Assembly: GCA_963707915.1 (NCBI GenBank)
Contig: OY970178.1
Location: 3,296,001-3,360,000, forward strand
Direction: 5' to 3'
Length of the DNA: 64,000 nt
Source: Candidatus Eiseniibacteriota bacterium
GTDB lineage: Bacteria > Eisenbacteria > RBG-16-71-46
In this document: piece by piece, positions 1 through 64,000 of the stretch
Layout of the letters: every line of letters begins with the position of its first letter
Position numbering within the stretch: the stretch's first letter is position 1
The notes under the pieces: generated by a model
The model's database searches: none
Seen by the model: only the letters and a program-made list of their open reading frames with translations
Told to the model about the DNA's origin: nothing
Made by a program: the position numbers and the translations under genes

Positions 1-1124
1 GGTGGGGCGCCGCAATGTTCCGCGACCCGGTGCGCCTCCTCCGCGCGGAGCCCGAGCGTCCGCAGCCAGGGCACCAACTCGGCCAGGTGCGGAGCCAGCT
101 CGCGCCTCGCCGCCGGCCTACGCCGTGCATTCCCGCGCCGCGCCTCCATGAAGTCCCGTCCGAGGCTGCGCTCGGCCTCGAACTGGTTGTGGGCGCGGCA
201 GCGCAGGCGCAGGCCCCGCACCGTCGCGCGGCCGCCCAATGCCACCGGCTCGACGTGGTCGTACTCCAGCCGCGTGCGTGCCTCGCAGCGATGTCCGCCC
301 GCGCTCACGAACGTGCAGCGGCCGCCATCGCGCTCCCAGACCGCGCGCTTCACCTCCGCAGGGACGTGGCGGGGGTCGTCGCTTGCGCGGCAGCGGCGGG
401 GCCGGTCGGTCTTGGCGAACTTGCGCTGCTCGAGCTGGGCGACCAGGGCCTTCAGGGCGCGGGCGAACACGGCGGCCGGATCGCCCGAGGGCACGGCGTG
501 CCCGAGCAGGGCCTGGGCGTAGAGCAGGTCGTCGTGCGCTTCCTGGTCCATGGTGAACTGCACGGCGAAGCGCTGCGGCGCGAGGGGCGTGACCCGCGTG
601 AGTTGCGTGGTGCTCAACTTTACTCGCTCTGGAGCGAGTAAAGTCGCGTCACACTGAACATCGCCGACCTGCTCCGGCGTATCGGAAGGCAGCGCGGTGA
701 CGAGCGGGAGCGGTTCGGTGCGGGGGAAGCGACGGGCCAACTCCTGCTCGATCTCGGCCTTGGACCTGCCGGCGGCGGCAGCGAGCAGCTCCGCGGCGCC
801 CGCGTCGGTGAGGCAGGGAGCGAGGAGGAGCACGGCGGTGAGGTTCAGGCGGCCGTCGGCGAGCAAGGGGAGGATGGCGGGGAAGCGTCGGGCGGTGCGC
901 GCGACCTGGATGCGGCGGTACGCGCTGTCCTCCGAGAAGCCCAGCTGCTCGACGCACCACGCGAACATCGAGGGGTAGCCGGCTTCGGCGTAGAGCCGCC
1001 GGGCATCGACCTCCCCGAGGTGGGCGACCAGCAGGGCCGTGGTCGCGCGGTCCTGCGAGACGAGTGTCCGCAGTTCGCGCAGGAGCGCCTGGTCGGACAG
1101 GTGGGAGAGCGCGTAACGGTTCAT
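1..1124 (-). CDS. HNH endonuclease with DUF222-like N-terminal region; runs off the window start
   Basis: Manual minus-strand translation from ATG 1124 (MNRYALSHLSDQALL...). It contains CTFVSAGGHRC...LEYDHVEPVALGG...LRCRAHN (HNH/Zn motif). Absent from the ORF track because its stop lies outside the window. Confidence 0.85.
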   Translation of the reverse strand, partial: MNRYALSHLSDQALLRELRTLVSQDRATTALLVAHLGEVDARRLYAEAGYPSMFAWCVEQLGFSEDSAYRRIQVARTARRFPAILPLLADGRLNLTAVLLLAPCLTDAGAAELLAAAAGRSKAEIEQELARRFPRTEPLPLVTALPSDTPEQVGDVQCDATLLAPERVKLSTTQLTRVTPLAPQRFAVQFTMDQEAHDDLLYAQALLGHAVPSGDPAAVFARALKALVAQLEQRKFAKTDRPRRCRASDDPRHVPAEVKRAVWERDGGRCTFVSAGGHRCEARTRLEYDHVEPVALGGRATVRGLRLRCRAHNQFEAERSLGRDFMEARRGNARRRPAARRELAPHLAELVPWLRTLGLRAEEAHRVAEHCGAP

Positions 1125-1359
1125 CGACGTGACTCCGCGCGGGGGCGGGTCACGGGGGCGCTGCGAGCACATTCATATCATGCCCGTCTTCGGCCCTCGC
1201 AGCGCCCCGCAGGTCGCACGACGGGGCATGGCGGGAGAGCGAGTTCGCAACCCGGCTCGCGATCCCGTCTCCGCCCGGCAGACGGCGTCCTGCGAGCAGC
1301 GCGAACGCCCCGGCGATCGAAGCGCATCGCGAGCCCCGAAACCTGTCAAGCGAAATCGG

Positions 1360-2732
1360 TGGTTCAGACCGGGCACACTGGTAACAGATCAGACCGGGGA
1401 CATGGGTTACAGCCCGCGGGCATCATGGGTGGTTCGAGGAGGACCACACGATGCCCTGGGCGAGGACCGACTGGATGTCTGAACGAGTGAAGTTCATTGC
1501 CGCCTACCTGCAGGCGGAGGCCAGCTTCTCCGACTTGTGCCACGACTTCGGGGTCAGCCGGAAGACGGGGTACAAGTGGGTCCGTCGTTATGAGGCCGAC
1601 GGGGTCGCGGCCCTCGAGGAGATCTCACGCGCGCCGCACTCTCATCCCAACGCCGTCGCCGCCGACCTCGTGCAGGCGATCGTCGCGATCCGACGTCGCC
1701 ATCCGCGTTGGGGACCACGCAAGGTGCGGGTGGTGCTGAAGCGGGAACGGCCGCCGGTCGCGCTCCCGGCGGCCAGCACGATCGGCGACATCCTGAGGCG
1801 CAGCGGACTGGTTCGCCCGCGCCGGCGAGTCCGGCGCAGCTCACCGTACGGGGACCGGCTGCGGCAGTACGACGCACCCAACGCCGTCTGGTGTGCCGAC
1901 TTCAAGGGCCACTTCCCGCTGGGTCGCCGGGGTGAACGCTGTCATCCGCTGACCATCAGCGATGGATACAGTCGCCTGCTCCTTCGCTGCCGCGCCCTGC
2001 GTCGTCCGCTCACTCAGCATGTCCGGCGCGTCTTCGAGTCCGCTTTCACCGAATACGGCTTGCCGAGGGCGATCCGCACCGATAACGGGCCGCCGTTCTC
2101 GACGCTCGCCCCGGGCGGACTGTCGCGTCTCTCGGTCTGGTGGATCCGACTCGGGATCCGTCCCGAACGCATCATGCCAGGTCGTCCCGAACAGAACGGG
2201 CGCCACGAGCGCATGCATCGCACCTTGAAAGCCGAGACCGCCAGACCGCCGCGCTCGAGCTTCAGCGCCCAGCAACGCGCGTTCGATCGCTTCCAGACGG
2301 AGTACAACCAGGAGCGGCCGCACGAGGCGCTCGGCCAGGAGGTGCCGGCCGCGCTTTACCGCCCATCGCTTCGCTCGTACCCGCGCGAGCTCCCCGAACC
2401 AGAGTACCCGCGACACTTCGAGACCCGGGTGGCCTATCCCAACGGCGTGATCACCTTCGGCACCACGCAGTGGTACGTGAGCAACTGCCTCGTCGGCGAA
2501 CGGGTCGGACTCGAGCCCTGCGACGATGGCCGGTGGCGTGTCCACTTCGGCTGGGTGCCGATCGGACTGCTAGATCTCAAGCAGGCCACCGACCGCGGAC
2601 CCCGCCACTTTGGGCGGCTCGAACCCATCGTTGATCCTGCCTTGAGCAGACGTCGTCGCCGCCGTTATGGAAGCTAGAATGTGTTACCCATGTGCCCGGT
2701 CTGTCCTGTCACCCATGTCCCCGGTTGCTTCA
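1360..2732 (+). mobile_element. IS481-family insertion sequence
   Basis: The transposase is flanked by inverted ends, each carrying two internal repeats (CAGACCGGG[CG]ACA..GGT.ACA at the left, reverse complement at 2682-2727). Termini are TG...CA; end positions are approximate. Confidence 0.8.
1451..2677 (+). CDS. IS481-family DDE transposase
   Basis: MPW start, HTH (GVSRKTGYKW), WGPRK, WCADFKG, IRTDNGPPF, EQNGRHERMHRTLK, YNQERPHEAL. Confidence 0.95.
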   Translation: MPWARTDWMSERVKFIAAYLQAEASFSDLCHDFGVSRKTGYKWVRRYEADGVAALEEISRAPHSHPNAVAADLVQAIVAIRRRHPRWGPRKVRVVLKRERPPVALPAASTIGDILRRSGLVRPRRRVRRSSPYGDRLRQYDAPNAVWCADFKGHFPLGRRGERCHPLTISDGYSRLLLRCRALRRPLTQHVRRVFESAFTEYGLPRAIRTDNGPPFSTLAPGGLSRLSVWWIRLGIRPERIMPGRPEQNGRHERMHRTLKAETARPPRSSFSAQQRAFDRFQTEYNQERPHEALGQEVPAALYRPSLRSYPRELPEPEYPRHFETRVAYPNGVITFGTTQWYVSNCLVGERVGLEPCDDGRWRVHFGWVPIGLLDLKQATDRGPRHFGRLEPIVDPALSRRRRRRYGS

Positions 2733-2772
2733 GGTGGTCCAGACCGGGGGCGCCGCCGCCAGTCGGCCCCGG

Positions 2773-4227
2773 TCAGGCCTCGCCCGCCGCCCGCCACAGG
2801 CCAGCGACCGCGCGTGAGACCGCCCGCCGGGTGAGGGGCGTGGCGTCGGCCGCCGAGATCCGGACCGCGGCCTCGGGCAGCGCGTCGAGGAAGGCGTCGT
2901 TCTGCAGCCCCACGAGCACCGTCGGACCCGCGCGACAGAGCCCGCGCAGGCGCCCGATCTCGGCGTCCGCGAGCGGCACCCGGCTCGCGATCGCGACGAA
3001 CTCGACGCGGGGCCCGGCCGCCGGCTCCGCGAGCAGCAGTGGCAGGGGCACGCCGGCATTGCCCAGGCAGCCGCGGAAGGACGGGCCCTCGAGGCAGTCC
3101 GGCGCCTCCACGTGCCAGGGCAGCGCGGCCGCCGCGCGCGGCAGCCCGCCGCGGATCACCAGGCCGCGCCCGGCGATGCGCTCCAGCCGTTCCTCCCAGC
3201 CTGCCGGGGTGAGCGCCTCGAGCGGTCCCGCCAGTTCCTCCGGCGTGGGTTCCGCCCAGGCGCGGGCGAAGGTCTCGAGCCGCTCGGCGGAGGCCTCGAG
3301 GTCCACGCGGTCGAGTCGGCCGCCGGCCAGCGACTCGGCGAGCCCGGCCTGCAGGGCCGGGAGGGAGCCGTCGTCGCGCGCGACCAGCAGCAGGTCGCAG
3401 CCCGCCTCGAGCGCGAGCGTGGCGGCCTCGAGGGGCGTGCGCCCGTCGGCCGCGCCCTTCATCTCGAGCGCGTCGGTGACGCAGACCCCCTTGAACCCGA
3501 GCGTGCCGCGCAGCAGGCCGCGCACGATCGCGCGCGAGAAGGTCGCCGGGCGATCGGCGTCCAGCGCCGGGTAGAGCACGTGCGCGGTCATCACCGCCGG
3601 GGCGCCGAGCCCGGCGCGGAACGGCTCGAGGTCGCGGCGCTCGAGCGTCTCGCGATCGGCATCGCAGACCGGCAACGCCAGGTGCGAGTCGAGCGCGGTC
3701 GAGCCGTGGCCGGGGAAGTGCTTGAGGCAGCAGGCCAGCCGCGCGGCCTGGAAGCCGCGCACGGCCGCCGCGACGCCACGCGCCGCGCCTTCGGCGTCGA
3801 CCCCGTAGGCGCGCGGCCCGATGACCGGGTTCGCGGGGAGCGCGTTCACGTCGGCCACCGGCGCGAAGACCCAGTCCACCCCCAGCGCCCGCAGGCGCTG
3901 GCCGGTGACGCGTGCCGCCCACTCGATGTCGCCGGGCTGGGCCCCGCGCGCCAGCAGTGCGGCGTCGGGCGGCACCACCAGGTGGCCGCGCAGCTGCGAG
4001 ACGAAGCCGCCCTCCTCGTCCATCGCGATGAAGAGGCGGTGGGGCCGGGCCAGCTCGCGCAGGCGGACGGTCAGCCGCCGCAGGTCCGCGAGGTCGCCGA
4101 AGTCGCGCCGGAAGACCAGGATCCCGGCGGAGGGGGACGCGGCGAAATCCCGTTCCCATCCGGGCGTGAGACCGCCCTCCGGCAGGCCGACCATCATGCG
4201 TCGCGCGATCAGCTGGCGAGGTTCCAT
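2773..4227 (-). CDS. nagZ: Glycoside hydrolase family 3, beta-N-acetylhexosaminidase (NagZ-like)
   Basis: DEEGGFV, APVADV, KHFPGHG...DSH and TDALEM motifs. Confidence 0.85.
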   Translation of the reverse strand: MEPRQLIARRMMVGLPEGGLTPGWERDFAASPSAGILVFRRDFGDLADLRRLTVRLRELARPHRLFIAMDEEGGFVSQLRGHLVVPPDAALLARGAQPGDIEWAARVTGQRLRALGVDWVFAPVADVNALPANPVIGPRAYGVDAEGAARGVAAAVRGFQAARLACCLKHFPGHGSTALDSHLALPVCDADRETLERRDLEPFRAGLGAPAVMTAHVLYPALDADRPATFSRAIVRGLLRGTLGFKGVCVTDALEMKGAADGRTPLEAATLALEAGCDLLLVARDDGSLPALQAGLAESLAGGRLDRVDLEASAERLETFARAWAEPTPEELAGPLEALTPAGWEERLERIAGRGLVIRGGLPRAAAALPWHVEAPDCLEGPSFRGCLGNAGVPLPLLLAEPAAGPRVEFVAIASRVPLADAEIGRLRGLCRAGPTVLVGLQNDAFLDALPEAAVRISAADATPLTRRAVSRAVAGLWRAAGEA

Positions 4228-4560
4228 GCCGCAGAAAGTGGGGGAGGCGCGCGTGGCTGTCAATCGGTCGGGTCACGGCGGCGGGGCGTCCGGCCGCGGA
4301 CTTGCCGCGCCGGTGCTCTCACCCTGCACGGCGGCGCCGAACGCGGATATGATCCCGGCTGGCGGGGCGCATCGCCCCGCGGTCCATCGGGTTGCCTGCG
4401 CGACGCCGCCCGGCGGCCCGGCGCGGACAACGCGGGATTCACGACTCCTTGACCGCCGCCGGCCCGGGTCGTTTCAGGAACGGGCGCCCGCGGCCTTAGA
4501 CTTGACGCCGGTGCTCCGATGACTCCCCGTCCCGAAGACGACTCTCGAAAGGTGTCCTGG

Positions 4561-6216
4561 ATGGCATGGTTGAGTGGCAGACGGACCGGCCCCCTCGTGG
4601 CGGCCATGGTGCTGGCGCTCCTGCTGGGCTTCGGCCTCGCCCGGGGGCTGCAGGCGACCGACGACCTGATGACCCAGCTGCACCTGTTCGGACAGGTGCT
4701 GAACGCGGTCGAGCAGAACTACGTCGAGCAGCCCGACAGCGAGAAGCTCATCCGCGGCGCCATCGACGGGATGCTGAAGACCCTCGACCCGCACTCGGTC
4801 TACGTGCCGGCCCAGCGCGCGGAGCGCATGGACGAGGAGTTCCGCGGCGAGTACTCCGGCATCGGCATCCAGTTCGAGCTGCGTGACAACGCGATCGTCG
4901 TGATCTCCCCGCTCGAGGGCACGCCGGCGTTCCGGCTCGGGCTGCGGGCCGGCGACCGGATCACCGAGGTGGACGCGAAACCGCTCGCCCGCGGCATCAC
5001 CAATGACGACGTCTTCAAGCTGCTGCGCGGCCCGGCGGGCAGCACGGTCGAGGTCACGGTGGTGCGCGACGGGGAGCCGGAGCCGGTCAAGTTCTCGATC
5101 GAGCGCGCCAAGATCCCGATCGAGAGCGTCCCCTACGCCTACATGATCCGCCCGGGCGTGGGCTACGTGCGCATCACGCGCTTCGCGGCCACGACCGGCG
5201 AGGAGCTCGAGAAGGCGCTCGCGACCCTGCACGCCGCCGGCATGAAGTCGCTGGTGATCGACCTGCGCGCCAACGCGGGCGGGCTGCTCAACCAGGCGGT
5301 GGACGTGCTCGACCAGATCGTGCCCAGCGACAAGCTGCTGGTCTACACGGTCGGCCGCATCCCCAGCGCGAACGAACGGTACCGCAGCACCGAGCGGCCC
5401 CGCGTCGCCACCGACGAGCCGCTCATCGTGCTCATCGATCACGGCAGCGCCTCGGCCTCCGAGATCGTGTCGGGCGCGGTGCAGGACCTGGACCGCGGCC
5501 TGGTGGCGGGCACCAACTCGTTCGGCAAGGGCCTGGTCCAGAACCAGATCGCGCTGGGTCCGGGCGGGGCCCAGGGCAAGCTGCTGCTCACCATCGCCAA
5601 GTACTACACGCCGAGCGGGCGGCTCATCCAGCGCGACTACGCCGGCAAGGACCGCGAGGAGTACCACGAGGAGGCCTACGAGGGTGACGTGCCGCCGGAT
5701 TCGGTGCTGGCCAAGCGGCCGCAGTTCAAGACCGCGGCCGGCCGGAAGATCTACGGCGGCGGTGGCATCTATCCCGACGTGATCCTCAAGGACGGTCCCT
5801 TCCTGACCCGGCCGCAGATCGAGATGATCCAGAAGCGGGCGTTCTTCCCGTACGCCGCGCACTACGTGACCGTGGCCCACCAGGACACGCGGTGGACGGA
5901 GGACTCGTTCGGCCCGGGCTTCACGCTGAGCGATGCCGAGTGGGCGGACCTGCGCGAGTCGATGGCCAAGAGCAAGGTGACCGTCTCGGATTCGGTCTGG
6001 CAGGCCGATCGGCCCTTCATCCTGCGCCAGTTGCGCGCGGACCTGTCCACCTCGGCGAACCTCGGGCAGACGGCGCGTTACCGGATCCTGGTCGAGAACG
6101 ATGTGCAGCTCAACGCCGCGCTCGACCTGTTCCCGCAGGCCACCAAGCTCCTGAGCCTGTCCCTGGCCCCGCCGGCGAAGGCCGCCCGGCCGGCGCGGAC
6201 GGGCGGGAAGCGCTAG
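4561..6216 (+). CDS. S41A carboxyl-terminal processing protease (PDZ + peptidase)
   Basis: LDPHS, GIGI PDZ, IDLRANAGG, SASASEIV and FGKG motifs; start uncertain (4519/4561/4606). Confidence 0.92.
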   Translation: MAWLSGRRTGPLVAAMVLALLLGFGLARGLQATDDLMTQLHLFGQVLNAVEQNYVEQPDSEKLIRGAIDGMLKTLDPHSVYVPAQRAERMDEEFRGEYSGIGIQFELRDNAIVVISPLEGTPAFRLGLRAGDRITEVDAKPLARGITNDDVFKLLRGPAGSTVEVTVVRDGEPEPVKFSIERAKIPIESVPYAYMIRPGVGYVRITRFAATTGEELEKALATLHAAGMKSLVIDLRANAGGLLNQAVDVLDQIVPSDKLLVYTVGRIPSANERYRSTERPRVATDEPLIVLIDHGSASASEIVSGAVQDLDRGLVAGTNSFGKGLVQNQIALGPGGAQGKLLLTIAKYYTPSGRLIQRDYAGKDREEYHEEAYEGDVPPDSVLAKRPQFKTAAGRKIYGGGGIYPDVILKDGPFLTRPQIEMIQKRAFFPYAAHYVTVAHQDTRWTEDSFGPGFTLSDAEWADLRESMAKSKVTVSDSVWQADRPFILRQLRADLSTSANLGQTARYRILVENDVQLNAALDLFPQATKLLSLSLAPPAKAARPARTGGKR

Positions 6217-6233
6217 CCCGCGGCGCCGCAGCG

Positions 6234-6270
6234 GACGAAGCCCCGGTCGTCGTCCGACCGGGGCTTCGTC
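6234..6270. terminator. Hairpin between convergent genes (probable bidirectional terminator)
   Basis: GACGAAGCCCCGGTCG-N5-CGACCGGGGCTTCGTC, a perfect 16-bp stem. Confidence 0.65.
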
Positions 6271-6307
6271 ATGACGCGTCCGCCCGGGCGCGGGCGCCGG
6301 CGCCGGC

Positions 6308-7147
6308 CTAGTGCCGGGGTGGCTCGAGCTCGGTCGCGGGCGTCCGGCCCTGCAGGCGTCTCACCTGCACGCGGTCGCCCGCGCCGATACCCAGGCGCGT
6401 GGCGCAATCGCCGCCGACCTGCGCGAACTCGAGCCGCCCGCTCGAGCCCACCACGGCCACCATCGTGCCCAGCGCGTGCTCGCCATAGGAGCGCGCGAGG
6501 CCGCGGATCGTGTGGTCGAGCACCCGCACCTCGAGTTCCGGCTCGGACCGGTCGGGGAAGGCGCGCGCCAGGTCCTCGGCATCGATGTTCGTGAGCGCGT
6601 TGCCGAAGTGGTCCACGAACATGACGCAACCCAGGATCCCGTCGGGGCGGAACTCGGGCGCGGCGTGCGGCAGCCGCACCACGTCGCTGGTCTCGGGGCC
6701 CAGGCGATCGGGCGCCACTCCGCCGGCGAGGTGCGCGGCGACCGGCGCGAAGACGTCGCGGGCATGGAAGGTGCGCGAGACCGGCTGGCGGAACCAGCGC
6801 GCGCCGGTCAGGTGCCAGGCCCGGGCGTCCGGGTCTCGCAGCGCCCACTCGAGGATCCCGTTGTCGGGCCCGACGAAGACCTGCCCCCGCGCCGCCACGG
6901 CCAGTGCGCGACGCGCGGTGCCGACCCCGGGGTCCACGACCGCGAGGTGCACCGTGCCCGCGGGGAAATCGGGCGCGGCCGCCTCGAGCAGGAAGGCCGC
7001 GCGGGCGACGTGGCCGGGCGGGATGTCGTGCGTGAGGTCCACGATGTGGGCCTCGGGGCAGAGCTGGTAGAGGACGCCATGCACGACGCCCACGAACCAG
7101 TCCTTGCGGCCGAAGTCCGAGGTGAAGGTGATGATGGGACGTGCCAT
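6308..7147 (-). CDS. SAM hydroxide adenosyltransferase / chlorinase-fluorinase family (DUF62)
   Basis: ITFTSDFG, VVDPGVGT, GPDNG, TFHARDVFAP and DHFGN motifs. Confidence 0.92.
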   Translation of the reverse strand: MARPIITFTSDFGRKDWFVGVVHGVLYQLCPEAHIVDLTHDIPPGHVARAAFLLEAAAPDFPAGTVHLAVVDPGVGTARRALAVAARGQVFVGPDNGILEWALRDPDARAWHLTGARWFRQPVSRTFHARDVFAPVAAHLAGGVAPDRLGPETSDVVRLPHAAPEFRPDGILGCVMFVDHFGNALTNIDAEDLARAFPDRSEPELEVRVLDHTIRGLARSYGEHALGTMVAVVGSSGRLEFAQVGGDCATRLGIGAGDRVQVRRLQGRTPATELEPPRH

Positions 7148-7366
7148 GGCGAGCGACCTCCAGGGTGGCGCTGCTGCCGCCAATGTAGCCCATCCCGCCG
7201 CCGCCCTGCACGCGGTCCCGGCGGGGCGCGGAGATGTCCGGGAGTTGTCCAATCGACCGCGGCCGGCGCGGGCGCCGGGCCCATTCGCTGTTGGAGGCCC
7301 TTCGCGGCCCGTGCTACCATTTCGGTCCTGTCGAAGTTCCCGCTGACCCGAGAAGGAGTGGATCCC

Positions 7367-8008
7367 GTGAAGCGACTGATGATGATCCTGGTGTGCCTGG
7401 GCCTCTCGGCCGTGACGGTCGCGCCGGTGCGCGCCCAGGGCAGCGCCGGCGCTCCGGCGGTCGAGAAGACCTCCGTCGCCGCGACGCCGGTGGATTCCCT
7501 GGCGCTGCTCGAGAAGGCGGTCGCGAAGGATTCGACGCAGTTCGAGGACCTCTACCGGCTGGGCGTGATGTACCTGGACCGCGACAAGCCCTTCGCTGCC
7601 ATCACCGTGCTGACCCGGGCGCACGTGCTGCGGCCGAAGGATCACCGTGTCAGCGTCAACCTGGGCGTCGCCCACGACGCCGCCGGCCGGCCGGCCCCGG
7701 CGCAGGCCTACTACCGTGACGCGCTCGCGCAGTTCCCGGAGGATTCGGTGGCGTCGTGCCGGCTGGCGAGCTCGCTCTACTCGCAGTCCAAGCATGCCCA
7801 GGCCGTCGCGCTGCTGCAGGAGATCATCCAGAAGGCCCCGCGGGCCTACTGCGCGTACTTCACGCTCGGCGTGGCCTTCGCGGACGCCGGCATCTACAAG
7901 GACGCCATCCGGATGTGGCGGAAGGTCATCGAGCTCGCGCCCGCCTCGCCCGAGGCCAGCAGCGCCCGCGAGAGCGTGGACGTGCTGGAGAAGTTCGTCG
8001 CCCAGTAG
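7367..8008 (+). CDS. Secreted tetratricopeptide repeat protein
   Basis: GTG start after AGAAGGAG, signal peptide, TPR-like repeats (LGVMY, NLGVAH, TLGVAF). Confidence 0.8.
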   Translation: MKRLMMILVCLGLSAVTVAPVRAQGSAGAPAVEKTSVAATPVDSLALLEKAVAKDSTQFEDLYRLGVMYLDRDKPFAAITVLTRAHVLRPKDHRVSVNLGVAHDAAGRPAPAQAYYRDALAQFPEDSVASCRLASSLYSQSKHAQAVALLQEIIQKAPRAYCAYFTLGVAFADAGIYKDAIRMWRKVIELAPASPEASSARESVDVLEKFVAQ

Positions 8009-8142
8009 GTCCTGCGCGGCCAGGTGCCGGTGGCCCGCCTGCGGACGGGCCCCGGCACCGGGCTCGCGCGTCGGCTCCCTCCGGTCCGGCCCGCCCGCCC
8101 GCTCGCCTTGCCTGGCCGCCCTCCCGGGGGCACTCTGACGCC

Positions 8143-9296
8143 ATGATCTACTTCGACCACAATGCCTCGACCCCGGTGCGCCCCGAGGTGGTCGAGGCCA
8201 TGCGCGCGTGCCTCGCCGACGTGTCCGCCAATCCCTCGAGCCTGCACCGCGAGGGCCAGCGCGCCCGCGCCGCGGTCGAGCACGCCCGCGAGCAGGTGGC
8301 GGCGCTGCTCCACGCCCGGCCCGACGACGTGGTCTTCACGAGCGGCGGCACCGAGGGCGACCACGCCGCGCTGATCGGCGCGGCCTGGGCGCTCGAGCCC
8401 CGGGGCCGGCGCGTCGCCTTCGCGCCGATCGAGCACCACGCCGTGCACGGCGCCGCGCAGGTGCTCGCGCGCTCGGGCTTCGCCGCCGAGCACCTGCCGG
8501 TGCTCGCGGACGGCTGGGTGCCGCCGGCGGCGGTGGACGCGCTGCCCGCGGACACCACGGTGGTCGCGGTGATGCTCGCCAACAACGAGACCGGCGTGCT
8601 GCAGCCCGTGGCGGAGATCGCGCGCCGCGCCCGCGCGCGCGGCCTGCACGTGCTGTGCGACGCGGTGCAGGCCGCCGGCAAGATCCCGGTGGACTTCGAG
8701 GCGCTGGGCGCGGACTACCTGGTGGTCTCGGGGCACAAGTTCGGCGGGCCCAAGGGCGCGGGCGCCCTGCTGGTGCGCGCGGGCGCGCCGTTCGAGCCGC
8801 TGTTCCGCGGCAGCGGCCACGAGCGCGGCCGCCGCGGCGGCACCGAGAACGTGCCCGGCATCGTCGGGCTGGGGCTGGCCGCCGAGCTGGCGGCGCGCGA
8901 ACAGCGGGCCGAGGCCGTGCGCCTGCTCGCGCTGCGGGAGCGCCTGGAGGCGGGGCTGCGGGCGGCCGTGCCCGACCTGGTCGTGCACGGCGCGCGCGCC
9001 CCCCGGCTGCCCAACACCGTGAACGTCTCGTTCCCGGGGGCGCGCAGCGATCACCTGCTGATGGCGCTCGACGCGCGCGGCATCGAGGTCTCGGCCGGCG
9101 CGGCGTGCGCCAGCGGCGCGGTCGAGCCCTCGCCGGTGCTCGCGGCCATGGGGGTCGCGCGCGAGCTGGCGGTCTGCGCCCTGCGCTTCTCGCTCGGGCG
9201 CACCACGCACCGCGGCGGAGGTCGAACAGGTCGCCGCCGCGGCGGGGGAGGCGGTGCGCGCCGCGCGGGCGGCGACGCGCGGGGGGCCACTCGTGA
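8143..9296 (+). CDS. iscS: Cysteine desulfurase (IscS/NifS), apparent indels near the 3' end
   Basis: MIYFDHNASTP, FTSGGTE, NNETG, SGHKFGGPKG and SAGAACASG motifs. The C-terminus continues in another frame from ~9208. Confidence 0.9.
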
Positions 9297-10453
9297 GCGA
9301 GCGGCTGCGCGTGCTGGTCGCGATGAGCGGCGGGGTGGACTCGGGCGTGGCCGCCGCGCTGCTGGCCGAGCAGGGCCACGAGGTGACCGGCGTGACGCTC
9401 CGGCTCTGGTGTCACGGCCAGGCGTCCGTCGCGCCACGCGCCTGCTGCACGCTCGAGGCCATCGAGCAGGCGCGCGCGGTCGCGCGGCGCCTGGGGTTCC
9501 CGCACTACGTGGTCGACGCCGAGGAGGCGTTCCGCGAGCGCGTGCTGCAGCCATTCCTCGACGACTACGCCGCGGGCCGGACGCCCTACCCGTGCGCGCT
9601 GTGCAACCAGCACCTCAAGTTCGGCGACCTGCTGACGCGCCTCGACGCGCTCGGCGCCGACCGGCTGGCGACCGGGCACTACGCCCGCCTCGAGCCGCGG
9701 GAGCGCGGCGCGCCGGCGCTGCTGCGCGCCGCCGACCCGGCCAAGGACCAGTCCTACGCGCTGGCGCTCACGCCCCGCGCCGCGCTCCCGCGCCTGCTGT
9801 TCCCGCTCGGCGCGCTCACCAAGGCGGAGGTCCGCGCCCACGGCCGCCGGCTCGGGCTGGCGCTCTGGGACCGGCCCGAGAGCCAGGACCTGTGCTTCGT
9901 GCCCGACGGCGACTACGCCGGGTTCATCGCGCAGCGCCCGGGCGGGGCGCGGGGCGTGACGCCCGGCCCGTTCGAGGACTCCGCGGGCCGTCGGCTGGGC
10001 ACGCACCGCGGGATCATCCACTACACCGTGGGGCAGCGCCGCGGCCTGGGGCTGGCGGCGGCCGAGCCGCTCTACGTGCTCGCGGTGGATGCCGGGCGCA
10101 ACGTCGTGGTGGTGGGCGCGCGCGCCGCGCTGCTGGCGCCGGGGCTGGTCGCCGCACCGGTCCAGTGGCTGGTGGACGCGCCGCCCGCGGACGGCGCGCC
10201 GGCGGTGATCAAGATCCGCTACAACCACGGCGGCGCCGCGGGCACGCTCCACCCGCGCGCGGACGGTTCGTGCGAAGCGCGTTTCGAGCAGCCCCAGGCG
10301 GCGGTGACGCCGGGGCAATTGGCGGTGTTCTACGCCGGCGAGCGGGTGCTGGGTGGCGCGGCCATCGAGCACGCGCTGCCGGCGGGCCCGGCGGACGGCG
10401 CCCGCCCCGCGGCCCGTGCCGCCGGCACGGCGCCGGCGGCGGTGATGCCGTGA
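9293..10453 (+). CDS. mnmA: tRNA-specific 2-thiouridylase
   Basis: AMSGGVDS, TPYPCALCN, ATGHYAR, KDQSY, ESQDLCF, YTVGQRRGL and TPGQ motifs. Confidence 0.95.
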   Translation: MSERLRVLVAMSGGVDSGVAAALLAEQGHEVTGVTLRLWCHGQASVAPRACCTLEAIEQARAVARRLGFPHYVVDAEEAFRERVLQPFLDDYAAGRTPYPCALCNQHLKFGDLLTRLDALGADRLATGHYARLEPRERGAPALLRAADPAKDQSYALALTPRAALPRLLFPLGALTKAEVRAHGRRLGLALWDRPESQDLCFVPDGDYAGFIAQRPGGARGVTPGPFEDSAGRRLGTHRGIIHYTVGQRRGLGLAAAEPLYVLAVDAGRNVVVVGARAALLAPGLVAAPVQWLVDAPPADGAPAVIKIRYNHGGAAGTLHPRADGSCEARFEQPQAAVTPGQLAVFYAGERVLGGAAIEHALPAGPADGARPAARAAGTAPAAVMP

Positions 10454-11403
10454 ACGGCCCGGCCGCGCTCCCGGTGCGCACGCTGGATTCGTGCGTGGCC
10501 TGCGGCAGTGCCGCGCTGCGTCCGTTGCCGCTGGTGTACGAGTTCCACGGCAGCTTCCCGCTGGTCGAGTGCGACGACTGCGGGCTGCGCTTCCTGCGCG
10601 TGCAGCCCGCGGGAGAGGGGCTCGCAGCGCTCTACACCGCCGCCTATTTCGAGAGCGACTTCCGCTGCGGCCGCAGCGAGGTGACCTACGCCTCGGAGGA
10701 GGCCTTCCGCGTCGAGAACGAGGGGCTGCTCGACGCCTTCGAGCGGCTCGCGCCGGGGCCGGACCCGGATCTCGCGCCGGTGCCCCCCGCGGGGGCATCC
10801 CGCCGGCTGCTCGAGCTGGGCAGCGCCGGTGGCTGGCTGCTCAAGCACGCGCGCGAGCGCGGCTGGCAGGCCCAGGGCGTCGAGCTCTCCGGCGATGCGG
10901 CGGAGCGCTCGCTCGCGATGGGGCTCGAGGTGTTCCAGGGCGACCTGCTCGCGGCCGCCCTGCCGGCGGACTCGTTCGATCTGGTCTACATGGGCGACGT
11001 GCTCGAGCACGTGCCCGACTGCCGCGCGGTGCTGGTCGAATCGGCGCGCCTGCTCCGGACCGGCGGACATCTCTACCTGCGCGGGCCGATCACCACGAAC
11101 TCGCTCGCGCGCCGGCTCGCCCTCGCGCTCTACGGCGCCGCGGGCCGCACGATCGTCCTGCACGAGCCGCCCTACCACCTCTGGGAATTCACCCCGGGGC
11201 CGCTGGAGCACCTCTTCGCCTCCGCCGGGCTCGAGGTGGTCGTGTCGCGGCAGAGCAAGATCCCGCCCGGCCGGGCGCACGGCGAGAAGTCGCCGTTCCA
11301 GCGGCTGGCGATGGGCGCGGTGGACGCGCTCAACCTGCCGCTGACCCGCCTGCTCAACGCCGCCGGCGACCGCATCGTGATGGTGGGCCGGAAGACGGCC
11401 TGA
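10450..11403 (+). CDS. Class I SAM-dependent methyltransferase with N-terminal Zn ribbon
   Basis: CVACG...CDDCG, LLELGSAGG, GVELS and DVLEHV motifs; GTG overlaps the mnmA stop. Confidence 0.85.
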   Translation: MNGPAALPVRTLDSCVACGSAALRPLPLVYEFHGSFPLVECDDCGLRFLRVQPAGEGLAALYTAAYFESDFRCGRSEVTYASEEAFRVENEGLLDAFERLAPGPDPDLAPVPPAGASRRLLELGSAGGWLLKHARERGWQAQGVELSGDAAERSLAMGLEVFQGDLLAAALPADSFDLVYMGDVLEHVPDCRAVLVESARLLRTGGHLYLRGPITTNSLARRLALALYGAAGRTIVLHEPPYHLWEFTPGPLEHLFASAGLEVVVSRQSKIPPGRAHGEKSPFQRLAMGAVDALNLPLTRLLNAAGDRIVMVGRKTA

Positions 11404-11576
11404 ATCGCCGCCCCGGGCCGTTCTCGTCGCGGACCGCGCGTCCCCCGGACGCGCGAAATCCCGGTTGACAGGGTGCCCGGGCAGGTCAACCATTGTCCTG
11501 TTCGACCTCCGACCGGGTCAACTCCAGAGCGCCGCCGCCGACCATCGGGGGGCGGTGCCGAACCGACAGGTGCGCC

Positions 11577-13454
11577 ATGCGACACGCCCTCCGCATCTTC
11601 CTGCTCACGTTGGCGCTGGTCCTCATCGGGCTGGCGCTGACCCCCAGGGCCGTCCCCGCGCAGGACACCGCCGGCGGCGGCGTCCTGCCGTACACCGAGC
11701 GGATCCAGATCGGGCCGCCGCCGCCGTGCGCAGACTGCCCGCCGCGCATCTGCCCGGGCGAGCCCATCCCGTTCCTGATCGCCGGTTCGTTCCCCAACGG
11801 CTGCTACCGGGTCCGCGGACTCGAGTTGCTGCCCTCGCCCATCGCGGGCCCGGGCCCCGAGCCGCCGGTGGTGCGCGTCCTCGTCGACCATCTCAGCTGC
11901 ACGTTGTGCACGCTGAACGTGCCGCCCTGGTCCGCCGACACGACGCTGCCGGGGCTGCCGCCGGGAACCTACAACCTGATGCTGCAGATGGTGGTCACCA
12001 GCATCTGCGACTCGGTGCGCTCGGACACGACCTTCCGCGCCGGCCGCAGTCTTCACGGTAAAGGACACCTGCGCGGTGGTGCCGGTCGCGCCCTGCGTCA
12101 CGGCCGACTGGGTGCACCCGGGCGCCGGCTGCGACGCCTTCATCCGGCCGGGGGGCCGCGCCGCGGTCACGATGACGATCAACTCGGCCGTCCCGCTGGC
12201 GGGGCTCCAGGGCACGATCGGCGTCTCGCCGCCGGGATTGCTGGTCGCGGGCCTCGCGCCGGTCGGGCGCGCCGAGGGCATGCACATCGCCTGGGAGCGC
12301 ACGCACGGGGGCGCGAAGTTCGTGATGTTCGCCGATCGGGGCGCGCCCATCGGCGGCCTGCGCTGCGAAGCGGGCGCGCGCTGCGAGGAGCCGGTGCTGG
12401 CCGTGAGCCTGCTGCCGGACACCGACGCGGTGGTGCCGCCGGTCACCCACGTCTCGGTTGGGGACCTGCTCGGCTCCGACTCGCTGGGCGGCGCGGTGCC
12501 GCAGTGCCGGATCATGACGCTGGTGGTCGTCGAGGCGCGGGTCTGTGCCGGGCCGTCGTGCGACTTCAACCGGGACGGCCGGCTCGACGTGCGTGACCTC
12601 GTCTCGATGGTCCATTGCGTGCTCGGCAACGGACCGTGCCCCGACAGCTCGCTCGCGCGGGCTCGACTGCAACGGCGACGGGCGGACGAGCGTGGACGAC
12701 GTGTTGTGCTGCGCTCGCTCCATCCTGCACGGCGGCGAGCGCGACACCACGCCCGGACGCCCGGAGCCGGACGTCGCGGTCGAACTCGGCGAGCCGGTGC
12801 AGGAGCCCGACGGCCTGCGTGTGCCCATCCGGGTGCTCGCCGCCGACCGGGTCGGCGCGGCGCGCCTCGCGCTGGCGCTGCCGCTGGACCGCTACGACGT
12901 GACCGGGGTCGAGACCGGCGCCGGCGCGGGCGGGTGGCTCGAGCTGCACGAGGCGGTGGACGGGCGGTTGGTGCTCGGGCTCATCGGCCTGGACGCCGAT
13001 CGGCCGGCCGGAGAGTCGACCACGCTCGACCTCGCGCTGCGCCTCGCCCTCAAGCCCGGGCAGAGCGCGGGCGGCGAGGTCGGGATCGCCGACCTGCAGC
13101 TCTCCGGGCGCGACGGGGTCACGCTCGTGGTCACGGCCCTGCCGGTCGCCGTGCCGCTGCCGGTGCCGGAGTCGCTGGCGCTCTCCGCGGCGCGGCCCAA
13201 CCCGTTCACCCACGAGACCCGCTTCACGCTGAACCTGGAACGCGCCGCCGACGTGGAGTTGGCCGTGCACGACCTGGGCGGACGGCGGGTGGCCACGCTC
13301 CACCGCGGCCCGCTCGGCGCGGGGCCGCACGTCGTTCACCTGGCGCGGCCTGCGCGGCGACGGCTCGGCCGTGGCGAACGGCGTCTACTTCCTGCGGGCG
13401 CGCGTGGACGGGGAGCGGCTGGTCCGCAAGCTGATCCTGCTGCGCGGGAATTGA
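11577..13454 (+). CDS. Secreted protein with dockerin-like repeats and FlgD/T9SS-like C-terminal domain, broken by about 3 frameshifts
   Basis: Signal peptide; DFNRDGRLDVRD and DCNGDGRTSVDD; PNPF...VHDLGGRRVATL...GVYFLRARVDGERLVRKLILLR, spread across several frames. Confidence 0.75.
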
Positions 13455-13560
13455 GCGAACCGGGGGTCCGAACCGGGCGGGGCGCCACCAGGGTGCCCCG
13501 CCCGGTCCGCGTCCGCCGCGTTTGACACCTCCGGGGGCGCTGCCTAGCTTCGGCGGACCC

Positions 13561-14610
13561 ATGGCTCCTGACGCTCCGCTGAACCCGCCTGCGGTCGAGG
13601 TGCGCGGGCTCGCCCGCACGTTCCGCGCCGCGCGCGGCGGCGGCGAGGTCTGCGCGCTCGACGGCGTGGACGTGCGCATCGAGCGCGGCGAGGTCTTCGG
13701 GCTGCTGGGCCCCAACGGCGCCGGCAAGACCACGCTCATCAAGATCCTCACCACGCTGCTGTTCCCGACTTCGCGGCGAGGCGCGCGTCGCCGGGCTTCG
13801 ACGTCGTCCGCGACGCCCAGGAGGTGCGCAAGCGCATCGGGCTGGTCTCGGGCGGCGAGATCGAGCGGCTACGGCATCCTGACCGTGCGCGAGTGCCTGT
13901 GGATGTTCTCGCAGTTCTACGGCGTGCCCGGCGCGGTCGCCGGGCCGCGCATCGACGCGCTCATCGAGACCGCGGGGCTCGCGCGAGCAGGCCCGCACCC
14001 GCATCAACCGGCTCTCGACCGGGCAGCGCCAGCGCATGAACTTCGCGCGCGGCTTCGTCAGCGACCCCGAGGTGGTGTTCCTCGACGAGCCCACGCTCGG
14101 CATGGACGTGAACGCCGCCCGCGCGATGCGCGAGTACGTGGCGCGCTGGGTGCGCGAGCGGCCCGGCCGCACCGTGCTGCTCACCACGCACTACATGGCG
14201 CGAGGCCGAGGAGCTGTGCGACCGCATCGCCATCATCGACCGCGGCCGGCGTGCTGGCCTGCGACTCGTTCGCCGGGCTCCGGCGCCTGGTCGAGGGCGG
14301 GCAGCACGTCGAGCTCGAGGTGCGCGCGGGCGACGGCGGCACGCCCGCCCTGGCGTCGCTGGCCGGCGCGCCGCCGGCCTGGGGCGCGCCGCATCCCGAG
14401 CGCGGCACGCGCGCGCTCAAGTTCCGGCTGCCGCCCGGCGGCTCGCTCGCCGACGTGCTGCGCGAGCTCGAGGCGGGCGGCGCGCGGGTGGAGGCCATCG
14501 CGACGCGCGAGACCTCGCTCGAGGACGTGTTCGTCGCCCTGGTGGGCCGCGGCCTCGAGGAGTCGGACGAGCCCGGGGCCGACGGGGCCGCCCCCGCCGG
14601 GGCGCCGTGA
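13561..14610 (+). CDS. ABC transporter ATP-binding protein (frameshifted)
   Basis: GPNGAGKTT, LSTGQRQR, FLDEPTLG and LTTHYM motifs in different frames. Confidence 0.85.
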   Translation: MAPDAPLNPPAVEVRGLARTFRAARGGGEVCALDGVDVRIERGEVFGLLGPNGAGKTTLIKILTTLLFPTSRRGARRRASTSSATPRRCASASGWSRAARSSGYGILTVRECLWMFSQFYGVPGAVAGPRIDALIETAGLARAGPHPHQPALDRAAPAHELRARLRQRPRGGVPRRAHARHGRERRPRDARVRGALGARAARPHRAAHHALHGARPRSCATASPSSTAAGVLACDSFAGLRRLVEGGQHVELEVRAGDGGTPALASLAGAPPAWGAPHPERGTRALKFRLPPGGSLADVLRELEAGGARVEAIATRETSLEDVFVALVGRGLEESDEPGADGAAPAGAP

Positions 14611-15419
14611 GCGCGCTGGCGCTCAACCTGCGCGCGACCTGGGGGCGCGCCTACGGGCGGCTGGTCGGGGCGTTCCGCGAGCCCACCTGGCTCATCACCG
14701 ACGCCATCCTGCCGAACCTCGGCATGCTCGCCTTCGTCATGCTCTACCGCGCGCTGGGCGCGCCGCGCTCGTTCGAGGCGCTGGCCGTGGTGGGCGGGCT
14801 GCTCGCCACCTACTGGATCAACGTGCTGTGGGGCATGGGCGCGCAGTTCTACTGGGAGAAGCAGAGCGGGCAGCTGCAGCTCTACTTCGTCGCGCCCTGC
14901 TCGCGCATGGCCATCCTCTCGGGCATGGCGCTCGGCGGCTTCCTGCTGACCACGGCGCGCCTGGCGTTCGGCCTGTTCCTCGGCTTCGTGGTGATGGGCG
15001 TGCAGGTCGGGCCCTTCAGCCTGTCCGCGCTGCTCGGCGTGTTCGCGCTCACCATGGTGGCGCTCTACGCGCTGGGCATGGTGATGGCCTCGCTGTTCCT
15101 GCTCTGGGGGCGCGAGGCCTACCACCTGAGCAACGCGCTCTACCAGCCCGTCCAGTTCCTCTCCGGGCTCTACTTCCCGCTCCGCACGCTCGGGCCGCTG
15201 GGCATCGTCGCCGCCGGCCTCGTGCCGCTCGGGCTCGGCGTGGACGCGCTGCGCCAGGTGCTGCTCGGCGCCGGAGCCCACGCGCTGATGCCGCTGCGTC
15301 TCGAGGTGGCGCTGCTGGTCGTGCTGGGCGCGGCCTTCCTGTGGCTCGCGCGCGTGGCGCTCGCCCACCTCGAGTCGCTCGCCAAGCGCGAGGGGCGGCT
15401 GACGCAGAGGTGGCAATGA
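14607..15419 (+). CDS. ABC-2 type transporter permease
   Basis: About 6 TM segments, EKQSGQL, LSGLYFP. Confidence 0.85.
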   Translation: MSALALNLRATWGRAYGRLVGAFREPTWLITDAILPNLGMLAFVMLYRALGAPRSFEALAVVGGLLATYWINVLWGMGAQFYWEKQSGQLQLYFVAPCSRMAILSGMALGGFLLTTARLAFGLFLGFVVMGVQVGPFSLSALLGVFALTMVALYALGMVMASLFLLWGREAYHLSNALYQPVQFLSGLYFPLRTLGPLGIVAAGLVPLGLGVDALRQVLLGAGAHALMPLRLEVALLVVLGAAFLWLARVALAHLESLAKREGRLTQRWQ

Positions 15420-15476
15420 AGGCGCGGTGGGTGGCGGGCCGGCGCGCGGGTCGGGCGACCCGGGGGAGGTGCTTCG

Positions 15477-16319
15477 ATGAGGGTGCTGGTCGCCCGCCTG
15501 CGGGCCTCGGCCTGGCTGGGGCTGCAGATCGAGTCCAACTGGACCGACCCGTTCCTGTTCACCGCCTACGCCATCACCCACCCGCTCGCCACCGCGCTGA
15601 TCCTGGCCGGCATGTACTGGGCCGTGGGGACGACCGCGCACGGCGCCGACACCTTCCGCGGCCTCTACCTGGGCAGCGCGTTCCACAACTACGTGGTCAT
15701 GGTGCTGGTCGGCATGGGCTGGATGATCGTCGAGGAGCGCGAGGAGTTCGAGACCCTCAAGTACGTCTACACCTCGCCGATCGGCATGTTCAACTACCTC
15801 GCCGGACGCTCGCTGGTGAAGCTGGCGCTCGCCACGCTCAGCACCGTGCTCACGCTGGCGGTGGGCTGGTTCCTGGTGGGGCTGCGTTGGGACTGGGCGG
15901 CGGTCCACTGGCTGCCGCTGGTCGCCGCGCTCGGGCTCGGCGTGTTCGCCACCGTCTCGCTCGGCTTCTTCGTCGCCGGCTTCGCCATGGTCATGCCGCG
16001 CGCGGCATTCACGCTGAACGACGGCATCGCCGTGGCGCTCTACCTGCTGTGCGGCGTCATCTTCCCCGTGGACCTGCTGCCGCGCGCGCTGCAGTGGGTC
16101 GCGCTCGCCCTGCCGTTCACCTGGTGGTACGAGGCGCTGCGCCGCTTCCTGCTGGGCCACGGCTCCAGCGCGTTGCTCAACGCGTGGTCGGACACCGCGC
16201 TGATGCTGTGGCTGTTCGCCACCACGCTGGTCTTCAGCGTGGCCGCCCACCTGGCCTACCTCGCCCTCGAGCGCCGCGCCCGCCAACTCGGGCGGCTGGA
16301 CCAGACGACGCTGTTCTGA
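15477..16319 (+). CDS. ABC-2 type transporter permease
   Basis: About 6 TM segments, EREEFETL, LCGVIFPVDLLP. Confidence 0.85.
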   Translation: MRVLVARLRASAWLGLQIESNWTDPFLFTAYAITHPLATALILAGMYWAVGTTAHGADTFRGLYLGSAFHNYVVMVLVGMGWMIVEEREEFETLKYVYTSPIGMFNYLAGRSLVKLALATLSTVLTLAVGWFLVGLRWDWAAVHWLPLVAALGLGVFATVSLGFFVAGFAMVMPRAAFTLNDGIAVALYLLCGVIFPVDLLPRALQWVALALPFTWWYEALRRFLLGHGSSALLNAWSDTALMLWLFATTLVFSVAAHLAYLALERRARQLGRLDQTTLF

Positions 16320-16544
16320 GACAGGGTGCTGTCCGATAGCGACGGTGTGAGATTCGTCATTGACGTCCAGCGCGTCGAGAGTAGACTGCGGCGTATCTCA
16401 TTCATGGGCAGAGGCCGCATTGTGTTGGATATCGGCCCTCGCCACTGCCGGTACTGGCCCTCTATCAGCCACAGCCGTCAAGACCACTCCATTGTTGCGC
16501 CGCCGATGTCATTGAGTCATCGCATCAAACCGGGAGGATTCCAA

Positions 16545-19500
16545 ATGGGCCGCGCTAGCCGTAGGGCATTCCGTGCGTTGAGGCTGCCGGGACAGCTGCT
16601 GCTGGTCGCCATCGCCATGATTCTGACGGCCCCAGCGACGCAGGCTGCGGAAACTGACTATACATGGCTGTTCAATGGGTCAACGAACGGTTGGACCGCT
16701 TCGTCCGGCACTAGCGTTAGCAGTGCTGGTGGTAGCCTTCACGTGGTGTTCGCGACCGGCGGGGGTATCTACACGCCGGTCATCAACTACATCCCCGGGC
16801 AGGACACCTACCACCGTGACTACGTCCGCTTCGGCTATCAGATTGTGAGCGGCATGGTCGGACGGCTGCAATTCAACTTCTCTACGGACACACGGCCGAA
16901 TTTCAGTTCTACAAGCCGCGACCTCTCAGGATTGATCCGTGATGGCGGTTGGCACTACGTCACTTTCCGGGTCGATGACATCGGAGACTGGTCCGGCAGC
17001 AATCGGATCACGCAGATGCGCTTCGTGGCAATCGGCTCAGGTGGCGGGGGTGCCAGCGGCACGATGAACTTCGACTTCATGGCGCTGCGCGAAGACGACA
17101 AGCTGCCCCAGACCTATAGCTGTCCCCGTGGCACCGACATTGTCTCGGTATCGCCGGCGGGGTGGACGAACGGGCCCATCACGGTGACGGTCAGGGGAAA
17201 CGACCCCGGGCCGTACCTCTTTCCTGAGTGTGGACCCACGCCTCCTGATCAGTACGGCTCGGGCGTGGCTGTCTTCCGCTATGCTGTGAACGGCAGTTGG
17301 GCGGGAGTTGACTACAATGACCAGGACAGCCAGTGGCCGACTGGGTGGTCGCAGGCGTCGATCGAGGTGCCCCCCGGCAGCATGCGGGTGGGAGCGAATG
17401 CCTTTCTGGTGCACGCAAACGACCGCGTCGGCTTCCAGGCCACTTCATCCACATCTGCCACGCTCTATTACGATCCCACCCCCCCCGTAATCAGTGATGC
17501 CGGTACGTCGGGCCCGGGCACCTATAGCTCCAATGCGACAGTGACCTTCTCGCTTGACGACGAGGGCCGCAGCGGAGTGCAGGGCTACAGCGTCACGTGG
17601 GACAACTCGAGTCGCCCGGGAGCGCCCGCAGTCCTTGCGAGTTACGGTTCGGTCAGCATCGGTGATGGTGGTGCGCCCTACTCAAGTCATGCGCTCTACG
17701 TCCATGGTTACGACAACCTCGGGAATGCAACTACCAAGTACATGGGATCCTGGACGTACGTGCCGCCGCACTCGATCCTGGCAACCGCGGGGGCCAACGG
17801 TTCGATATCGCCAAGCGGGACCATCACCGTCGGCCACGGTGCGAGCCAGACCTTCACGATTACTCCCAGCGCCTGCTATCGCATCTCCGACGTGGTCGTG
17901 GACGGTGCGTCGGTGGGGGCGGTGAGCAGCTACACCTTCAGCAATGTTCAGAGCAACCGCAGCATCTCGGCGTACTTCGCGCTGAACACCTACGCAATTA
18001 GCGCCTCGGCCGGCGCAGGTGGCTCGATCAGTCCGGGCTCGGGGTCGGTGAACTGCGGATCGAGTCCGACCTACACGATCACTCCAAGCGCCTGCTATCG
18101 CATCGCCGACGTGGTCGTGGACGGTGCGTCGGTGGGGGCGGTGAGCAGCTACACCTTCAGTAACGTCCAGGCGAGCCACAGCATCTCGGCGAGCTTCGCG
18201 ATCACCACCTACACGATCAGCGCTTCCGCCGGCGCGGGGGGCTCGATCAGCCCGGGCTCCGTGTCGGTGAATTGCGGGTCGAGCCAGACCTTCACGATCG
18301 CTCCGAATGCCTGCTGTCGCATCGCCGACGTGGTCGTGGACGGATCGTCGGTGGGGACGGTAGGCAGCTACACGTTCACCAACGTCCAGTCCGGCCACAG
18401 CATCGCTGCGAGTTTCGCAGACGCGACCGCGCCCGACGTGCATGTGCTTTACCCGAACGGTGGCGAGAGCCTGGTCGCCGGCTCAATGGCCATGCTGACC
18501 TGGGTCGCGATCGACTCGGCCGGCGTGACCGGCGTGGACCTCTACCTCTCTCGCGGCGGACCGTCGGGGACCTTCACGCCACTGGTTGCCGGAATCCCCA
18601 ACAGCGGCACCGTTGGGTGGATGGTCACGGGGCCGGCGAGCAGCGACTGCTACCTGAAGGTGGTCGCGCACGACGCCAACGGGAATACGGGCGAGGACCG
18701 CAGCGACATGGCCTTTGCGATCGCGGTGGTCCGTGACAGCATCGTCTGGTGTCCGGAGCAACGCATCACCAGCGACACGCCGCACTCCGAGGCCCCCGAC
18801 CTGGCGGCGACCGCCTCCGGGGTCCATGTCGTTTGGCAGGAGAAGGCCGAGGGCGACACGGACTTCGGCGTGCGCTTCAGCAGCGGAGCGCGGCAGTGGC
18901 CGGCGGACACCCTGCTCTGGCAGTCGGCGCTCGCGCTCTCCGGGGCACCCTCGAGCCACAGTCCGAGCATCGCCGTCGATTCACAGGACAGGCTCCACGT
19001 CGTCTGGGTGCGCGACGAAGAGCCGGCGACCGAGGAGGTCTACTACCGCAGGTGGAACGGGACCTGGAGTGAGCCCGAGTGTCTGCGGACTGGGCAGAAC
19101 CCCGTGCAGCACCCCTCGGTCATGGTCGACGGCGCCGCCGACGTGCACGTGATGTGGTCGGAGTCCGTGCTGGGCCAGGGCACGATCTACCACAAGCGCT
19201 GGCACTCCGCGTGGGTGCCGGAGGAAGTCGTCTCTGCGGGGACCGGCCAGGCCGATCCGGACCTTGCGGCGGATCCGCAGAACCGGCTGCACGCCGTCTG
19301 GCTGAGCAGCGGGGGGGACGGCCCCGGTGTCTACTACAAGTCCTGGGACACCGCGTGGGGAGACGAGGGTCGCGTGAACGCCATACCGGTTGCTGCCGAG
19401 TCGCCGGCGGTCACCGTCGATGCCGTCGGCCGGATCCACGTCGTGTGGTCAGATTCGCGTACCGGCCATCCGGAGGTCTACTACCGCTCAGGCAACGGTA

Positions 19501-20375
19501 CCACCTGGGACGCCGAATTCGCCGTGAGTCCGCTCGATGCGAACAACTCGGTGACACCCGAGATCGGCGTGGATGGGGCGGGCCGCATCCACGTCGTCTG
19601 GAGCGACACGCGCGACGGCAACCCCGAGATCTACCACCGCATCTGGGATGGCGCCTGGCTGCCCGCCGTGCGGGTCACGGACGCCGGCGGGAACTCCTCG
19701 GTTCCTCGAATCGTGTGCAGCGGCGACTACCTCTACCTGGCCTGGACCGACGAACGCCACGGCCATCCCGAGATCTACTGGCGCAAAGGCACGGTCTGCC
19801 CGAACGGCAACTGCGAGGCGCAGCCCACGCCGACACTGGCCTCGCTCGCGGAGTCGCGCGTCGAGGGCGATCGCGTGCTGCTGCGCTGGTACGTCAGCGG
19901 CGCCAAGCGCGGGAGCGCGGTCGTGTACCGGCAGGCCCCAGGCAAGGAATGGACGAGTCTCGGCGAGCGGAGTCCGGATGGTACCGGCTACCTGGCGTTC
20001 GAGGATGTCGGGGTCACGGCCGGGCTTCGCTACGGATACCGCCTGGGGCTGCGCACGGCGGAGGGAGAGGTGATCGCCGGGGAGACCTGGGTGGATGTGC
20101 CAGCGCTCGGCTTTGCGCTGCAGGGTGTGCGCCCGAATCCGGCCGAGGGCGTGGTGTTGTCGGTGCACTTCACCCTGCCCGACGCGGCACCCGCATCACT
20201 GGCGTTGTACGACGTGTCGGGGCGGCAGATACAGAAGCTCGACGTGGGCTCGCTCGGCGCGGGTGCCCACGTGGTAGAGCTGAGGCCGCATTCCTCACTG
20301 GCCGCCGGAGTCTACCTCCTGCGACTGTCGCAGGGCCCGCGCGCGGCGACCCAGAGAGTCGCGTTGGTCAGATAG
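16545..20375 (+). CDS. Large secreted multidomain protein (carbohydrate-binding-like N-terminus, three InlB-B/Flg_new-like repeats, beta-propeller, T9SS/FlgD-like CTD)
   Basis: GGAGGA RBS, signal peptide, 3x AGAGGSISP..DVVVDG..YTFSNV repeats, HVVW repeats, PNP...LYDVSGR...AGVYLLRL. Confidence 0.85.
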   Translation: MGRASRRAFRALRLPGQLLLVAIAMILTAPATQAAETDYTWLFNGSTNGWTASSGTSVSSAGGSLHVVFATGGGIYTPVINYIPGQDTYHRDYVRFGYQIVSGMVGRLQFNFSTDTRPNFSSTSRDLSGLIRDGGWHYVTFRVDDIGDWSGSNRITQMRFVAIGSGGGGASGTMNFDFMALREDDKLPQTYSCPRGTDIVSVSPAGWTNGPITVTVRGNDPGPYLFPECGPTPPDQYGSGVAVFRYAVNGSWAGVDYNDQDSQWPTGWSQASIEVPPGSMRVGANAFLVHANDRVGFQATSSTSATLYYDPTPPVISDAGTSGPGTYSSNATVTFSLDDEGRSGVQGYSVTWDNSSRPGAPAVLASYGSVSIGDGGAPYSSHALYVHGYDNLGNATTKYMGSWTYVPPHSILATAGANGSISPSGTITVGHGASQTFTITPSACYRISDVVVDGASVGAVSSYTFSNVQSNRSISAYFALNTYAISASAGAGGSISPGSGSVNCGSSPTYTITPSACYRIADVVVDGASVGAVSSYTFSNVQASHSISASFAITTYTISASAGAGGSISPGSVSVNCGSSQTFTIAPNACCRIADVVVDGSSVGTVGSYTFTNVQSGHSIAASFADATAPDVHVLYPNGGESLVAGSMAMLTWVAIDSAGVTGVDLYLSRGGPSGTFTPLVAGIPNSGTVGWMVTGPASSDCYLKVVAHDANGNTGEDRSDMAFAIAVVRDSIVWCPEQRITSDTPHSEAPDLAATASGVHVVWQEKAEGDTDFGVRFSSGARQWPADTLLWQSALALSGAPSSHSPSIAVDSQDRLHVVWVRDEEPATEEVYYRRWNGTWSEPECLRTGQNPVQHPSVMVDGAADVHVMWSESVLGQGTIYHKRWHSAWVPEEVVSAGTGQADPDLAADPQNRLHAVWLSSGGDGPGVYYKSWDTAWGDEGRVNAIPVAAESPAVTVDAVGRIHVVWSDSRTGHPEVYYRSGNGTTWDAEFAVSPLDANNSVTPEIGVDGAGRIHVVWSDTRDGNPEIYHRIWDGAWLPAVRVTDAGGNSSVPRIVCSGDYLYLAWTDERHGHPEIYWRKGTVCPNGNCEAQPTPTLASLAESRVEGDRVLLRWYVSGAKRGSAVVYRQAPGKEWTSLGERSPDGTGYLAFEDVGVTAGLRYGYRLGLRTAEGEVIAGETWVDVPALGFALQGVRPNPAEGVVLSVHFTLPDAAPASLALYDVSGRQIQKLDVGSLGAGAHVVELRPHSSLAAGVYLLRLSQGPRAATQRVALVR
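17770..18420 (+). repeat. Three tandem ~73-codon intragenic repeats
   Basis: Near-identical DNA, e.g. GCCTGCTATCGCATC.CCGACGTGGTCGTGGACGGTGCGTCGGTGGGGGCGGTGAGCAGCTACACCTTCAG at ~17870 and ~18089. Confidence 0.85.
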
Positions 20376-20391
20376 CGCGTCGTCTGGAGTG

Positions 20392-20431
20392 GAGGGAGGC
20401 GGCCGGATGGCGACACCTGGCCGCCTCCCTC
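20392..20431 (+). terminator. Probable terminator hairpin
   Basis: GAGGGAGGCGGCC...GGCCGCCTCCCTC just after the stop codon. Confidence 0.55.
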
Positions 20432-20659
20432 TCGAATCCGCCGCTTGCGATGCTCATCTGCTCACCAACGCCTGTGGTGTGCCAACGTGGGAGCCCGCCG
20501 GCGGGCCTCGGGATCGCCGTGCCCCGCGAGCGGAACTCGGGCGAGGATCCGGGAGGGGAATCCGGCGTGTCGCGACGGGTGGCAAGAGAGCACAATCAAG
20601 GCGCTGATTCCCTTGCGGGGACCTGCCGCTCAGGGCCTTCGCAACGGCGGTCAAGCGGC

Positions 20660-20919
20660 TGGCGGGCTTCCGGTTCCACGCCCGCCAGCCGCGCCTCCCG
20701 TTCGCTTGCACGCGGCTGGAGCGGGGTGGTAGCTTAGCCGCCCTGCAAGCCGTCCTGGGACACTCCACGATCGTCACAACGCAGCGGTACGCGCGACTAT
20801 CGGACGAGCACGTCTGGGCGGAGGCAGAGCGGATAGGCGGACGTTCGGTAGCAGATTCGGTAGCACGCAGGTTCGCAAGCGACTCTCAGGACACCCGCAA
20901 GATAGCAGCGGCCAGGTAG
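20660..20919 (+). pseudogene. Tyrosine integrase C-terminal remnant
   Basis: Manual translation FACTRLERGGSLAALQAVLGHSTIVTTQRYARLSDE (box II H...Y); stops 2 bp before tRNA-Ser. Confidence 0.8.
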
Positions 20920-20921
20920 TT

Positions 20922-21007
20922 GGAGGGATGGCCGAGTGGTTGAAGGCGGCGGTCTTGAAAACCGCTGAGCGAAAGCTCCGTGGGTTCGAATCCTACTCCC
21001 TCCGCCA
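20922..21007 (+). tRNA. tRNA-Ser (TGA)
   Basis: Cloverleaf with GCGGT-CTTGAAA-ACCGC anticodon arm, long variable arm, GTTCGAATC, GCCA end. Confidence 0.95.
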
Positions 21008-21014
21008 GTTGTCT

Positions 21015-21106
21015 GGAGAGGTGGCCGAGTGGCTGAAGGCAGCCGCCTGCTAAGCGGTTGACTGGGTAAAACCGGTCCGGAGGTTCGAATCCTCTCCTCT
21101 CCGCCA
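21015..21106 (+). tRNA. tRNA-Ser (GCT)
   Basis: GCCGC-CTGCTAA-GCGGT anticodon arm, long variable arm, CCA end. Confidence 0.95.
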
Positions 21107-21129
21107 GTAACGGGTACAGCAGCAAGCGT

Positions 21130-21206
21130 GCGCCCTTAGCTCAATTGGATAGAGCATCTGACTACGGATCAGAAGGTTGGGGGTTCAAATCCTCCAGGGC
21201 GCGCCA
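21130..21206 (+). tRNA. tRNA-Arg (ACG)
   Basis: TCTGA-CTACGGA-TCAGA anticodon arm, GTTCAAATC, CCA end. Confidence 0.95.
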
Positions 21207-21224
21207 TCCTACCTGTGGGCCTGA

Positions 21225-22481
<1,257 letters not shown>

Positions 22482-22580
22482 CCGGCCGGGGACGTCGATC
22501 GAGGCGGGGCGGCGCTGCCCCGCGATCCTGCGGGGGCCGGTCCGGGAGGACGGCCCCCGCGGGCGTTCGCGCCCCCGCGG

Positions 22581-23256
<676 letters not shown>

Positions 23257-23490
23257 CCCAAGAGCTCCGGGCAAGGGCTGAGGAGTTGGCCGTGACCGTT
23301 GTGGAGCTCTCGCCGGCGACGATCCGCGAGCGCGTGGTTGGGAACCCGAGGGCGACGAAGATCGACGTAGCCGAAGCGCTCACCGGCGATCGATTCCCCC
23401 AGCCTCGAGCACTGCTTCCTCAGCGCCCGACTAGTCCCGCGCTGGGGCTACGGCCGCGGGACAAGAACTGGCTGCACATGTTTTGCTGGC
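23257..23490 (+). pseudogene. 3' remnant of a RuvC-like gene homologous to 61516-62025
   Basis: QELRARAEEL...VVGNPRATKIDVAEAL...LGLRP..K.WLHMF matches the product of 61690..62025. Confidence 0.85.
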
Positions 23491-24003
23491 TCTGGGAACG
23501 GCGGTCCTGGATCAGGCTCAGCCTCGGGGGCCCGGGTCGAGAAGGCGACTGCAGATCCAGTAATTGGAGGGTAGTCTCAGCGACGAGCGTGCCCGGTTGG
23601 AAGGCCGCGCTGCGCGAATTTCAACCGACTCGATTCCTGCTTGACTAGACGCTTCCGGCAATGGCGGGAACGGCCGTGAATTCTTGAGCCCAGCACGCGC
23701 CCACGTCGCCCTTCTCCGGGACGGCGAAAGAAGGCCCCATGAACGCCAAGTCCTTGGTTCTTACGATGTCGCCGGTCGCCGTTGCCGCACCCCCGGTTGT
23801 GGCCGCGAGCGCCACCGCCACCGAGATATTGACCACAGCCACCTTCCCGTTTGGAGTACCTACGGACGGCCTCGTCGGCCCTGGTGCCGGGCACCGTGAA
23901 GGCCTGCCATTTGTAGCGGGGGCCGCGTCTCGGCAATTTGCCGTGCCAGCTGTGGTCTATCGATGATGCACCGCACCGACTCCCTTTGCGCACGGAGAGG
24001 AAT

Positions 24004-25980
24004 ATGACCTCACGTGGACTTGAGTTCATGCGATATGCAGCGGCGCTTGCTATGACTATTGCTTCCATCTATTCCATCGCGATCAATACAGATGCGGTCT
24101 TCGCCTGGGACGCCGCGGGTACCCCGATTTGCACCGCCACGGGAGATCAGTACAACATTGCCCTGGTATCTGACGGATCAGACGGCCTGTACTTCGCTTG
24201 GGGTGACAACAGGACCGGGCAACAGCACCTCTACGCCCAACGCCGACGAGGGGACGGATCGATCGCCCCGGGCTGGCCGGTTGACGGGCTTGCCGTGACG
24301 AGTACGGCCCGAACATTGGGTCTGCCGTATGTTGCGCTGGGAGACTCGGGCCGCCTCTTCGTCGCCTGGTCCGATCCTCGGAACGGCGATTTTGACGTGT
24401 TCCTGCAGTGCATCTGCGGATCTGGAGAAACGGCACCGGGTTGGCCGCCCGAAGGCCAGCCAATCTGCACGGCGAGCGGGAACCAGTACGTGTCGTCGCT
24501 TCTCTCGACAGCGGGGGGTGTCTTCGTTGCCTGGACGAGCGGTCCCAGCGGAGCTCAGGCTGCCTTCATGCAGCGAATCGCCCCGAGTGGGGCTGTGTGG
24601 CCGGGTTGGCCGGTGGATGGCCTCCTGGTATGTGATGCGCCTGGGACCCGGTACGTGCCGCAACTTTGCGCGGATGGGGCCGACGGGGCGATCGTCGTGT
24701 GGACGGACTACCGGGCCGGGAACCCTGACATCTATGCCCAGCGCATCAGCTCCGCTGGAGCGGTGTCGCCGGGCTGGCCTGCTGACGGTCTGCCGGTATG
24801 CGCAGACAGCGCGAATCAGGCCGACCCCGCGATCTGGCCGGATGGTGCCGGCGGTGCCGTGGTCTCCTGGACAGACTGGCGCAACCTCGGCAGCGACATC
24901 TTCGCGCAGCGCATCGTCTCCGGTGCGGCCTTGTGGACGGATAATGGCGTACCCGTGTGCACGTATTCCGGGAATCAGGGCAAGTCCCAGGTGGCGATGT
25001 GCGGTAACGCGGATACGATCATGGTCGTATGGAATGATTTGCGTAGTGGCTGGTATGCGCCATACGCTCAGGAACTCCTGCTCGACGGCAGCGTCCTGGT
25101 CGGATGGCCCGAGAATGGGATTGGCATCAACTCGACCATCAACTACGGCGTCGCCGGAATATCCCTCGCGCCGGATGGGATTGGCGGAGCGTATGTCGCG
25201 TGGAGCTCGTGCTACGACAACGTTGGGAGCCAATATGATGTCCTGTGCCAGCGTCTCACTCCAAGCGGTCAGCCCGCCGCGGGCTGGCCGCCCGGCGGAC
25301 GGCTGGTCTCCGGAGAACAAGACAACCAGATCAACCCGAGACTCCTCCTCCTAGACGAGAACTTGGTAGCAGCCTGGGAGGACCACCGTGGTTCCGACTT
25401 GGACATCTACGCCGCTGCGGTCACTCCGTCCGGAGTGGTGCCGACGAGACTAGCTCTTGTGCGTGTCGTAGTTGATGCGACAGGTGTCCACCTACTGTGG
25501 CAAGGTAGCGCATACTCGGGCCGCACGCTGTACCTGTTCAGGGCGGTCAACAGCAACGCGCCGGTTCTGGCAGCCGAACTGGATGTGGCCGCGAATGGCC
25601 TGGTCGGCTTTGACGATAGCAACGCCGAAGAAGGTACCGTCATCCACTACTCGCTCTATGACACCAGGGAGCGAAGTGAGGACCCCCTCGACACTCTGAT
25701 TGTCGCCATACCAGGCGAAGCGCCGGTCTCGAAGCCGGCGCTTGCACCGAATCCCACCTCTGGCACCGTGCGGCTACGACTCCCAGCGCAGTCCGCCGGG
25801 CCGGTGTTCGCGGAGTACTTCGACCCGCGTGGACGGCATCTTGGCCGAGAGCGTGTCTACGCGGACCGCGGCGGGGGTGCAACGCTGCACGGATTGGACG
25901 GCCTCCCCAGCGGTAGCTACCTCGTCCGCGTTGTTCGCCCGGATACGAGCTACATCCAGAAGGTCATCGTGCTACGCTAA
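24004..25980 (+). CDS. Secreted repeat protein (GWPxDG repeats) with T9SS/FlgD-like CTD
   Basis: Signal peptide, repeated DGxxGA.V.W.D.R...DIYAQR, PNPT...SGSYLVR..KVIVLR. Confidence 0.8.
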   Translation: MTSRGLEFMRYAAALAMTIASIYSIAINTDAVFAWDAAGTPICTATGDQYNIALVSDGSDGLYFAWGDNRTGQQHLYAQRRRGDGSIAPGWPVDGLAVTSTARTLGLPYVALGDSGRLFVAWSDPRNGDFDVFLQCICGSGETAPGWPPEGQPICTASGNQYVSSLLSTAGGVFVAWTSGPSGAQAAFMQRIAPSGAVWPGWPVDGLLVCDAPGTRYVPQLCADGADGAIVVWTDYRAGNPDIYAQRISSAGAVSPGWPADGLPVCADSANQADPAIWPDGAGGAVVSWTDWRNLGSDIFAQRIVSGAALWTDNGVPVCTYSGNQGKSQVAMCGNADTIMVVWNDLRSGWYAPYAQELLLDGSVLVGWPENGIGINSTINYGVAGISLAPDGIGGAYVAWSSCYDNVGSQYDVLCQRLTPSGQPAAGWPPGGRLVSGEQDNQINPRLLLLDENLVAAWEDHRGSDLDIYAAAVTPSGVVPTRLALVRVVVDATGVHLLWQGSAYSGRTLYLFRAVNSNAPVLAAELDVAANGLVGFDDSNAEEGTVIHYSLYDTRERSEDPLDTLIVAIPGEAPVSKPALAPNPTSGTVRLRLPAQSAGPVFAEYFDPRGRHLGRERVYADRGGGATLHGLDGLPSGSYLVRVVRPDTSYIQKVIVLR

Positions 25981-26209
25981 TTCGCTGGGTGGTCCCGTCC
26001 AGGCAATGCGGCTCTTCACGCTCGGCGATGTCCCCATTGACTGACCTTCCCCCCGGACGGTGCCTCGTCCCCGTCGAAGTGACGCTGGGCGGGCGGTACG
26101 CTGTCGATGCAGTGCTTCCTTCCGATATCACGTGGGTGGGACCCCCTACTACACCATGGCGTATGTACCGGAATACCCGCATCCGGCCGGCGTATCGGCA
26201 GGGCGTGGC

Positions 26210-26408
26210 GCGGCCGTACGTGGCGCACGTGCTGGTCGGGCGGGACGGGCGGGTGCTCGACGTGCGGATCGACCAGGGCCACAGCGTCCCGATGCTGGAC
26301 GAGGCGGCGGTCCGCGCGGCGCGACAGTGGGTGTTCACGCCCGCGTTCGCCAACGGCAAGCCGGTCGCCGTGTGGGTGGCGGTGCCGTTCAATTTCAGCC
26401 TGCAGTAG
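26210..26408 (+). pseudogene. TonB C-terminal domain fragment
   Basis: HVLVGRDGRVLDV...LDEAAVRAARQWVFTPA..GKPVAVWV.VPFNF with no plausible N-terminus. Confidence 0.65.
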
Positions 26409-26489
26409 GACGGTCGCGCCCGCGGCCGCCGCGAAACCGGACGCCCGCGCCGGGTCCGGCGCGGGCGTCGGCGCGGTGCGGCGGGGGAC

Positions 26490-26939
26490 TCAGGCGGCCT
26501 TGGATGCCTCGAGGGCCGCGAGCGCGTCCGCGGCCGGGCCGACCTTGACCTCGCGTGCGGCGTGGGTCAGCACGTAGGCCCGCAGGTTGTTGCTCGACGG
26601 ATCGGCGGGGGTCATGAAGAAGCCGCTGCGGTCCGGCATGTAGGTGAGCGTGTAGCCGAAGACCAGTTCGCCGTCCTTGAAGCGGATCGCGATCTTCTTG
26701 CCACGGCTGATGTCGCTCGTCGCACAGGCGAACCCGCGCACCTCGTGCCGGCTTCGATCGCCGGCGAAGTCCTTGACGAAGAACACCGCCTTCAGGTCTT
26801 TGCAGTGGATGTCCCTGGCCTCGCTGGATCCGGCGGGCCGCAGGTGGAAGGTCGGCCGGTTGGGGAAGAAGTCCTCGGTCGTGCCCTTCAGCAGGTGACC
26901 GTCCAGGAACCTCACGACAACCTTGTTGGTTTCGCTCAC
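26490..26939 (-). CDS. Conserved hypothetical protein (DUF6982-like, duplicated domain)
   Basis: GGAGG RBS and GTG start; KVVVRFLDG..LKG / KIAIRFKDGE...G internal duplication, LKAVFFVKDF. Confidence 0.75.
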   Translation of the reverse strand: MSETNKVVVRFLDGHLLKGTTEDFFPNRPTFHLRPAGSSEARDIHCKDLKAVFFVKDFAGDRSRHEVRGFACATSDISRGKKIAIRFKDGELVFGYTLTYMPDRSGFFMTPADPSSNNLRAYVLTHAAREVKVGPAADALAALEASKAA

Positions 26940-27141
26940 GATGACGCCTCCGAGGAACGGGCTCGCACTCGGGTCCATGGGGTGATCGGGCGCACGGTGA
27001 CAGAACTCGGACCACCGGGGTTGTCGGCAGGTCGGGGGGCGGGCTTGAGCGGGACCGCCCCGGGGGGCCAAGCCCGCGCCCCGCGGCCGGAAGGGCCCGC
27101 GGGGCGCGGGGGCAATGCCAGGTTCGCCGCCTGGCGGAGCG

Positions 27142-28349
27142 CTAGAAGCCGAGATCCAGCCGTGCGGTGGCGAAGTCCTCGGCCGGATCGTCGGCCGCAT
27201 GCGTGTCGATCACCCGGCGCGAGTACTCCAGGTGCAAGCGCCAGGTTGTCGGCGAAGTAGTAGCGTCCGCCGCCGGTCAGGCGGGTGACGTCCTCGCCGA
27301 GCCAGGTGGGGACCTGGACCAGGTCGTAGCGGGCGAAGGCCACGCACTGGACCTGCGGCTGCCAGCTCAGCTCCGCGAAGAAGCCGTTCCAGCAGACGTC
27401 ATCCGGCCGGCCCCAGAGCGTCCGGTTGTCGTTGCCGTAGAGCCACTGTGCGGCGAGGTTCACCTGCGCCAGGTTGAGGCTCGCGTCCACGCCGACCCGG
27501 GTGAAGCTCTCGAGCGCGCCGGGGACGGCATCCGGGTCGGCACGCCCCGGCCGGGCCCTGCCGACGTAGCCGGTCACGCCGATCCGTTGGCCCGCCGACT
27601 GCCCCTCGCCCTCGCCGATCACCATCGACGCGCGCGCGTAGACGTCGGCCGGACCGTCGTCGGGCAGGTTGGTGGCGGAGCCGTTGACCAGGCCGGCGGC
27701 GTAGGCGAAGCCGCGACCGCTGCCGGTGAGCTCGACGCCCTCCCGGGTCTCCGAGAACGGCGAGCCGCCGGGGAAGGCGTACTCGTAGACCTCGTAGGGA
27801 GTGATGCCCAGGTGGCGCTTGACGCTGAAGGCCGCGTACGCGGGCTCGAAGCGCCCGGCCCGCAGGTTCAGCCACGGCGAGCCCAGGCCGCTGAAGACGA
27901 CGCTCGCCATCTCGATCGTCCCTTCCTGCTCCTCGACCCCGCGCGAGCCGGCGAGCTGCGGCGGGTAGACCAGCAGGTAGCTGACGTGCGGGCGCGAGGA
28001 CGCCGGCCGACAGGACGTCCAGGCCGTGCACGCGGAACCCGCTGGTGTTCGTGCCCACGGCGCCGTGCTCGAACTGCTGGTGCGTGTAGCCGTGGCTGGT
28101 CCGCAGGGCGAACGGGGGCGGGCTGTCGAGGACGGTCTTCTCCTCGTTCTCGCGGCCCGGCAGCCGGTAGCCGTTGGCGCGGAAGCGCTGGCCCCAGTCG
28201 TTCAGGCGCGGGAAGCCCGAGTGGCAGGTGGTGCAGTTGAGACCGTACTTGCGCGCGAACACCGGCACGGCGCCGGCCGGCGCCGGCCGCAGGGCGAGCA
28301 GCGTCGCGGTCGCGAGCACGGCCGCCAGAGCGATGCGGAGGGTCTTCAT
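27142..28349 (-). CDS. Cyc2-like fused monoheme cytochrome c - outer-membrane porin (frameshifted)
   Basis: Signal peptide followed by VPVFARKYGLNCTTCH..FPRLNDWG..F..NGY, a beta-barrel-like remainder and a C-terminal LDLGF. Confidence 0.75.
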
Positions 28350-29391
28350 CGCGGGCCTCCTCCCTGCGCGTGGTCGCCCTCGGGCAGCGCCGGGGGCGTC
28401 GATCTTCGGCTGGGTCCCGGTGAGCGCCTCGAGGAACGCGACCAGGTCCGCCTTCTCGCGCGTCGTCAGCCGGAGCGGCAGCATCAGCGGGTCGAGGTTC
28501 GGGTTCGCGGATCCCGCCGCGGTCGTAGTAGTCGACCACGTCCGCCAGGGTCTTCTCGGATCCGTCGTGCAGGTAGGGGGCGGTCAGCGCGATGTTGCGC
28601 AGGCCCGGCGTCTTGAAGCGGCCGCGGTCGCGCGGGTCCTTCGAGATCGCCTCGCGGCCGAGGTCGGGCTTGGGCTTGTCCATCCCGACCCCGATGTTGT
28701 GGTAGCCCTGGTCGGAGAAGGCGGGCCCGCTGTGGCAAGGCGTGCAGTGGCCCTTGCCGTTGAAGAGGTTCATGCCGCGGACCGCGGCGGGCGTCATGGC
28801 CGACTTCTCGCCCGCGAGCCAGCGGTCGTAGGGCGCGGGGCCGGTCACGACCGTGCGCTCGAAGGCGGCGATCGCCTTGGCGATGCCGTCGGTCGTGACG
28901 TCGGTGCCGAAGACCGTGTTGAACTGCGCCCGGTAGCCCGGGATGGCGTTGAGCTTGCGCACCACGTTCTCGAGCGTCTCGCCCATCTCGATCGGGTTGT
29001 GGATGGGCCCGAGCGCCTGCTCCTCGAGCGAGGCGGCGCGGCCGTCCCAGAACTGCACGCGCATGTAGGCGGCGTCGAGGATGGTGCCCGAGTTGCGCCC
29101 GCCGACCTGCCCGCGGATGCCGGTGTCGGTCGGGTGGTGGTTCGCCCACCCGGTCTTCGGGGCGTGGCAGGTCGCGCAGCTGATGGTGTTGTCCGCGGAG
29201 AGCCGCGTGTCGAAGTAGAGCTGCGCGCCGAGCCGGACCTTCGCGTCGGTCTGCGGGTTGTCCGCCGGCACCGGCACCGGCGGCAGCGGACCGTTCGCGA
29301 GGTTCTGACCCAGGGCGCCGGGGGACCACGGCATGACCAGCCCTGCGAGGGCCGTGGCCAGGAGGAGCGAGGTCCAGCGTGCTCTCATCAT
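28346..29391 (-). CDS. Diheme cytochrome c peroxidase / MauG family (frameshifted near the 3' end)
   Basis: LG.QLYFDTRLS, CATCH, QFWDGRA.SLEEQA, CTPCH and FKTPGLRNIALTAPYLHDG motifs. Confidence 0.9.
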
Positions 29392-29560
29392 GCGGCTCCT
29401 TTCGGTGGAAGGGGTGACCGTCACCGGGACCGCGCGAGAGTGCCGCCGCGCCCGCCCGGCGTCAATCGGCTTCTGAGGTAGTCCCTGGTGGCCCAAAAGG
29501 CGGCGACCACCCCCCGAGGGGAGTGGTCGCCGTTGACCGGGGCCTGTCGGTCGCTGCGAA

Positions 29561-30283
29561 CTAGCGGTAAATGGACTTGAGCGAACCCCAGGTGGTGGTC
29601 TTGCTCGGGGTGGCGCAGTCCGACGTCAGCGTGAGCGAGATGGACGTGAAGTCCCACCACGCGCCCAGCGTCCGGGTCGGGGTGCAGCTGGTGCTGAGCA
29701 GGGCCGGGTAGTTGGCCGGCATGACGTTGCCGAGGTCCGTGGTGCCCACGCGGGTGCCGTTGCCGATCGAGAAGCCCATGCAGAGCGTCGGGTAGTTGTT
29801 GAAGTGCGCCGCCGCCTGGACGTTCGTGATCGCCGCGTAGGGAACGAAGTTGGAATACATCACGGTCTCGTACTCGACGTAGCTGTCGAAGACGCCCGGG
29901 TAATCGGCATCGCCGTTCGCCCACGGGCCGGTTCCGCTCAGCCAGAAGATGCCGCCGCTATAGACCTTCATGAAGGTGCGCTGGCCGTTGCCCTGCGGGG
30001 TGACGTAGCCGCCGATCTGGATCCCCGGCGTCAACTCGGTGCCACAGGTGTACCGCCAGACGCCGCCCAGCACGCTGCCGTCCCAGGACCCGCAGTTCTG
30101 CGTGGTGTTGATCCCCATCGCGTTGCCGCCCGCGTCCCAGCCCTCGGTGTAGCGTCCGGCCGGGATCGTGCCGCCGATGTCCGTGCTCTGGTAATTGCCG
30201 GACAGGGGCGCGGCGGCCAGGGAGACCGTCGCCGAGAAAGCCATCGCCGCCAGGACCAACAGAATCGTAACCGTTCTCTTCAT
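29561..30283 (-). CDS. Secreted protein with C-terminal TTWGSLKSIYR motif
   Basis: AAGGAGG RBS, signal peptide MKRTVTILLVLAAM, terminal TWGxLKxxYR. Confidence 0.85.
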   Translation of the reverse strand: MKRTVTILLVLAAMAFSATVSLAAAPLSGNYQSTDIGGTIPAGRYTEGWDAGGNAMGINTTQNCGSWDGSVLGGVWRYTCGTELTPGIQIGGYVTPQGNGQRTFMKVYSGGIFWLSGTGPWANGDADYPGVFDSYVEYETVMYSNFVPYAAITNVQAAAHFNNYPTLCMGFSIGNGTRVGTTDLGNVMPANYPALLSTSCTPTRTLGAWWDFTSISLTLTSDCATPSKTTTWGSLKSIYR

Positions 30284-30489
30284 CTGCAACCTCCTTCGAA
30301 GGGGGAGCTGCTGCGTGGCCCGAGGAGTCTGTGGGTGCGGTCGACGTCGCGACCGCGACCAGGTGCTGCCCCGATTCATTTCCTCCCAGGCGACATCGTG
30401 AGATGCGCGGCCCATCGCGTGGATCCAGCCAGAATCCGAGCGTCTACCCTGACTCGCAGGGATTATGGAATCGACCCGGCAAGGCCGCC

Positions 30490-30528
30490 ATGCCGCAGAT
30501 CAAGTCCGGACTTGACCGCGGTCAAGTC
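30490..30528. promoter_or_regulatory. Crp/Fnr-type operator (TTGAC-N4-GTCAA) plus an adjacent degenerate site
   Basis: Perfect palindrome GACTTGACCGCGGTCAAGTC at 30509-30528 and ATGCC-GCAG-ATCAA at 30490-30503. Confidence 0.65.
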
Positions 30529-31244
30529 GTCGGGGGCGTGACTTCCCCGGCGGCCTTGAGGAGCAGGGCGCGGTCCCGGATGCCGATGCGGTCGCGGGCG
30601 AGGGTGACGATGCCGCGCTGGGCGAAATCGCGCAGCACCCGCGAGAGCGTTTCGGGCGTGGTGCCGATCATCCGCGCCATGTCCAGCCGGCGCAGGTGCT
30701 GCGACAACAGGACCGCGGGCTCGGCCGCGCGGCGGCCGTCCTCGAGCAGGATGAGCAGCAGGCGCGCCGCACGCTGGCGGACCGGGCGATGGAGGAGGTC
30801 CATCATCAGGTCCTCCGAGAGCCGCAGCTCGCGGGCCAGCTTCGCCAGCAGCTCGAGCGCCGCCGCGGGCTCGTCGCGCAGCAACTCGCGCACGGTCGCG
30901 GCGGGGATGATGCAGATCGTGGAGTCCTCGACGGCCTCGGCGCTGGCGACGTACGGCTCGTTCGCCAGTAGCGGGCGGTAGCCAATGAGCTCGCCCGGAC
31001 CCAGCAGGCGGAGGACCTGCTCCTGGCCGCCTCGCCCGGTGCGGAAGACCTTGACCCGGCCGGAGCGGACGACGTAGAGGGCGTGGGCCGGCGCGCCGGC
31101 GAAGAAGACCACCTGCCCGCGCCGGAAGAGGTGGGTGGCCTTGTCCCGCTCGACGCGGTCCTGGGTCCGGGGGCTCAAGCCGCAGATCAGGCCGGCAGAA
31201 CGCGTCTTGCAGACGGCGCAACGATCGGGGGAGGGCTTCACCAT
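30522..31244 (-). CDS. Crp/Fnr family transcriptional regulator with N-terminal Cys cluster
   Basis: CAVC...C, SGRVK, GELIG, HTH DMARMIGTTPETLSR. Confidence 0.92.
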   Translation of the reverse strand: MVKPSPDRCAVCKTRSAGLICGLSPRTQDRVERDKATHLFRRGQVVFFAGAPAHALYVVRSGRVKVFRTGRGGQEQVLRLLGPGELIGYRPLLANEPYVASAEAVEDSTICIIPAATVRELLRDEPAAALELLAKLARELRLSEDLMMDLLHRPVRQRAARLLLILLEDGRRAAEPAVLLSQHLRRLDMARMIGTTPETLSRVLRDFAQRGIVTLARDRIGIRDRALLLKAAGEVTPPTT

Positions 31245-31495
31245 CGCGGCGCAATGGTCCCAGATGCCGGCGCCGGGGCGCAAGGCGCGGCGCGGGGCGG
31301 CCCGGCGTGGGGGGCGCCCCGCCCGGTGGGCCGCGTGCCGGGCCCCGGTTCGCGCCAGCGGACCATTCGTCGCCGCTCCGGCCCCATTCGTCCCCCCGCG
31401 GGGACCATTGGTCGGTTCGCGATGGCAGTGCGTGCCCCGGGTGAGTCAGCGTGACGGGGTCCCGAGCAGGCCTCCCTCTCTCCGGAAGGACCGTC

Positions 31496-34138
31496 ATGAA
31501 GCCGACGACCGCCACCCTGATGTTCCTCGCGCTGGCCCGGGTCGCGGTCGCCGCGGGCCCGGCTCCTGGCGGCGCCGAGGTCCGCGCGGTCCGCGCGACT
31601 TCCCCCATCGCGATCGACGGCATCGCCTCCGAGAGCGCCTGGCGGTCGGCGCCCGTGGTCCCGGGGCTCCGCCAGCAGCGGCCCAACGAGGGCGCGGAGC
31701 CGACCCAGCGCACCGAGGTCCGCGTGCTCTACGACGACCAGGCGCTGTACGTGGCGGCGCGCATGTTCGACGCGCATCCCGACTCCATCGTCAGGACGCT
31801 GGCGCGGCGGGACTACGGCATGCGGTCGGACGTCTTCACGCTCTTCCTCGACCCGCAGCACGACCGCCGCAGCGGCTACTTCTTCGGGCTCAGCGCGGCC
31901 GGGACGCTCTACGACGGGACGCTGCAGAACGACGTCGAGCGCAGCTCGACCTGGGACGGCGTGTGGGAGGGCCGGGCGAAGGTCGACCGCGAGGGCTGGA
32001 CCGCCGAGTTCCGGATCCCGTTCTCGCAGCTCCGCTTCGCCCGGGCCGAGCGGCAGGAGTGGGGCGTCAACTTCGGGCGCTCGCTGGGGCGCGGGTTCGA
32101 GGAGAACTTCCTGGTCTACACCCCGAGCAATGAGAACGGGTTCGTCTCCCGCTTCCCGCTCCTCGCCGGGCTCGAGAACGTGAGCCCCGGCCGCGCCATC
32201 GAGATCATGCCCTACGGCACCTCCATGGCCGAGTACCTGCAACACGAGCCGCTCGATCCCTTCAACGACGGCTCGCGCCTCTCGCCGAACGCGGGCGGCG
32301 ACCTGCGCATGCCGCTCGGCAGCCGGCTGACGCTGAACGCCACGGTGAATCCCGACTTCGGCCAGGTGGAGGTGGACCCGGCCGTCGTCAACCTGAGCAA
32401 CGTCGAGACCTTCTTCCCGGAGAAACGCCCGTTCTTCGTCGAAGGCAACTCGGTCTTCAACGCCGGCCAGCAGGGCGCGAGCAACTACTGGAACTTCGAC
32501 CTCCCGCAGCCCACCTTCTTCTACTCCCGCCGCATCGGGCGCGCGCCGGTCGGCAGCCTCCCGGACGACGCCCGCTTCGCCGACGTGCCCAACGGGACGA
32601 CGATCCTCGGCGCGGCGAAGGTGAGCGGCAAGCTCGGGTCGGCCGCCAACTTCGGCATGCTCCACGCCGTCACGGCGCGGGAGCGTGCCGACCTGCTGGA
32701 TGGCGGCCTTGCGCGGGTGAACGGCTTCGAGGTCGAGCCGCTGACCTACTACGGCGTCGCCCGCGTGCTCCGGGAGTACCCCGAGCGCCGCCACGGGATC
32801 GGCGCGATCACCACGCTGGCGGCCCGGAGCTTCGAGTCGCGGCGCCTCGAGGACGAGTTCAACCGCACGTCGCTCACCACGGTCGTGGACGGCTGGCACT
32901 TCCTCGACCGCGGGCAGGTGTGGGTGCTCTCCGGCTGGGCCGGCGGCACGCGCGTGACCGGCAGCCCGGACCGCATCGCGGCCATCCAGACCAGCTCGCG
33001 GCACTACTTCCAGCGTCCGGACGCGAAGCGCTACGACGTGGACCCGGCGGCCACCTCGATGTCGGGCCTGGGCGGGCGCGTGTGGCTCAACAAGGAGAAG
33101 GGCAGCTGGGCGAGCAACAGCTCCCTCGGCGTCCTGAGCCCGGGACTCGAGATGAACGACCTCGGCTACCTCAGCCAGGCCGACCTCGTCGGCGGTCACG
33201 TCGCGGGCGGCTACCGCTGGACCAAGCCCACCCGGAACGTCAAGAACCACAGCCTCACGAGCGCGCTGTTCGGGAGCACGAACTTCGACGGCGACCTGGT
33301 CGGTGCCGGCGTCTTCACCGAGGCGTTCTGGTGGTACACGAACAACTGGTGCCTCGACCTGACGGGCGCGTACAACCCGCAGACGGTGAACCCGCGCCGC
33401 AGCTGGGGCGGACCGCTCATGCTGAACCGGCCCGGCTACTCGCTGGGGCTGTTCATGGACACCGACGGGTCGCGGGTCCGCTACTACTACCTCAACCTGT
33501 TCGGCTCGGCGCAGCCCGCGGAGGGCTCGTGGGCCTGGAGCCTCGCGCCGGGCATCGCCTGGAAGCCCGCGGCCAATCTCCAGTTCTCGCTCGGCCCCGA
33601 ATTCAACCGCTCGCGCGACGGCGCGTTCTACTTCGGCTCGCTGGACGACGCCTCGGCCGCGGCGACCTACGGGCGCCGCTACCTGTTCACCGAGCTCGAG
33701 CAGACCTCGCTGGGTGCGACGCTGCGGGCCAGCATCTCGTTCACTCCCACCATGAGCCTGCAGTTCTACGGCCAGCCGCTCATCGCGACCGGCGCGTACC
33801 GGAACGTCAAGGAGCTGGCGCGGCCGCGGAGCCTGGACTTCACCGGGCCCGGCGCGGGCGCGTGGACGTTCGATCCCGCGACCAACCGGTTCGACCCGGA
33901 CGGCGCGGGCCCCGACGCCCCGTACTCGCGGGACTTCAACTTCCGATCGCTGCGCGGCAACGCCGTGTTCCGCTGGGAATACCGCCCCGGATCGACGCTC
34001 TACCTGGTCTGGACCCAGCAGCGCACCGACGCGGAAGGGAAGAGCGAATTCGACCTGGGGCCGTCGTTCCGCCGGCTGATGAGCGCCGACGCGGACAACA
34101 TCTTCCTGGCGAAGGTCACCTACTACCTCAACCTGTAG
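31496..34138 (+). CDS. CBM9-like / DUF5916 outer-membrane protein
   Basis: IDG...E.AW, EFRIPFSQLRF, TVNPDFGQVEVD, FFPEKRPFF, FYSRRIGR, RWEYRPGS. Confidence 0.85.
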   Translation: MKPTTATLMFLALARVAVAAGPAPGGAEVRAVRATSPIAIDGIASESAWRSAPVVPGLRQQRPNEGAEPTQRTEVRVLYDDQALYVAARMFDAHPDSIVRTLARRDYGMRSDVFTLFLDPQHDRRSGYFFGLSAAGTLYDGTLQNDVERSSTWDGVWEGRAKVDREGWTAEFRIPFSQLRFARAERQEWGVNFGRSLGRGFEENFLVYTPSNENGFVSRFPLLAGLENVSPGRAIEIMPYGTSMAEYLQHEPLDPFNDGSRLSPNAGGDLRMPLGSRLTLNATVNPDFGQVEVDPAVVNLSNVETFFPEKRPFFVEGNSVFNAGQQGASNYWNFDLPQPTFFYSRRIGRAPVGSLPDDARFADVPNGTTILGAAKVSGKLGSAANFGMLHAVTARERADLLDGGLARVNGFEVEPLTYYGVARVLREYPERRHGIGAITTLAARSFESRRLEDEFNRTSLTTVVDGWHFLDRGQVWVLSGWAGGTRVTGSPDRIAAIQTSSRHYFQRPDAKRYDVDPAATSMSGLGGRVWLNKEKGSWASNSSLGVLSPGLEMNDLGYLSQADLVGGHVAGGYRWTKPTRNVKNHSLTSALFGSTNFDGDLVGAGVFTEAFWWYTNNWCLDLTGAYNPQTVNPRRSWGGPLMLNRPGYSLGLFMDTDGSRVRYYYLNLFGSAQPAEGSWAWSLAPGIAWKPAANLQFSLGPEFNRSRDGAFYFGSLDDASAAATYGRRYLFTELEQTSLGATLRASISFTPTMSLQFYGQPLIATGAYRNVKELARPRSLDFTGPGAGAWTFDPATNRFDPDGAGPDAPYSRDFNFRSLRGNAVFRWEYRPGSTLYLVWTQQRTDAEGKSEFDLGPSFRRLMSADADNIFLAKVTYYLNL

Positions 34139-34162
34139 CGGCGCTCGACCCGCCGACGACAA

Positions 34163-34193
34163 AGCGACCACCCCGGTCACGGGGGTGGTCGCT
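34163..34193. terminator. Hairpin between convergent genes
   Basis: AGCGACCACCCC...GGGGTGGTCGCT. Confidence 0.6.
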
Positions 34194-34210
34194 CTGACGT
34201 TGGGGTGGCG

Positions 34211-35311
34211 TTATTCCAAGATCACGAGTCGCTGCACGAGCACGCGGCCGAGGGCCTTCAATCGCGCGAAGTAGACCCCGGAGCCCACGCCGGCCGCACC
34301 GCGGTCCCAGGTCAGCGTGCGCGGGCCGGCGGGGGAGTCGCCGTCGGCCAGCAGGGCCACCCGCCGGCCCATGGCGTCGTAGATGGCAAGTTCCGCCCGC
34401 GCCGCGACGGGCAGGGTGAACCGCAGGCGCGCCGGCCCGACGACCGGGTTGGGCCCGGCGAGCGCGAGAGAGAGCTCGTCGAGGGGATCCGCCACGCCGG
34501 CCGTGTCGATCGAATCGGCCACGCTCAGGATCACGTCCACCACGCGCTGGGCGAACGACGGCGCCACCTCCGCGGCGAACGTGCTGTTCGGGTGGTCGTC
34601 GCTGGCGGAGGCCGCGTGGGCGGGGTCGAGGTAGATGTCGCCGCCGGTCTCCAGGTTGAAGAAGTCCCACGTGTAGATGTTGTCGCCCGGCTCGTCCCAG
34701 ACGTCCCGCACCCAGTCGAAGAACTCCTTGGTGCGCGTGGCCATCTCGGGCGTCGTGTTGACGGCCAGCTTCGCGGCCCCGGTCCAGACGATGAAGCGCT
34801 TCGCCGGGAACGACCTCATCTTGGCCTTGAGCACGTCGTACTGGAGCTTGTAGTTCTCGACGGTCTGGACCGAGGAGGTGACGTCGGGGCTCCCGGTGTC
34901 CGGCCCGATGTTGCTGACCGGGAAGCAGTGCTTGAACACGATGATGTCGTACTGCGCGGTGAGCATCTCGAGCGTGGACTCACCCAGGTAGGGCGCCGCG
35001 CCCGCGTGGTTCACCCAGATGTTCCAGTAGTCGTAGGGGTAGTTGGCGTACGGATAGCCCGCGTCGGCCAGCGGGAACATCTGCTCGGTGACGGCATAGC
35101 TGGTGCCGTGGGCGGCGTTGTACGCAGTGAACCACGCCGGCACGCCACCCTTCCAGATGACATCGCCGGTGCTGTGGTGCAGGAAGACGACCTTCGCGTT
35201 CGGCGCGAGTGGCGTGCGTTCGCCGGCGACGCAGGCCACGGTGAGCGCGCCAGCAAGGACGACCGCCAGGCAGAGGCCGAGCGCGCGTCGGATCGGGGTT
35301 GCCATCGACAT
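34211..35311 (-). CDS. Secreted protein with FlgD-like C-terminal domain
   Basis: Signal peptide, FLHHSTG, FKHCFP, GPNP...IYDAMGRRV...SGVYFARL. Confidence 0.8.
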   Translation of the reverse strand: MSMATPIRRALGLCLAVVLAGALTVACVAGERTPLAPNAKVVFLHHSTGDVIWKGGVPAWFTAYNAAHGTSYAVTEQMFPLADAGYPYANYPYDYWNIWVNHAGAAPYLGESTLEMLTAQYDIIVFKHCFPVSNIGPDTGSPDVTSSVQTVENYKLQYDVLKAKMRSFPAKRFIVWTGAAKLAVNTTPEMATRTKEFFDWVRDVWDEPGDNIYTWDFFNLETGGDIYLDPAHAASASDDHPNSTFAAEVAPSFAQRVVDVILSVADSIDTAGVADPLDELSLALAGPNPVVGPARLRFTLPVAARAELAIYDAMGRRVALLADGDSPAGPRTLTWDRGAAGVGSGVYFARLKALGRVLVQRLVILE

Positions 35312-35665
35312 GGTGCGGGTACTCCCGTGCGGCGGGGTGGGCCGGATCCTTCAGTCGCGGCAGCCTAACGATACTGCCCTCGTACCCCGGGCGCCAGACC
35401 GCGGTCGGGACCCGCCCGCCCGTGCCGAACGGTCCGGGCGCAAGACCTTGGGGCTGGACCACTTGCGGGCCCGGCGCGGGTGGAGCCGCTGCTGCGACGC
35501 GGCCCCCGACGGGGCGCCCGGCCGGTCGCGTGCGACCCTTCCTGCTGCGCCCGCGGCCCACGAGATCGCTGTGGAGCGGCGCATCCGGTCGCGCGTAGAC
35601 TCCCCGCCACGAGTCCCGGTCCCCGCGATCGCGGGCGACGAAGTCCTCGGCTGGAGGAGAAGGCC

Positions 35666-36130
35666 ATGATGCAGGCAATCGCGTTCCAGTTGAACGGCAA
35701 GCCCACCCGCCTCGAGGTCGACGGCGAGCGCAAGCTGCTGTGGGTCCTGCGCGGCGACCTGGGGCTCACCGGCACGAAGTTCGGCTGCGGGGAGAGCCTG
35801 TGCGGCGCCTGCACCGTGGTGGTGGACCGGGAGCCGGTGCGCTCCTGCCAGCTCTCGATGGCCGACGTGCGCGGCAAGGAGGTCACCACGATCGAAGGCC
35901 TGGCGCGGGACGGGAAGCTCCACCCGCTCCAGGAGATGTTCGTCGAGCACGGCGGGATGCAGTGCGGCTTCTGCACTTCCGGCATGATCATGAACGCCTA
36001 CGGCATGCTGCTGCAGAACCCGAAGCTCACGCGCGAGCAGATCGTGGCGGGCATGGACGACAACCTGTGCCGCTGCGCCGCCCACCAGCGCATCCTCCAC
36101 TCGATCGAAGCAGTGGCCGGAAGGAAGTGA
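35666..36130 (+). CDS. 2Fe-2S subunit of xanthine/isoquinoline oxidoreductase family (IorA/CoxS-like)
   Basis: GTKFGCGESLCGACTV, QCGFCTSG, NLCRC. Confidence 0.93.
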   Translation: MMQAIAFQLNGKPTRLEVDGERKLLWVLRGDLGLTGTKFGCGESLCGACTVVVDREPVRSCQLSMADVRGKEVTTIEGLARDGKLHPLQEMFVEHGGMQCGFCTSGMIMNAYGMLLQNPKLTREQIVAGMDDNLCRCAAHQRILHSIEAVAGRK

Positions 36131-36138
36131 GGCGGACC

Positions 36139-38289
36139 ATGAGAGACACCGGATACGGGCTCGAGGCGCCGGATCGTCGGAACCCGCGGCCATCGCTCGA
36201 CCGCCGGGAGTTCATGAAGCTGGTCGGCGCCGGGATCGTCGTCTGCTTCACCATCGCGGACTGGTCGGTGCTCGAGGCCCAGGGGCAGCGGCGCGAGTAC
36301 CCCGCGGACTTCAACGCCTACCTGCGCATCGGCGAAGACGGCCGCGTGACCGTCTTCTCCGGGAAGATCGAGATGGGACAGGGCGTGATCACCTCGCTGG
36401 CCCAGATGGCCGCCGAGGAGCTGGGCGTCGCCGTGGAGTCCATCGACATGGTCATGGGCGACACGCAGAGCTGCCCGTGGGACATGGGCACGTTCGGTTC
36501 GATGAGCACGCGCTTCTTCGGTCCCGCGCTGCGCGGGGCGGCGGCCGAGGCGCGGGCGGTGCTGCTCGAGCTGGCGGCGGAACGGCTCCAGGTCGCGGCG
36601 AAGGAGCTGGCGGTGGCGAACGGCGTCGTCTTCCTCGCCCGGGACCGGAGCCGGCGGGTGACCTTCGGCCAGCTGGCCCGGGGGAAGTCGATCGCGCGTC
36701 ACCTGACCGGCAAGCCGGCCCTGCGCCCGCTCGCCGAGTTCACGGTGAGCGGCCGGTCGGTGCGGCGCACGGACGCGCTCGCCAAGGTGACCGGCCAGGC
36801 GAAGTACGCCGGCGACATCCGCGTGCCGGGCATGCTCTACGCCCGGATCCTGCGCCCGCCGGCGCACGGCGCGACCCTGAAGCGCGTGGACACCTCCGCG
36901 GCCGCGGCGCTCCCCGGGGTCACCGTCGTGAACCAGGACGGCATGGTCGCGGTGCTGCACGCGGACCCCGAACAGGCCGCGAAGGCGCTCGCCGTAGTCA
37001 GGGCCGATTTCGACCTGCCTGCGGCCACGGTGGACACCGAGACGATCTTCGACCACCTCCTGCAGGTGGCGCCGCCGCCCCAGGAACGGGACCGCAAGGG
37101 CGACCTGGCCGCGGGGGAGAAGGCCTCGGTCGCGCGGTTCGAGCACCGCTACGAGAACGGCTACGGCGCGCACGCGCCGATGGAGCCCCACGCCGCGCTG
37201 GCCAGCTTCGAAGGCGGCAGGGTGACCGTCTGGGCCGCGACGCAGACCCCGTTCCCCAACCAGCAGCAGATCGCGGACGCCCTCGGTCTGGCGCTCGAGG
37301 ACGTGCGCGTCATCACGCCGTTCGTCGGCGGCGGGTTCGGCGGCAAGAGCAGCACGGGGCTCCAGTCGATCGAGGCGGCGCGCCTGTCGCGCATCGCCGG
37401 CAAGCCCGTGCAGGTCGCGTGGACCCGTGCCGAGGAGTTCTTCTACGACGCGTTCCGGCCGGCGGCCGTCGTCAAGATCAAGTCGGGCATGGACGGCGCG
37501 GGGCGGATCGTGCTGTGGGACTACGAGGTGTACTTCGCCGGCGCGCGCAGCGCCGAGCCGTTCTACGACGTGCCCAACCACCTGGTGCGCGCCTACGGCC
37601 AGTGGGGGCGGGACACGACCGGGGCGCACCTCTTCGCCACCGGGCCGTGGCGGGCGCCGGGCGCCAACATCAACGTGTTCGCGCGCGAGTCGCAGATCGA
37701 CATCATGGCCGCCCGGGCGAAGCGCGATCCGCTCGAGTTCCGCCTGGCCAACACCTCCGACCCGCGCATGCGCAGCGTGCTGCAGGAGGCCGCCGCGAAG
37801 TTCGGCTGGAAGCCGGCGCCGGGCCCGAGCGGCCGCGGCTACGGCATCGCCTGCGGGATCGACGCGGGCACCTACGTGGCGCTGATCGCCGAGGTGGCGG
37901 TGGACAAGGCCACCGGCGGCGTCCAGGTGAAGCGCGTCGTCTGCGCGCAGGACATGGGCCAGGTCATCAATCCCGACGGCGCGAAGATGCAGATGGAAGG
38001 CTGCATCACCATGGGCCTCGGCTACGCGCTCTCCGAGGAGCTCCGCTTCAAGGGTGGCGAGATCCTCGACCGGAACTTCGACACCTACGAACTGCCGCGC
38101 TTCTCCTGGCTGCCCGAGATCGAAACGGTGCTGGTGAAGAACGACGGACTCGCGCCGCAGGGCGGCGGCGAGCCCGCACTGGTCCCGGTGGGCGCGGTCA
38201 TCGCCAACGCCGTCTGCGATGCGACCGGTGCGCGCCTGTTCCGGATGCCGCTGACGGCGGCGAGCGTGAAGCGGGCGCTGACGGGCTAG
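36139..38289 (+). CDS. Molybdopterin-binding oxidoreductase subunit (IorB-like), Tat signal
   Basis: DRREFMK, EMGQG, HAPMEP, GGGFGGK, WRAPG, GGGEP. Confidence 0.9.
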   Translation: MRDTGYGLEAPDRRNPRPSLDRREFMKLVGAGIVVCFTIADWSVLEAQGQRREYPADFNAYLRIGEDGRVTVFSGKIEMGQGVITSLAQMAAEELGVAVESIDMVMGDTQSCPWDMGTFGSMSTRFFGPALRGAAAEARAVLLELAAERLQVAAKELAVANGVVFLARDRSRRVTFGQLARGKSIARHLTGKPALRPLAEFTVSGRSVRRTDALAKVTGQAKYAGDIRVPGMLYARILRPPAHGATLKRVDTSAAAALPGVTVVNQDGMVAVLHADPEQAAKALAVVRADFDLPAATVDTETIFDHLLQVAPPPQERDRKGDLAAGEKASVARFEHRYENGYGAHAPMEPHAALASFEGGRVTVWAATQTPFPNQQQIADALGLALEDVRVITPFVGGGFGGKSSTGLQSIEAARLSRIAGKPVQVAWTRAEEFFYDAFRPAAVVKIKSGMDGAGRIVLWDYEVYFAGARSAEPFYDVPNHLVRAYGQWGRDTTGAHLFATGPWRAPGANINVFARESQIDIMAARAKRDPLEFRLANTSDPRMRSVLQEAAAKFGWKPAPGPSGRGYGIACGIDAGTYVALIAEVAVDKATGGVQVKRVVCAQDMGQVINPDGAKMQMEGCITMGLGYALSEELRFKGGEILDRNFDTYELPRFSWLPEIETVLVKNDGLAPQGGGEPALVPVGAVIANAVCDATGARLFRMPLTAASVKRALTG

Positions 38290-38393
38290 CGGAGCGGGAG
38301 ACGGACGCGGGGGGCTCGTGTAGTCTGGGCCGATCCCGCATCCCCGCGCGTGGCCGCCGACGGATCACGATCCCTCAATCAGGAGCCACCCCC

Positions 38394-41345
38394 ATGAGCC
38401 TCCCGAAGCTGCTTGCGCTGGTCGGCCTGCTCGCGACCCTCGGCGCGGCGGGCGCACCGCCCGCCGGCGCCGACGCCTTCCGCCCGGACGGTCGCTACGA
38501 TGCGCGCGTCCCCGCGCCGGCAGCGGTGCTGGGCTTCGAGCCCGGCGACCAGCCCGCGCGCTACGAGGCGGTGCTGCGCTACGCCGAGGCGCTGGCCGCC
38601 GCGAGCCCCAACGTGCGGCTCCAGCGCTACGCGCGCTCCCACGAGGGCCGCGACCTGTTCGTCATCGTGGTCTCGAGCGCGGCCAACCTCGCGCGCCTCG
38701 ACGGCATCCGCGCCGACCTCGCCCGGCTCGCCGACCCGCGGCCGCCGCTGGCGCCCGAGGCGCTGCAGGCGCTGATCGAGCGCACGCCGGCGGTCGCCTA
38801 CCTGGCGTACGCCATCCACGGCGACGAGCTGTCGAGCACCGACGCCGCCCTGCGCGTGGCCTACGAGCTGGCGGCGGGCGAGAACGACGACACGCAGGCG
38901 CTGCGCGAGAACCTGGTGGTGCTCGTCGACCCGATGGAGAACCCCGACGGGCGCGAGCGCATGCTCGGGATGATCACCGCCTACGAGGGTCGGGTGCCCA
39001 ACCCGGATCCCGACGCGCTGTCGCACAGCGGCTTCTGGCCGTTCGGCCGCGGCAACCACTACCTGTTCGACCTCAACCGCGACTGGTTCGCGCTCGTCCA
39101 CCCCGAGAGCCGCGGGCGGGCCGGCATCCTGCGCGCCTGGCGGCCGCAGCTGGCGGTGGACAGCCACGAGATGGGCCTCGAGAGCACCTACCTGTTCAGC
39201 CCGCCGCGCGATCCGTTCAACCCCAACCTGCCGGGCAAGGCGCGGGAGTGGTCGGAGCGCTTCGCCGCCGACCAGGCGCGGGCCTTCGACCGTCACGGCT
39301 GGAGCTACTTCACCCGCGAGTGGAACGAGGAGATCTATCCCGGCTACGGCTCGTCCATCGCCGCCTACCAGGGCGCGGTCGGCATCCTCTACGAGCAGAG
39401 CGGCACCGACGGGCAGCCGATCCGCAAGCCCTCGGGCCGGGTGGTGAGCTACGAGGAGACCGTGGCCCACCAGTACACCAGCTCGATGGCCAACCTGGCC
39501 ACCGCCGCCACGCACCGCCGGGAGCTGCTGCGCTCGTGGCGCGACGCCCGCGCCGAGGCCGTGACCCGCGGCGCCCGCGGCAACGCGCGCGCCTTCTACA
39601 TCGTCCCGCGCCCCGACCCGGCGCGCGCCGAGCGGCTCGCCACCCGGCTGGCATCGCTCGGGGTGGAGGTGGAGCGGCTCGACGCGCCGGGGTCGCTGCA
39701 GGGCGCGCGGTCGCTGTGGGACGACGCCGTGCACGGGGCGGCCCTTCCCGCCGGCACGTTCCGCGTGCGGCTCGACCAGCCCGACGGGTTGCTGGCGCGG
39801 GCGGTGCTCGAGCCGCACACCCCGATGCCCGACTCGTCGCTGGCCGAGGAGCGCGAGCACCTCGAGCGCCAGAAGGAGACGCGCGTCTACGACGTGACCG
39901 CGTGGTCGCCGCTGCTGGCCTCGGGGCTCGAGGCGTGGTGGACGCCGGCGCTCGACGGCCTGCGCTGGACGCGCGTCGTGCCCGACCAGGCCGCCGCGCC
40001 GCCGGCCGGCGGGATCGCGGCCGGGCCCGCGACCTACGGCTGGCTGTTCGACGGCGGCACCGACGCCGCGCTGGTGCTGGCCGCGCGGCTCTCCGCGGCC
40101 GGCTTCGCGGTGCGCGCCGGCGAGAAGCCGCTGACCGTCAGCGCGCGCGTGCTCCCGCGCGGCAGCTTCCTGCTGCGCGCCGAGGAGAACCCGCCCGCGG
40201 CCGCCGAGTCGCTGCAGGCCATGGCCGCGCGGACCGAGGTGGCCGTGACGCCGGTGGCGAGCGCGCGGATCCCCGACGGCCCGGACCTAGGCGGCGACAC
40301 CTGGCAACTGCTGCAGCCGGCGCGGATCGCCCTCCTCGCGGGCGCCTCGCTCGACGGCAGCAGCCTCGGCTGGGCCTGGAACCTGATCGACCGCGAGTCG
40401 GCCCTGCGGGTGAGCCTGCTCGACGTCGGCCGCGTCGCGAGCACCGACCTCGCGCGCTACAACGTGGTGGTGATGCCGAACTCGCGCGGCGGGGGCGAGG
40501 CCTACCGGCGCGCGCTCGGCGCGGCCGGCCTGCGCGCGCTGCGGAAGTGGGTCGACGACGGCGGCACGCTCGTCGCCCTCAACGGCGGGGCGGAGTTCGT
40601 GGCCGAGGATTCGACCCGGCTCGGCTCGGTGCGCCTGCGCTCGCAGGCGCTCAAGGACTTTCCGCCCGCCCTGCTCGGGCTCCCGGAGGCCGCGGTGCGC
40701 GGCCTCGAGCGCATGCAGGGCATGGGCCTCGGGCCGGCCGGCCGGGCGGTCAACTCGTGGGGGCTCTACGAGGGCATGGACCGGGCCCGCGCGCTCGGCA
40801 TCCCGGGGCCCGGCGCCCCGCTGCTCGGTCCCGGCGCGCGGGCCTGGCTCGGGATCGCGAAGGCGGCGCCGCTTTCACCCGCCGCGCAGGACACCGCCGC
40901 TCGCAAGGATGCGAAGGGGCCGAGCGACGAGGAGCGGCAGAAGGCGCTGGCCAGGGCCGACGCGCGCCTGCGGCGCTTCATGCCGAGCGGTGCGATCCTG
41001 CGCGTGGACCTCGACCCCGAGCACTGGCTGTCCTACGGCTGCGGCGACCGCGCGGCCGCGCTGATGAGCGGCGACGACGCGCTGCTCGCACGCGACCCGG
41101 CGATGACCGCGGGACGCTTCGCCGCGCCCGAGGTGCTGCAGCTCGGCGGGCTGCTGTGGCCCGAGGCCGCCGGGCGCATCGCGCAGACGGCCTACCTCAC
41201 GCGCGAGGCTTCCGGCCGGGGTCAGGTCATCCTGTTCGCGAACGACCCCAATTTCCGCGGCTACTTCTGGGGGACGGAACGGCTGTTCCTGAACGCCGTG
41301 CTGCTCGGCCCGGGCCTGGGGGCGGCGCACACGATCCCGTGGTGA
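38394..41345 (+). CDS. M14 family zinc carboxypeptidase
   Basis: AGGAG RBS, signal peptide, IHGDE, NPDGRER, NHYLFDLNRDW, DSHEMG. Confidence 0.9.
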   Translation: MSLPKLLALVGLLATLGAAGAPPAGADAFRPDGRYDARVPAPAAVLGFEPGDQPARYEAVLRYAEALAAASPNVRLQRYARSHEGRDLFVIVVSSAANLARLDGIRADLARLADPRPPLAPEALQALIERTPAVAYLAYAIHGDELSSTDAALRVAYELAAGENDDTQALRENLVVLVDPMENPDGRERMLGMITAYEGRVPNPDPDALSHSGFWPFGRGNHYLFDLNRDWFALVHPESRGRAGILRAWRPQLAVDSHEMGLESTYLFSPPRDPFNPNLPGKAREWSERFAADQARAFDRHGWSYFTREWNEEIYPGYGSSIAAYQGAVGILYEQSGTDGQPIRKPSGRVVSYEETVAHQYTSSMANLATAATHRRELLRSWRDARAEAVTRGARGNARAFYIVPRPDPARAERLATRLASLGVEVERLDAPGSLQGARSLWDDAVHGAALPAGTFRVRLDQPDGLLARAVLEPHTPMPDSSLAEEREHLERQKETRVYDVTAWSPLLASGLEAWWTPALDGLRWTRVVPDQAAAPPAGGIAAGPATYGWLFDGGTDAALVLAARLSAAGFAVRAGEKPLTVSARVLPRGSFLLRAEENPPAAAESLQAMAARTEVAVTPVASARIPDGPDLGGDTWQLLQPARIALLAGASLDGSSLGWAWNLIDRESALRVSLLDVGRVASTDLARYNVVVMPNSRGGGEAYRRALGAAGLRALRKWVDDGGTLVALNGGAEFVAEDSTRLGSVRLRSQALKDFPPALLGLPEAAVRGLERMQGMGLGPAGRAVNSWGLYEGMDRARALGIPGPGAPLLGPGARAWLGIAKAAPLSPAAQDTAARKDAKGPSDEERQKALARADARLRRFMPSGAILRVDLDPEHWLSYGCGDRAAALMSGDDALLARDPAMTAGRFAAPEVLQLGGLLWPEAAGRIAQTAYLTREASGRGQVILFANDPNFRGYFWGTERLFLNAVLLGPGLGAAHTIPW

Positions 41346-41689
41346 GGGGGGCGTCATCGTGCGCGGACGAGGCTGAAGCCCCCGCCGGCCCTGGCAGGGG
41401 CTCCGCGCAACGCTCGATGCGGCGCCGACGGAAGACGCCAGCTTGGGGGATGCCCGCGACCGAGCCCCATGATTATGCGGACTCGATCGTCCTGGCGCAA
41501 TACCCGCGTTTCGCTGGCCTGGACGGCCCATGGACCGCGTCGCGAAGATGCGAGATGGTCGTGGGATGCAGGGTCCTGTGCCTGGCCGCGACGCAGCCGG
41601 GGTCAAGCACCCCGCCGAGGAGTGGCCAGGTACAGGACCCTGCAGACCGCGGTCAGGTCGCTTTCGCAGCAGCGGGTCATGAATCGTCC

Positions 41690-41900
41690 AGGTTAGCTCT
41701 CGGTTCCTGTAGATCTGCTTCTTGACTTGTTCCTTCTTCAAGCTGCCGAAGAAGGACTCCGCCACCGCGTCGTCCCGGCAGTTCCCCTTCCGGCTCATAC
41801 TCGGCTCAATGCGATGGGAGCGACAGAATCGCCGCCCTGCATCGCTCCCGAACCGGTTGCCCTGATCGGAATGAATCAACGAATTGGTCAAAGCGGGTTG
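41690..41900 (-). pseudogene. IS3-family transposase fragment
   Basis: IHSDQG...[22 protein letters not shown]; related to the element at 22581. Confidence 0.8.
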
Positions 41901-41931
41901 ACGAAACCTCTCCAAGTCGTGCATCTACGCG

Positions 41932-41973
41932 GGCGGAGAGGTGCTGGAGCGGTTGAACAGGACGGTCTCGAAA
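41932..41973 (+). repeat. att-like direct repeat 1: 5' half of tRNA-Ser(CGA)
   Basis: GGCGGAGAGGTGCTGGAGCGGTTGAACAGGACGGTCTCGAAA, identical to 45208-45249; ends at the anticodon loop. Confidence 0.85.
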
Positions 41974-42254
41974 TCTGGAGACCGACATTCTGAGGCAATC
42001 AAAGAGCGAGCGAGCTAGTAGGCATCGCCTGATGTAGTTAGCAGGGGCCCCAGGGAGTTAGAGATCCTTGGGGCCCTTGTCGTCTGTGGACGCCAGAGGA
42101 CGGTGGAGGACGCGTTAGGACGCTGAGACCGTAGCCAAACCGTAGCCACGGCTGAAGCCGTGCTTGTGGGCGGCTGGAGCCGTGGACACGACAGCAACGC
42201 GTCCGCTAGGGTGTGTCGGGAAGTGATCGGTGCAGGCCATGACCAAGTGCAGGG

Positions 42255-43571
42255 GTGCCCATGATCATCGAACCGGGTTCGGCAGTCTCGCGGCTGTCAA
42301 TCACCAGAATTCAGGTCAAGAGCCTTTTTGGCCTCTATGACTACGACCTCAGCTCTGAGCCGAGCTTCTTCGAGGACGCGTCGCGTCTGGTGATTCTGTA
42401 CGGTGACAACGGATCCGGCAAGACAACATTGCTCAAACTGATCTTCCACCTGCTTTCGGCAGCAGAGAACCGAGGCCACAGGTCGGCGCTAGCGAGAACT
42501 CCATTCAGACTGTTCAGTCTTACATTGGGCGGCGATCTGACGATAAGCGTGGAGAAGACCGAAGAAAGCCTGACTGGTTCATATGTACTGACGGTCCGTC
42601 GAGGCCCTGAGGCGGAGCTAGAGGTGCCTGTGGCCGTCGACCCTGAGGGAGTGGTTAGGCAGGGCACAGAGCTATACAGCAAGTACATCGAACGCCTCGG
42701 GATTGCACTACAGTACTTGTCGGATGACAGGAAGCCGATATCGGGCGACACAGAGGACCAAGACTCAGAATACATGGAGTACCGGCGCAGGTTGGTTCTC
42801 CACTCTCAGCCTGCGATCCGTGACGTCGGGGATGTGTTGACGGCCGCCATTAAGAAGCTTGAGTCGTGGTTCAGGGGCCAGGCGCTTCGTGGGTCGAGTC
42901 GGGGCGAGTTAGACTCGAATGCAATTTACGCGGAGGTTGCCCGGCGAATCGCTCGGGCAGACGACCCGAATCGCCCTGCCGACACGGACGCCATGACGTT
43001 GATTGAGCGATTGGAGAGCCTCGAAGTCAGGAGCGAGGCTTTCGCTGCGTTCGGGCTGCTAAGCAGACTCGACGCTGCTCCAATCATAGAGAGCTTGCGG
43101 GGGAGTGGGGCGCATAGTGGGCTCATCGCGAGAGTGGTTGGACCCTACCTAGACGGCGTCGAAGCACGCATGACAGCACTGCAAGAAGTTCAAGTGTTGG
43201 CGAACAGATTCGTGACGCATCTGTCACAGTACTTATCAGACAAGACGGTCTCATTCACCTTGCGTGATGGCCTGGTGATTCGGTCCACGACGGGGAGAGT
43301 GCTGGAGCCGGAACATCTGTCCTCCGGTGAACGACAATTGCTTCTGCTCTGCTGCGACACAATAGTTGTCCGAGACGAGCCGACACTTGTGATCATTGAT
43401 GAGCCAGAACTGTCGCTGAACATCAAGTGGCAACAGCAGTTGCTTGAGACGTTGCTTGACCTTACAAGAAGCGCTCCAGTGCAATTTGTAATTGCTACGC
43501 ATTCTGCAGAGGTCATGGGCGAGCATAGGGAGAGTGTGCGTCATCTCGTCGCCACGCACAAAGAGGTGTGA
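42255..43571 (+). CDS. ABC/AAA_21-type ATPase, PARIS AriA-like
   Basis: GDNGSGKTT, LSSGERQ, IIDEPELSL and ATHS motifs; followed by a DUF4435-like gene. Confidence 0.85.
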   Translation: MPMIIEPGSAVSRLSITRIQVKSLFGLYDYDLSSEPSFFEDASRLVILYGDNGSGKTTLLKLIFHLLSAAENRGHRSALARTPFRLFSLTLGGDLTISVEKTEESLTGSYVLTVRRGPEAELEVPVAVDPEGVVRQGTELYSKYIERLGIALQYLSDDRKPISGDTEDQDSEYMEYRRRLVLHSQPAIRDVGDVLTAAIKKLESWFRGQALRGSSRGELDSNAIYAEVARRIARADDPNRPADTDAMTLIERLESLEVRSEAFAAFGLLSRLDAAPIIESLRGSGAHSGLIARVVGPYLDGVEARMTALQEVQVLANRFVTHLSQYLSDKTVSFTLRDGLVIRSTTGRVLEPEHLSSGERQLLLLCCDTIVVRDEPTLVIIDEPELSLNIKWQQQLLETLLDLTRSAPVQFVIATHSAEVMGEHRESVRHLVATHKEV

Positions 43572-43577
43572 TAGAAG

Positions 43578-44456
43578 ATGAATGGCGCTGCTCGGCAGAG
43601 CCTGGCCGGAATCGTAGCGAAGTACGAGCTGGAACCAACGCTACGCGAGGTCTACGTCGAGGGCTGTTGCGACAGGCGCGTGTTGCGATGGGTCTTGAAT
43701 GAAGTAGGACTGTCGCGCGTGCGCGTGTACGAGGTTGACCAAGTGGAGGTGCCGGCAGGGACGGTTCTGGCGCTGGGGTTGGCGGACAACATGCGTGGGC
43801 GGGTGATTGCGCTGGCGGGCGAGCTTGACCGACTGTCGGATGTTGACCTTCGTGGACGTGTTGTGTGCTGGGCGGACCGCGATCTCGATTCGATCTTGAA
43901 TGTTGAGCACTCGTGCGGCCTGGTGCTGTTGACGGATTATCCAGCGATGGAGTCGTACTGCCTTACTGAGCGAACGCTAGGGAAGGTGGTGGCGGTCACG
44001 TTTGCGATTGCTGGCCTCGGGGGAGCGGACGTTGCCGAGGGTATTGGGGACGTGATGAAGGAGATGTTCCTAATACGGGCGGCGAGCGCAAGTTTGAGCA
44101 CGGCGTGGCGGATAGTCAGTTGTGTGGGTCAATGCGGACTGGTCGGGACGCGCATCGCATTCCGCCGGGGAGAGTATGTCCGTGTGTTGCTCGACGCGAA
44201 TCAGGCGAGGCAGGACGAGGAGTTGCTTGAAGATGAAGTGGAGCGGCTGAGGGATAGATTGGGTGAGGACCGGAGGGAGTGGGCGCACGGGCATGACCTT
44301 GTGCGGCTGCTCAGATGGTATCTAAGGCACTGGAACGCTGAACTCGGGAGAGTCTCGGAGAGCGTCTTTGGTGGCGCTTTGTTGGGCGCTGTGGAACGCG
44401 CAGATCTCCTTGATGAGCAGGCGTTTCGGGAGCTGGTTAGACGGTTGACGCAGTAA
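43578..44456 (+). CDS. DUF4435-like TOPRIM nuclease, PARIS AriB-like
   Basis: VYVEGCCD, ADRDLD, TDYPAMESY and HGHD motifs. Confidence 0.75.
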   Translation: MNGAARQSLAGIVAKYELEPTLREVYVEGCCDRRVLRWVLNEVGLSRVRVYEVDQVEVPAGTVLALGLADNMRGRVIALAGELDRLSDVDLRGRVVCWADRDLDSILNVEHSCGLVLLTDYPAMESYCLTERTLGKVVAVTFAIAGLGGADVAEGIGDVMKEMFLIRAASASLSTAWRIVSCVGQCGLVGTRIAFRRGEYVRVLLDANQARQDEELLEDEVERLRDRLGEDRREWAHGHDLVRLLRWYLRHWNAELGRVSESVFGGALLGAVERADLLDEQAFRELVRRLTQ

Positions 44457-45207
44457 GGTGTGAGCTTGACAGGATCTAGGTCAAGTGATTGGATGTCGCT
44501 GCCGCAATCCGCGCAATCTCGTTTCACTAGGAATGAGCCGAGTCCAGGGCTCCACCAGACGCGCTGCGGCGCGTAGTCCCGCGTGGGCGGGCGGTGTGTC
44601 GTAAAGAGGGGCGGAGCGGCACGGAGGGCGCCAATGCGTGCCCTGGGAGGCGGTAGGGGGAGGGTGGCGGGCCGATAGGCGGGGTGATTCCCCGCCGGTT
44701 CATCCACTAGCGCAGATCGAAGGGCAGGACTCTGCCTCGTTGGCCAGTTGCCAGCGGGGCTATCGGCGTTGGTGTCGGCGGGCTGCCCGCTGGCCGCTGG
44801 GGCCGGGGTGCCCTTCCGGGCGACGGGGTCGGTCGCCCCCTTGGTCTGTTGGTGTCTGGCTGTGCGGTTGGAGCCGGATGGCTGGGCTCTCAGCTGGATG
44901 GTCGGGCGCACGCGCAGACGGCCATCATGGGGCTGATGTTCCTCCTCGTCGTCATTGGGGGCATGGGACTGCTGGCAGCCGCGTACTTGGCAGTGCGAGG
45001 TGCCTTCCGAAACTCGTCGTATGACCCCGAAGCGGTCCGACTCGCGGACGAGGAGAAGCTAGCGGTCCGCGAGGGTTCTGACGGCGGCTAGGGTGGCGAG
45101 GCTGAGAGGTAGGCGCAGGGGAGGACAGTAGCCAAGACCGTAGCCAAAACCGTAGCCACTCGGCTGCGGGCACTTGCACGGCGGCCCGTAAGTCGTGTAG
45201 AAACAGA

Positions 45208-45249
45208 GGCGGAGAGGTGCTGGAGCGGTTGAACAGGACGGTCTCGAAA
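45208..45249 (+). repeat. att-like direct repeat 2: 5' half of tRNA-Ser(CGA)
   Basis: Identical 42-mer to 41932-41973, preceded by three GTAGCCA arm-like repeats at 45126-45159. Confidence 0.85.
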
Positions 45250-45450
45250 GCCGCTCGGAGATCAATCGCCTCCCAACCTGGGAAGTCCGCCAGCAGCACC
45301 TATTTGCTTGTGGCCTCAGCGAGTTACGCGCGCTGGGGCCGGTTTGTTTTCATGGCCTGGAGTGGTCACGAAGGGCCACGAGAGGACTTTCACGGGGTCA
45401 CAAAGGGGTCACCTTGCGGCCAGGCTTGGGGGGCGGTCATCGACTCCGGT

Positions 45451-45490
45451 TGTCTGTCATTTGCTGTCATTTGGTGTCGTGTGGTATCAT
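45451..45490 (+). promoter_or_regulatory. Promoter overlapped by four 10-bp tandem repeats
   Basis: TGTCTGTCAT/TTGCTGTCAT/TTGGTGTCGT/GTGGTATCAT; extended -10 TGgTATCAT lies 6 nt before the ATG. Confidence 0.6.
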
Positions 45491-45496
45491 GGTCCC

Positions 45497-47515
45497 ATGA
45501 GCCACGATTGGATCACAACTGAAGAGGCCGCCAAGTACCTCGGCATCGGCAAGACGACCCTGTACAGCCTCACCCGGGCCGGAAAGATTCCTGCAACGCG
45601 CCTGGGCAAGAAGTGGGTGTACGACAAGCAGGCTCTCGCCCAGTGGATTAGGAAGGGCAGGAAACTGGAGCGCTTCTTCGTCGAGACCGTGGCGGAGATC
45701 GAGAACAACTCCAGCCTCCGCGAGCCCCAACGGGATGCCTACCTCCTCGCACTTGAGTTCTTCCAGGGCGGCGGCAAGAAGGCGATCATCCAGCTCCCGG
45801 TCGGGTGCGGAAAGTCCGGCCTGGCCGCGATCCTACCGTTCGGTATCGCCAATGGGCGCGTGCTCATCATCGCCCCGAACCTGACGATCAAGGACGAACT
45901 CTTCAAGTCGCTGGACATCACGAATCGGCAGAAGTGCTTCTGGCGGCGGATGCGAGTCCTTGAGGACGCGGACATGACGAGCGGTCCATACGTCGCCACT
46001 CTTGAGAGCGGCAACCTGTCAGTCTGTGCCAAGTCGCACATCGTGCTGACGAACATCCAGCAACTGGCGGCGAACGTCGACAAGTGGCTGAACAAGTTCC
46101 CCGAAGCCTTCTTCGACCTGATCATTGTCGACGAGGCTCACCACGGTGCGGCATCCAGCTGGAAGCGGGTGTTCGAGAAGTTCCCGCAGGCCAAGGTAGT
46201 CAACCTGACGGCCACGCCGTTCCGCAGCGACCGCCAGGAACTCGATGGCGACCTGATCTACCGCTACCCCTTCAAGAGCGCCAGCATCAAGGGCTTCATC
46301 AAGAAGCTCAAGGCCAGCTATGTCGCGCCAACCGAACTCACCTTCACGATCGAGGGCGAGACGCGGACGTTTGGGCTGAAGGAAGTCTTGGCGATGAAGG
46401 ATGAGGAGTGGTTCAGCCGAGGCGTGGCACTTTCAGAGCCCTGCAACGTCAGCATCGTCGACAACAGCTTGGAGAAGTTGGAGCTCTTGCGGCAGTCGGG
46501 CACGAAGCATCAGATCATCGCGGTGGCTTGCTCGATCAACCACGCGCAGCGCATTCGCTCGCTGTACCAGGAGCGTGGATATGACGCCGCCATCATCCAC
46601 AGCAAGCTGGATGAGGCGGAGCAGGAAGAAGTCCTTCGTGACCTGTACAACGGTACCCTCGATTGCATCATCCAGGTGCAGATGCTCGGGGAAGGGTTCG
46701 ATCACCCGAAGCTTAGCGTGGCCGCGATCTTCCGGCCGTTCCGGACCCTTGCGCCATACATCCAGTTCGTGGGCCGCATCCTTCGCGTTGTCGTCCAGAA
46801 CGACCCGACTCACCCGGACAACTACGGACACATCGTCACGCATGTCGGGCTCAATCTCGACGAGCTACTGCAGCAGTTCAAGCAGTTCGAGAACGACGAT
46901 CAGAAGTTCTGGGAGATGGTCACGGGCGGGAAGGAGCCCGAGCCGCCGCACGAGGTCATCGACGGCGAGGCTCGGATGAAGCTCCAAGAGGACATGGTCG
47001 TCAGCCGAGAGATCGTCGACCGGCTCTTCGAGGAGGACTTCTCCACGGCCGAGGATACCGACATCGTCCAGGAGCTCGAGAAGAAGCTCGAAAGCCTCGG
47101 CCTGGACTCCACGCTCGCACGGCAGATGCTCGAGCAGAGCCGGTCTCAGCCGAAGGGGCGACGAACCGCGGCCGCGGCCGCGCCTTTCAGCGTGATTCCC
47201 GCAAAGAAGTGGCAGGAGCTGCGCAAGCGTCTAGACGAAGAAGCCAAGCGCACAGCGAAGCTCGTGCTGAACCGAACCGGACTCAAGCCTGAGGGCGTCG
47301 ACCTGCCGTTCAAGTTGAAGCCCGGGATCGGTGGCAAGAACAACTTCATCGCGGCATTCCAGATGGTCAACGAAGGGATCAGCAAGCGAGTCGCCGCCGG
47401 CCGAAAGCGGCCGGAGTGGACAATCGAGGAGTTCGAATCAGCGATGAAACTGCTCCCAGAGGTGCTCGACGGGCTCGTTCGAGAAGTGAAGAAACTCCAA
47501 CATGCCAAAGGGTAA
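45497..47515 (+). CDS. SF2 DEAH helicase (ResIII-like) with N-terminal excisionase-type HTH
   Basis: EEAAKYLGIGKTTLY HTH; LPVGCGKS, IVDEAHH, LTATP, MLGEGFD and QFVGR motifs. Confidence 0.9.
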   Translation: MSHDWITTEEAAKYLGIGKTTLYSLTRAGKIPATRLGKKWVYDKQALAQWIRKGRKLERFFVETVAEIENNSSLREPQRDAYLLALEFFQGGGKKAIIQLPVGCGKSGLAAILPFGIANGRVLIIAPNLTIKDELFKSLDITNRQKCFWRRMRVLEDADMTSGPYVATLESGNLSVCAKSHIVLTNIQQLAANVDKWLNKFPEAFFDLIIVDEAHHGAASSWKRVFEKFPQAKVVNLTATPFRSDRQELDGDLIYRYPFKSASIKGFIKKLKASYVAPTELTFTIEGETRTFGLKEVLAMKDEEWFSRGVALSEPCNVSIVDNSLEKLELLRQSGTKHQIIAVACSINHAQRIRSLYQERGYDAAIIHSKLDEAEQEEVLRDLYNGTLDCIIQVQMLGEGFDHPKLSVAAIFRPFRTLAPYIQFVGRILRVVVQNDPTHPDNYGHIVTHVGLNLDELLQQFKQFENDDQKFWEMVTGGKEPEPPHEVIDGEARMKLQEDMVVSREIVDRLFEEDFSTAEDTDIVQELEKKLESLGLDSTLARQMLEQSRSQPKGRRTAAAAAPFSVIPAKKWQELRKRLDEEAKRTAKLVLNRTGLKPEGVDLPFKLKPGIGGKNNFIAAFQMVNEGISKRVAAGRKRPEWTIEEFESAMKLLPEVLDGLVREVKKLQHAKG

Positions 47516-47741
47516 GACGCCATCTCTCATCGGGTCATCACTGGGGCGGCCTCGGGCAGCCATGGCGGGGAAGCTCTGTCACTGCAGTCGGTGCAGTGCG
47601 GACATCACGATGGGAGCAAAGTGCTATGACGTCCCGCAACCCTCGAAGTCTTTTCCGAGGCCGCGACGCTTCTGCGCGACGTGCTTCGAGGCGGTCTTGG
47701 TGCAAACTCGGCAGGACCTGGCTGAGCTCAAAGATCTTTGA
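47502..47741 (+). CDS. Small Zn-finger protein
   Basis: CSRC...C...CATC; start overlaps the helicase stop. Confidence 0.7.
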   Translation: MPKGKTPSLIGSSLGRPRAAMAGKLCHCSRCSADITMGAKCYDVPQPSKSFPRPRRFCATCFEAVLVQTRQDLAELKDL

Positions 47742-47756
47742 TGGCCGGAGATTTCG

Positions 47757-49004
47757 ATGGGGCCAATCCTCGTTTTCGACAAGTCGTTCTTGCAGAGCAT
47801 CAATCCTGATGAAGCGGTGTGGCTTGACCACTTCTTCCTGACCAACATCACACCACTGTTCTTCATCGAGACCCTCGCGGATCTTGAGAAGGAGGTGCGC
47901 AAGGGACGTACTCCCGAGCAAGTGGTTGGGAATCTCGCCTACAAGACCCCCGACTTGAACTCGAAACCAAGCGTTCACCACACGCGGTTGTTGAGCGGCG
48001 AACTCAGCGGGCGGGCGCCTGTACCCATGGGCGAGGGACAGATCATCGTGCCGGGTGGGAAGCAGACCGTGCTCGATGGGAAGAGCGGCGTGTTCTTCGA
48101 GCAGTCGCCCGAGGAAGAGGCGCTGAGCCGCTGGCAGAAGGGGCAGTTTCTTGATCTCGAGCGCCAGCAAGCCAAGCAATGGCGCCGCGGCCTCTCGCTT
48201 CTTACTCCCGAGAAACAGCGCGAACTCTTCTCGCCGTGGTTTCAAACAGGGACACCGAATACGCTGGCAGACGTGAAGCTTGCGGCAGACGGGTTCATTG
48301 ACCAATCGGACCAGGAGCGATCCCTCTCGTTTGGCTTGGCACTTGTTGGGGTGAACCCTGCGGGACAAGCCGAAATCCTCGGACGCTGGCGCGCCTCCGG
48401 ACGACCGTCAATCGCTGTCTTCGCCCCGTACTTCCGGCATGTGTACGGCGTGGAGCTGTTCTTCTACCTTGGGCTCGCCGCGCGGCTGATCTCCGAGCGT
48501 CGGACAAATCACGTTGACCTTGCCTACCTCTTCTACCTGCCGTTCTGCATGGTCTTCACGTCCTCCGACGACCTGCACGCTGCGACGGTGCCCCTCTTCC
48601 TGCGCGACAACCAGACATTCGTCCCGGGTGCCGAGTTGAAGGCCGACCTCGGAGCACTGGATCGTCACTACAGTGCCTTCCCGGACGAAGCGAAGGCTCG
48701 CGGGTTGTACGAGCTCGCAGCCTGGCCGCCGGTGGATGATGCGTTTCTCGTGTCGAGACTGTGGGACGCCCACATGCGACCCGACTGGAGGGAGATCGCC
48801 GTCAAACCAGAGCCAGCGCCGGATAAGACGCGGGATGCGAAGCTCGTCGAGAGGCTCCGCGACCAATGGGAGGCGGGACGAGCGGCCCCAGAAGCCTCCT
48901 CGGGCAACTCGGGCGATGTCGACTACATGGTGGTCACGCGCAGAGTGGATATGAAGAAGGGAAAGTGGAATCGTTTTCCGCCAGAGGTGAAGCCCGACCC
49001 CTGA
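47757..49004 (+). CDS. Hypothetical protein, possible PIN-like nuclease
   Basis: 415-aa ORF with RBS. ILVFDKSFL, FIETLAD, VDLAYL and FTSSD resemble the PIN acidic residue layout (inference). Confidence 0.7.
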   Translation: MGPILVFDKSFLQSINPDEAVWLDHFFLTNITPLFFIETLADLEKEVRKGRTPEQVVGNLAYKTPDLNSKPSVHHTRLLSGELSGRAPVPMGEGQIIVPGGKQTVLDGKSGVFFEQSPEEEALSRWQKGQFLDLERQQAKQWRRGLSLLTPEKQRELFSPWFQTGTPNTLADVKLAADGFIDQSDQERSLSFGLALVGVNPAGQAEILGRWRASGRPSIAVFAPYFRHVYGVELFFYLGLAARLISERRTNHVDLAYLFYLPFCMVFTSSDDLHAATVPLFLRDNQTFVPGAELKADLGALDRHYSAFPDEAKARGLYELAAWPPVDDAFLVSRLWDAHMRPDWREIAVKPEPAPDKTRDAKLVERLRDQWEAGRAAPEASSGNSGDVDYMVVTRRVDMKKGKWNRFPPEVKPDP

Positions 49005-49127
49005 TGCCCGCCGTCGACAACCTTCTGAGAGTGCCACGCTCTCTAGATGATGCCGTGACCTGTTGGTTTGCGCAGCGTAGGCTTCGTCCGGGTGTCTTGA
49101 CCTCAGCCCCTCATCGAGGTGGATCCA

Positions 49128-50096
49128 ATGATCTCTGCACTAGATGCAGTGTATCCCGAAGACGGCCTCTGCCGCATCCTCGCGTTGGACGGTGGTGGGG
49201 CGAAGGGCTTCTATACCCTCGGGGTGCTCAAGGAAGTGGAGGGGTTGCTCGGGTGTCATCTCCACAAACGCTTTGATCTCGTCTTCGGGACGAGCACCGG
49301 TGCCATCATCGCCTCCCTGATCGCGCTTGGACACAGCATTGACGAGATCCACGCGTTGTACAAAGCCCACGTTCCTCGCGTCATGGCCGAGCGCTCCCCC
49401 CGGGGTAGGGCAGCGGCCCTCGAGCGCTTGACCAAGGAGGTCTTTGGAACGAAGTCGTTCGAAGACGTCAGGACGGGTGTCGGGGTCATCGCGACGAAGT
49501 GGTCGATCGAAAGACCGATGATCTTCAAGGGAAGCGTTGCGCAAGCCCACGGCCGTAGAGGGACATTCACGCCAGGGTTTGGGGTGACGATCGCCGACGC
49601 GGTCAAAGCTTCCTGCTCTGCCTATCCGTTCTTCGATCGCACCACCTTGGTGACGTCTTCGGGGGATAGGGTCGAACTCATCGACGGAGGATATTGCGCG
49701 AACAACCCGACGCTCTACGCGATCGCGGATGCGGTTGCCGCGCTGGGGAGAGACACCAAGGACCTGCGGGTTGTGAGCGTGGGGGTGGGAAGTTACCCCG
49801 AGCCAAAGCCGGGATTGAAGATGTGGCTGGCGAAGAAATACCTTGTTAGCGTCCAGCTGCTGCAGAAGACACTCGAGATCAACACGCAATCAATGGATCA
49901 GCTCCGAGCGATTCTGTTCCGCGAGGTCCCCACTATTCGGATCAGTGACGCATTCGAGCACCCGGAGTTGGCCACGGACCTCTTGGAGCATGACCTCGCA
50001 AAGCTCAACCTCTTGCACCAACGTGGGAGGGAGTCATTTGCGTCGAGAGAAGACCAGCTGAAGGCCTTTCTCCTACCTAGCGGGACGACAGCATGA
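49128..50096 (+). CDS. Patatin-like phospholipase, CBASS effector (CapV/CapE-like)
   Basis: LDGGGAKG, GTSTG and DGG motifs; overlaps the CD-NTase start (ATGA). Confidence 0.9.
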   Translation: MISALDAVYPEDGLCRILALDGGGAKGFYTLGVLKEVEGLLGCHLHKRFDLVFGTSTGAIIASLIALGHSIDEIHALYKAHVPRVMAERSPRGRAAALERLTKEVFGTKSFEDVRTGVGVIATKWSIERPMIFKGSVAQAHGRRGTFTPGFGVTIADAVKASCSAYPFFDRTTLVTSSGDRVELIDGGYCANNPTLYAIADAVAALGRDTKDLRVVSVGVGSYPEPKPGLKMWLAKKYLVSVQLLQKTLEINTQSMDQLRAILFREVPTIRISDAFEHPELATDLLEHDLAKLNLLHQRGRESFASREDQLKAFLLPSGTTA

Positions 50097-50986
50097 CAAT
50101 CCCAGAAGCGCAGTTTGAAACCTGGGCGCATCAAGGCTCAATCGCACAGTCACGCGACACCTATGCCTCAGTGGGTCGTGTATTGCGCGCGTCGGACACC
50201 CCGTACTCCGGGAAGGCGTACCGTGTGTTCCTGCAGGGATCTTATGGCAACGACACCAACATCTATGCGGAGAGCGACGTCGACGTCGTGATCTGCCTGG
50301 ACGAGTGCTGGGGCAGCGATCTCTCGGAGTTGTCAGGGCCGGAAAAGGCCGCGTACGAGAGCTCTCACGTGACGGCGACGTATTCTCATGTGGACTTCAA
50401 GCGCGATGTGCTGGATGTCCTCAGGGCGCAGTACGATGACGACGTTGAGGCTGGGGACAAGGCCATTGCGATTGCCGCTAACGGCAACCGCAGAAGATCG
50501 GACGTCATTGTCTCTACGGAGTTCAGGCGCTACAGGCGTTACGTGAACGCCACCGACCAGGACTACGTGACCGGAATCTGCTTCTTCAACAAGTCCGGAG
50601 CGCGCATCGAGAACTACCCCCGGCAGCATTCAGAGAACCTGACACGTAAGCATCAAAGCGCGGGAAATGGGCTGAAGCCAATGATTCGGGCCCTTAAGAA
50701 CCTCAGGGGGAGGCTGGTCGACGACGGCGTGATTGAGTCAGATCGTGCGCCGTCCTACTACCTCGAGGGACTGCTGTACAACGTGCCAGACGAACTGTTT
50801 GTCACAAGCCTCCAGCAGACGTTCGTAAACAGCGTCAACTGGCTACAGTCTGAGGCGGACAAGGCGAAGCTCTTGTGCGCGCATGAGTTGTACTATCTCC
50901 TCTGGGATGACTCTCCGACATCGTGGCCAAGAACTCATTGCGACGAGTTTCTTTCGGCCGCGACTGACCTGTGGAACGAGTGGTGA
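50093..50986 (+). CDS. cGAS/DncV-like nucleotidyltransferase (CdnE-like)
   Basis: LQGSYGNDTN...SDVDVV, NYPRQH, APSYYLEGLLYNVP. Confidence 0.9.
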   Translation: MTIPEAQFETWAHQGSIAQSRDTYASVGRVLRASDTPYSGKAYRVFLQGSYGNDTNIYAESDVDVVICLDECWGSDLSELSGPEKAAYESSHVTATYSHVDFKRDVLDVLRAQYDDDVEAGDKAIAIAANGNRRRSDVIVSTEFRRYRRYVNATDQDYVTGICFFNKSGARIENYPRQHSENLTRKHQSAGNGLKPMIRALKNLRGRLVDDGVIESDRAPSYYLEGLLYNVPDELFVTSLQQTFVNSVNWLQSEADKAKLLCAHELYYLLWDDSPTSWPRTHCDEFLSAATDLWNEW

Positions 50987-51075
50987 GCAAGTACTCGGGC
51001 CGGTAGTCTCGGACTTCCGTCATTGTCCGTTTCGATCTTCAAGTCCGGCAGGTAGAAGTCCGTGGTCTCGAAGAG

Positions 51076-51108
51076 CCAAGTTCGAAGACGGACGCAAGTG
51101 GTCCGCCA
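51076..51108 (-). repeat. Recombinase-tail repeat copy D (diverged)
   Basis: CCAAGTTCGAAG...GCCA, 33 nt; encodes WRTTCVRLRTW followed by LFETTDFYLPDL. Confidence 0.6.
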
Positions 51109-51483
51109 CTCACAGGAGAGTTTGGGCCAAGCGAATACATGTCGCCCCCGTGGGTTACGACCCGCGGGGGCGATCTTGTGTCTTGGCAGATCTGGGCGCC
51201 TTGGGGAGCGTTCGGGCAGCCGAAGGAACCGCAGAATGGGACAAGAACGGTGACAAGAATCAGAGATCACTTGCGCCGCGATCGACGGCCGTGCGCTAGG
51301 CCGGGTGCCCGGCGTTCGTCGAGGACTCGGGGCATGGGATTCCGGCGGGTGGCGTCTTCTGGTGGTCACGGATGGACACGAGAGAACAGCGAAGGACCCG
51401 TTAGGCCGCCAAAGTAGCAACCATTTGGTAGCCAGAATCCGGCTACCAGAGCAGCGGTCTAGGCGACCGCGTGGCCGCAACCC

Positions 51484-51511
51484 TTGACGAGCCCGCTGGG
51501 GGGTGTATGCT
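51484..51511 (+). promoter_or_regulatory. Sigma70-like promoter of the lexA-like gene
   Basis: TTGACG-N16-TATGCT, about 10 nt before ATG 51522. Confidence 0.5.
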
Positions 51512-51521
51512 GCTGTATGCG

Positions 51522-52154
51522 ATGACTCTCCGACCTCTCACCCCCAAGGAATTCCAAGCTCTCCGGCACATCCGGAACTGCCTGGCACATGGCCAACCCG
51601 CGCCCACCGTTCGCGAGCTAAAGGACCTGCTGGAGTACCGGTCACCACGCTCCGCGGCGGTAATTCTGGAGCGGCTTGCTGCCCATGGGTTCATCCGCCG
51701 CCGTCCGGATGGCCAGCTCCAGCTGCTCCGCGATCTGCCGGAGGGAGCCGCCCATGCGCGTACCGTGCCCGTGCCGCTCGTGGGCGCGATCGCCTGCGGC
51801 GCGCCGCTTCTGGCCGAACAGAACATCGAGGCGATGATTCCGGTCTCGCTCTCTCTCGCCCGTCCGCCGCACAACTACTTCATGCTTCGCGCGAAAGGCA
51901 ACTCTATGAACCGCGCGGGCATCCAGGATGGTGATCTCGTGCTCGTCCGACAGCAGCCAACTGCCCAGGACGGCGACCGGGTGGTCGCCCTGATCGATGA
52001 CGAGGCTACGGTCAAGGTGCTGCGACGAGCGGGCGATGCGATTGCTCTCGAACCGCGTTCAACGAACAAGCGGCACGAGCCCATCCTCGTGACTACGGAT
52101 TTTCAGGTCCAGGGCGTTGTCGTCGGAACTATTCGTGCCCCGCGTATGAGGTAA
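51522..52154 (+). CDS. LexA-like repressor (wHTH + S24 autopeptidase)
   Basis: PTVREL...L...GFI, VGAIACG cleavage loop, GNSM (Ser) and ATVK (Lys). Confidence 0.9.
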   Translation: MTLRPLTPKEFQALRHIRNCLAHGQPAPTVRELKDLLEYRSPRSAAVILERLAAHGFIRRRPDGQLQLLRDLPEGAAHARTVPVPLVGAIACGAPLLAEQNIEAMIPVSLSLARPPHNYFMLRAKGNSMNRAGIQDGDLVLVRQQPTAQDGDRVVALIDDEATVKVLRRAGDAIALEPRSTNKRHEPILVTTDFQVQGVVVGTIRAPRMR

Positions 52155-52163
52155 TCTTGCACC

Positions 52164-53036
52164 ATGGCCATTTCCGAACAACAACTCGCGAGCTGGGCCA
52201 AGGGGCCGGGTGCCACCGAGCAGGAGCGTTGCGACACGACTGTGCGCCGCATCACTGAGGCCCTGCGTCCGTTCTACGGTAGCCGAGTGACCATCTTCCC
52301 GCAGGGCTCGTATCGGAACCGGACGAACGTGCGGCAGGACAGTGATGTAGACGTGGCGGTGGTCGAGAGCTCCGCCTACATTGGCGATACGTCGCGGATG
52401 GGACCTGAGGCTTTGGCGCGGTGGAACGCGATGTCTCCAGCCAGCTACACATTCGCGCAGTTGAAGGCGGACGTGCACCAACAACTCACCGCCGCCTTCG
52501 GGCCACGTGTTGAACGCCGTAATAAGTGCATCTTCGTACCTGAGACCGCCAGCGGCGTTGACGGTGACGTTGTCCCCGCCTTCGAGTACCGGCTGTTCGA
52601 CTACAACGGCTACAAGACGGCCAGCGGCATCGCTTTCTACGCTGACCGGGGCGGATTGTTCACCAGCTTTCCGCAGCAGCACTACGATAACGGGGTGGCG
52701 AAGAACGACCGGACGCAGCGGATGTACAAGCGAGCGGTGCGCATCCTCAAGAATGCTCGGAACACCCTCGTAGAGAACGGGCAGCTGGGGGACACGTTCG
52801 CGCCGTCATTCTTCCTTGAATGCCTTACGTACAACGCGGCCGACCGAGTGTTCTTGGCAAGCACCTATACCCAAAGCATCAAGCAGGTGATCGAGGACCT
52901 TTGGGAAGCAACCAAGCCCAGTCGCAGCGGGAGCCTCGTGGAAGTTAGCGAAGTGAAGCCGCTCTTCACGGCCGAGCACACCGCGGACGAGGCACGCACG
53001 TTCCTGCGAACCGCCTACACGTTCATCGGGTTCTGA
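52164..53036 (+). CDS. cGAS/DncV-like nucleotidyltransferase (CdnE-like), second copy
   Basis: QGSYRNRTNVRQDSDVDV, DVVPAF, FPQQHYDNG..KN, PSFFLECL.YN. Confidence 0.9.
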   Translation: MAISEQQLASWAKGPGATEQERCDTTVRRITEALRPFYGSRVTIFPQGSYRNRTNVRQDSDVDVAVVESSAYIGDTSRMGPEALARWNAMSPASYTFAQLKADVHQQLTAAFGPRVERRNKCIFVPETASGVDGDVVPAFEYRLFDYNGYKTASGIAFYADRGGLFTSFPQQHYDNGVAKNDRTQRMYKRAVRILKNARNTLVENGQLGDTFAPSFFLECLTYNAADRVFLASTYTQSIKQVIEDLWEATKPSRSGSLVEVSEVKPLFTAEHTADEARTFLRTAYTFIGF

Positions 53037-53038
53037 GC

Positions 53039-53668
53039 ATGGGCATTCAACTCCATCGCGCAAGCCATTTCGTCCTCTTCATCTTAGTGCTGCCGCTCCT
53101 CAGCTTGGCGTTGGCTTGGGAATGCAGCCGAGTCGTGGCGATGGTGGTTCCCCCTGGCTGGGCATTTGCCGTCGATTCGGTCGGCACGATCGGCGCCTAC
53201 GGTCTTCTGTTCAAGGCCTTTGACCTCTGGCTTTGGCGGTGGCCGGCCTTTCGCTCCCTGGGCATCGTTCAGCCCCCTCTCATGGCAGGCCGGTGGGTCG
53301 GTTCATTGCGTTCCTCCCATGACAATCATGAGACCCGCCACGAGGCCGTGGTGGAAGTACGCCAGAGCTTCACTTCTGTGCGCGTGGCCATGTACTTCGC
53401 GGGCTCGCGATCGGCCAGCCTGATCGCGGGGTTTGCGCAGGAGGCGGATGGTGGCGTGGCGCTCCACTACGAGTACCAGAACGTGCCGTCCGTTGATGCT
53501 TCGCGGACCATGCACATTCACTACGGCACGGCCACGCTCCAGTGCGTCCCGGGACGGCCGCGGATGGAGGGGCACTACTACAACTGGGGACGTGACGAGA
53601 GAGGGCACTACGGAGTGATGGAGTTCTCCTTCGAGAGCGCTAAACTACTGGGCCGGTTCTCCCAGTGA
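53039..53668 (+). CDS. CBASS 2TM + beta-barrel effector (Cap15-like)
   Basis: Two N-terminal TM helices, LWRW, GRW.G.L.S, YEYQN.P, HYG, GHYY. Confidence 0.8.
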   Translation: MGIQLHRASHFVLFILVLPLLSLALAWECSRVVAMVVPPGWAFAVDSVGTIGAYGLLFKAFDLWLWRWPAFRSLGIVQPPLMAGRWVGSLRSSHDNHETRHEAVVEVRQSFTSVRVAMYFAGSRSASLIAGFAQEADGGVALHYEYQNVPSVDASRTMHIHYGTATLQCVPGRPRMEGHYYNWGRDERGHYGVMEFSFESAKLLGRFSQ

Positions 53669-53722
53669 CGCTCACGAACTGAGTCCACAACGCATTAACT
53701 AACTAAGAGAAGGAGATAACGT

Positions 53723-53980
53723 ATGGACACGCAGGACAAAGTAAAGACCGTCACGATCATCGTGGAAGGCACTCCGCACGAGTGGCCCAAGGGTGAGATC
53801 ACCTACGCGGAGGTCGTCACTCTTGAAGTGCCGGACTACGCGCAGCACCCGGAGATCACGTACTCGGTGACCTACAAGCGCGGGCACGGCGAGAAGCCCG
53901 AAGGGATTCTCGTGAAAGGCGGCTCGGTCAAGGTAAAGGACGGGATGATCTTCCGTGTTTCAGAAACTGGTCAGTCATAA
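53723..53980 (+). CDS. Ubiquitin-like (multiubiquitin domain) protein
   Basis: AAGGAG RBS; TIIVEG..HEW..ITYAEVV..YSVTY..G.L..G.SVKVKDGMIF.V..TGQS. Confidence 0.8.
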   Translation: MDTQDKVKTVTIIVEGTPHEWPKGEITYAEVVTLEVPDYAQHPEITYSVTYKRGHGEKPEGILVKGGSVKVKDGMIFRVSETGQS

Positions 53981-55142
53981 CGACGACTTGGGTCGTTTGG
54001 TCGACAAGGGTTATGCCGTCGGCTTCGACCCGGGGCTTCTGATTGTTCGTGATATCCCGTACCTGGATGACCAGAAACGACTGCAGATTGGTGCGATTGT
54101 CGCGAAGCTGGTTCTCATCGACGACGACCGAGTCAGCCAGGACGATCACCAGATCTACTTCGCTGGCTCTGCCCCTTGCGACGTCAACGGCTCGGCGATC
54201 CCCAATCTCGCTGGCGGCTCCGCCAGCATCCCGATGAGCGACGCAAACAAGGACGTGGTCGTTCAGCGGTCGTTCTCTAACAAGCCTCGTGCCACGGGGA
54301 AGTTCGACAACTTCTTCGACAAGATCGAGAGCTACGTAGCGATCATTTCGGGTCCAGCCATGGAGCTGTACCCCGATGCGACTCCCTTTACGTTCCACGT
54401 CGTGACGACCTATCCCGGGTCGGTATTCAAGTTCCACGACACCCTTACAAGCAGAGCTGAAATCGGAGATCTGTCCGGGAGGTTCAAGGACGACATCATC
54501 GCGGTCATTGGACTTGGTGGCACCGGCGCGTACCTGCTGGATCTTCTGACGAAGACGCAGGTGCGCGAGATCCGCGCGTTCGACCACGACCACTTCTACG
54601 TGCATAACGCCTTCCGGTCTCCAGGGCGACTTCAATCAGGAGAACTCGGAAGGCTGAAAGCGGACGTGTACCGGGACCGCTACGACTCGTTTCGAACCGG
54701 GCTCTCGATCGAGAGGAGACTGATTGACGCCTCCTCGGTGGACGCGTTGGACGGCGTGACCTTCGCGTTCGTGTGCGTCGACAAGGGCTCGTCGCGGGCG
54801 GGCGTATTCGATGCCCTTCTTTCCAAGCGCATCCCGTTCATTGACGTCGGGATGGGCCTGAAACGCAGAGACGGCAGCCTGAACGGAATGCTGCGCGTCA
54901 CCTACTTCTCGTCGGAGGATGGTGGGCAGGTGCGCGCGAAGGGACTCGCTGAACTGGCCGACACGCCGGACGACCTCTATCGAACCAACATCCAGACCAG
55001 CGAGTTGAACGCGCTGAACGCTGCCTTGGCCGTCGTGAAGTTCAAGAAGCTCCGAGGCTTCTACTTCGAGGAAACGCCCTACTACCATCTTCTCCACGAC
55101 GTTGGAGACTCCACGATGGTCGGGGAATCGGAGCTGACATGA
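53955..55142 (+). CDS. DUF6791-like N-terminal domain fused to ThiF/E1 adenylation domain
   Basis: IAVIGLGGTG, FDHD...HNAFRSPG, FVCVD, FIDVGMG, NIQTSELNA. Confidence 0.85.
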   Translation: MFQKLVSHNDDLGRLVDKGYAVGFDPGLLIVRDIPYLDDQKRLQIGAIVAKLVLIDDDRVSQDDHQIYFAGSAPCDVNGSAIPNLAGGSASIPMSDANKDVVVQRSFSNKPRATGKFDNFFDKIESYVAIISGPAMELYPDATPFTFHVVTTYPGSVFKFHDTLTSRAEIGDLSGRFKDDIIAVIGLGGTGAYLLDLLTKTQVREIRAFDHDHFYVHNAFRSPGRLQSGELGRLKADVYRDRYDSFRTGLSIERRLIDASSVDALDGVTFAFVCVDKGSSRAGVFDALLSKRIPFIDVGMGLKRRDGSLNGMLRVTYFSSEDGGQVRAKGLAELADTPDDLYRTNIQTSELNALNAALAVVKFKKLRGFYFEETPYYHLLHDVGDSTMVGESELT

Positions 55143-55540
55143 GGTTCAGGCTCCAGCGAGTTGAGTACATGCCCAAGACCCTGGAGCCGGGGGTCCTGTA
55201 CGTCTCAGAAGCTTTCGGCACAGCAGCGCACCTCTGCGCCTGCGGTTGCGGCTCCAAGATCAGGACACCACTCGGCCCCACTGAGTGGCACGTCGAGGTT
55301 ACGAAGCGGGGACCAAGCCTGTATCCCTCCGTCGGGAACTGGCAGAAGCCCTGTCAGTCGCACTACTGGATTCGCGAGGGCAACGTGCGGTGGGCAGCGA
55401 AATGGACATCGGAGGAGATTGCCACGGGTCGCAGGCACGAGGAGGAACGCCGACACGCGTACTACGACTCCGGTCGTCCAGCGCCCGGGAATATCCTGGC
55501 GAGATTCTGGTGCTGGCTGAAGCGTCTGCTTGCTCGCTGA
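55139..55540 (+). CDS. DUF6527-like protein
   Basis: LEPGVLYVS, HLCACGCG, SLYPSVGNW..PC.SHYWI. Confidence 0.8.
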   Translation: MRFRLQRVEYMPKTLEPGVLYVSEAFGTAAHLCACGCGSKIRTPLGPTEWHVEVTKRGPSLYPSVGNWQKPCQSHYWIREGNVRWAAKWTSEEIATGRRHEEERRHAYYDSGRPAPGNILARFWCWLKRLLAR

Positions 55541-55584
55541 CCCAGCTTGTCCACAGAAGGTGCCACTCTAGTGTCGTACCCCCT

Positions 55585-55704
55585 CTAGGCAGCTTCGCTG
55601 CTTCGTGGCACACTGACTTCACCCTTGAGCCGGTCGAGCTTCGGCAGCGGAATCCACGCGTGTTTCTTGAGCCAAGTTCGAACGTCGTCCCTCATGGCGC
55701 ACCA
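55585..55704 (-). repeat. Recombinase-tail repeat copy A
   Basis: Encodes WCAMRDDVRTWLKKHAWIPLPKLDRLKGEVSVPRSSEAA*, homologous to the recombinase C-terminus. Confidence 0.9.
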
Positions 55705-55747
55705 GCGTCGTTTTGGTGCATCCACCCCCACGAAAAGTGGATAACGA

Positions 55748-55783
55748 GCAGACCGACCGCCAATCAAGGCGGTTTTGTTGTTT
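55748..55783 (+). terminator. Intrinsic terminator-like hairpin with T-tract
   Basis: ACCGCC-AATCAA-GGCGGT followed by TTTGTTGTTT. Confidence 0.55.
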
Positions 55784-56007
55784 GCGGTAGGGGGGTGGAC
55801 GTGACAACAGAGACGCGAAACGGTGAGTTATACCCAGAAGCGAGGACGTTCGAACTCGCGGCAAGAGTTCGAAGCGACTACTTGACCAGCCCCTGAGGAC
55901 ATGGTTGGGTGACTAAGTGGATTGTTCGTTTCGCACAACATTCAATTCGTTCCTCCCTTGCCTGATGCTCGCACGCATGGTGTGCGCAGCAGTCCAGGGG
56001 AGGAACG

Positions 56008-56274
56008 ATGCGCAGGTTGCGGTTGCTTCCGATAACGTTCGGGCCGTCCTATGAGGTCGCACCGACCCCCGGCACGAAAGCTGCTGCCACCTGTACGGTC
56101 GTCGTCGCGGCGGTCGTGCTGGTAGCGGTTGCAGTTGCCGTGGTGAGATGGCCGTGGGTCGCCATGCTCGCAGGTGCCGTGGCCGCATTCACCTGGGGAC
56201 GGAAACACTACGGTGGTGACGCAATCATCGTGGGTATCGTGCTCCTTGTCGCGGGGTTGTCTCTGCTGAGGTAG
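56008..56274 (+). CDS. Small membrane protein
   Basis: GGGGAGGA RBS and 2-3 hydrophobic segments. Confidence 0.55.
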   Translation: MRRLRLLPITFGPSYEVAPTPGTKAAATCTVVVAAVVLVAVAVAVVRWPWVAMLAGAVAAFTWGRKHYGGDAIIVGIVLLVAGLSLLR

Positions 56275-56366
56275 GTGCAATCGCACCTTCCAGAGTTATC
56301 GCTCGCGGGTCGATCTCTTCGGAGTTCGACCCGCTTCTTCTTGTCTCATCAACTCAGATGACGGCC

Positions 56367-56585
56367 ATGGAACATGACCAACGTTTTGCTCTGGGGCTGA
56401 CCCAGGCTGAGGTGGATCGACTGCGCGACATTATCCATCGGACTCGTGGCGTCACGTTATCGGAGCAAGAAGCGTGGGTGTGTGCAATCCGGCTTCTCAG
56501 TCTCGGACTGACGACTCTGAAAGCGACCGCGCCGAAGGAAGACATCCACAAGGATGAGACATGCGTGGTGCGTCCGCCCCTCTAG
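56367..56585 (+). CDS. Small protein homologous to 59226-59432
   Basis: Shares QRFALGLT.AEVDRLRDI..RTRG..L...EAW..AI.LLSLG with the gene upstream of the recombinase. Confidence 0.8.
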   Translation: MEHDQRFALGLTQAEVDRLRDIIHRTRGVTLSEQEAWVCAIRLLSLGLTTLKATAPKEDIHKDETCVVRPPL

Positions 56586-56701
56586 GCAGCAACGCCTTTT
56601 CGTGGCAAACTATCTTCGCTCTTCAAACGATCAAGCTTGGGCAGCGGAAACCATGGAGTTTTCTTGAGCCAGGTTCGAACGTCCTCCACGATGGAGCACC
56701 A
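56582..56701 (-). repeat. Recombinase-tail repeat copy B
   Basis: Encodes WCSIVEDVRTWLKKTPWFPLPKLDRLKSEDSLPRKGVAA*. Confidence 0.9.
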
Positions 56702-56767
56702 AGAACGAATCTTCGAACAAAAACACAAATCCAGCTTGATTCCATTAATCAGAGCTGAGTTCGAACT

Positions 56768-57631
56768 ATGAGACACAAGTTTCCAGACAACTTTGTAACT
56801 ATTGGCCATTTTGGCTTAGAGCAGCATTACTCAAAACATGCTCCACACGACATTCTTACAAAGTTACGCCATACATTAGGTTCCCTGATTGGATCTGAAG
56901 GAGACGTGGTGTATGTTTTTATCCTCATAAGAAAGCTTCTAGAGTTAGATAAACATAAACGAGTCTTTCCGACGTTGTCGCTGATATGTGATTGGATAGC
57001 ACATGTGCGGCTCGATAGAAATAGCACTGGTTACAAAATCATCGAGAATATAGATCGGGAACTCTATTTCAAATACGCCGTGCTTGATAAACGACCGTAT
57101 GATCGGAATAGGACAAAAGCACAGGAGCGGCATATAGAACGTCAACTTGCGGGCTTATGGACATTGCGTGGCGAGTTGAGATTCTTCTTACGCCATTATC
57201 ATCTCCCGATTACGATTGTAAATAAAACCCCATCATGGAACCGATTACGTCGTTTTCTGTTTAATGCTCTCGCGAATAGTCCCCTCACAGTTCAAACAGC
57301 TGACGATCTATTAGTAATAAAAAGCATCTCATTCACTTCTGTTTGGCACGAAGCTCAACCCCAATCATCCAGGGCAAGAAATCTATTTAACGATCCGCCA
57401 TACCCCAGATGTAGAATTCTAGTTAAGGATGGGATAATGCTGCCAGGAACTGAGCATATGAATCCAGAAGATGAGCAGATTATAGAGGTCTCATTAAAGA
57501 CTGTAGACATTCGCGACTTTATTTCCGAGGAGGAGTTTGTTAAACTTCAAAAGACGATGAAGGATCTTCCAGAACATTTCTTCAAAGACGATCCCAAAAC
57601 TACCGGAACCACCCGAACCAAATCATCTTAG
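56768..57631 (+). CDS. AT-rich hypothetical protein
   Basis: 287-aa ORF, much lower GC than its neighbours; IRKLLE...CDWIAH motif. Confidence 0.75.
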   Translation: MRHKFPDNFVTIGHFGLEQHYSKHAPHDILTKLRHTLGSLIGSEGDVVYVFILIRKLLELDKHKRVFPTLSLICDWIAHVRLDRNSTGYKIIENIDRELYFKYAVLDKRPYDRNRTKAQERHIERQLAGLWTLRGELRFFLRHYHLPITIVNKTPSWNRLRRFLFNALANSPLTVQTADDLLVIKSISFTSVWHEAQPQSSRARNLFNDPPYPRCRILVKDGIMLPGTEHMNPEDEQIIEVSLKTVDIRDFISEEEFVKLQKTMKDLPEHFFKDDPKTTGTTRTKSS

Positions 57632-59187
57632 CTTTCAACGAGACGATCCAACCGAGGTAGTGGCAACCACTTATCTTTCTTTAACCAAGTTCGAACGTCG
57701 TCCCTTAAGGCGCACCAATTGCTAATGAGCCCTTGTCCTTCGATGAAGGAGAAGGGTTCGTTGGCTTTGTAGAGCGGTTCCTTGCCTTCGACCGCGAAGT
57801 TCGAAGCGACGGCCTGGACAATTTCCCGTCGTTGAACTCCGACCCCGCGCTCGAAGGCCGCCGCGCAGCGGTTCGTGAACTGGAAGAGCTCGGTCGCGCG
57901 CTGGAGGTACTCCTCCGGCTCGGTCGGCGGAACCTCGAGCTGCAGCTTGAGCTTTGCCTGTCGCTCCAAGATCTCAAGCCTTCGCTTCTCGAAGAGGTCC
58001 TCGTCTACCTGCCCGCGCAGCCGAAGCGTGAGCAGCGTTTCGCCCTCACGCAGGGACGCGCCGAGGGCCTCCTGGAGCGAGCGGTGTGAGGCTGTGTCGG
58101 TCACGGTCTCCGCCTCCAAAGTGTGCTTCAGGTTCTCCGTCACCCATCCGACCACTTCCTCCGGCACGGCCACGGCATGCAGGGTCTTCTGGATCGCCGT
58201 CTCGAAGTCCGGCTCCGGAATGCAGGTCGCATGCGGACAGGGCGTGCTTCTCCCAAGGCCATGACAGCGGTAGTACACGTAGGTTCGACCTGACTGCTTG
58301 CGGTGCTGCTCGCCGGTCAGAAGTCCGCCACACTTGCAACGCAGTAGCCCGCCGTAGGGGAACTCGTGACGCGCCGGGCGGGCGCGCCCTGGCCGACCAA
58401 GGATACCGGCCGCACGCTCGAACTCCGCCGGGGTGACCATCGGCTCATGGCCGCCGCGGTAGCTCTCACCGCTGCGCAGCTGGATGAGCCCCATGTAGTA
58501 GGGATTCTGGAACATCCGGTAGAGCATCGTGATGCACATCGGCCGGCCGCCCAGTCGCGCCGTCTTGCGCGTGCGGAAGCCCCACTCCTCGGTTGCCAGC
58601 TTGAGGATCTGCTTGGGGCGGAGGCTATCGGTGAGCACGAGGTCCCACATCTTGCGCACGAGCGTGAACCGCTCGGGGTCTTTCACGACGGTCTTGGTCG
58701 CATGGTCCTCGATGTACCCCAGGGGCGGGCGGAAGTTCGGCCAGCCGCGCTGGAACCGCGCACGGTTGCCGCGCCGCACGTTTTGCCGCAGATCGTCGAT
58801 GAACTTGGTGGCGATGCCGAGCTCGAAGTTGCCCATGAAGCGGTCATTGCCGTCAGCGGTGTACGTCCGATCCGAGGTGATGACGGTGAGCTTGTGGTCG
58901 GCCAGCGCTTGCAGGACCCGGCCGGTGTCGGCGTGGTTGCGCGCCAGCCGGTCGAGCTTCCAGCACAGCACGGTCGCGATCTCGCCCTGGGACACGCGGC
59001 GCATCAGTTGATCGAAGACCACGCGGCCCGGAGCTTTAGCCGAGCGCGACTCGGAGAGGATCTCCGCGACCTGGTGCCCATGGCGCAGCGCCAGGAGTTT
59101 GAGCTCTTGGACTTGGGAGTCGATGGAGAGGACCTGCCGATCCTCGGATTCGCTGGATTTCCTAGCGTAGATGACACATTGCGGCAT
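57628..59187 (-). CDS. Large serine recombinase
   Basis: IYARKSSE (catalytic Ser), ESRSAK, WKLDRLARN, PPLGY, NPYY.G, HEP, Zn ribbon CKCG...YYRC, coiled coil. Confidence 0.95.
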   Translation of the reverse strand: MPQCVIYARKSSESEDRQVLSIDSQVQELKLLALRHGHQVAEILSESRSAKAPGRVVFDQLMRRVSQGEIATVLCWKLDRLARNHADTGRVLQALADHKLTVITSDRTYTADGNDRFMGNFELGIATKFIDDLRQNVRRGNRARFQRGWPNFRPPLGYIEDHATKTVVKDPERFTLVRKMWDLVLTDSLRPKQILKLATEEWGFRTRKTARLGGRPMCITMLYRMFQNPYYMGLIQLRSGESYRGGHEPMVTPAEFERAAGILGRPGRARPARHEFPYGGLLRCKCGGLLTGEQHRKQSGRTYVYYRCHGLGRSTPCPHATCIPEPDFETAIQKTLHAVAVPEEVVGWVTENLKHTLEAETVTDTASHRSLQEALGASLREGETLLTLRLRGQVDEDLFEKRRLEILERQAKLKLQLEVPPTEPEEYLQRATELFQFTNRCAAAFERGVGVQRREIVQAVASNFAVEGKEPLYKANEPFSFIEGQGLISNWCALRDDVRTWLKKDKWLPLPRLDRLVES

Positions 59188-59225
59188 AGAGGTCTAGGTA
59201 GTGATGCCTCAAGTTCGAAACGCAG

Positions 59226-59432
59226 TCAAGAGGGAGGACCTTCGAACTCGCGGGGTTTCCTTGAAGAGGTGGCCTGGAGGATGGTCCAGCCGAGGGAGAG
59301 AAGTTGAATCGCCTTGGCCCACGCCTCCTCGCGCGTGAGCTCCAGCCCGCGCGTGCGCCGCAAGATGTCGCGGAGGCGGTCCACCTCCGCTTCGGTCAGG
59401 CCAAGCGCGAAGCGTTGCGTTCGAGCATCCAT
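59226..59432 (-). CDS. Small protein upstream of the recombinase (candidate accessory or directionality factor)
   Basis: 68-aa ORF with a paralogue at 56367-56585, which supports coding status. Confidence 0.75.
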   Translation of the reverse strand: MDARTQRFALGLTEAEVDRLRDILRRTRGLELTREEAWAKAIQLLSLGWTILQATSSRKPREFEGPPS

Positions 59433-59596
59433 GCAACCATGATCGCGCAGGAGTAGCGACCGGCGTAGGGGGGAGGACGTCCACAGGGCGAGCTTCGCTG
59501 TGCATAGCGACAATCGAATCCCTCTTCCACAGACATGCACAGTTTGCGCACCTCCACCCCCCTACAACGATTCCCTGGCAGGACTATCGTGGAAGC

Positions 59597-59878
59597 ATGT
59601 TGGTGCAATACACCAAGCGAACGTGGCGAAACCGGCCGCGCTTCCCCAACAAGATCCGCGAGTACCGCCTCAAGGCCGGCATCTCGCAGAGCAAGCTCGC
59701 CGCCCTGCTCGGCCGCGGCCGCAACGCGGTCTCGTCCTGGGAGCGTGGACTGTCGCTGCCAAACGTGCCGCGTCTCCTACGCATGGCGAAGATCCTCGGC
59801 ACACTCTCCGAGGCGCTCTACTTCCAGTTCTACTCCACCCAGGGAGCAGATGGTGAGCTCAGCGGCACTGCGGCATGA
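59597..59878 (+). CDS. XRE-family HTH regulator
   Basis: NKIREYRLKAGISQSKLAALLG.....VSSWERG...P. Confidence 0.88.
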   Translation: MLVQYTKRTWRNRPRFPNKIREYRLKAGISQSKLAALLGRGRNAVSSWERGLSLPNVPRLLRMAKILGTLSEALYFQFYSTQGADGELSGTAA

Positions 59879-60360
59879 GGGAGCGTCTCTTGCGCTGGTT
59901 CATGGCCCACGCCAACGGTCGCGGCGTGGTGCTGGGCCGAAGCGAGGTCATGGAGGCGGAGCTGGACGCAGCGTCTGACGTGCTTCAACAGGAGCTCACA
60001 GCATTGGAGCGGGAGGGAGTCGTCGAGATCATCGCCCCGCTACCGTTCCTTGTCCTTCGACTCAAGAAATGGTCTGGCAGGGGCCAACAAAGCACCTTTG
60101 CCTATAGCTCTCTGCTATCAAACAATCAATTGATTGAAAGCAACAGCCATAGGCACGATCCACTCCTCCACGAGATCCTCGAGACACTCGGGGAGACGGA
60201 CGTGAAGGCGTTCGCCCCGGTGCTCGAGCACTACTCCCCGCAGATCATTCGCACCGCTCTGAGAAGGGTCCGCCGCGCCCGCGGCATCCGGAAGAGCCGC
60301 ACCGCGCTCTTTCGCCACCTGCTCCCGCGACTCGCGCAAGCCGAACCCGAGCGCAACTAG
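59875..60360 (+). CDS. wHTH protein with C-terminal IRKSRTALF motif
   Basis: ATGA overlap with the XRE gene; L..LEREGVVEI wing; paralogous to the next gene. Confidence 0.65.
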   Translation: MRERLLRWFMAHANGRGVVLGRSEVMEAELDAASDVLQQELTALEREGVVEIIAPLPFLVLRLKKWSGRGQQSTFAYSSLLSNNQLIESNSHRHDPLLHEILETLGETDVKAFAPVLEHYSPQIIRTALRRVRRARGIRKSRTALFRHLLPRLAQAEPERN

Positions 60361-60368
60361 CCCTCCCC

Positions 60369-60899
60369 ATGTCCTCGCTCCAACCCATCACCCTTACCCT
60401 CGATCGCCGCATCCTCGAGCATCCGCGGGCCTACCACCTGCGACGCATGCGCGCGGGACTCTGGCTCTACCTCGACCTCTTGGCCCGGCTCCCGGCCGAC
60501 GCTGAGACGTTCGAGGTGGAGCCCGCGGCGGTCGGGCGGGACATGGGGCTCCCGGAGGGCACGGTCCGCTCCTGGCTCGGGCACCTGCGAAAGGCCGGCT
60601 ACCTCGACGCCGTGCGCCTCAACGGCAAGGTCCGGGTGACGATCAAACGGGCCGCAGCGCCGGAGACCCCGGCAGAACCCCCGACGCCGACACGCTTCTT
60701 CACGGTCGCCAAGCTCCAGCGAGCGCTCGGCGAGCCGGGCAACGCCGAGGCCTTCGAGGCCGCGCTCAGCCTCTACCCGGACGACGGTCGTGAAGCGCGC
60801 CCTCGCCGGCACGCTGGCGGTGCCCGAGACCCAGATCCGTCGCTCACGCACCGCGCTCTTTCTTTACCTCCTACAACACGCCATGCCCAAGAAGACTGA
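60369..60899 (+). CDS. wHTH protein with C-terminal IRRSRTALF motif (frameshift ~60787)
   Basis: LWLYLDLL, VGRDMGLPEGTVRSWLGHLRKAGYL; C-terminal motif lies in the alternative frame. Confidence 0.7.
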   Translation: MSSLQPITLTLDRRILEHPRAYHLRRMRAGLWLYLDLLARLPADAETFEVEPAAVGRDMGLPEGTVRSWLGHLRKAGYLDAVRLNGKVRVTIKRAAAPETPAEPPTPTRFFTVAKLQRALGEPGNAEAFEAALSLYPDDGREARPRRHAGGARDPDPSLTHRALSLPPTTRHAQED

Positions 60900-61400
60900 C
60901 ACCATCCTCGCCCTCGATCCCGGTCTCCGCGACCTCGGCTACGCCGTGCTCCACGGCCGCCGCCTCGTGGCCAGCGGCGTGCTCGCGCTGCGGCGCGTCC
61001 CGAAGGCAGAACGTCTCGCGCACAGCGCGCAAGCACGTGCGCACGTGGCTGCGAACGCACCGTCCGCAGCGTCTGGTCGTCGAGAAGACCTACCGCCATC
61101 CGGTGCCGTGGCTCGATCGAGCTCCACCGGCTCACGCGCAGGCCCGGAACCTCGCCACCCGCCAGCACACCGCCTTCGCCATGTACTCGCCGCAGACGCG
61201 TCCGCGCGACCGTCGCCGGCAACGGCAAGGCCAAGAAGCCCGAGGTCGCCATCGCCGTCGCGCATCCGCTTCCCGCAGCTCCGGGTCTACCTCACGCAGG
61301 ACCGGCGCTGGAAGGAAGCGTACTGGCAGAACATGTTCGACGCGTCGCGCTGGCGCTCCATCACCAAGCAGCGACGCAACCGCCCTCCCGCAGCCGGTGA
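60883..61400 (+). CDS. RuvC-like RNase H-fold nuclease 1 (multiple frameshifts)
   Basis: ILALDPGLRDLGYAV, LVVEK, GNGKAKK.EVA, YWQNMFDA. Confidence 0.7.
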
Positions 61401-61515
61401 TCCGGCCGACCCTGGCGCCTCCGCCTTGCCGAGCGCCACTGTCTCGGAAGGGGTCCGCAAGGGACCTCCGACGAGCAGCCCTCGGGAGGGCATTTGATTC
61501 ACTACACACTCACCC

Positions 61516-62025
61516 ATGAACACACCAAGACCATCCTCGGCATCGACCCCGGCACGAAGGAGATGGGCATCGCCGTGCTTCGCGGCCGAAAGCTGCTCGC
61601 GTACGGCGTGCACACGCTCCGCAACGGCGAGCGGCCCTACGACGTGATCGGCCAGGCCCGGCGGGTCGTCTTGGAGTACCTCGAGCGCTATGCCCCGGAG
61701 GTGGTGGCGATCGAGGCGCCGCTGCATGTTGCCGACCAAGCGCGCGGCGATCCTCTCGGTCATCGCGCAGGAGCTGCGACAGAGGGCGAATGAACTCGGC
61801 CTCGAGGTCCTTGAGCTCACGCCGCAGGAGGTGCGGCAGCGGGTAGTCGGGAACCCGCGCGCGACCAAGATTGACGTCGCGGAGGCGCTGGTGGCACGGG
61901 GGTTCGAGGAGCTCAAGGATCTTGTGCCAAAGCGACCGACCCGGGCAGCCTTGGGACTCAGGCCGGGCCAGAAGTACTGGCTCCACATGTTCGATGCGCT
62001 GGGGCTCGCTTGGGCCATCACCTGA
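61516..62025 (+). CDS. RuvC-like RNase H-fold nuclease 2 (frameshifted)
   Basis: ILGIDPGTKEMGIAV, VAIE, GNPRATKIDVA, HMFDALGLA. Confidence 0.75.
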
Positions 62026-62281
62026 GTGCCCCCACGTGCAGCGCGCGAATGACCTATTGCGGCAGAGCACGATTGCGACTAGTGTACAGTCGTATACGGT
62101 TTGCTCTCAGCCCACTTTGTCGGGATCCGCTGCGCCCCCTATGCCTAAGGGCAACCCTAGTGATCTCACGAGCAACGAGGGCCGCCATGCCTGGTTGCGT
62201 CAGTCCCTTCATGGTTGCGCTCACGCCCTCTAGCCGGGCGGTGGACCGAGTTACGGCGAGCGGCCCGGAGGTTCCCCACCC

Positions 62282-63721
62282 ATGAGCACCGTGATGCTCG
62301 TCGACCTGCCTTACGCGCGCGGCGAGTACAACGAGCCGCTGGCGGTTGAGTTTTTGGCTGCGCAGTTAGTCGAGCGCACGGGGGCAACTACCGCAATCCT
62401 CGCCTTAGATCGGGGCTTCTCGGCCTCCGTCCTGACCGAGGCCATTCTGACTCTGAGGCCGGATCTTGTCGCGCTGTCCACGAAGCTCGATAGTATCACG
62501 CTGCTCCCCGAAGTTGGCGACGCGGTGCGGCGCAGCGGAATCAGATGCAGTGTGGTCATCGGTGGCATCGCTGCGACAATTGCACCAACCGAAACATTGG
62601 CGGCGCTAGGAATGCCTGAGGCAATCTGTGTTGTTGGAGAAGGCGAGGATGTCCTGTGTCAGGTCGTCCTCGGACTCGGTGCGGAAGGCCCAACGGATGG
62701 CGGGGAGAGTACCCCCTTGGGGCCCAACAGAGTCATCGGATCACCGCCCTCTTCCAGGTACCCACTCAGCATGCCCGCCGACCGGAGTTTGCTTGGCCGT
62801 ACCATCGCCTCGCGCGGCATCGCGCGTTGCGAAGCAAGCAGAGGTTGTCCGTGGGGCAAGTGCACTTTTTGCGTCATCGGGCGGAAGTACGGTGCGACCA
62901 CTTGGCGACCCCGTCCCCCAATCAGAGTAGTAGAAGAACTTGACCGAATTGCCGCGATGGGGGTGGAGATGGTGTACTTCACCGACGAGGACTTCATCGG
63001 CGGTGATGCCGAACGCGCGCTGTGGATTGCTGAACATGTACTAGAGCGCAAGGCCGAGGGACGCATCCCCGAGACCTTCCGACTTTGGTGTTCGACTAGC
63101 GTGCTGAACATCCTCGGTCGCTATGACGACCCTGCACGCGTTCGCGCGGCACTCGTCAGGCTCAAGACCGCCGGACTCGCGGGTGTGTTCCTCGGCGTCG
63201 AATCGGGTAGCCCCACCCAACTCAAGCGCTATGCAAAGGGTGCAACCGTCGCCCAGAACGAAATGGCCCTCTGCATACTTGAGGAGATGGGGTTGGAAGC
63301 GGACGTCGGCTTCATCATGTTCGACCCCTTTGTTACCATCGAGGAGCTTGCGGAGAACACGGCCTTTATTCGCCGAACCAGTCTCAAGGATGGGTTCTCT
63401 CGCTTGGGGAAGCCGGTTCGGCTCACGCCGTATACGAGCCTTACGTCCCGTGCGATACGGCATGGGCTTTGTCGAAGTCAACTCTCCATTGATACGCTAT
63501 CGTACCCGTACCACTTCGCTGACGCACGCACCGCGGCGGTCTTCGAAGAGTTCTCGACTTGGGAGCAACGCACGGCACCTCGGGCCTATGACCTCCAATC
63601 GGTTCTTCGCGCAAACGGCTACACCACCGAGGGCGCATATAAAGCCAGGAGCGACCTCGTGGCAATGCGTAGGGAGCAGCTCGACAAACTCGCTGAGCTT
63701 ATCGAGCTGGCCAAGCGCTAG
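62282..63721 (+). CDS. B12-binding domain radical SAM protein
   Basis: GGIAAT, VGEGE, ASRGCPWGKCTFC, FTDEDF, GVESGS...L, GFIMFDP. Confidence 0.88.
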   Translation: MSTVMLVDLPYARGEYNEPLAVEFLAAQLVERTGATTAILALDRGFSASVLTEAILTLRPDLVALSTKLDSITLLPEVGDAVRRSGIRCSVVIGGIAATIAPTETLAALGMPEAICVVGEGEDVLCQVVLGLGAEGPTDGGESTPLGPNRVIGSPPSSRYPLSMPADRSLLGRTIASRGIARCEASRGCPWGKCTFCVIGRKYGATTWRPRPPIRVVEELDRIAAMGVEMVYFTDEDFIGGDAERALWIAEHVLERKAEGRIPETFRLWCSTSVLNILGRYDDPARVRAALVRLKTAGLAGVFLGVESGSPTQLKRYAKGATVAQNEMALCILEEMGLEADVGFIMFDPFVTIEELAENTAFIRRTSLKDGFSRLGKPVRLTPYTSLTSRAIRHGLCRSQLSIDTLSYPYHFADARTAAVFEEFSTWEQRTAPRAYDLQSVLRANGYTTEGAYKARSDLVAMRREQLDKLAELIELAKR

Positions 63722-64000
63722 CGATGCCACCTCGGCCGCAACAAGCCAACCCCGTAGGCCTCGGGGGCAGCAACCTCGATCACCTTGTTCGACGCATGCG
63801 GTGTGCGGTACGGTATGCAGTTGCCGTTGAGGGAAATGACTGGGGCGCGGCGACTTCGCTGCAAGACGCCAGGTTCGTCCGAGCAATCGGACCCCCAGCC
63901 TAGACTGCGGAACGCAAGCAAGACTCACTCTAAGTACGTGATCTCTCCCTCTTTGTAGCCAGGGGCGAGCACGGTGAAGAAGCACAAATCCGAATCGCCT

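Follow-up and report, generated by a model that had tools for sequence, protein, structure and literature searches.

Described cassette systems and the locus under study

The SCC and SCCmec elements of staphylococci are cassettes that large serine recombinases (CcrAB, CcrC) dock at the 3′ end of a gene, rlmH; the 3′ end of the docking gene is repeated at each border, recombinase-less cassettes lie in tandem, and the cargo is rich in defence genes, as far as the excerpt of the source that we cite describes them (PMC11470126). By analogy, composite SCC islands appear to be the closest counterpart of the locus described here, with the recombinase's own 3′ end taking the place of rlmH. In Mx8 IntP (Myxococcus phage) and the SSV-type integrases, the attachment site lies within the open reading frame and recombination changes or divides the enzyme's C-terminal end; to our knowledge, stacked integrase-less cassettes have not been described for either. 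Tycheposons and other tRNA-anchored tandem islands consist of tandem cargo units with partial copies of the end of the target gene between them, and employ tyrosine recombinases; sedentary chromosomal integrons are reportedly portrayed in a preprint as defence biobanks. In the available part of the 2014 Islander paper (PMC4383910), Mx8 IntP and the SSV-type integrases are named as integrase genes extending across attP, and no serine integrase was then known to target tRNA 3′ ends. No published description of orphan-tail arrays of the present sort was found in the literature searched.

The window (the whole stretch of DNA analysed, 64,000 nucleotides) contains a predicted large serine recombinase gene, here called Rec, followed by cargo modules bordered by copies of the recombinase's own final 26-39 codons; read from Rec, the order is Rec body / t0-A / t1-B / t2-C / t3-D.

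41896..41973, + strand: earlier copy of the 5′ half of tRNA-Ser(cga) with 39 nt of preceding sequence, forming the island's outer border
45210..45249, + strand: copy of the tRNA-Ser(cga) 5′ half, left border of a 45-kb element containing Rec and the array
45250..51018, + strand: distal module D (Pfam, PADLOC)
45308-47515, + strand: HTH-helicase of module D
47757-49004, + strand: 415-aa open reading frame of module D
49119-50096, + strand: patatin effector of module D (PADLOC phospholipase, E 1.1e-161)
50093-50986, + strand: CD-NTase of module D (PADLOC cyclase, E 4.5e-122)
51019..51108, − strand: orphan tail t3, of another subtype (WRTTCVRLRTWLFETT..LPDLKIET)
51109..55584, + strand: cargo of cassette C (Pfam, PADLOC)
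51471-52154, + strand: LexA-like S24 repressor of cassette C
52164-53036, + strand: CD-NTase of cassette C (PADLOC cyclase, E 1.2e-82)
53039-53668, + strand: Cap15-type 2TM effector of cassette C (PADLOC, E 2.8e-53)
53955-55142, + strand: E1-like ThiF/DUF6791 gene of cassette C (Pfam)
55139-55540, + strand: DUF6527 gene of cassette C (Pfam)
55585..55704, − strand: orphan tail t2, boundary at TGG; in contigs X1 and X3 this recombinase bears it as its attached tail
55705..56581: cargo of cassette B, a partner paralogue (56358-56585, + strand) and a small open reading frame (55942-56286, − strand, or 56008-56274, + strand)
56582..56701, − strand: orphan tail t1, 39 codons and stop, boundary at TGG
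56702..57627, + strand: cargo of cassette A, an AT-rich open reading frame (56768-57631, 287 aa, 41.6% GC)
57628..57717, − strand: attached tail t0, codons 491-519 and stop
57628..59187, − strand: Rec, 519 aa, with Pfam domains; body, codons 1-490; predicted disordered linker, 463-489
59229..59432, − strand: small partner protein, 68 aa, immediately upstream of Rec
59875..62021: backbone genes accompanying Rec (59875-60360, + strand; 60369-60899, + strand; 61287-62021, − strand)

Rec is single-copy in the 3.62-Mb genome and is predicted to be a large serine recombinase by its catalytic domain and its zinc-ribbon domain with a coiled-coil insert. Specifically, i) Pfam finds a Resolvase domain (PF00239, E 2.6e-20, residues 5-148) and the catalytic motif YARKS (Y7 A8 R9 K10 S11) is unchanged across 11 relatives; ii) Zn_ribbon_recom matches with 28.2 bits (cut-off 25.3), and the Recombinase domain weakly, with 19.5 bits, slightly below its cut-off of 21.1; and iii) the AlphaFold2 model (mean pLDDT 74.8) has long helices at 343-447 and places a predicted helix, 491-504, in the tail, separated from the body by the disordered linker. 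Domain order and coiled-coil insert, as well as short sites with a central crossover, are likenesses to the phage large serine integrases (A118/LI, Bxb1, phiC31) as presented in the portion of PMC3783163 that we cite; in contrast to these, the Rec site lies within the gene, the array sites share one right-half type, and tRNA 3′ ends are the targets of the wider Rec family. Rec does not belong to the Ccr proteins: the NCBIfam models give 42.6 bits for CcrB (cut-off 900), 37.7 for CcrA (700), and 31.3 for CcrC (900).

The small partner protein has no match in domain and family searches; it is kept in 8 aligned loci, and 47 of 76 metagenome loci have a partner-like open reading frame less than 450 nt upstream of the recombinase and in the same orientation. 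We consider it a candidate accessory or directionality factor. Homologues of the backbone genes adjoin Rec homologues at six loci (L045, L046, L064, L034, L051, and L033).

The cargo, whose genes converge on Rec, is anti-phage defence: two CBASS systems and an E1-like operon, together with the AT-rich gene of cassette A, to which no function is assigned (no match in Pfam, PHROGs, or PADLOC). The stop codon of this gene overlaps that of Rec by 4 nt, and cassette A is uncovered in all 4 metagenome runs compared with the window. The gene at 56358-56585 in cassette B belongs with the partner family of Rec (hhalign probability 98.6, 63% identity), and its stop overlaps that of t1, again by 4 nt. 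Cassette C has 5-6 genes with its own LexA-like repressor in front. GC content of the cargo is 0.416 in A, 0.587 in B, 0.613 in C, and 0.601 in D.

Compared with SCC islands, the cassette borders in the window likewise repeat the 3′ end of the docking gene, three orphan copies having no recombinase body between them, and both kinds of cassette carry anti-phage defence (so far as the excerpt of PMC11470126 covers SCC cargo). The docking gene, however, is rlmH in SCC and the recombinase's own open reading frame here, so that each insertion alters the C-terminus of the enzyme; and excision, which is established for SCC and yields circles when the recombinase is expressed, is hypothetical here. 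The first-pass annotation had likened the array to an integron. The likeness is loose, because the cassettes come with regulators of their own and are oriented convergently with the recombinase gene; what is supported is the stacking of non-autonomous cassettes at a site within the recombinase open reading frame, for which SCC composite islands are the closer model. Like an integron, the window has a recombinase gene and a docking site next to it, defence cargo, and a co-oriented growing array with the most recent unit closest to the recombinase. Integrons have attC sites, folding into imperfect hairpins, as cassette borders, where the window has conserved coding tails; integron cassettes are mostly single genes that lack a promoter and are read from a shared one beside the integrase gene, whereas the cassettes here hold 1-6 genes without a common promoter. 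The sole recombinase of the window is serine-type rather than an IntI-type tyrosine recombinase. With Mx8 IntP and the SSV integrases, which are viral tyrosine recombinases, serine-type Rec shares a changing C-terminus (t2 in X1 and X3, t0 here, two tails in genome G035, and 23 relatives reading into a tRNA). The tandem units, with incomplete end copies of the target gene in between, recall tycheposons, but there the recombinases are tyrosine-type and the borders tRNA fragments, and here a serine recombinase goes with coding tails. As against Islander-type arrays, the tail array has no tRNA-fragment borders; it is the enclosing 45-kb element that has borders of tRNA-Ser 5′ halves.

Tail copies and their boundary

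As the first-pass annotation had noticed, the recombinase tail (WCALRDDVRTWLKK...) has further copies in the same orientation. They lie at 56701-56582 (t1), 55704-55585 (t2), and 51108-51019 (t3), and every copy comes directly after a cargo module (Pfam, PADLOC). A profile made from family tails and run over the whole 3.62-Mb genome scores t1 at 57.8 bits, t2 at 55.1, t3 at 44.6, and the attached t0 at 40.8, and finds no fifth tail there, the next match reaching 8.9 bits; the anchor CCARGTTCGAA occurs 4 times where 0.05 are expected. The t3 copy is genuine, sharing its subtype with the recombinase on contig C8 and a tail (tail_c) on contig C21 of the metagenome-assembled genome G035.

Tail homology begins precisely at the Trp491 codon of Rec, the point at which it had been said to stop: window pairs are identical at 7-11 of 30 nt upstream and 17-28 of 30 downstream, ten orphan/attached pairs from 6 genomes at 7-13 and 17-30 of 30, and every window orphan and 5/6 orphans of relatives start exactly at TGG. 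The sequence ends before the orphans have no conserved motif and no resemblance to the end of the Rec body (z = 1.0, −1.75, −2.25), and between 41 and 57.6 kb the Rec family profile matches tails alone (positions 487-521; next best match E > 6), with no decayed recombinase body next to an orphan. The four tails had also been said to share an exact 33-nt block, which is incorrect: only 17/33 positions are invariant (consensus CCA.GTTCGAA......C......GG..C.CCA) and pairwise identity is 31/33 for t0/t2, 27/33 for t1/t2, 26/33 for t0/t1, and 18-21/33 for t3; the length of the block and both its CCA ends are constant.

The tails are 76-78% identical across 78-125 nt, with longest identical runs of 11, 14, and 21 nt; 6-7 of their 12-15 differing codons are synonymous (by codon position, for example, 7/2/10), and they have diverged as coding sequence under constraint at the protein level. 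GC3 rises along the array from 0.50 in t0 through 0.57 in t1 and 0.70 in t2 to 0.71 in t3, compared with 0.81 for the whole Rec gene; t0 has 2 TTA codons versus 0 in 482 body codons, its codon usage is that of the AT-rich cassette A, and it probably came in with that cassette. The tail blocks are not tRNA fragments, the best ungapped match among the genome's 53 tRNAs being 18/35; agreement with an antisense tRNA end is confined to their first 7-9 nt.

Joints in other contigs and related genomes

Contigs from two other studies, X1 (study P1) and X3 (study P2), have a recombinase body directly joined to t2 and cargo C. The X1 joint passes from 55695 to 57709, omitting 55696-57708 with 9 nt shared, and X3 reaches 55704 and continues with the 3′ end of the Rec body (57718-57747, 29/30 identical); thus the 2013 bp with A and B (55705-57717), a clean block without a recombinase, were either inserted at Trp491 or lost in the relatives. 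Because the X1 tail is t2-type all the way to the junction, the crossover lies before tail nt 10, outside the TTCGAA core. The Rec body at the end of contig C3 of G035 is continued by both C20 and C21, which do not differ over 127 nt, up to and including TGGTGC, and agree at about 80% beyond; one body thus has two tails. These observations bear out three earlier proposals: that the recombination point lies within the recombinase open reading frame (at or next to Trp491, by the X1 and X3 joints and the two-tailed G035 body); that the cassettes are non-autonomous, being stacked units without a recombinase (tails only in the profile search of 41-57.6 kb); and that tails can supply the C-terminus of Rec (t2 in X1 and X3, t0 in this genome). 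Contigs X2 split at 51102 and 51109, one running into an apparent recombinase body end. In X4, cargo C passes into a t1-like tail (55579 to 56577); this joint, in a 14-nt shared stretch where the tail block ends on its 3′ side, is not accounted for by a Trp-codon crossover alone. No circular cassette junction was found in the reads or contigs compared, the best metagenome run sharing 0.14 of the stretch's words.

Consistent with the prediction that relatives would carry repeated tails and variable cargo, orphan tails with the same sharp boundary occur at 7/16 related loci, and are absent from the 3.6-20 kb of available sequence at the other 9; cargo between tails comprises type III CBASS, a TPR-GreAB-C-PIN system, redox/metal genes, a UvrD-like helicase, and DUF5677. 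A set of 80 metagenome loci, more distant from Rec, gave 14 orphan matches, every one on the Rec strand (10 downstream, 4 upstream, 0 opposite). Locus L087 has a native-type tail 7.2 kb upstream, at the opposite end of the element, as expected from an attachment site inside the gene.

The array is nested in the 45-kb element inserted in tRNA-Ser, the border at 45210-45249 being identical (40/40) to window+90449-90488 and the older copy at 41896-41973 being 88% identical to window+90411-90488 across 78 nt. A recombinase-less 3.3-kb unit lies between the two 5′-half repeats, and no recombinase besides Rec is recognisable from 42 to 90 kb; a transposase fragment lies at 41.7-41.9 kb.

How the array may have been built

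We favour, at a probability of roughly 0.6, the reading that recombinase-less defence cassettes, each with a replacement tail, entered at the body/tail junction through site-specific recombination. The recombination site of the family would span the junction of the enzyme body and the last ~30 codons, with the crossover at or adjoining the TGG of Trp491 and the opening ~29 nt of every tail (TGG...TTCGAAC) as one likely half-site. Modules laid out in Rec's reading direction as tail, cargo, and non-conserved end would be inserted successively, the most recent nearest Rec; each incoming tail would become the new C-terminus, and the earlier tail would be displaced downstream as an orphan. Rec would be the catalyst, perhaps with the small partner protein, and the cassettes may move as circles. 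Besides the tail copies, their boundary, and the joints, the composition gradient, the coding divergence of the tails, the tail helix set off by a linker, the L087 tail, and the family's reading into tRNA genes speak in favour of this. Counting against it are the lack of circular junctions in the data compared, the one right-half type throughout the array, the motif-less ends before the orphans, the X4 joint, the 9 related loci where the available sequence has no orphan, and the nesting of the array between tRNA-Ser repeats.

The first-pass annotation had offered another history, tandem integration of related elements with subsequent loss of their backbones. In full, whole recombinase-bearing elements would have integrated one in the tail site of another, surplus recombinase and backbone genes would since have disappeared, and the cassettes would never have been mobile without a recombinase. 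This does occur in the family, where a second recombinase, tail-less but accompanied by a partner gene of its own, sits between two 94%-identical tails in L034; the orphan of G024 retains ~48 codons of body (residues 443-509), distant relatives integrate whole at tRNA genes, and cassette B keeps a partner-like gene. For the present array we nonetheless think it improbable, at about one chance in five: deletions would not be expected to stop at one codon, as the TGG starts would demand, body remnants are absent beside the window orphans, X1 and X3 differ by a clean block, and the partner-like gene of cassette B is on the strand opposite to that of a relic.

Ordinary homologous recombination or gene conversion among tails of such similarity, with no dedicated reaction, could account for the X4 joint, in its 14-nt shared stretch at the far tail end, but is a poor explanation overall, because identical runs are at most 21 nt, the junctions of X1 and X3 map to the initial 9 nt of the tail and not to that 21-nt run, the same boundary is found in unrelated genomes with different tail subtypes, and such exchange is unable to import new cargo. 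Poorer still is assembly by another enzyme, such as the integrase of the 45-kb element, with the recombinase tail a mere target: the island does have second, unrelated borders in its tRNA-Ser repeats and the 3.3-kb unit between them, but these borders and the tails have no common sequence, orphan tails accompany the Rec family in many genomes and only on its strand (14/14), and, the transposase fragment aside, 42-90 kb holds no further recognisable recombinase.

Within the docking reading we wish to raise, tentatively and at less than even odds, the further suggestion that the family docks on itself, capturing, shuffling, and releasing tail-bearing recombinase-less defence cassettes, some with a copy of the partner, via half-sites of the same type, the tail half-site having come from a tRNA 3′ end. 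Large serine recombinases pair two short, unlike sites (attP x attB) in one direction and need a directionality factor for reversal; here all array sites share the same tail-type right half, and the reaction would therefore not be a standard attP x attB pairing. If this suggestion were true, the family would depart from the attP x attB rule that holds for serine integrases; the system would be the integron's counterpart among serine recombinases, with the enzyme rewritten by every capture; and the tail half-site would be a descendant, and even now a mimic, of a tRNA gene's 3′ end, the ancestral target of the family. Among complete relatives, 23/70 read into a convergent tRNA gene, and TTCGAA lies at nt 23-28 in tails versus nt 18-23 in antisense tRNA ends, 5 nt further from TGG, an offset resembling the 5 bp by which the zinc-ribbon motif of attP is displaced relative to attB in the excerpted account of phage serine integrases.

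Rec, its tail copies and the cargo between them

The large serine recombinase Rec, the sole copy in the 3.62-Mb single-contig genome, consists of a body (codons 1-490) and a tail that begins at Trp491. Downstream of the attached tail, t0, lie three orphan copies of the last codons (t1 to t3), alternating with cargo units (modules or cassettes A to D) in the order Rec body, t0-A, t1-B, t2-C, t3-D.

Rec, its partner gene and the orphan tails, with scores against the family-tail profile
59229-59432, minus strand: partner protein, 68 aa, just upstream of Rec
57628-59187, minus strand: Rec ORF, large serine recombinase, 519 aa (Resolvase E 2.6e-20, zinc-ribbon, weak Recombinase domain)
56701-56582, same strand as Rec: orphan tail t1, 57.8 bits
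55704-55585, same strand as Rec: orphan tail t2, 55.1 bits
51108-51019, same strand as Rec: orphan tail t3, 44.6 bits

Cargo modules, in plus-strand coordinates
56.7-57.6 kb: module A, a single AT-rich 287-aa ORF without a family match
55.7-56.6 kb: module B, a small ORF and a 75-aa protein
51.1-55.6 kb: module C, LexA-like repressor, CD-NTase, Cap15-type 2TM effector, E1-like protein, DUF6527 protein
45.3-51.0 kb: module D, HTH-helicase, 415-aa ORF, patatin effector and CD-NTase (CBASS)

Against the same profile of family members' tails, t0 scored 40.8 bits, and no further tail was found in the 3.62-Mb genome, the next score being at most 8.9 bits. The most diverged copy, t3, had looked doubtful by eye and proved to be real, with the subtype of the tail of G035:C8, another recombinase of the family. 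The first-pass annotation had described an exact 33-nt block in all four tails; this does not hold: any two tails agree at 18/33 to 31/33, only 17 of the 33 positions being the same in all, and what is constant is the length of the block and the CCA at both its ends. The abrupt stop of homology at the Trp codon, by contrast, stood: homology starts exactly at Trp491, with window pairs matching at 7-11 of 30 positions upstream and at 17-28 of 30 downstream. Differences between tails fall mostly at third codon positions (e.g. 7/2/10 by position) and 6-7 of the 12-15 differing codons are synonymous, indicating that the tails evolved as coding sequence. An AlphaFold2 model of Rec (mean pLDDT 74.8) has a low-confidence linker at residues 463-489 followed by a helix at 491-504, and in this prediction the tail looks like a separable module.

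The body has no TTA among 482 codons and the whole Rec gene has a GC3 of 0.81, whereas t0 has two TTA codons and a GC3 of 0.50, resembling the adjoining cassette A (41.6% GC); this shared composition agrees with splicing at the Trp codon. From t0 to t3, tail GC3 climbs with distance from Rec (0.50, 0.57, 0.70, and 0.71).

The window contains no other piece of a recombinase body: a profile of 11 family members matches just its positions 487-521 at the three orphans, with the next best match at E > 6. Nor do the ends that precede the orphans align globally with the Rec body end better than shuffled sequence does (z = 1.0, -1.75, and -2.25), and we rejected them as decayed body ends. TTCGAA was likewise rejected as a conserved motif of these ends, being found before t1, t2, and the orphan of the related locus L030 but missing in 5 of 8 orphans. 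Across the window TTCGAA occurs 20 times against 9.3 expected; 11 of the 20 fall within 3.6 kb (55677-59246), including 59214 and 59241 just upstream of the Rec start and several in cassette ends, at positions that are unconserved among relatives.

The 75-aa protein of module B is a paralogue of the partner protein of Rec (63% identity, hhalign probability 98.6); its gene lies on the opposite strand with a stop overlapping that of t1 by 4 nt, and the orphan tail of the related locus L034 shows the same geometry. In cassette C, the E1-like (DUF6791 plus ThiF) and DUF6527 proteins (53955-55540) follow the CBASS genes and are preceded by an 85-aa ORF (53723-53980); the stretch from 53955 to 55540 may be a ubiquitin-like conjugation module, and it had no match in PADLOC. 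The partner protein itself is encoded just upstream of the recombinase in 47/76 metagenome loci plus close relatives, and searches of Pfam, PHROGs, and the ESM Atlas gave no match for it (best Atlas score 0.80); a predicted complex with Rec gave a median of 0.46, and a control with an unrelated chain scored 0.59. Conservation beside the recombinase extends to backbone genes upstream of Rec. Relative to G035:C3, a relative's contig, this backbone carries an extra block at 62282-70938 (compare L031) encoding a B12-binding radical SAM protein, a methyltransferase, a short-chain dehydrogenase, and a NACHT-like ATPase.

Joints at the Trp codon and arrays in relatives

Contigs from four public metagenome runs (X1 to X4, three studies) were aligned to window positions 50900-59300; a search among runs found none that contains this genome itself (shares of the window's sequence words 0.14, 0.11, 0.11, 0.06, and 0.00). 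An X1 contig follows t2 (55585-55695) and then jumps to 57709-57757, skipping 2013 bp with 9 nt shared; an X3 contig, from another study, follows 55487-55704 and then 30 letters of the Rec body end (57718-57747, 29/30). Each of these two runs also contains the Rec body and cargo C, about 93-97% identical, so that in close relatives Rec body, t2, and C are directly consecutive. Cassettes A and B (55705-57717) are thus an insertion here or a loss in the relatives, bounded by Trp codons. The tail in X1 is of t2 type up to the junction, and t0 and t2 differ at nucleotides 10-12, which places the exchange point before nucleotide 10 of the tail and rules out a crossover at the TTCGAA core (nucleotides 23-28).

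Further evidence of splicing at the Trp codon comes from a relative's MAG, G035, where contig C3 ends inside a Rec homologue and two other contigs, C20 and C21, each overlap its end by 44 nt. The two continuations are identical over 127 nt through TGGTGC and about 80% alike thereafter, where they become two different tails with different downstream genes; this three-way assembly fork at the recombinase Trp codon (L045 end, L036 start, and L035 end) reflects either two identical recombinase copies or a mixed population. X2 contigs over t3 split at 51102 and 51109, and one runs into in-frame letters resembling a recombinase body end. In X4, a contig links C with a t1-like tail at the distal end of the tail block (55579 to 56577, 14 nt shared), a joint that crossover at the Trp codon alone would not give. 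Among the aligned contigs, all from runs of relatives (best window share 0.14), the joints were all of the skip type, with no circle joint.

From the tail-bearing clade of close relatives, 16 loci were examined (the window, L023-25, L027-30, L033, L034, L039-43, and L045 plus its two continuations), with 3.6-20 kb of downstream DNA per locus. As the first-pass annotation had anticipated, related recombinases have repeated tails with variable cargo: seven of the 16 loci (the window with three, L025, L033, L034, L045/C21, L029, and L030) carry one or more downstream orphan tails on the recombinase strand, those of L029 and L030 being degenerate, and cargo differs by locus. A pair in G074 has the same spacing as L033, may be the same genome, and was counted once. 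Homology starts at TGG at all seven orphan-bearing loci, except for TGA in L029.

Cargo between tails in close relatives
L034: LexA-like gene and type III CBASS, with a second recombinase
L033: LexA-like gene and TPR-GreAB-C-PIN protein
L025: redox and metal genes
G035:C21: UvrD-like helicase
L030: DUF5677 protein

At a further locus, L038, a homologue of the first three genes of cassette C lies directly behind the tail of another recombinase. The second recombinase of L034 (16699-18557) belongs to the family, lacks a tail, and ends 8 codons short of the Trp position; it is flanked by two tails that are 94% identical to each other, and 230 bp separate its stop from the orphan tail. In L029 (G054:C1, 1892-2074), a degenerate tail comes immediately after the one that belongs to the recombinase; it is of the type of G054:C30, the other recombinase of that genome, and its Trp codon would fall where the first gene has its TGA stop.

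More widely, a tail match was found in 13 of 206 genomes of the phylum sample, and a single-protein search of genome contigs with Rec gave 2 loci only. In viral contigs 1 of 80 loci matched beyond residue 450, so the clade is not a typical one of phage integrases.

Possible origins of the array

We consider it likelier than any other account, at a probability of roughly 0.6, that recombinase-less cassettes docked at the body/tail junction by site-specific recombination, with Rec as the candidate catalyst. Each cassette would consist of a tail, then cargo, then a non-conserved end; each incoming one would give Rec its new C-terminus, and the newest unit would lie nearest Rec. The cassettes would move as circles, and the reaction would have to pair sites of one half-site type. 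The mechanism proposed in the first-pass annotation is supported in outline, by the boundary at the Trp codon, the X1 and X3 joints, the lack of body remnants, and the orphans in relatives. The array could instead descend from whole elements that were stacked and then trimmed, an appreciably weaker candidate: L034 and a remnant in G024 show that such stacking is possible in this family, but in the window it is opposed by the boundary that all tails share exactly, by the clean 2013-bp difference, and by the absence of body remnants. We think it improbable that homologous recombination between tails produced the array, and slightly more so that another enzyme built it.

The feature is real, and SCC-like cassette accretion by a serine recombinase (Rec being the candidate) is supported in outline. 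Its nearest parallel is the SCC composite island, where, according to one account, the 3′ end of rlmH takes up cassettes through Ccr serine recombinases, and recombinase-less, defence-rich cassettes in tandem are mobilised (PMC11470126). Rec is not a Ccr, however, and what is unusual here is the docking site, which lies in the reading frame of the enzyme itself. Integrons are alike in logic and unlike in enzyme, site type, and cassette expression. A 2014 survey names tyrosine integrases, those of Mx8 and SSV, whose ORFs extend across attP (PMC4383910). Searches of literature outside subscription journals turned up tandem cassettes for SCC and defence cassettes for integrons, and no description of arrays on a serine recombinase's own tail; the sections seen of Durrant et al. 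2022 describe none (PMC10083194).

If this accretion reading is true, the array would represent, next to integrons and SCC elements, a third enzyme-and-site design by which bacteria bank and exchange cassettes of defence genes, found in little-studied environmental phyla; and Rec would be a natural serine integrase with its site in its own reading frame and its C-terminus swapped at each event, which bears on site choice and direction in serine integrases, common genome-engineering tools. The sharp, conserved tails offer a simple search key for cassette borders, and hence for new defence systems, in metagenomes.

tRNA gene ends and the island setting

Among 80 distantly related metagenome loci (29-58% identity), the recombinase 3′ region is directly repeated downstream in 9 and upstream in 1 of the 33 with at least 3 kb downstream. 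A broader tail profile found 29 attached tails and 14 orphan matches in this set, all 14 on the recombinase strand (10 downstream, 4 upstream, 0 opposite). In 23 of 70 complete ORFs, a convergent, real tRNA gene overlaps the recombinase 3′ end, and tRNA genes within 400 nt of these recombinases are convergent in 26 of 26 cases. The ORF enters the tRNA in antisense, so that in termini of the type W-x4-DSNP the W corresponds to the CCA end and DSN to the T-loop. L087 has its recombinase fused to tRNA-Ser in antisense, and its element carries a native-type tail at the opposite end, 7.2 kb upstream, as expected if the attachment site is the body/tail junction and the gene is split by integration. 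With these 23 loci, tRNA gene ends are shown to be targets of this serine-recombinase family; according to the 2014 survey, no such targeting was known for serine integrases (PMC4383910).

The window tails are not themselves tRNA copies (best match 18/35). However, they retain two features of a tRNA end: their starts resemble antisense tRNA ends (t0 and t2 start TGGTGCGCC, 9/9 with the end of this genome's tRNA-Lys(ctt), and t3 starts TGGCGGA as in tRNA-Ser ends), and TTCGAA lies at nucleotides 23-28 of the window tails versus 18-23 in tRNA, five nucleotides further out. A 5-bp shift of the zinc-ribbon motif between attP and attB is reported, in the part seen of the source, for a Listeria phage integrase (PMC3783163), and the analogy hints that an attP-type half-site could make up the tail's initial ~29 nt, with weak statistics (a 6-nt match among 53 tRNAs).

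The array lies in a low-GC island (~41.5-92 kb in window coordinates). An intact tRNA-Ser(cga) is at window+90450-90539, with two copies of its 5′ half to the left, and all three copies diverge just past the anticodon loop, which gives two units inserted one behind the other in tRNA-Ser.

Units and borders of the island
41896-41973: tRNA-Ser(cga) 5′-half copy, 88% identical, 39 upstream nt included
between the two half copies: 3.3-kb unit, PtuA/AriA-like ATPase and 292-aa ORF
45210-45249: tRNA-Ser(cga) 5′-half copy, 40/40 identical
45250-90449: 45-kb element, Rec, array, relaxase-like, HerA-like, ParB, and restriction genes

Since the 45-kb element encloses Rec and the array, the tail array is internal to a larger mobile element. 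No integrase for the tRNA-Ser borders was recognisable among the island genes; a 386-aa ORF adjoining tRNA-Ser matched nothing in Pfam, in NCBIfam, or among PDB sequences. The block of HerA-like, relaxase-like, and 386-aa genes is downstream of the recombinase in G035, not upstream, an arrangement that opening one circle at a different point would give. Immediately past the second tRNA-Ser half copy, 45250-45301 ends ...GAAGTCCGCCA and starts TGGCGGAC in antisense, like t3 and the ends of tRNA-Ser; this stretch could represent either a heavily decayed fifth tail or a tRNA 3′ half that has degenerated. On the island's left edge, 41680-41924 (minus strand) encodes a C-terminal fragment of an rve-type transposase (PF00665, E 2.1e-5, under the cut-off).

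Follow-up and report, generated by a model that had tools for sequence, protein, structure and literature searches.

The SCC elements of staphylococci and enterococci are islands mobilised by large serine recombinases (CcrAB or CcrC). They lack genes for capsids and type IV secretion, their cargo varies, and the attachment region is repeated in series. In temperate phages, the early modules bring together a DnaD-like or lambda O-like organiser, an annealing protein and its exonuclease (Red-beta with lambda Exo), and a RuvC or RusA resolvase, near an integrase and an XRE ‘switch’; the same kinds of protein recur in the locus described here. Tycheposons have a tRNA link. They are cargo-carrying integrative elements (bioRxiv 10.1101/2020.12.28.424599), and it is in this feature that we liken them to our locus. 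P2 phages and P4 satellites possess defence hotspots (PMC9122126) and pipolins a defence cargo bay (PMC11551731); both resemble our locus in combining a small constant core with a bay between conserved genes, in which unrelated defence systems interchange, and differ from it in host range and in a core to which its own is unrelated (no P2/P4 genes, no PolB).

The window analysed here, 64,000 nt of contig OY970178.1 (GCA_963707915.1; Candidatus Eiseniibacteriota bacterium; positions 3,296,001-3,360,000 of the forward strand), contains a six-gene unit at 57628..62025: a minus-strand large serine recombinase, followed by an XRE-type gene, the winged-helix paralogs wHTH1 and wHTH2, and the RuvC-like paralogs RuvC1 and RuvC2. 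We propose, with a probability of roughly 60%, that this module is the left arm of a larger integrative genomic island, one of a family with swappable anti-phage cargo; the family is apparently undescribed, and its members come chiefly from genomes labelled Eisenbacteria and from metagenomes of soil and sediment. A preliminary description had listed these genes, all of which are present where it placed them, and had seen in them a compact ~4.4-kb element of a possibly new class. Neither compactness nor novelty of class holds: a cargo bay and then a conserved block continue past RuvC2 on a larger island, and the island is built from known types of part, namely a serine integrase, a phage-like recombination/replication module and bays for defence cargo, to which relatives add a coupling-protein-like ATPase.

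The left arm

The recombinase gene (57628..59187, minus strand; 519 aa, intact) sits at the outer edge of the arm, divergent from the XRE-led operon, and the conserved unit is bounded on its outer left side by the 3' end of this gene. Its Pfam scores exceed the cut-offs for Resolvase (73.4 bits) and Zn_ribbon_recom (28.2 bits) and fall just under that for Recombinase (19.5 bits; cut-off 21.1), and the orthologue in a related locus, L011, matches the PHROG integrase family phrog_95 (E 3e-71). As in SCC elements, there is serine-recombinase mobility, a lack of capsid and type IV secretion genes, variable cargo and serial repetition of the attachment region; the recombinase is nevertheless distant from theirs (57.6 bits with the CcrB model, against a cut-off of 900), the targets differ (tRNA genes where recognised, not rlmH), and so do the backbone genes.

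The last ~26 codons of the gene comprise a repeat, ‘R’ (57640..57717), with a TTCGAA core. A repeat search (family D1) returned two more copies at 55627-55704 and 56624-56701, with 76-77% identity; the rest of the genome has no further copy. The R repeats of the window are not themselves recognisable as pieces of a tRNA gene. A related metagenome contig fuses the recombinase body, at 57709, to the type of tail seen at 56.66 kb. Among 26 complete recombinase genes, four extend at their 3' end into a tRNA gene on the opposite strand (Leu, Asn, Ala and Leu), and in one MAG with two otherwise divergent recombinases it is the 3' end that provides the best conserved DNA between them. Site ‘S’ (59231..59253) repeats the R core imperfectly and in inverted orientation, and recurs at 55839-55861 (repeat families D7 and I10); in L011, L016 and L019, a motif scan placed S-like sites upstream of the recombinase. 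Site S lies at the 3' end of a small ORF upstream of the recombinase (59226..59540, minus strand; conserved portion ~59226-59432), which has a 66.7% identical paralog at 56358-56585 on the plus strand and relatives in 5 of 24 genome loci (L008, L012, L020, L021 and L023). Nothing matched this ORF in Pfam, PHROG or NCBIfam, and we consider it, by position only, a candidate regulator or directionality factor.

The first gene of the operon (59597..59878, plus strand) encodes an XRE-type repressor, scoring 48.5 bits with Pfam HTH_3 and matching PHROG transcriptional repressor families. It is followed by wHTH1 (59875..60360, plus strand; 161 aa, intact), for which AlphaFold (pLDDT 73) predicts an N-terminal winged helix, a disordered linker and a C-terminal domain of four helices that closes with the IRKSRTALF motif, and by its paralog wHTH2 (60369..60882, plus strand), which carries one frameshift near 60785-60790, as placed by tblastn frames. 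Past this break wHTH2 reads stop-free into RuvC1; in intact relatives, the end of wHTH2 overlaps the start of RuvC1 by 17-35 nt. The two families are paralogous (hhalign probability 97.9%, E 6e-13, over 141 columns), and the shared C-terminal motif noted earlier, IR[KR]SRTALF.[HY]LL, is in both proteins and shows little or no variation within either family.

The proposal that the wHTH pair resembles replication initiators draws on leads that are weak but mutually consistent. The L011 orthologue of wHTH2 matches the DnaD-like helicase loader family phrog_186 (E 8e-6), and the Atlas neighbours of wHTH1 are Phage_rep_O, RepA_N, HTH_36 and DnaD_N clusters, with scores of 0.91-0.94 and 117-154 features in common, below the 170 that, according to the tool, nine in ten same-family matches reach. 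Against this putative role stand a sub-threshold HTH_36 score for the same wHTH2 orthologue (19.1 bits; cut-off 25) and Foldseek matches for wHTH1 that cover the winged helix part only and are generic (E 0.1); a Pfam domain was present in none of 123 wHTH1 relatives. No helicase, primase or polymerase was found, leaving the wHTH pair as the only candidate replication proteins, and no iterons were seen in a repeat scan. Within the DNA for the wHTH1 linker there is a pair of AT-rich near-palindromes (60099..60155; inverted repeat I4), whose counterparts in relatives carry AGCTATAGCT; 8/16 scanned loci have one or two motifs of this kind at the corresponding position. The pair is a candidate protein-binding or origin site.

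RuvC1 (~60883..61400, plus strand) is a pseudogene with several frame breaks, found by tblastn as pieces in two frames; a three-frame reading against intact orthologues gives about six breaks. RuvC2 (61494..62025, plus strand) has one break, near 61721-61730. As first described, both genes retain the acidic residues of the D(PG), E and (MF)D motifs (the Asp of DPG, the Glu and the Asp of MFDA). Across the families, D12, E67, N149 and D152 are invariant in 16/16 RuvC1 orthologues, and D9, E65, H155 and D158 in 23/23 RuvC2 sequences. RuvC1 departs from RuvC2 and bacterial RuvC in carrying Asn at a position that is His or Asp in those proteins, a difference not noted earlier. The N-terminal piece of the window RuvC2 scores 24.1 bits with Pfam RuvC (cut-off 22.2) and the intact L011 orthologue of RuvC1 43.6 bits; when intact, both paralogs exceed the cut-off and match RuvC-like resolvases in PHROG, and the profile of the RuvC2 family hits experimentally determined structures of RuvC (E 1.4e-7). 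They thus resemble bacterial RuvC in fold family, length (165-175 aa) and catalytic positions, and differ from it in their low scores against the NCBIfam equivalogs (30-34 bits versus cut-offs of 100-163), in forming a fixed tandem pair on a mobile element, and in the Asn of one paralog. The earlier suggestion that the pair acts as a heterodimeric resolvase or nuclease is conjectural. The host genome retains its own ruvC elsewhere. There is also an orphan RuvC2-type remnant at 23256..23486 (plus strand; the C-terminal 77 codons, 62-64% identical), adjoining an IS3-type transposase fragment, tadA and three tRNA genes.

Cargo bay, conserved block and ATPase arm

Relatives share a general order in which the left arm is followed by a variable cargo bay and then a conserved block, encoding a 246-aa protein, a PD-(D/E)XK exonuclease, RadC and DUF932. 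In the window the start of the bay occupies 62026..64000, with a B12-binding radical SAM protein as its first gene (62282-63721; Pfam), and continues to ~70,964 in window-equivalent coordinates; this genome's own bay contains a remnant of the 246-aa gene. The bulk of the parts to the right of RuvC2 lies past the window end, only ~2 kb of the window being left at that point. It had been noted that no phage structural or conjugation genes were present, and a Pfam scan of ORFs in the 42-64 kb portion of the window indeed found none; this is, however, partly an edge effect, since the window ends 2 kb past RuvC2 and the island continues.

The distance from RuvC2 to the block ranges from 55 bp to 8.9 kb in relatives. 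Among the bay contents are SPARTA (L016 and L021), PDC-S19 (L012), a PDC-S60-like protein with a caspase (L010), an NB-ARC protein (L006) and IS21 (L020), and remnants of the RuvC2 3' end lie within three bays; the PADLOC models covered cargo genes only. Structural comparison puts the C-terminal domain of the 246-aa protein closest to that of Red-beta (Z 8.9 and 8.3; the runner-up reaches 6.2); its N-terminal domain, poorly modelled (pLDDT ~60), gave no annealing-protein match. The remaining block proteins score 105 bits (PDDEXK_1, the exonuclease), 143 bits (RadC) and 26.8 bits (DUF932) in Pfam, and the exonuclease also matches a PHROG exonuclease.

Further downstream, six relatives carry a 1044-aa coupling-protein-like ATPase; in the two of them that were not extended, it is found on the same strand downstream of RuvC2. 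In all four extended relatives a backbone of a membrane-protein candidate, this ATPase and a second serine recombinase follows the RuvC arm in the same order, the recombinase coming after the ATPase; the backbone is missing from the window genome, and the two arms co-occur in only five genomes of the phylum, six having the RuvC arm only and eight the ATPase only. Being separable, the arms may be two elements that are frequently adjacent.

Distribution and alternative readings

A synteny search recovered the complete left arm, in order, in 15 of 24 genome loci, with five more, on short contigs, showing the portion that fits. Around RuvC1 in 80 metagenome loci, and counting for each gene only contigs long enough, we found wHTH2 in 64/64, RuvC2 in 52/52, wHTH1 in 41/42, XRE in 36/37 and the recombinase in 19/19 (on the opposite strand, upstream of the operon), along with DUF932 in 8/11; the module is thus a real and strongly syntenic unit of a mobile element. 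Its spread is patchy: 11/206 phylum genomes carry it, at up to four places per genome, it is present in 0/7 other genomes of the same genus, several MAGs have two divergent copies, and the window copy lies in a region whose third-codon-position G+C is low relative to host genes. The phage and plasmid collections yielded nothing beyond distant RuvC genes, the viral contigs yielded nothing, and no description was found in the literature searched; none of the catalogued phages, plasmids and viral contigs carries the module.

It is unlikely, to our minds, that the six genes alone make up a small autonomous element able to integrate and replicate, as first proposed, with the downstream block and ATPase arm being hotspot neighbours or other elements. 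The six genes are the most rigid portion of the family, L017 and L022 have no second block in the 10 kb downstream, the exonuclease and RadC are missing from L019 and L020, and 6/11 carrier genomes have the RuvC arm only; yet the 246-aa gene comes next in 11/11 metagenome loci with at least 7 kb downstream and after RuvC2 in 12 genome loci, on the same strand and with only cargo between, and in one MAG the two copies have both blocks in common while their bays differ.

Similarly improbable is a phage satellite or defective prophage, whose early genes, from repressor and organiser to resolvase, annealing protein and exonuclease, would support replication once it is induced by a helper phage that supplies the capsids. 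Its gene families belong to the early regions of temperate phages: PHROG matches were obtained for the exonuclease, the RuvC-like resolvase and the DnaD-like loader, the 246-aa protein ends in a domain like that of Red-beta, and an integrase and XRE switch are present. The defence hotspot, too, is like those that PMC9122126 describes for P2 phages and P4 satellites. Set against these likenesses, we found no morphogenesis or lysis genes, and no capsid, terminase, portal or other packaging gene in the scanned ORFs of the window, its 36-kb continuation and the L011 continuation; none of 18 candidate stretches in viral contigs was a relative, and 50,697 phage records held no close match. The organiser and the resolvase are, moreover, each duplicated, and relatives carry a coupling-protein-like ATPase instead. 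That the XRE, wHTH and RuvC genes are cargo, forming a defence or addiction system of DNA sensors and nucleases outside the element's life cycle, is very unlikely: nuclease and HTH pairs are common in defence systems and the neighbourhood is full of defence genes, but these genes are fixed beside the integrase whereas true cargo varies, and the 70-85% identity of RuvC2 over hundreds of clusters suits a backbone better than fast-evolving defence genes.

A proposed life cycle and a decayed copy

In this copy of the island we counted at least 11 frame breaks in backbone genes, and no long homopolymer coincides with any of them; the recombinase, XRE and wHTH1 are intact. Among near-identical metagenome contigs there are single-base indel differences in the RuvC1 tail, one of them at the break at 61344. 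In principle, errors of assembly could account for the frame breaks. Neither the ATPase nor its small neighbour has a homologue in the window genome, and the search for the second recombinase gave only a partial match 95 kb away and a 23% match to the window recombinase. The right end of the island was not located; in L011, no direct repeat of the tRNA marks it.

Synthesising these observations, we suggest a model for the larger island in which XRE would silence the operon and, after induction, the wHTH pair would act, much as lambda O or DnaD do, as a replication organiser that binds the element's DNA. Recombination, which would also exchange cargo at the edges of the bay, may be driven by the exonuclease and the putative annealing protein, with the RuvC pair presumably cleaving the branched DNA that results, whilst the recombinase would integrate and excise the island via a site in its own 3' end, sometimes at tRNA genes. 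With its backbone frameshifted and the ATPase and second recombinase absent, the window copy is incapable of most of these steps; it is a relic, still holding cargo and an intact recombinase.

A syntenic gene unit and its relatives

Every gene named in the preliminary description was found in the window, together with the motif shared by the two winged-helix (wHTH) proteins and the acidic residues of the two RuvC-like proteins. A large serine recombinase of 519 aa, intact and on the minus strand (57628-59187), and a small minus-strand ORF (59226-59540) precede a plus-strand operon, which opens with an XRE gene (59597-59878) and continues, after a 4-nt overlap, with wHTH1 (59875-60360), wHTH2 (from 60369, one frame break), RuvC1 (about 60883-61400, several frame breaks) and RuvC2 (61494-62025, one frame break). 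The host genome is a single contig of 3.62 Mb with ~70% G+C, and ~97% G+C at the third codon positions of core genes; both measures are lowered from ~41 kb to the end of the window, and then onwards to ~92 kb in window-equivalent coordinates, which run on past 64,000.

To the left of the recombinase lies a defence island. The stretch 51471-55540 carries a LexA-like S24 repressor, then a weak SMODS-like nucleotidyltransferase with a Cap15-type effector (CBASS-like), and next a trio of multiubiquitin, E1-like (DUF6791-ThiF) and DUF6527 genes, with an AAA_15/21 ATPase, an HTH_17-helicase and a patatin further left still.

The protein collection holds 123 relatives of wHTH1, none of which carries a Pfam domain, and 378 relatives of the C-terminal piece of RuvC2, many at 70-85% identity. 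A scan of one genome per species yielded 24 loci, nine of them labelled Eisenbacteria or Eiseniibacteriota; the diverse labels of the remainder may in part be a binning effect. The whole order, from recombinase through XRE, wHTH1, wHTH2 and RuvC1 to RuvC2 with the recombinase on the opposite strand, is present in 15 of the 24, and in five short contigs the order matches as far as the sequence reaches; three loci (L024-L026) are distant variants and one (L027) is a fragment. A RuvC1-family scan of metagenomes returned at least 383 stretches, from which 80 loci were kept; counting in each case only loci long enough on the relevant side, RuvC1 is accompanied by wHTH2 (64/64), RuvC2 (52/52), wHTH1 (41/42), XRE (36/37) and the recombinase (19/19). 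The end of wHTH2 and the start of RuvC1 overlap by 17-35 nt in intact relatives.

Within the host's phylum, a RuvC2-type gene (E 1e-25 or better) occurs in 11 of 206 genomes, one of which has it at four places, and at the same threshold in none of the seven other genomes of the host's genus. Several MAGs hold two divergent copies of the unit; the window's genome has one. An orphan RuvC2-type C-terminal fragment (23256-23486, 62-64% identical), which probably remains from an earlier member of this element family, lies in the window beside an IS3-family transposase fragment (22729-23226), a tadA-like deaminase and three tRNA genes (20922-21206). In one genome locus (L008, 991-8034), ~7 kb separate the small ORF beside the recombinase from XRE, which suggests a further insertion point between recombinase and operon.

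Among 2.9 million viral contigs there was no relative (none of 18 candidate stretches), the phage and the plasmid collection each yielded just two distant RuvC matches (27-35% identity), and full-text literature searches, in a library with few subscription journals, turned up no description of the backbone. We conclude that the six-gene unit is an apparently undescribed, strongly syntenic mobile backbone, and that it probably forms the left arm of a larger island that carries defence genes. The proposal of a mobile backbone is upheld, and its portrayal as a compact 4.4-kb module is not, since the element runs past the window, the compactness is partly a window-edge effect, and what is seen here is one arm, in an apparently decayed state.

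Recombinase, winged-helix pair and RuvC paralogs

The recombinase scores 73.4 bits against Pfam Resolvase (cut-off 23.3) and 28.2 against Zn_ribbon_recom (25.3), and 19.5 against Pfam Recombinase, just below the cut-off of 21.1; its domain order is that of the large serine recombinase family, and its orthologue in the intact relative L011 matches a PHROG integrase (E 3e-71). Of 26 complete recombinase genes, four have final codons that read antisense across a tRNA gene (Leu in L011 and L052, Asn in L014, Ala in L021), the Trp codon being the match to the tRNA CCA end. Most of the others close with Trp, a few residues, Asp/Glu-Val/Leu-Arg-Thr-Trp, an aromatic residue and Pro-x-Leu, a peptide carried by the window copy and by L012, L019, L022, L047, L087, L089, L094, L104 and L108; in the four tRNA-abutting copies, antisense tRNA sequence stands in place of this conserved tail. 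Where one MAG carries two divergent recombinases, no part of their DNA is as well conserved as the 3' end. We infer a putative crossover site inside the 3' end of the recombinase gene, and the position of this end at the island edge, the tRNA overlaps and the tail swap lead us to predict that the enzyme would catalyse both integration and excision at att sites.

The window itself holds three direct copies of the 3' end, ~1 kb apart (55627-55704, 56624-56701 and 57640-57717), and two inverted partial copies (55839-55861 and 59231-59253); the repeats share a TTCGAA core. A search with Rfam for recognisable tRNA fragments among these repeats gave no tRNA-like match (E up to 10, 55000-62500), and the idea was dropped. 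The direct copies bracket segments of ~1 kb, one of which contains a 287-aa gene of ~48% G+C (56768-57631); in a related metagenome contig, the recombinase body is joined at 57709 to a tail of the 56.66-kb type without this segment, which is therefore an insertion polymorphism. Such tail-swap polymorphism may indicate that the intact recombinase is still acting. The way in which the small-ORF paralog (56358-56585) is arranged would be consistent with a single past inversion between direct and inverted copies around the recombinase gene.

The two wHTH proteins are paralogs. The model of wHTH1 (pLDDT 73) consists of a winged helix, a disordered linker and a four-helix domain; no Foldseek match to this model reached E 0.001, those returned being to generic winged helices with the C-terminal domain unmatched, and the family profile, set against solved structures, gave no row above chance level. 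The L011 orthologue of wHTH2 reaches 19.1 bits with HTH_36 (cut-off 25), and wHTH2 matches DnaD-like loader PHROGs (phrog_186, E 8e-6; phrog_7498, E 5e-5) over the winged helix only. The neighbours of wHTH1 in the Atlas, at scores of 0.91-0.94, are Phage_rep_O, RepA_N, DnaD_N and HTH_36, and NCBIfam gave no match. These leads are weak and all point one way; a role for the pair as replication organisers, close to the initiator-like function originally suggested, is plausible.

In 8 of 16 loci scanned, the DNA coding for the wHTH1 linker contains one or two AT-rich 10-bp palindromes of the AGCTATAGCT type, often paired and 38-48 bp apart. They lie at 60099-60109 and 60145-60155 in the window and at the matching place in L008, L010, L011, L013, L014, L016 and L022, and may represent a candidate binding site or origin within the wHTH1 gene; no iterons were found near or within the wHTH genes. 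The lambda origin sits within gene O, and a candidate intragenic origin in wHTH1 recalls that arrangement.

Intact orthologues of RuvC1 and RuvC2 score 43.6 and 36.4 bits, respectively, with Pfam RuvC (PF02075, cut-off 22.2); in the window the N-terminal piece of RuvC2 scores 24.1 bits and the pieces of RuvC1 give no match to this domain. The RuvC2 family profile matches solved RuvC structures (E 1.4e-7). Both paralogs fall far short of the NCBI equivalog cut-offs, and the host's own ruvC sits elsewhere in the genome. The catalytic set of RuvC2 (Asp, Glu, His, Asp) is complete and invariant in 23/23 sequences; that of RuvC1, invariant in 16/16, is Asp, Glu, Asn, Asp, and is thus incomplete at the third position relative to the RuvC set (Asp, Glu, Asp or His, Asp). 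In E. coli RuvC, substitution of Asn for the third of these residues eliminates cleavage but does not prevent junction binding. Judged from sequence, the Asn of RuvC1 would fit a RuvC dimer with one impaired site, and the proposed role of the pair as a heterodimeric resolvase or nuclease is plausible; a prediction of the RuvC1-RuvC2 complex scored 0.00, in a run made without controls that is uninformative either way. A fixed RuvC tandem with one altered catalytic position, beside two paralogous winged-helix proteins, makes for an unusual backbone.

At its most speculative, and we consider this improbable, the wHTH pair and an asymmetric RuvC1-RuvC2 dimer could form a site-specific DNA-processing ‘machine’ that stands in for the absent relaxase. 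Such a machine, its dimer having one complete active site and one with Asn for His, would bind the palindromes in wHTH1 and act on the excised circle by nicking or resolving it, so as either to initiate replication or to supply DNA to the full element's coupling-protein-like ATPase; if true, this would be a new route of island replication or transfer.

Cargo bay, conserved block and the right-hand side

The DNA that follows RuvC2 in many loci has its counterpart in the window's genome at 70.9-73.9 kb window-equivalent. In L011 this conserved block begins 55 bp past RuvC2 and encodes a 246-aa protein, a PD-(D/E)XK exonuclease (PDDEXK_1, 105 bits), RadC (143 bits) and DUF932 (26.8 bits). Among genome loci the distance from RuvC2 to the 246-aa gene ranges from 55 bp to 8.9 kb, with a similar spread in metagenome loci, and so variable a spacing identifies the stretch between them as a ‘cargo bay’. 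A short Argonaute with TIR-APAZ (SPARTA) occupies this bay in L016 (11452-14458) and L021 (12944-15899), in both with a remnant of the RuvC2 3' end alongside; other bays hold PDC-S19 (L012), a PDC-S60-like protein with a caspase (L010), an NB-ARC protein (L006) and IS21 (L020). That of the window's genome holds a B12 radical SAM protein, a methyltransferase, a short-chain dehydrogenase, a weak NACHT-like 785-aa protein and unknowns, and PADLOC gave only one weak methyltransferase match among its genes (mad2, E 2.7e-12). RuvC2 3'-end remnants are present in a third bay also (L013), and the bay of the window's genome contains a short remnant of the 246-aa gene at 69330-69481 window-equivalent (8330-8481 of the continuation stretch L028), ~1.5 kb before the frameshifted full copy. 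We suggest that cargo may have been replaced repeatedly by recombination at the bay edges, with remnants of RuvC2 and of the 246-aa gene as the expected leftovers.

The C-terminal domain of the 246-aa protein finds its best match in the Red-beta C-terminal domain (Z 8.9, rmsd 2.5 over 62 aligned residues, and Z 8.3, rmsd 1.6 over 59), with the next-best entry at Z 6.2; the titles of the matched entries describe this domain as a binder of lambda exonuclease and SSB. The N-terminal domain, in a low-confidence model, gave no annealing-protein match, and the family profile, set against solved structures, yielded no row above chance level. The exonuclease gene overlaps the end of the 246-aa gene, and the most economical reading is that the two proteins would form a Red-type recombinase pair.

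Four relatives were extended by 20 kb each, and in all four DUF932 is followed by a second variable stretch (as a rule with type I restriction-modification genes), a 236-aa protein, a 1044-aa ATPase with weak matches to TrwB, TraG and HerA domains, a short variable stretch and a second large serine recombinase with two HTH_3 domains. The raised G+C of L011 stops about 2-3 kb past this second recombinase, which gives an island of ~24 kb. A repeat of the L011 tRNA-Leu region was sought as the right end of the island, with nothing convincing in that genome, and tRNA scans of the extended stretches marked no island end.

Across the phylum the ATPase is found in 13 of 206 genomes, in five together with the RuvC arm and in eight alone, and six genomes have the RuvC arm without the ATPase; in three of the five genomes with both, the arms share a contig and strand and are separated by 10-26 kb. 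These counts show that the arms are often linked and yet separable, and they may be either one element or habitual neighbours.

Neither the ATPase nor its small neighbour has a homologue in the window's genome, and the second recombinase has there only a partial match to its HTH part, 95 kb off, and a 23% match to the window's recombinase. The right-hand side is occupied instead by an adenine methylase, a ParB-like protein, a PRTase-CE protein and a type I restriction system, as well as by a separate HerA-like ATPase, a Replic_Relax protein, an HTH_17 excisionase, a tyrosine integrase and tRNA-Ser(cga). The HerA-like/Replic_Relax module (G000:C1 about 3382500-3386540, or 86.5-90.5 kb window-equivalent; 5517-9539 of the continuation stretch L029) closes the low-G+C stretch and resembles small actinomycete-type integrative elements.

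Probable decay of this copy and comparison with known elements

Measured against intact orthologues, the window's copy has at least 11 frame breaks in a backbone of ~5 kb: one in wHTH2, at least three in RuvC1, one in RuvC2, two in the 246-aa gene, at least one in the exonuclease, one in RadC and two in DUF932. For RuvC1, tblastn places the pieces in two frames, and a three-frame reading against intact orthologues gives ~6 breaks. The breaks map to 60785-60790 (wHTH2), 61020-61345 (RuvC1) and 61721-61730 (RuvC2), and those of the conserved block to 71.1-73.8 kb window-equivalent. No frame is broken in the recombinase, XRE, wHTH1 or the long cargo ORFs. The break contexts contain no long runs, and homopolymer sequencing errors were set aside as their source; other assembly errors are a possible cause, and assembled contigs of near relatives have single-base indels in the RuvC1 tail, including an extra base at the 61344 break. 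Taken with the absent ATPase arm, the frame breaks form a pattern that fits a decaying, immobilised island, the window copy being, on this sequence-based reading, a probable relic of only part of the element.

No capsid, portal, terminase, tail or lysis genes occur among the ORFs scanned (42-64 kb of the window, the next 36 kb and the L011 continuation; those of the other three extended relatives were compared only with each other), and the structural and lysis genes of a prophage are thus lacking there. As to an integrative conjugative element, the window has no relaxase, VirB4-type ATPase or coupling protein, and relaxase families were not found in the ORFs scanned; of these, only the coupling-protein-like ATPase is present in the four extended relatives and in two other genomes, and the HerA-like ATPase and Replic_Relax genes at 86.5-89.2 kb window-equivalent adjoin a different, tyrosine integrase. 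Set against phage satellites (PICI, P4-like), integrase and repressor are present, with no primase, helicase or packaging genes seen. The plan of the island resembles temperate-phage early regions, cassette chromosomes and the P2, P4 and pipolin hotspots. Since every part belongs to a known kind and the layout is like that of several known vehicles, we do not rate the family as the new class of mobile element first put forward as a possibility.

For the window itself the outcome is more sobering, in that its copy appears to be a decaying, partial relic. The family offers a defined and widespread vehicle by which anti-phage genes are carried in Eisenbacteria and in other little-studied lineages of soil and sediment, and the conserved flanks of its bays lend themselves to metagenome mining for new defence systems, as with the P2 and P4 hotspots (PMC9122126).
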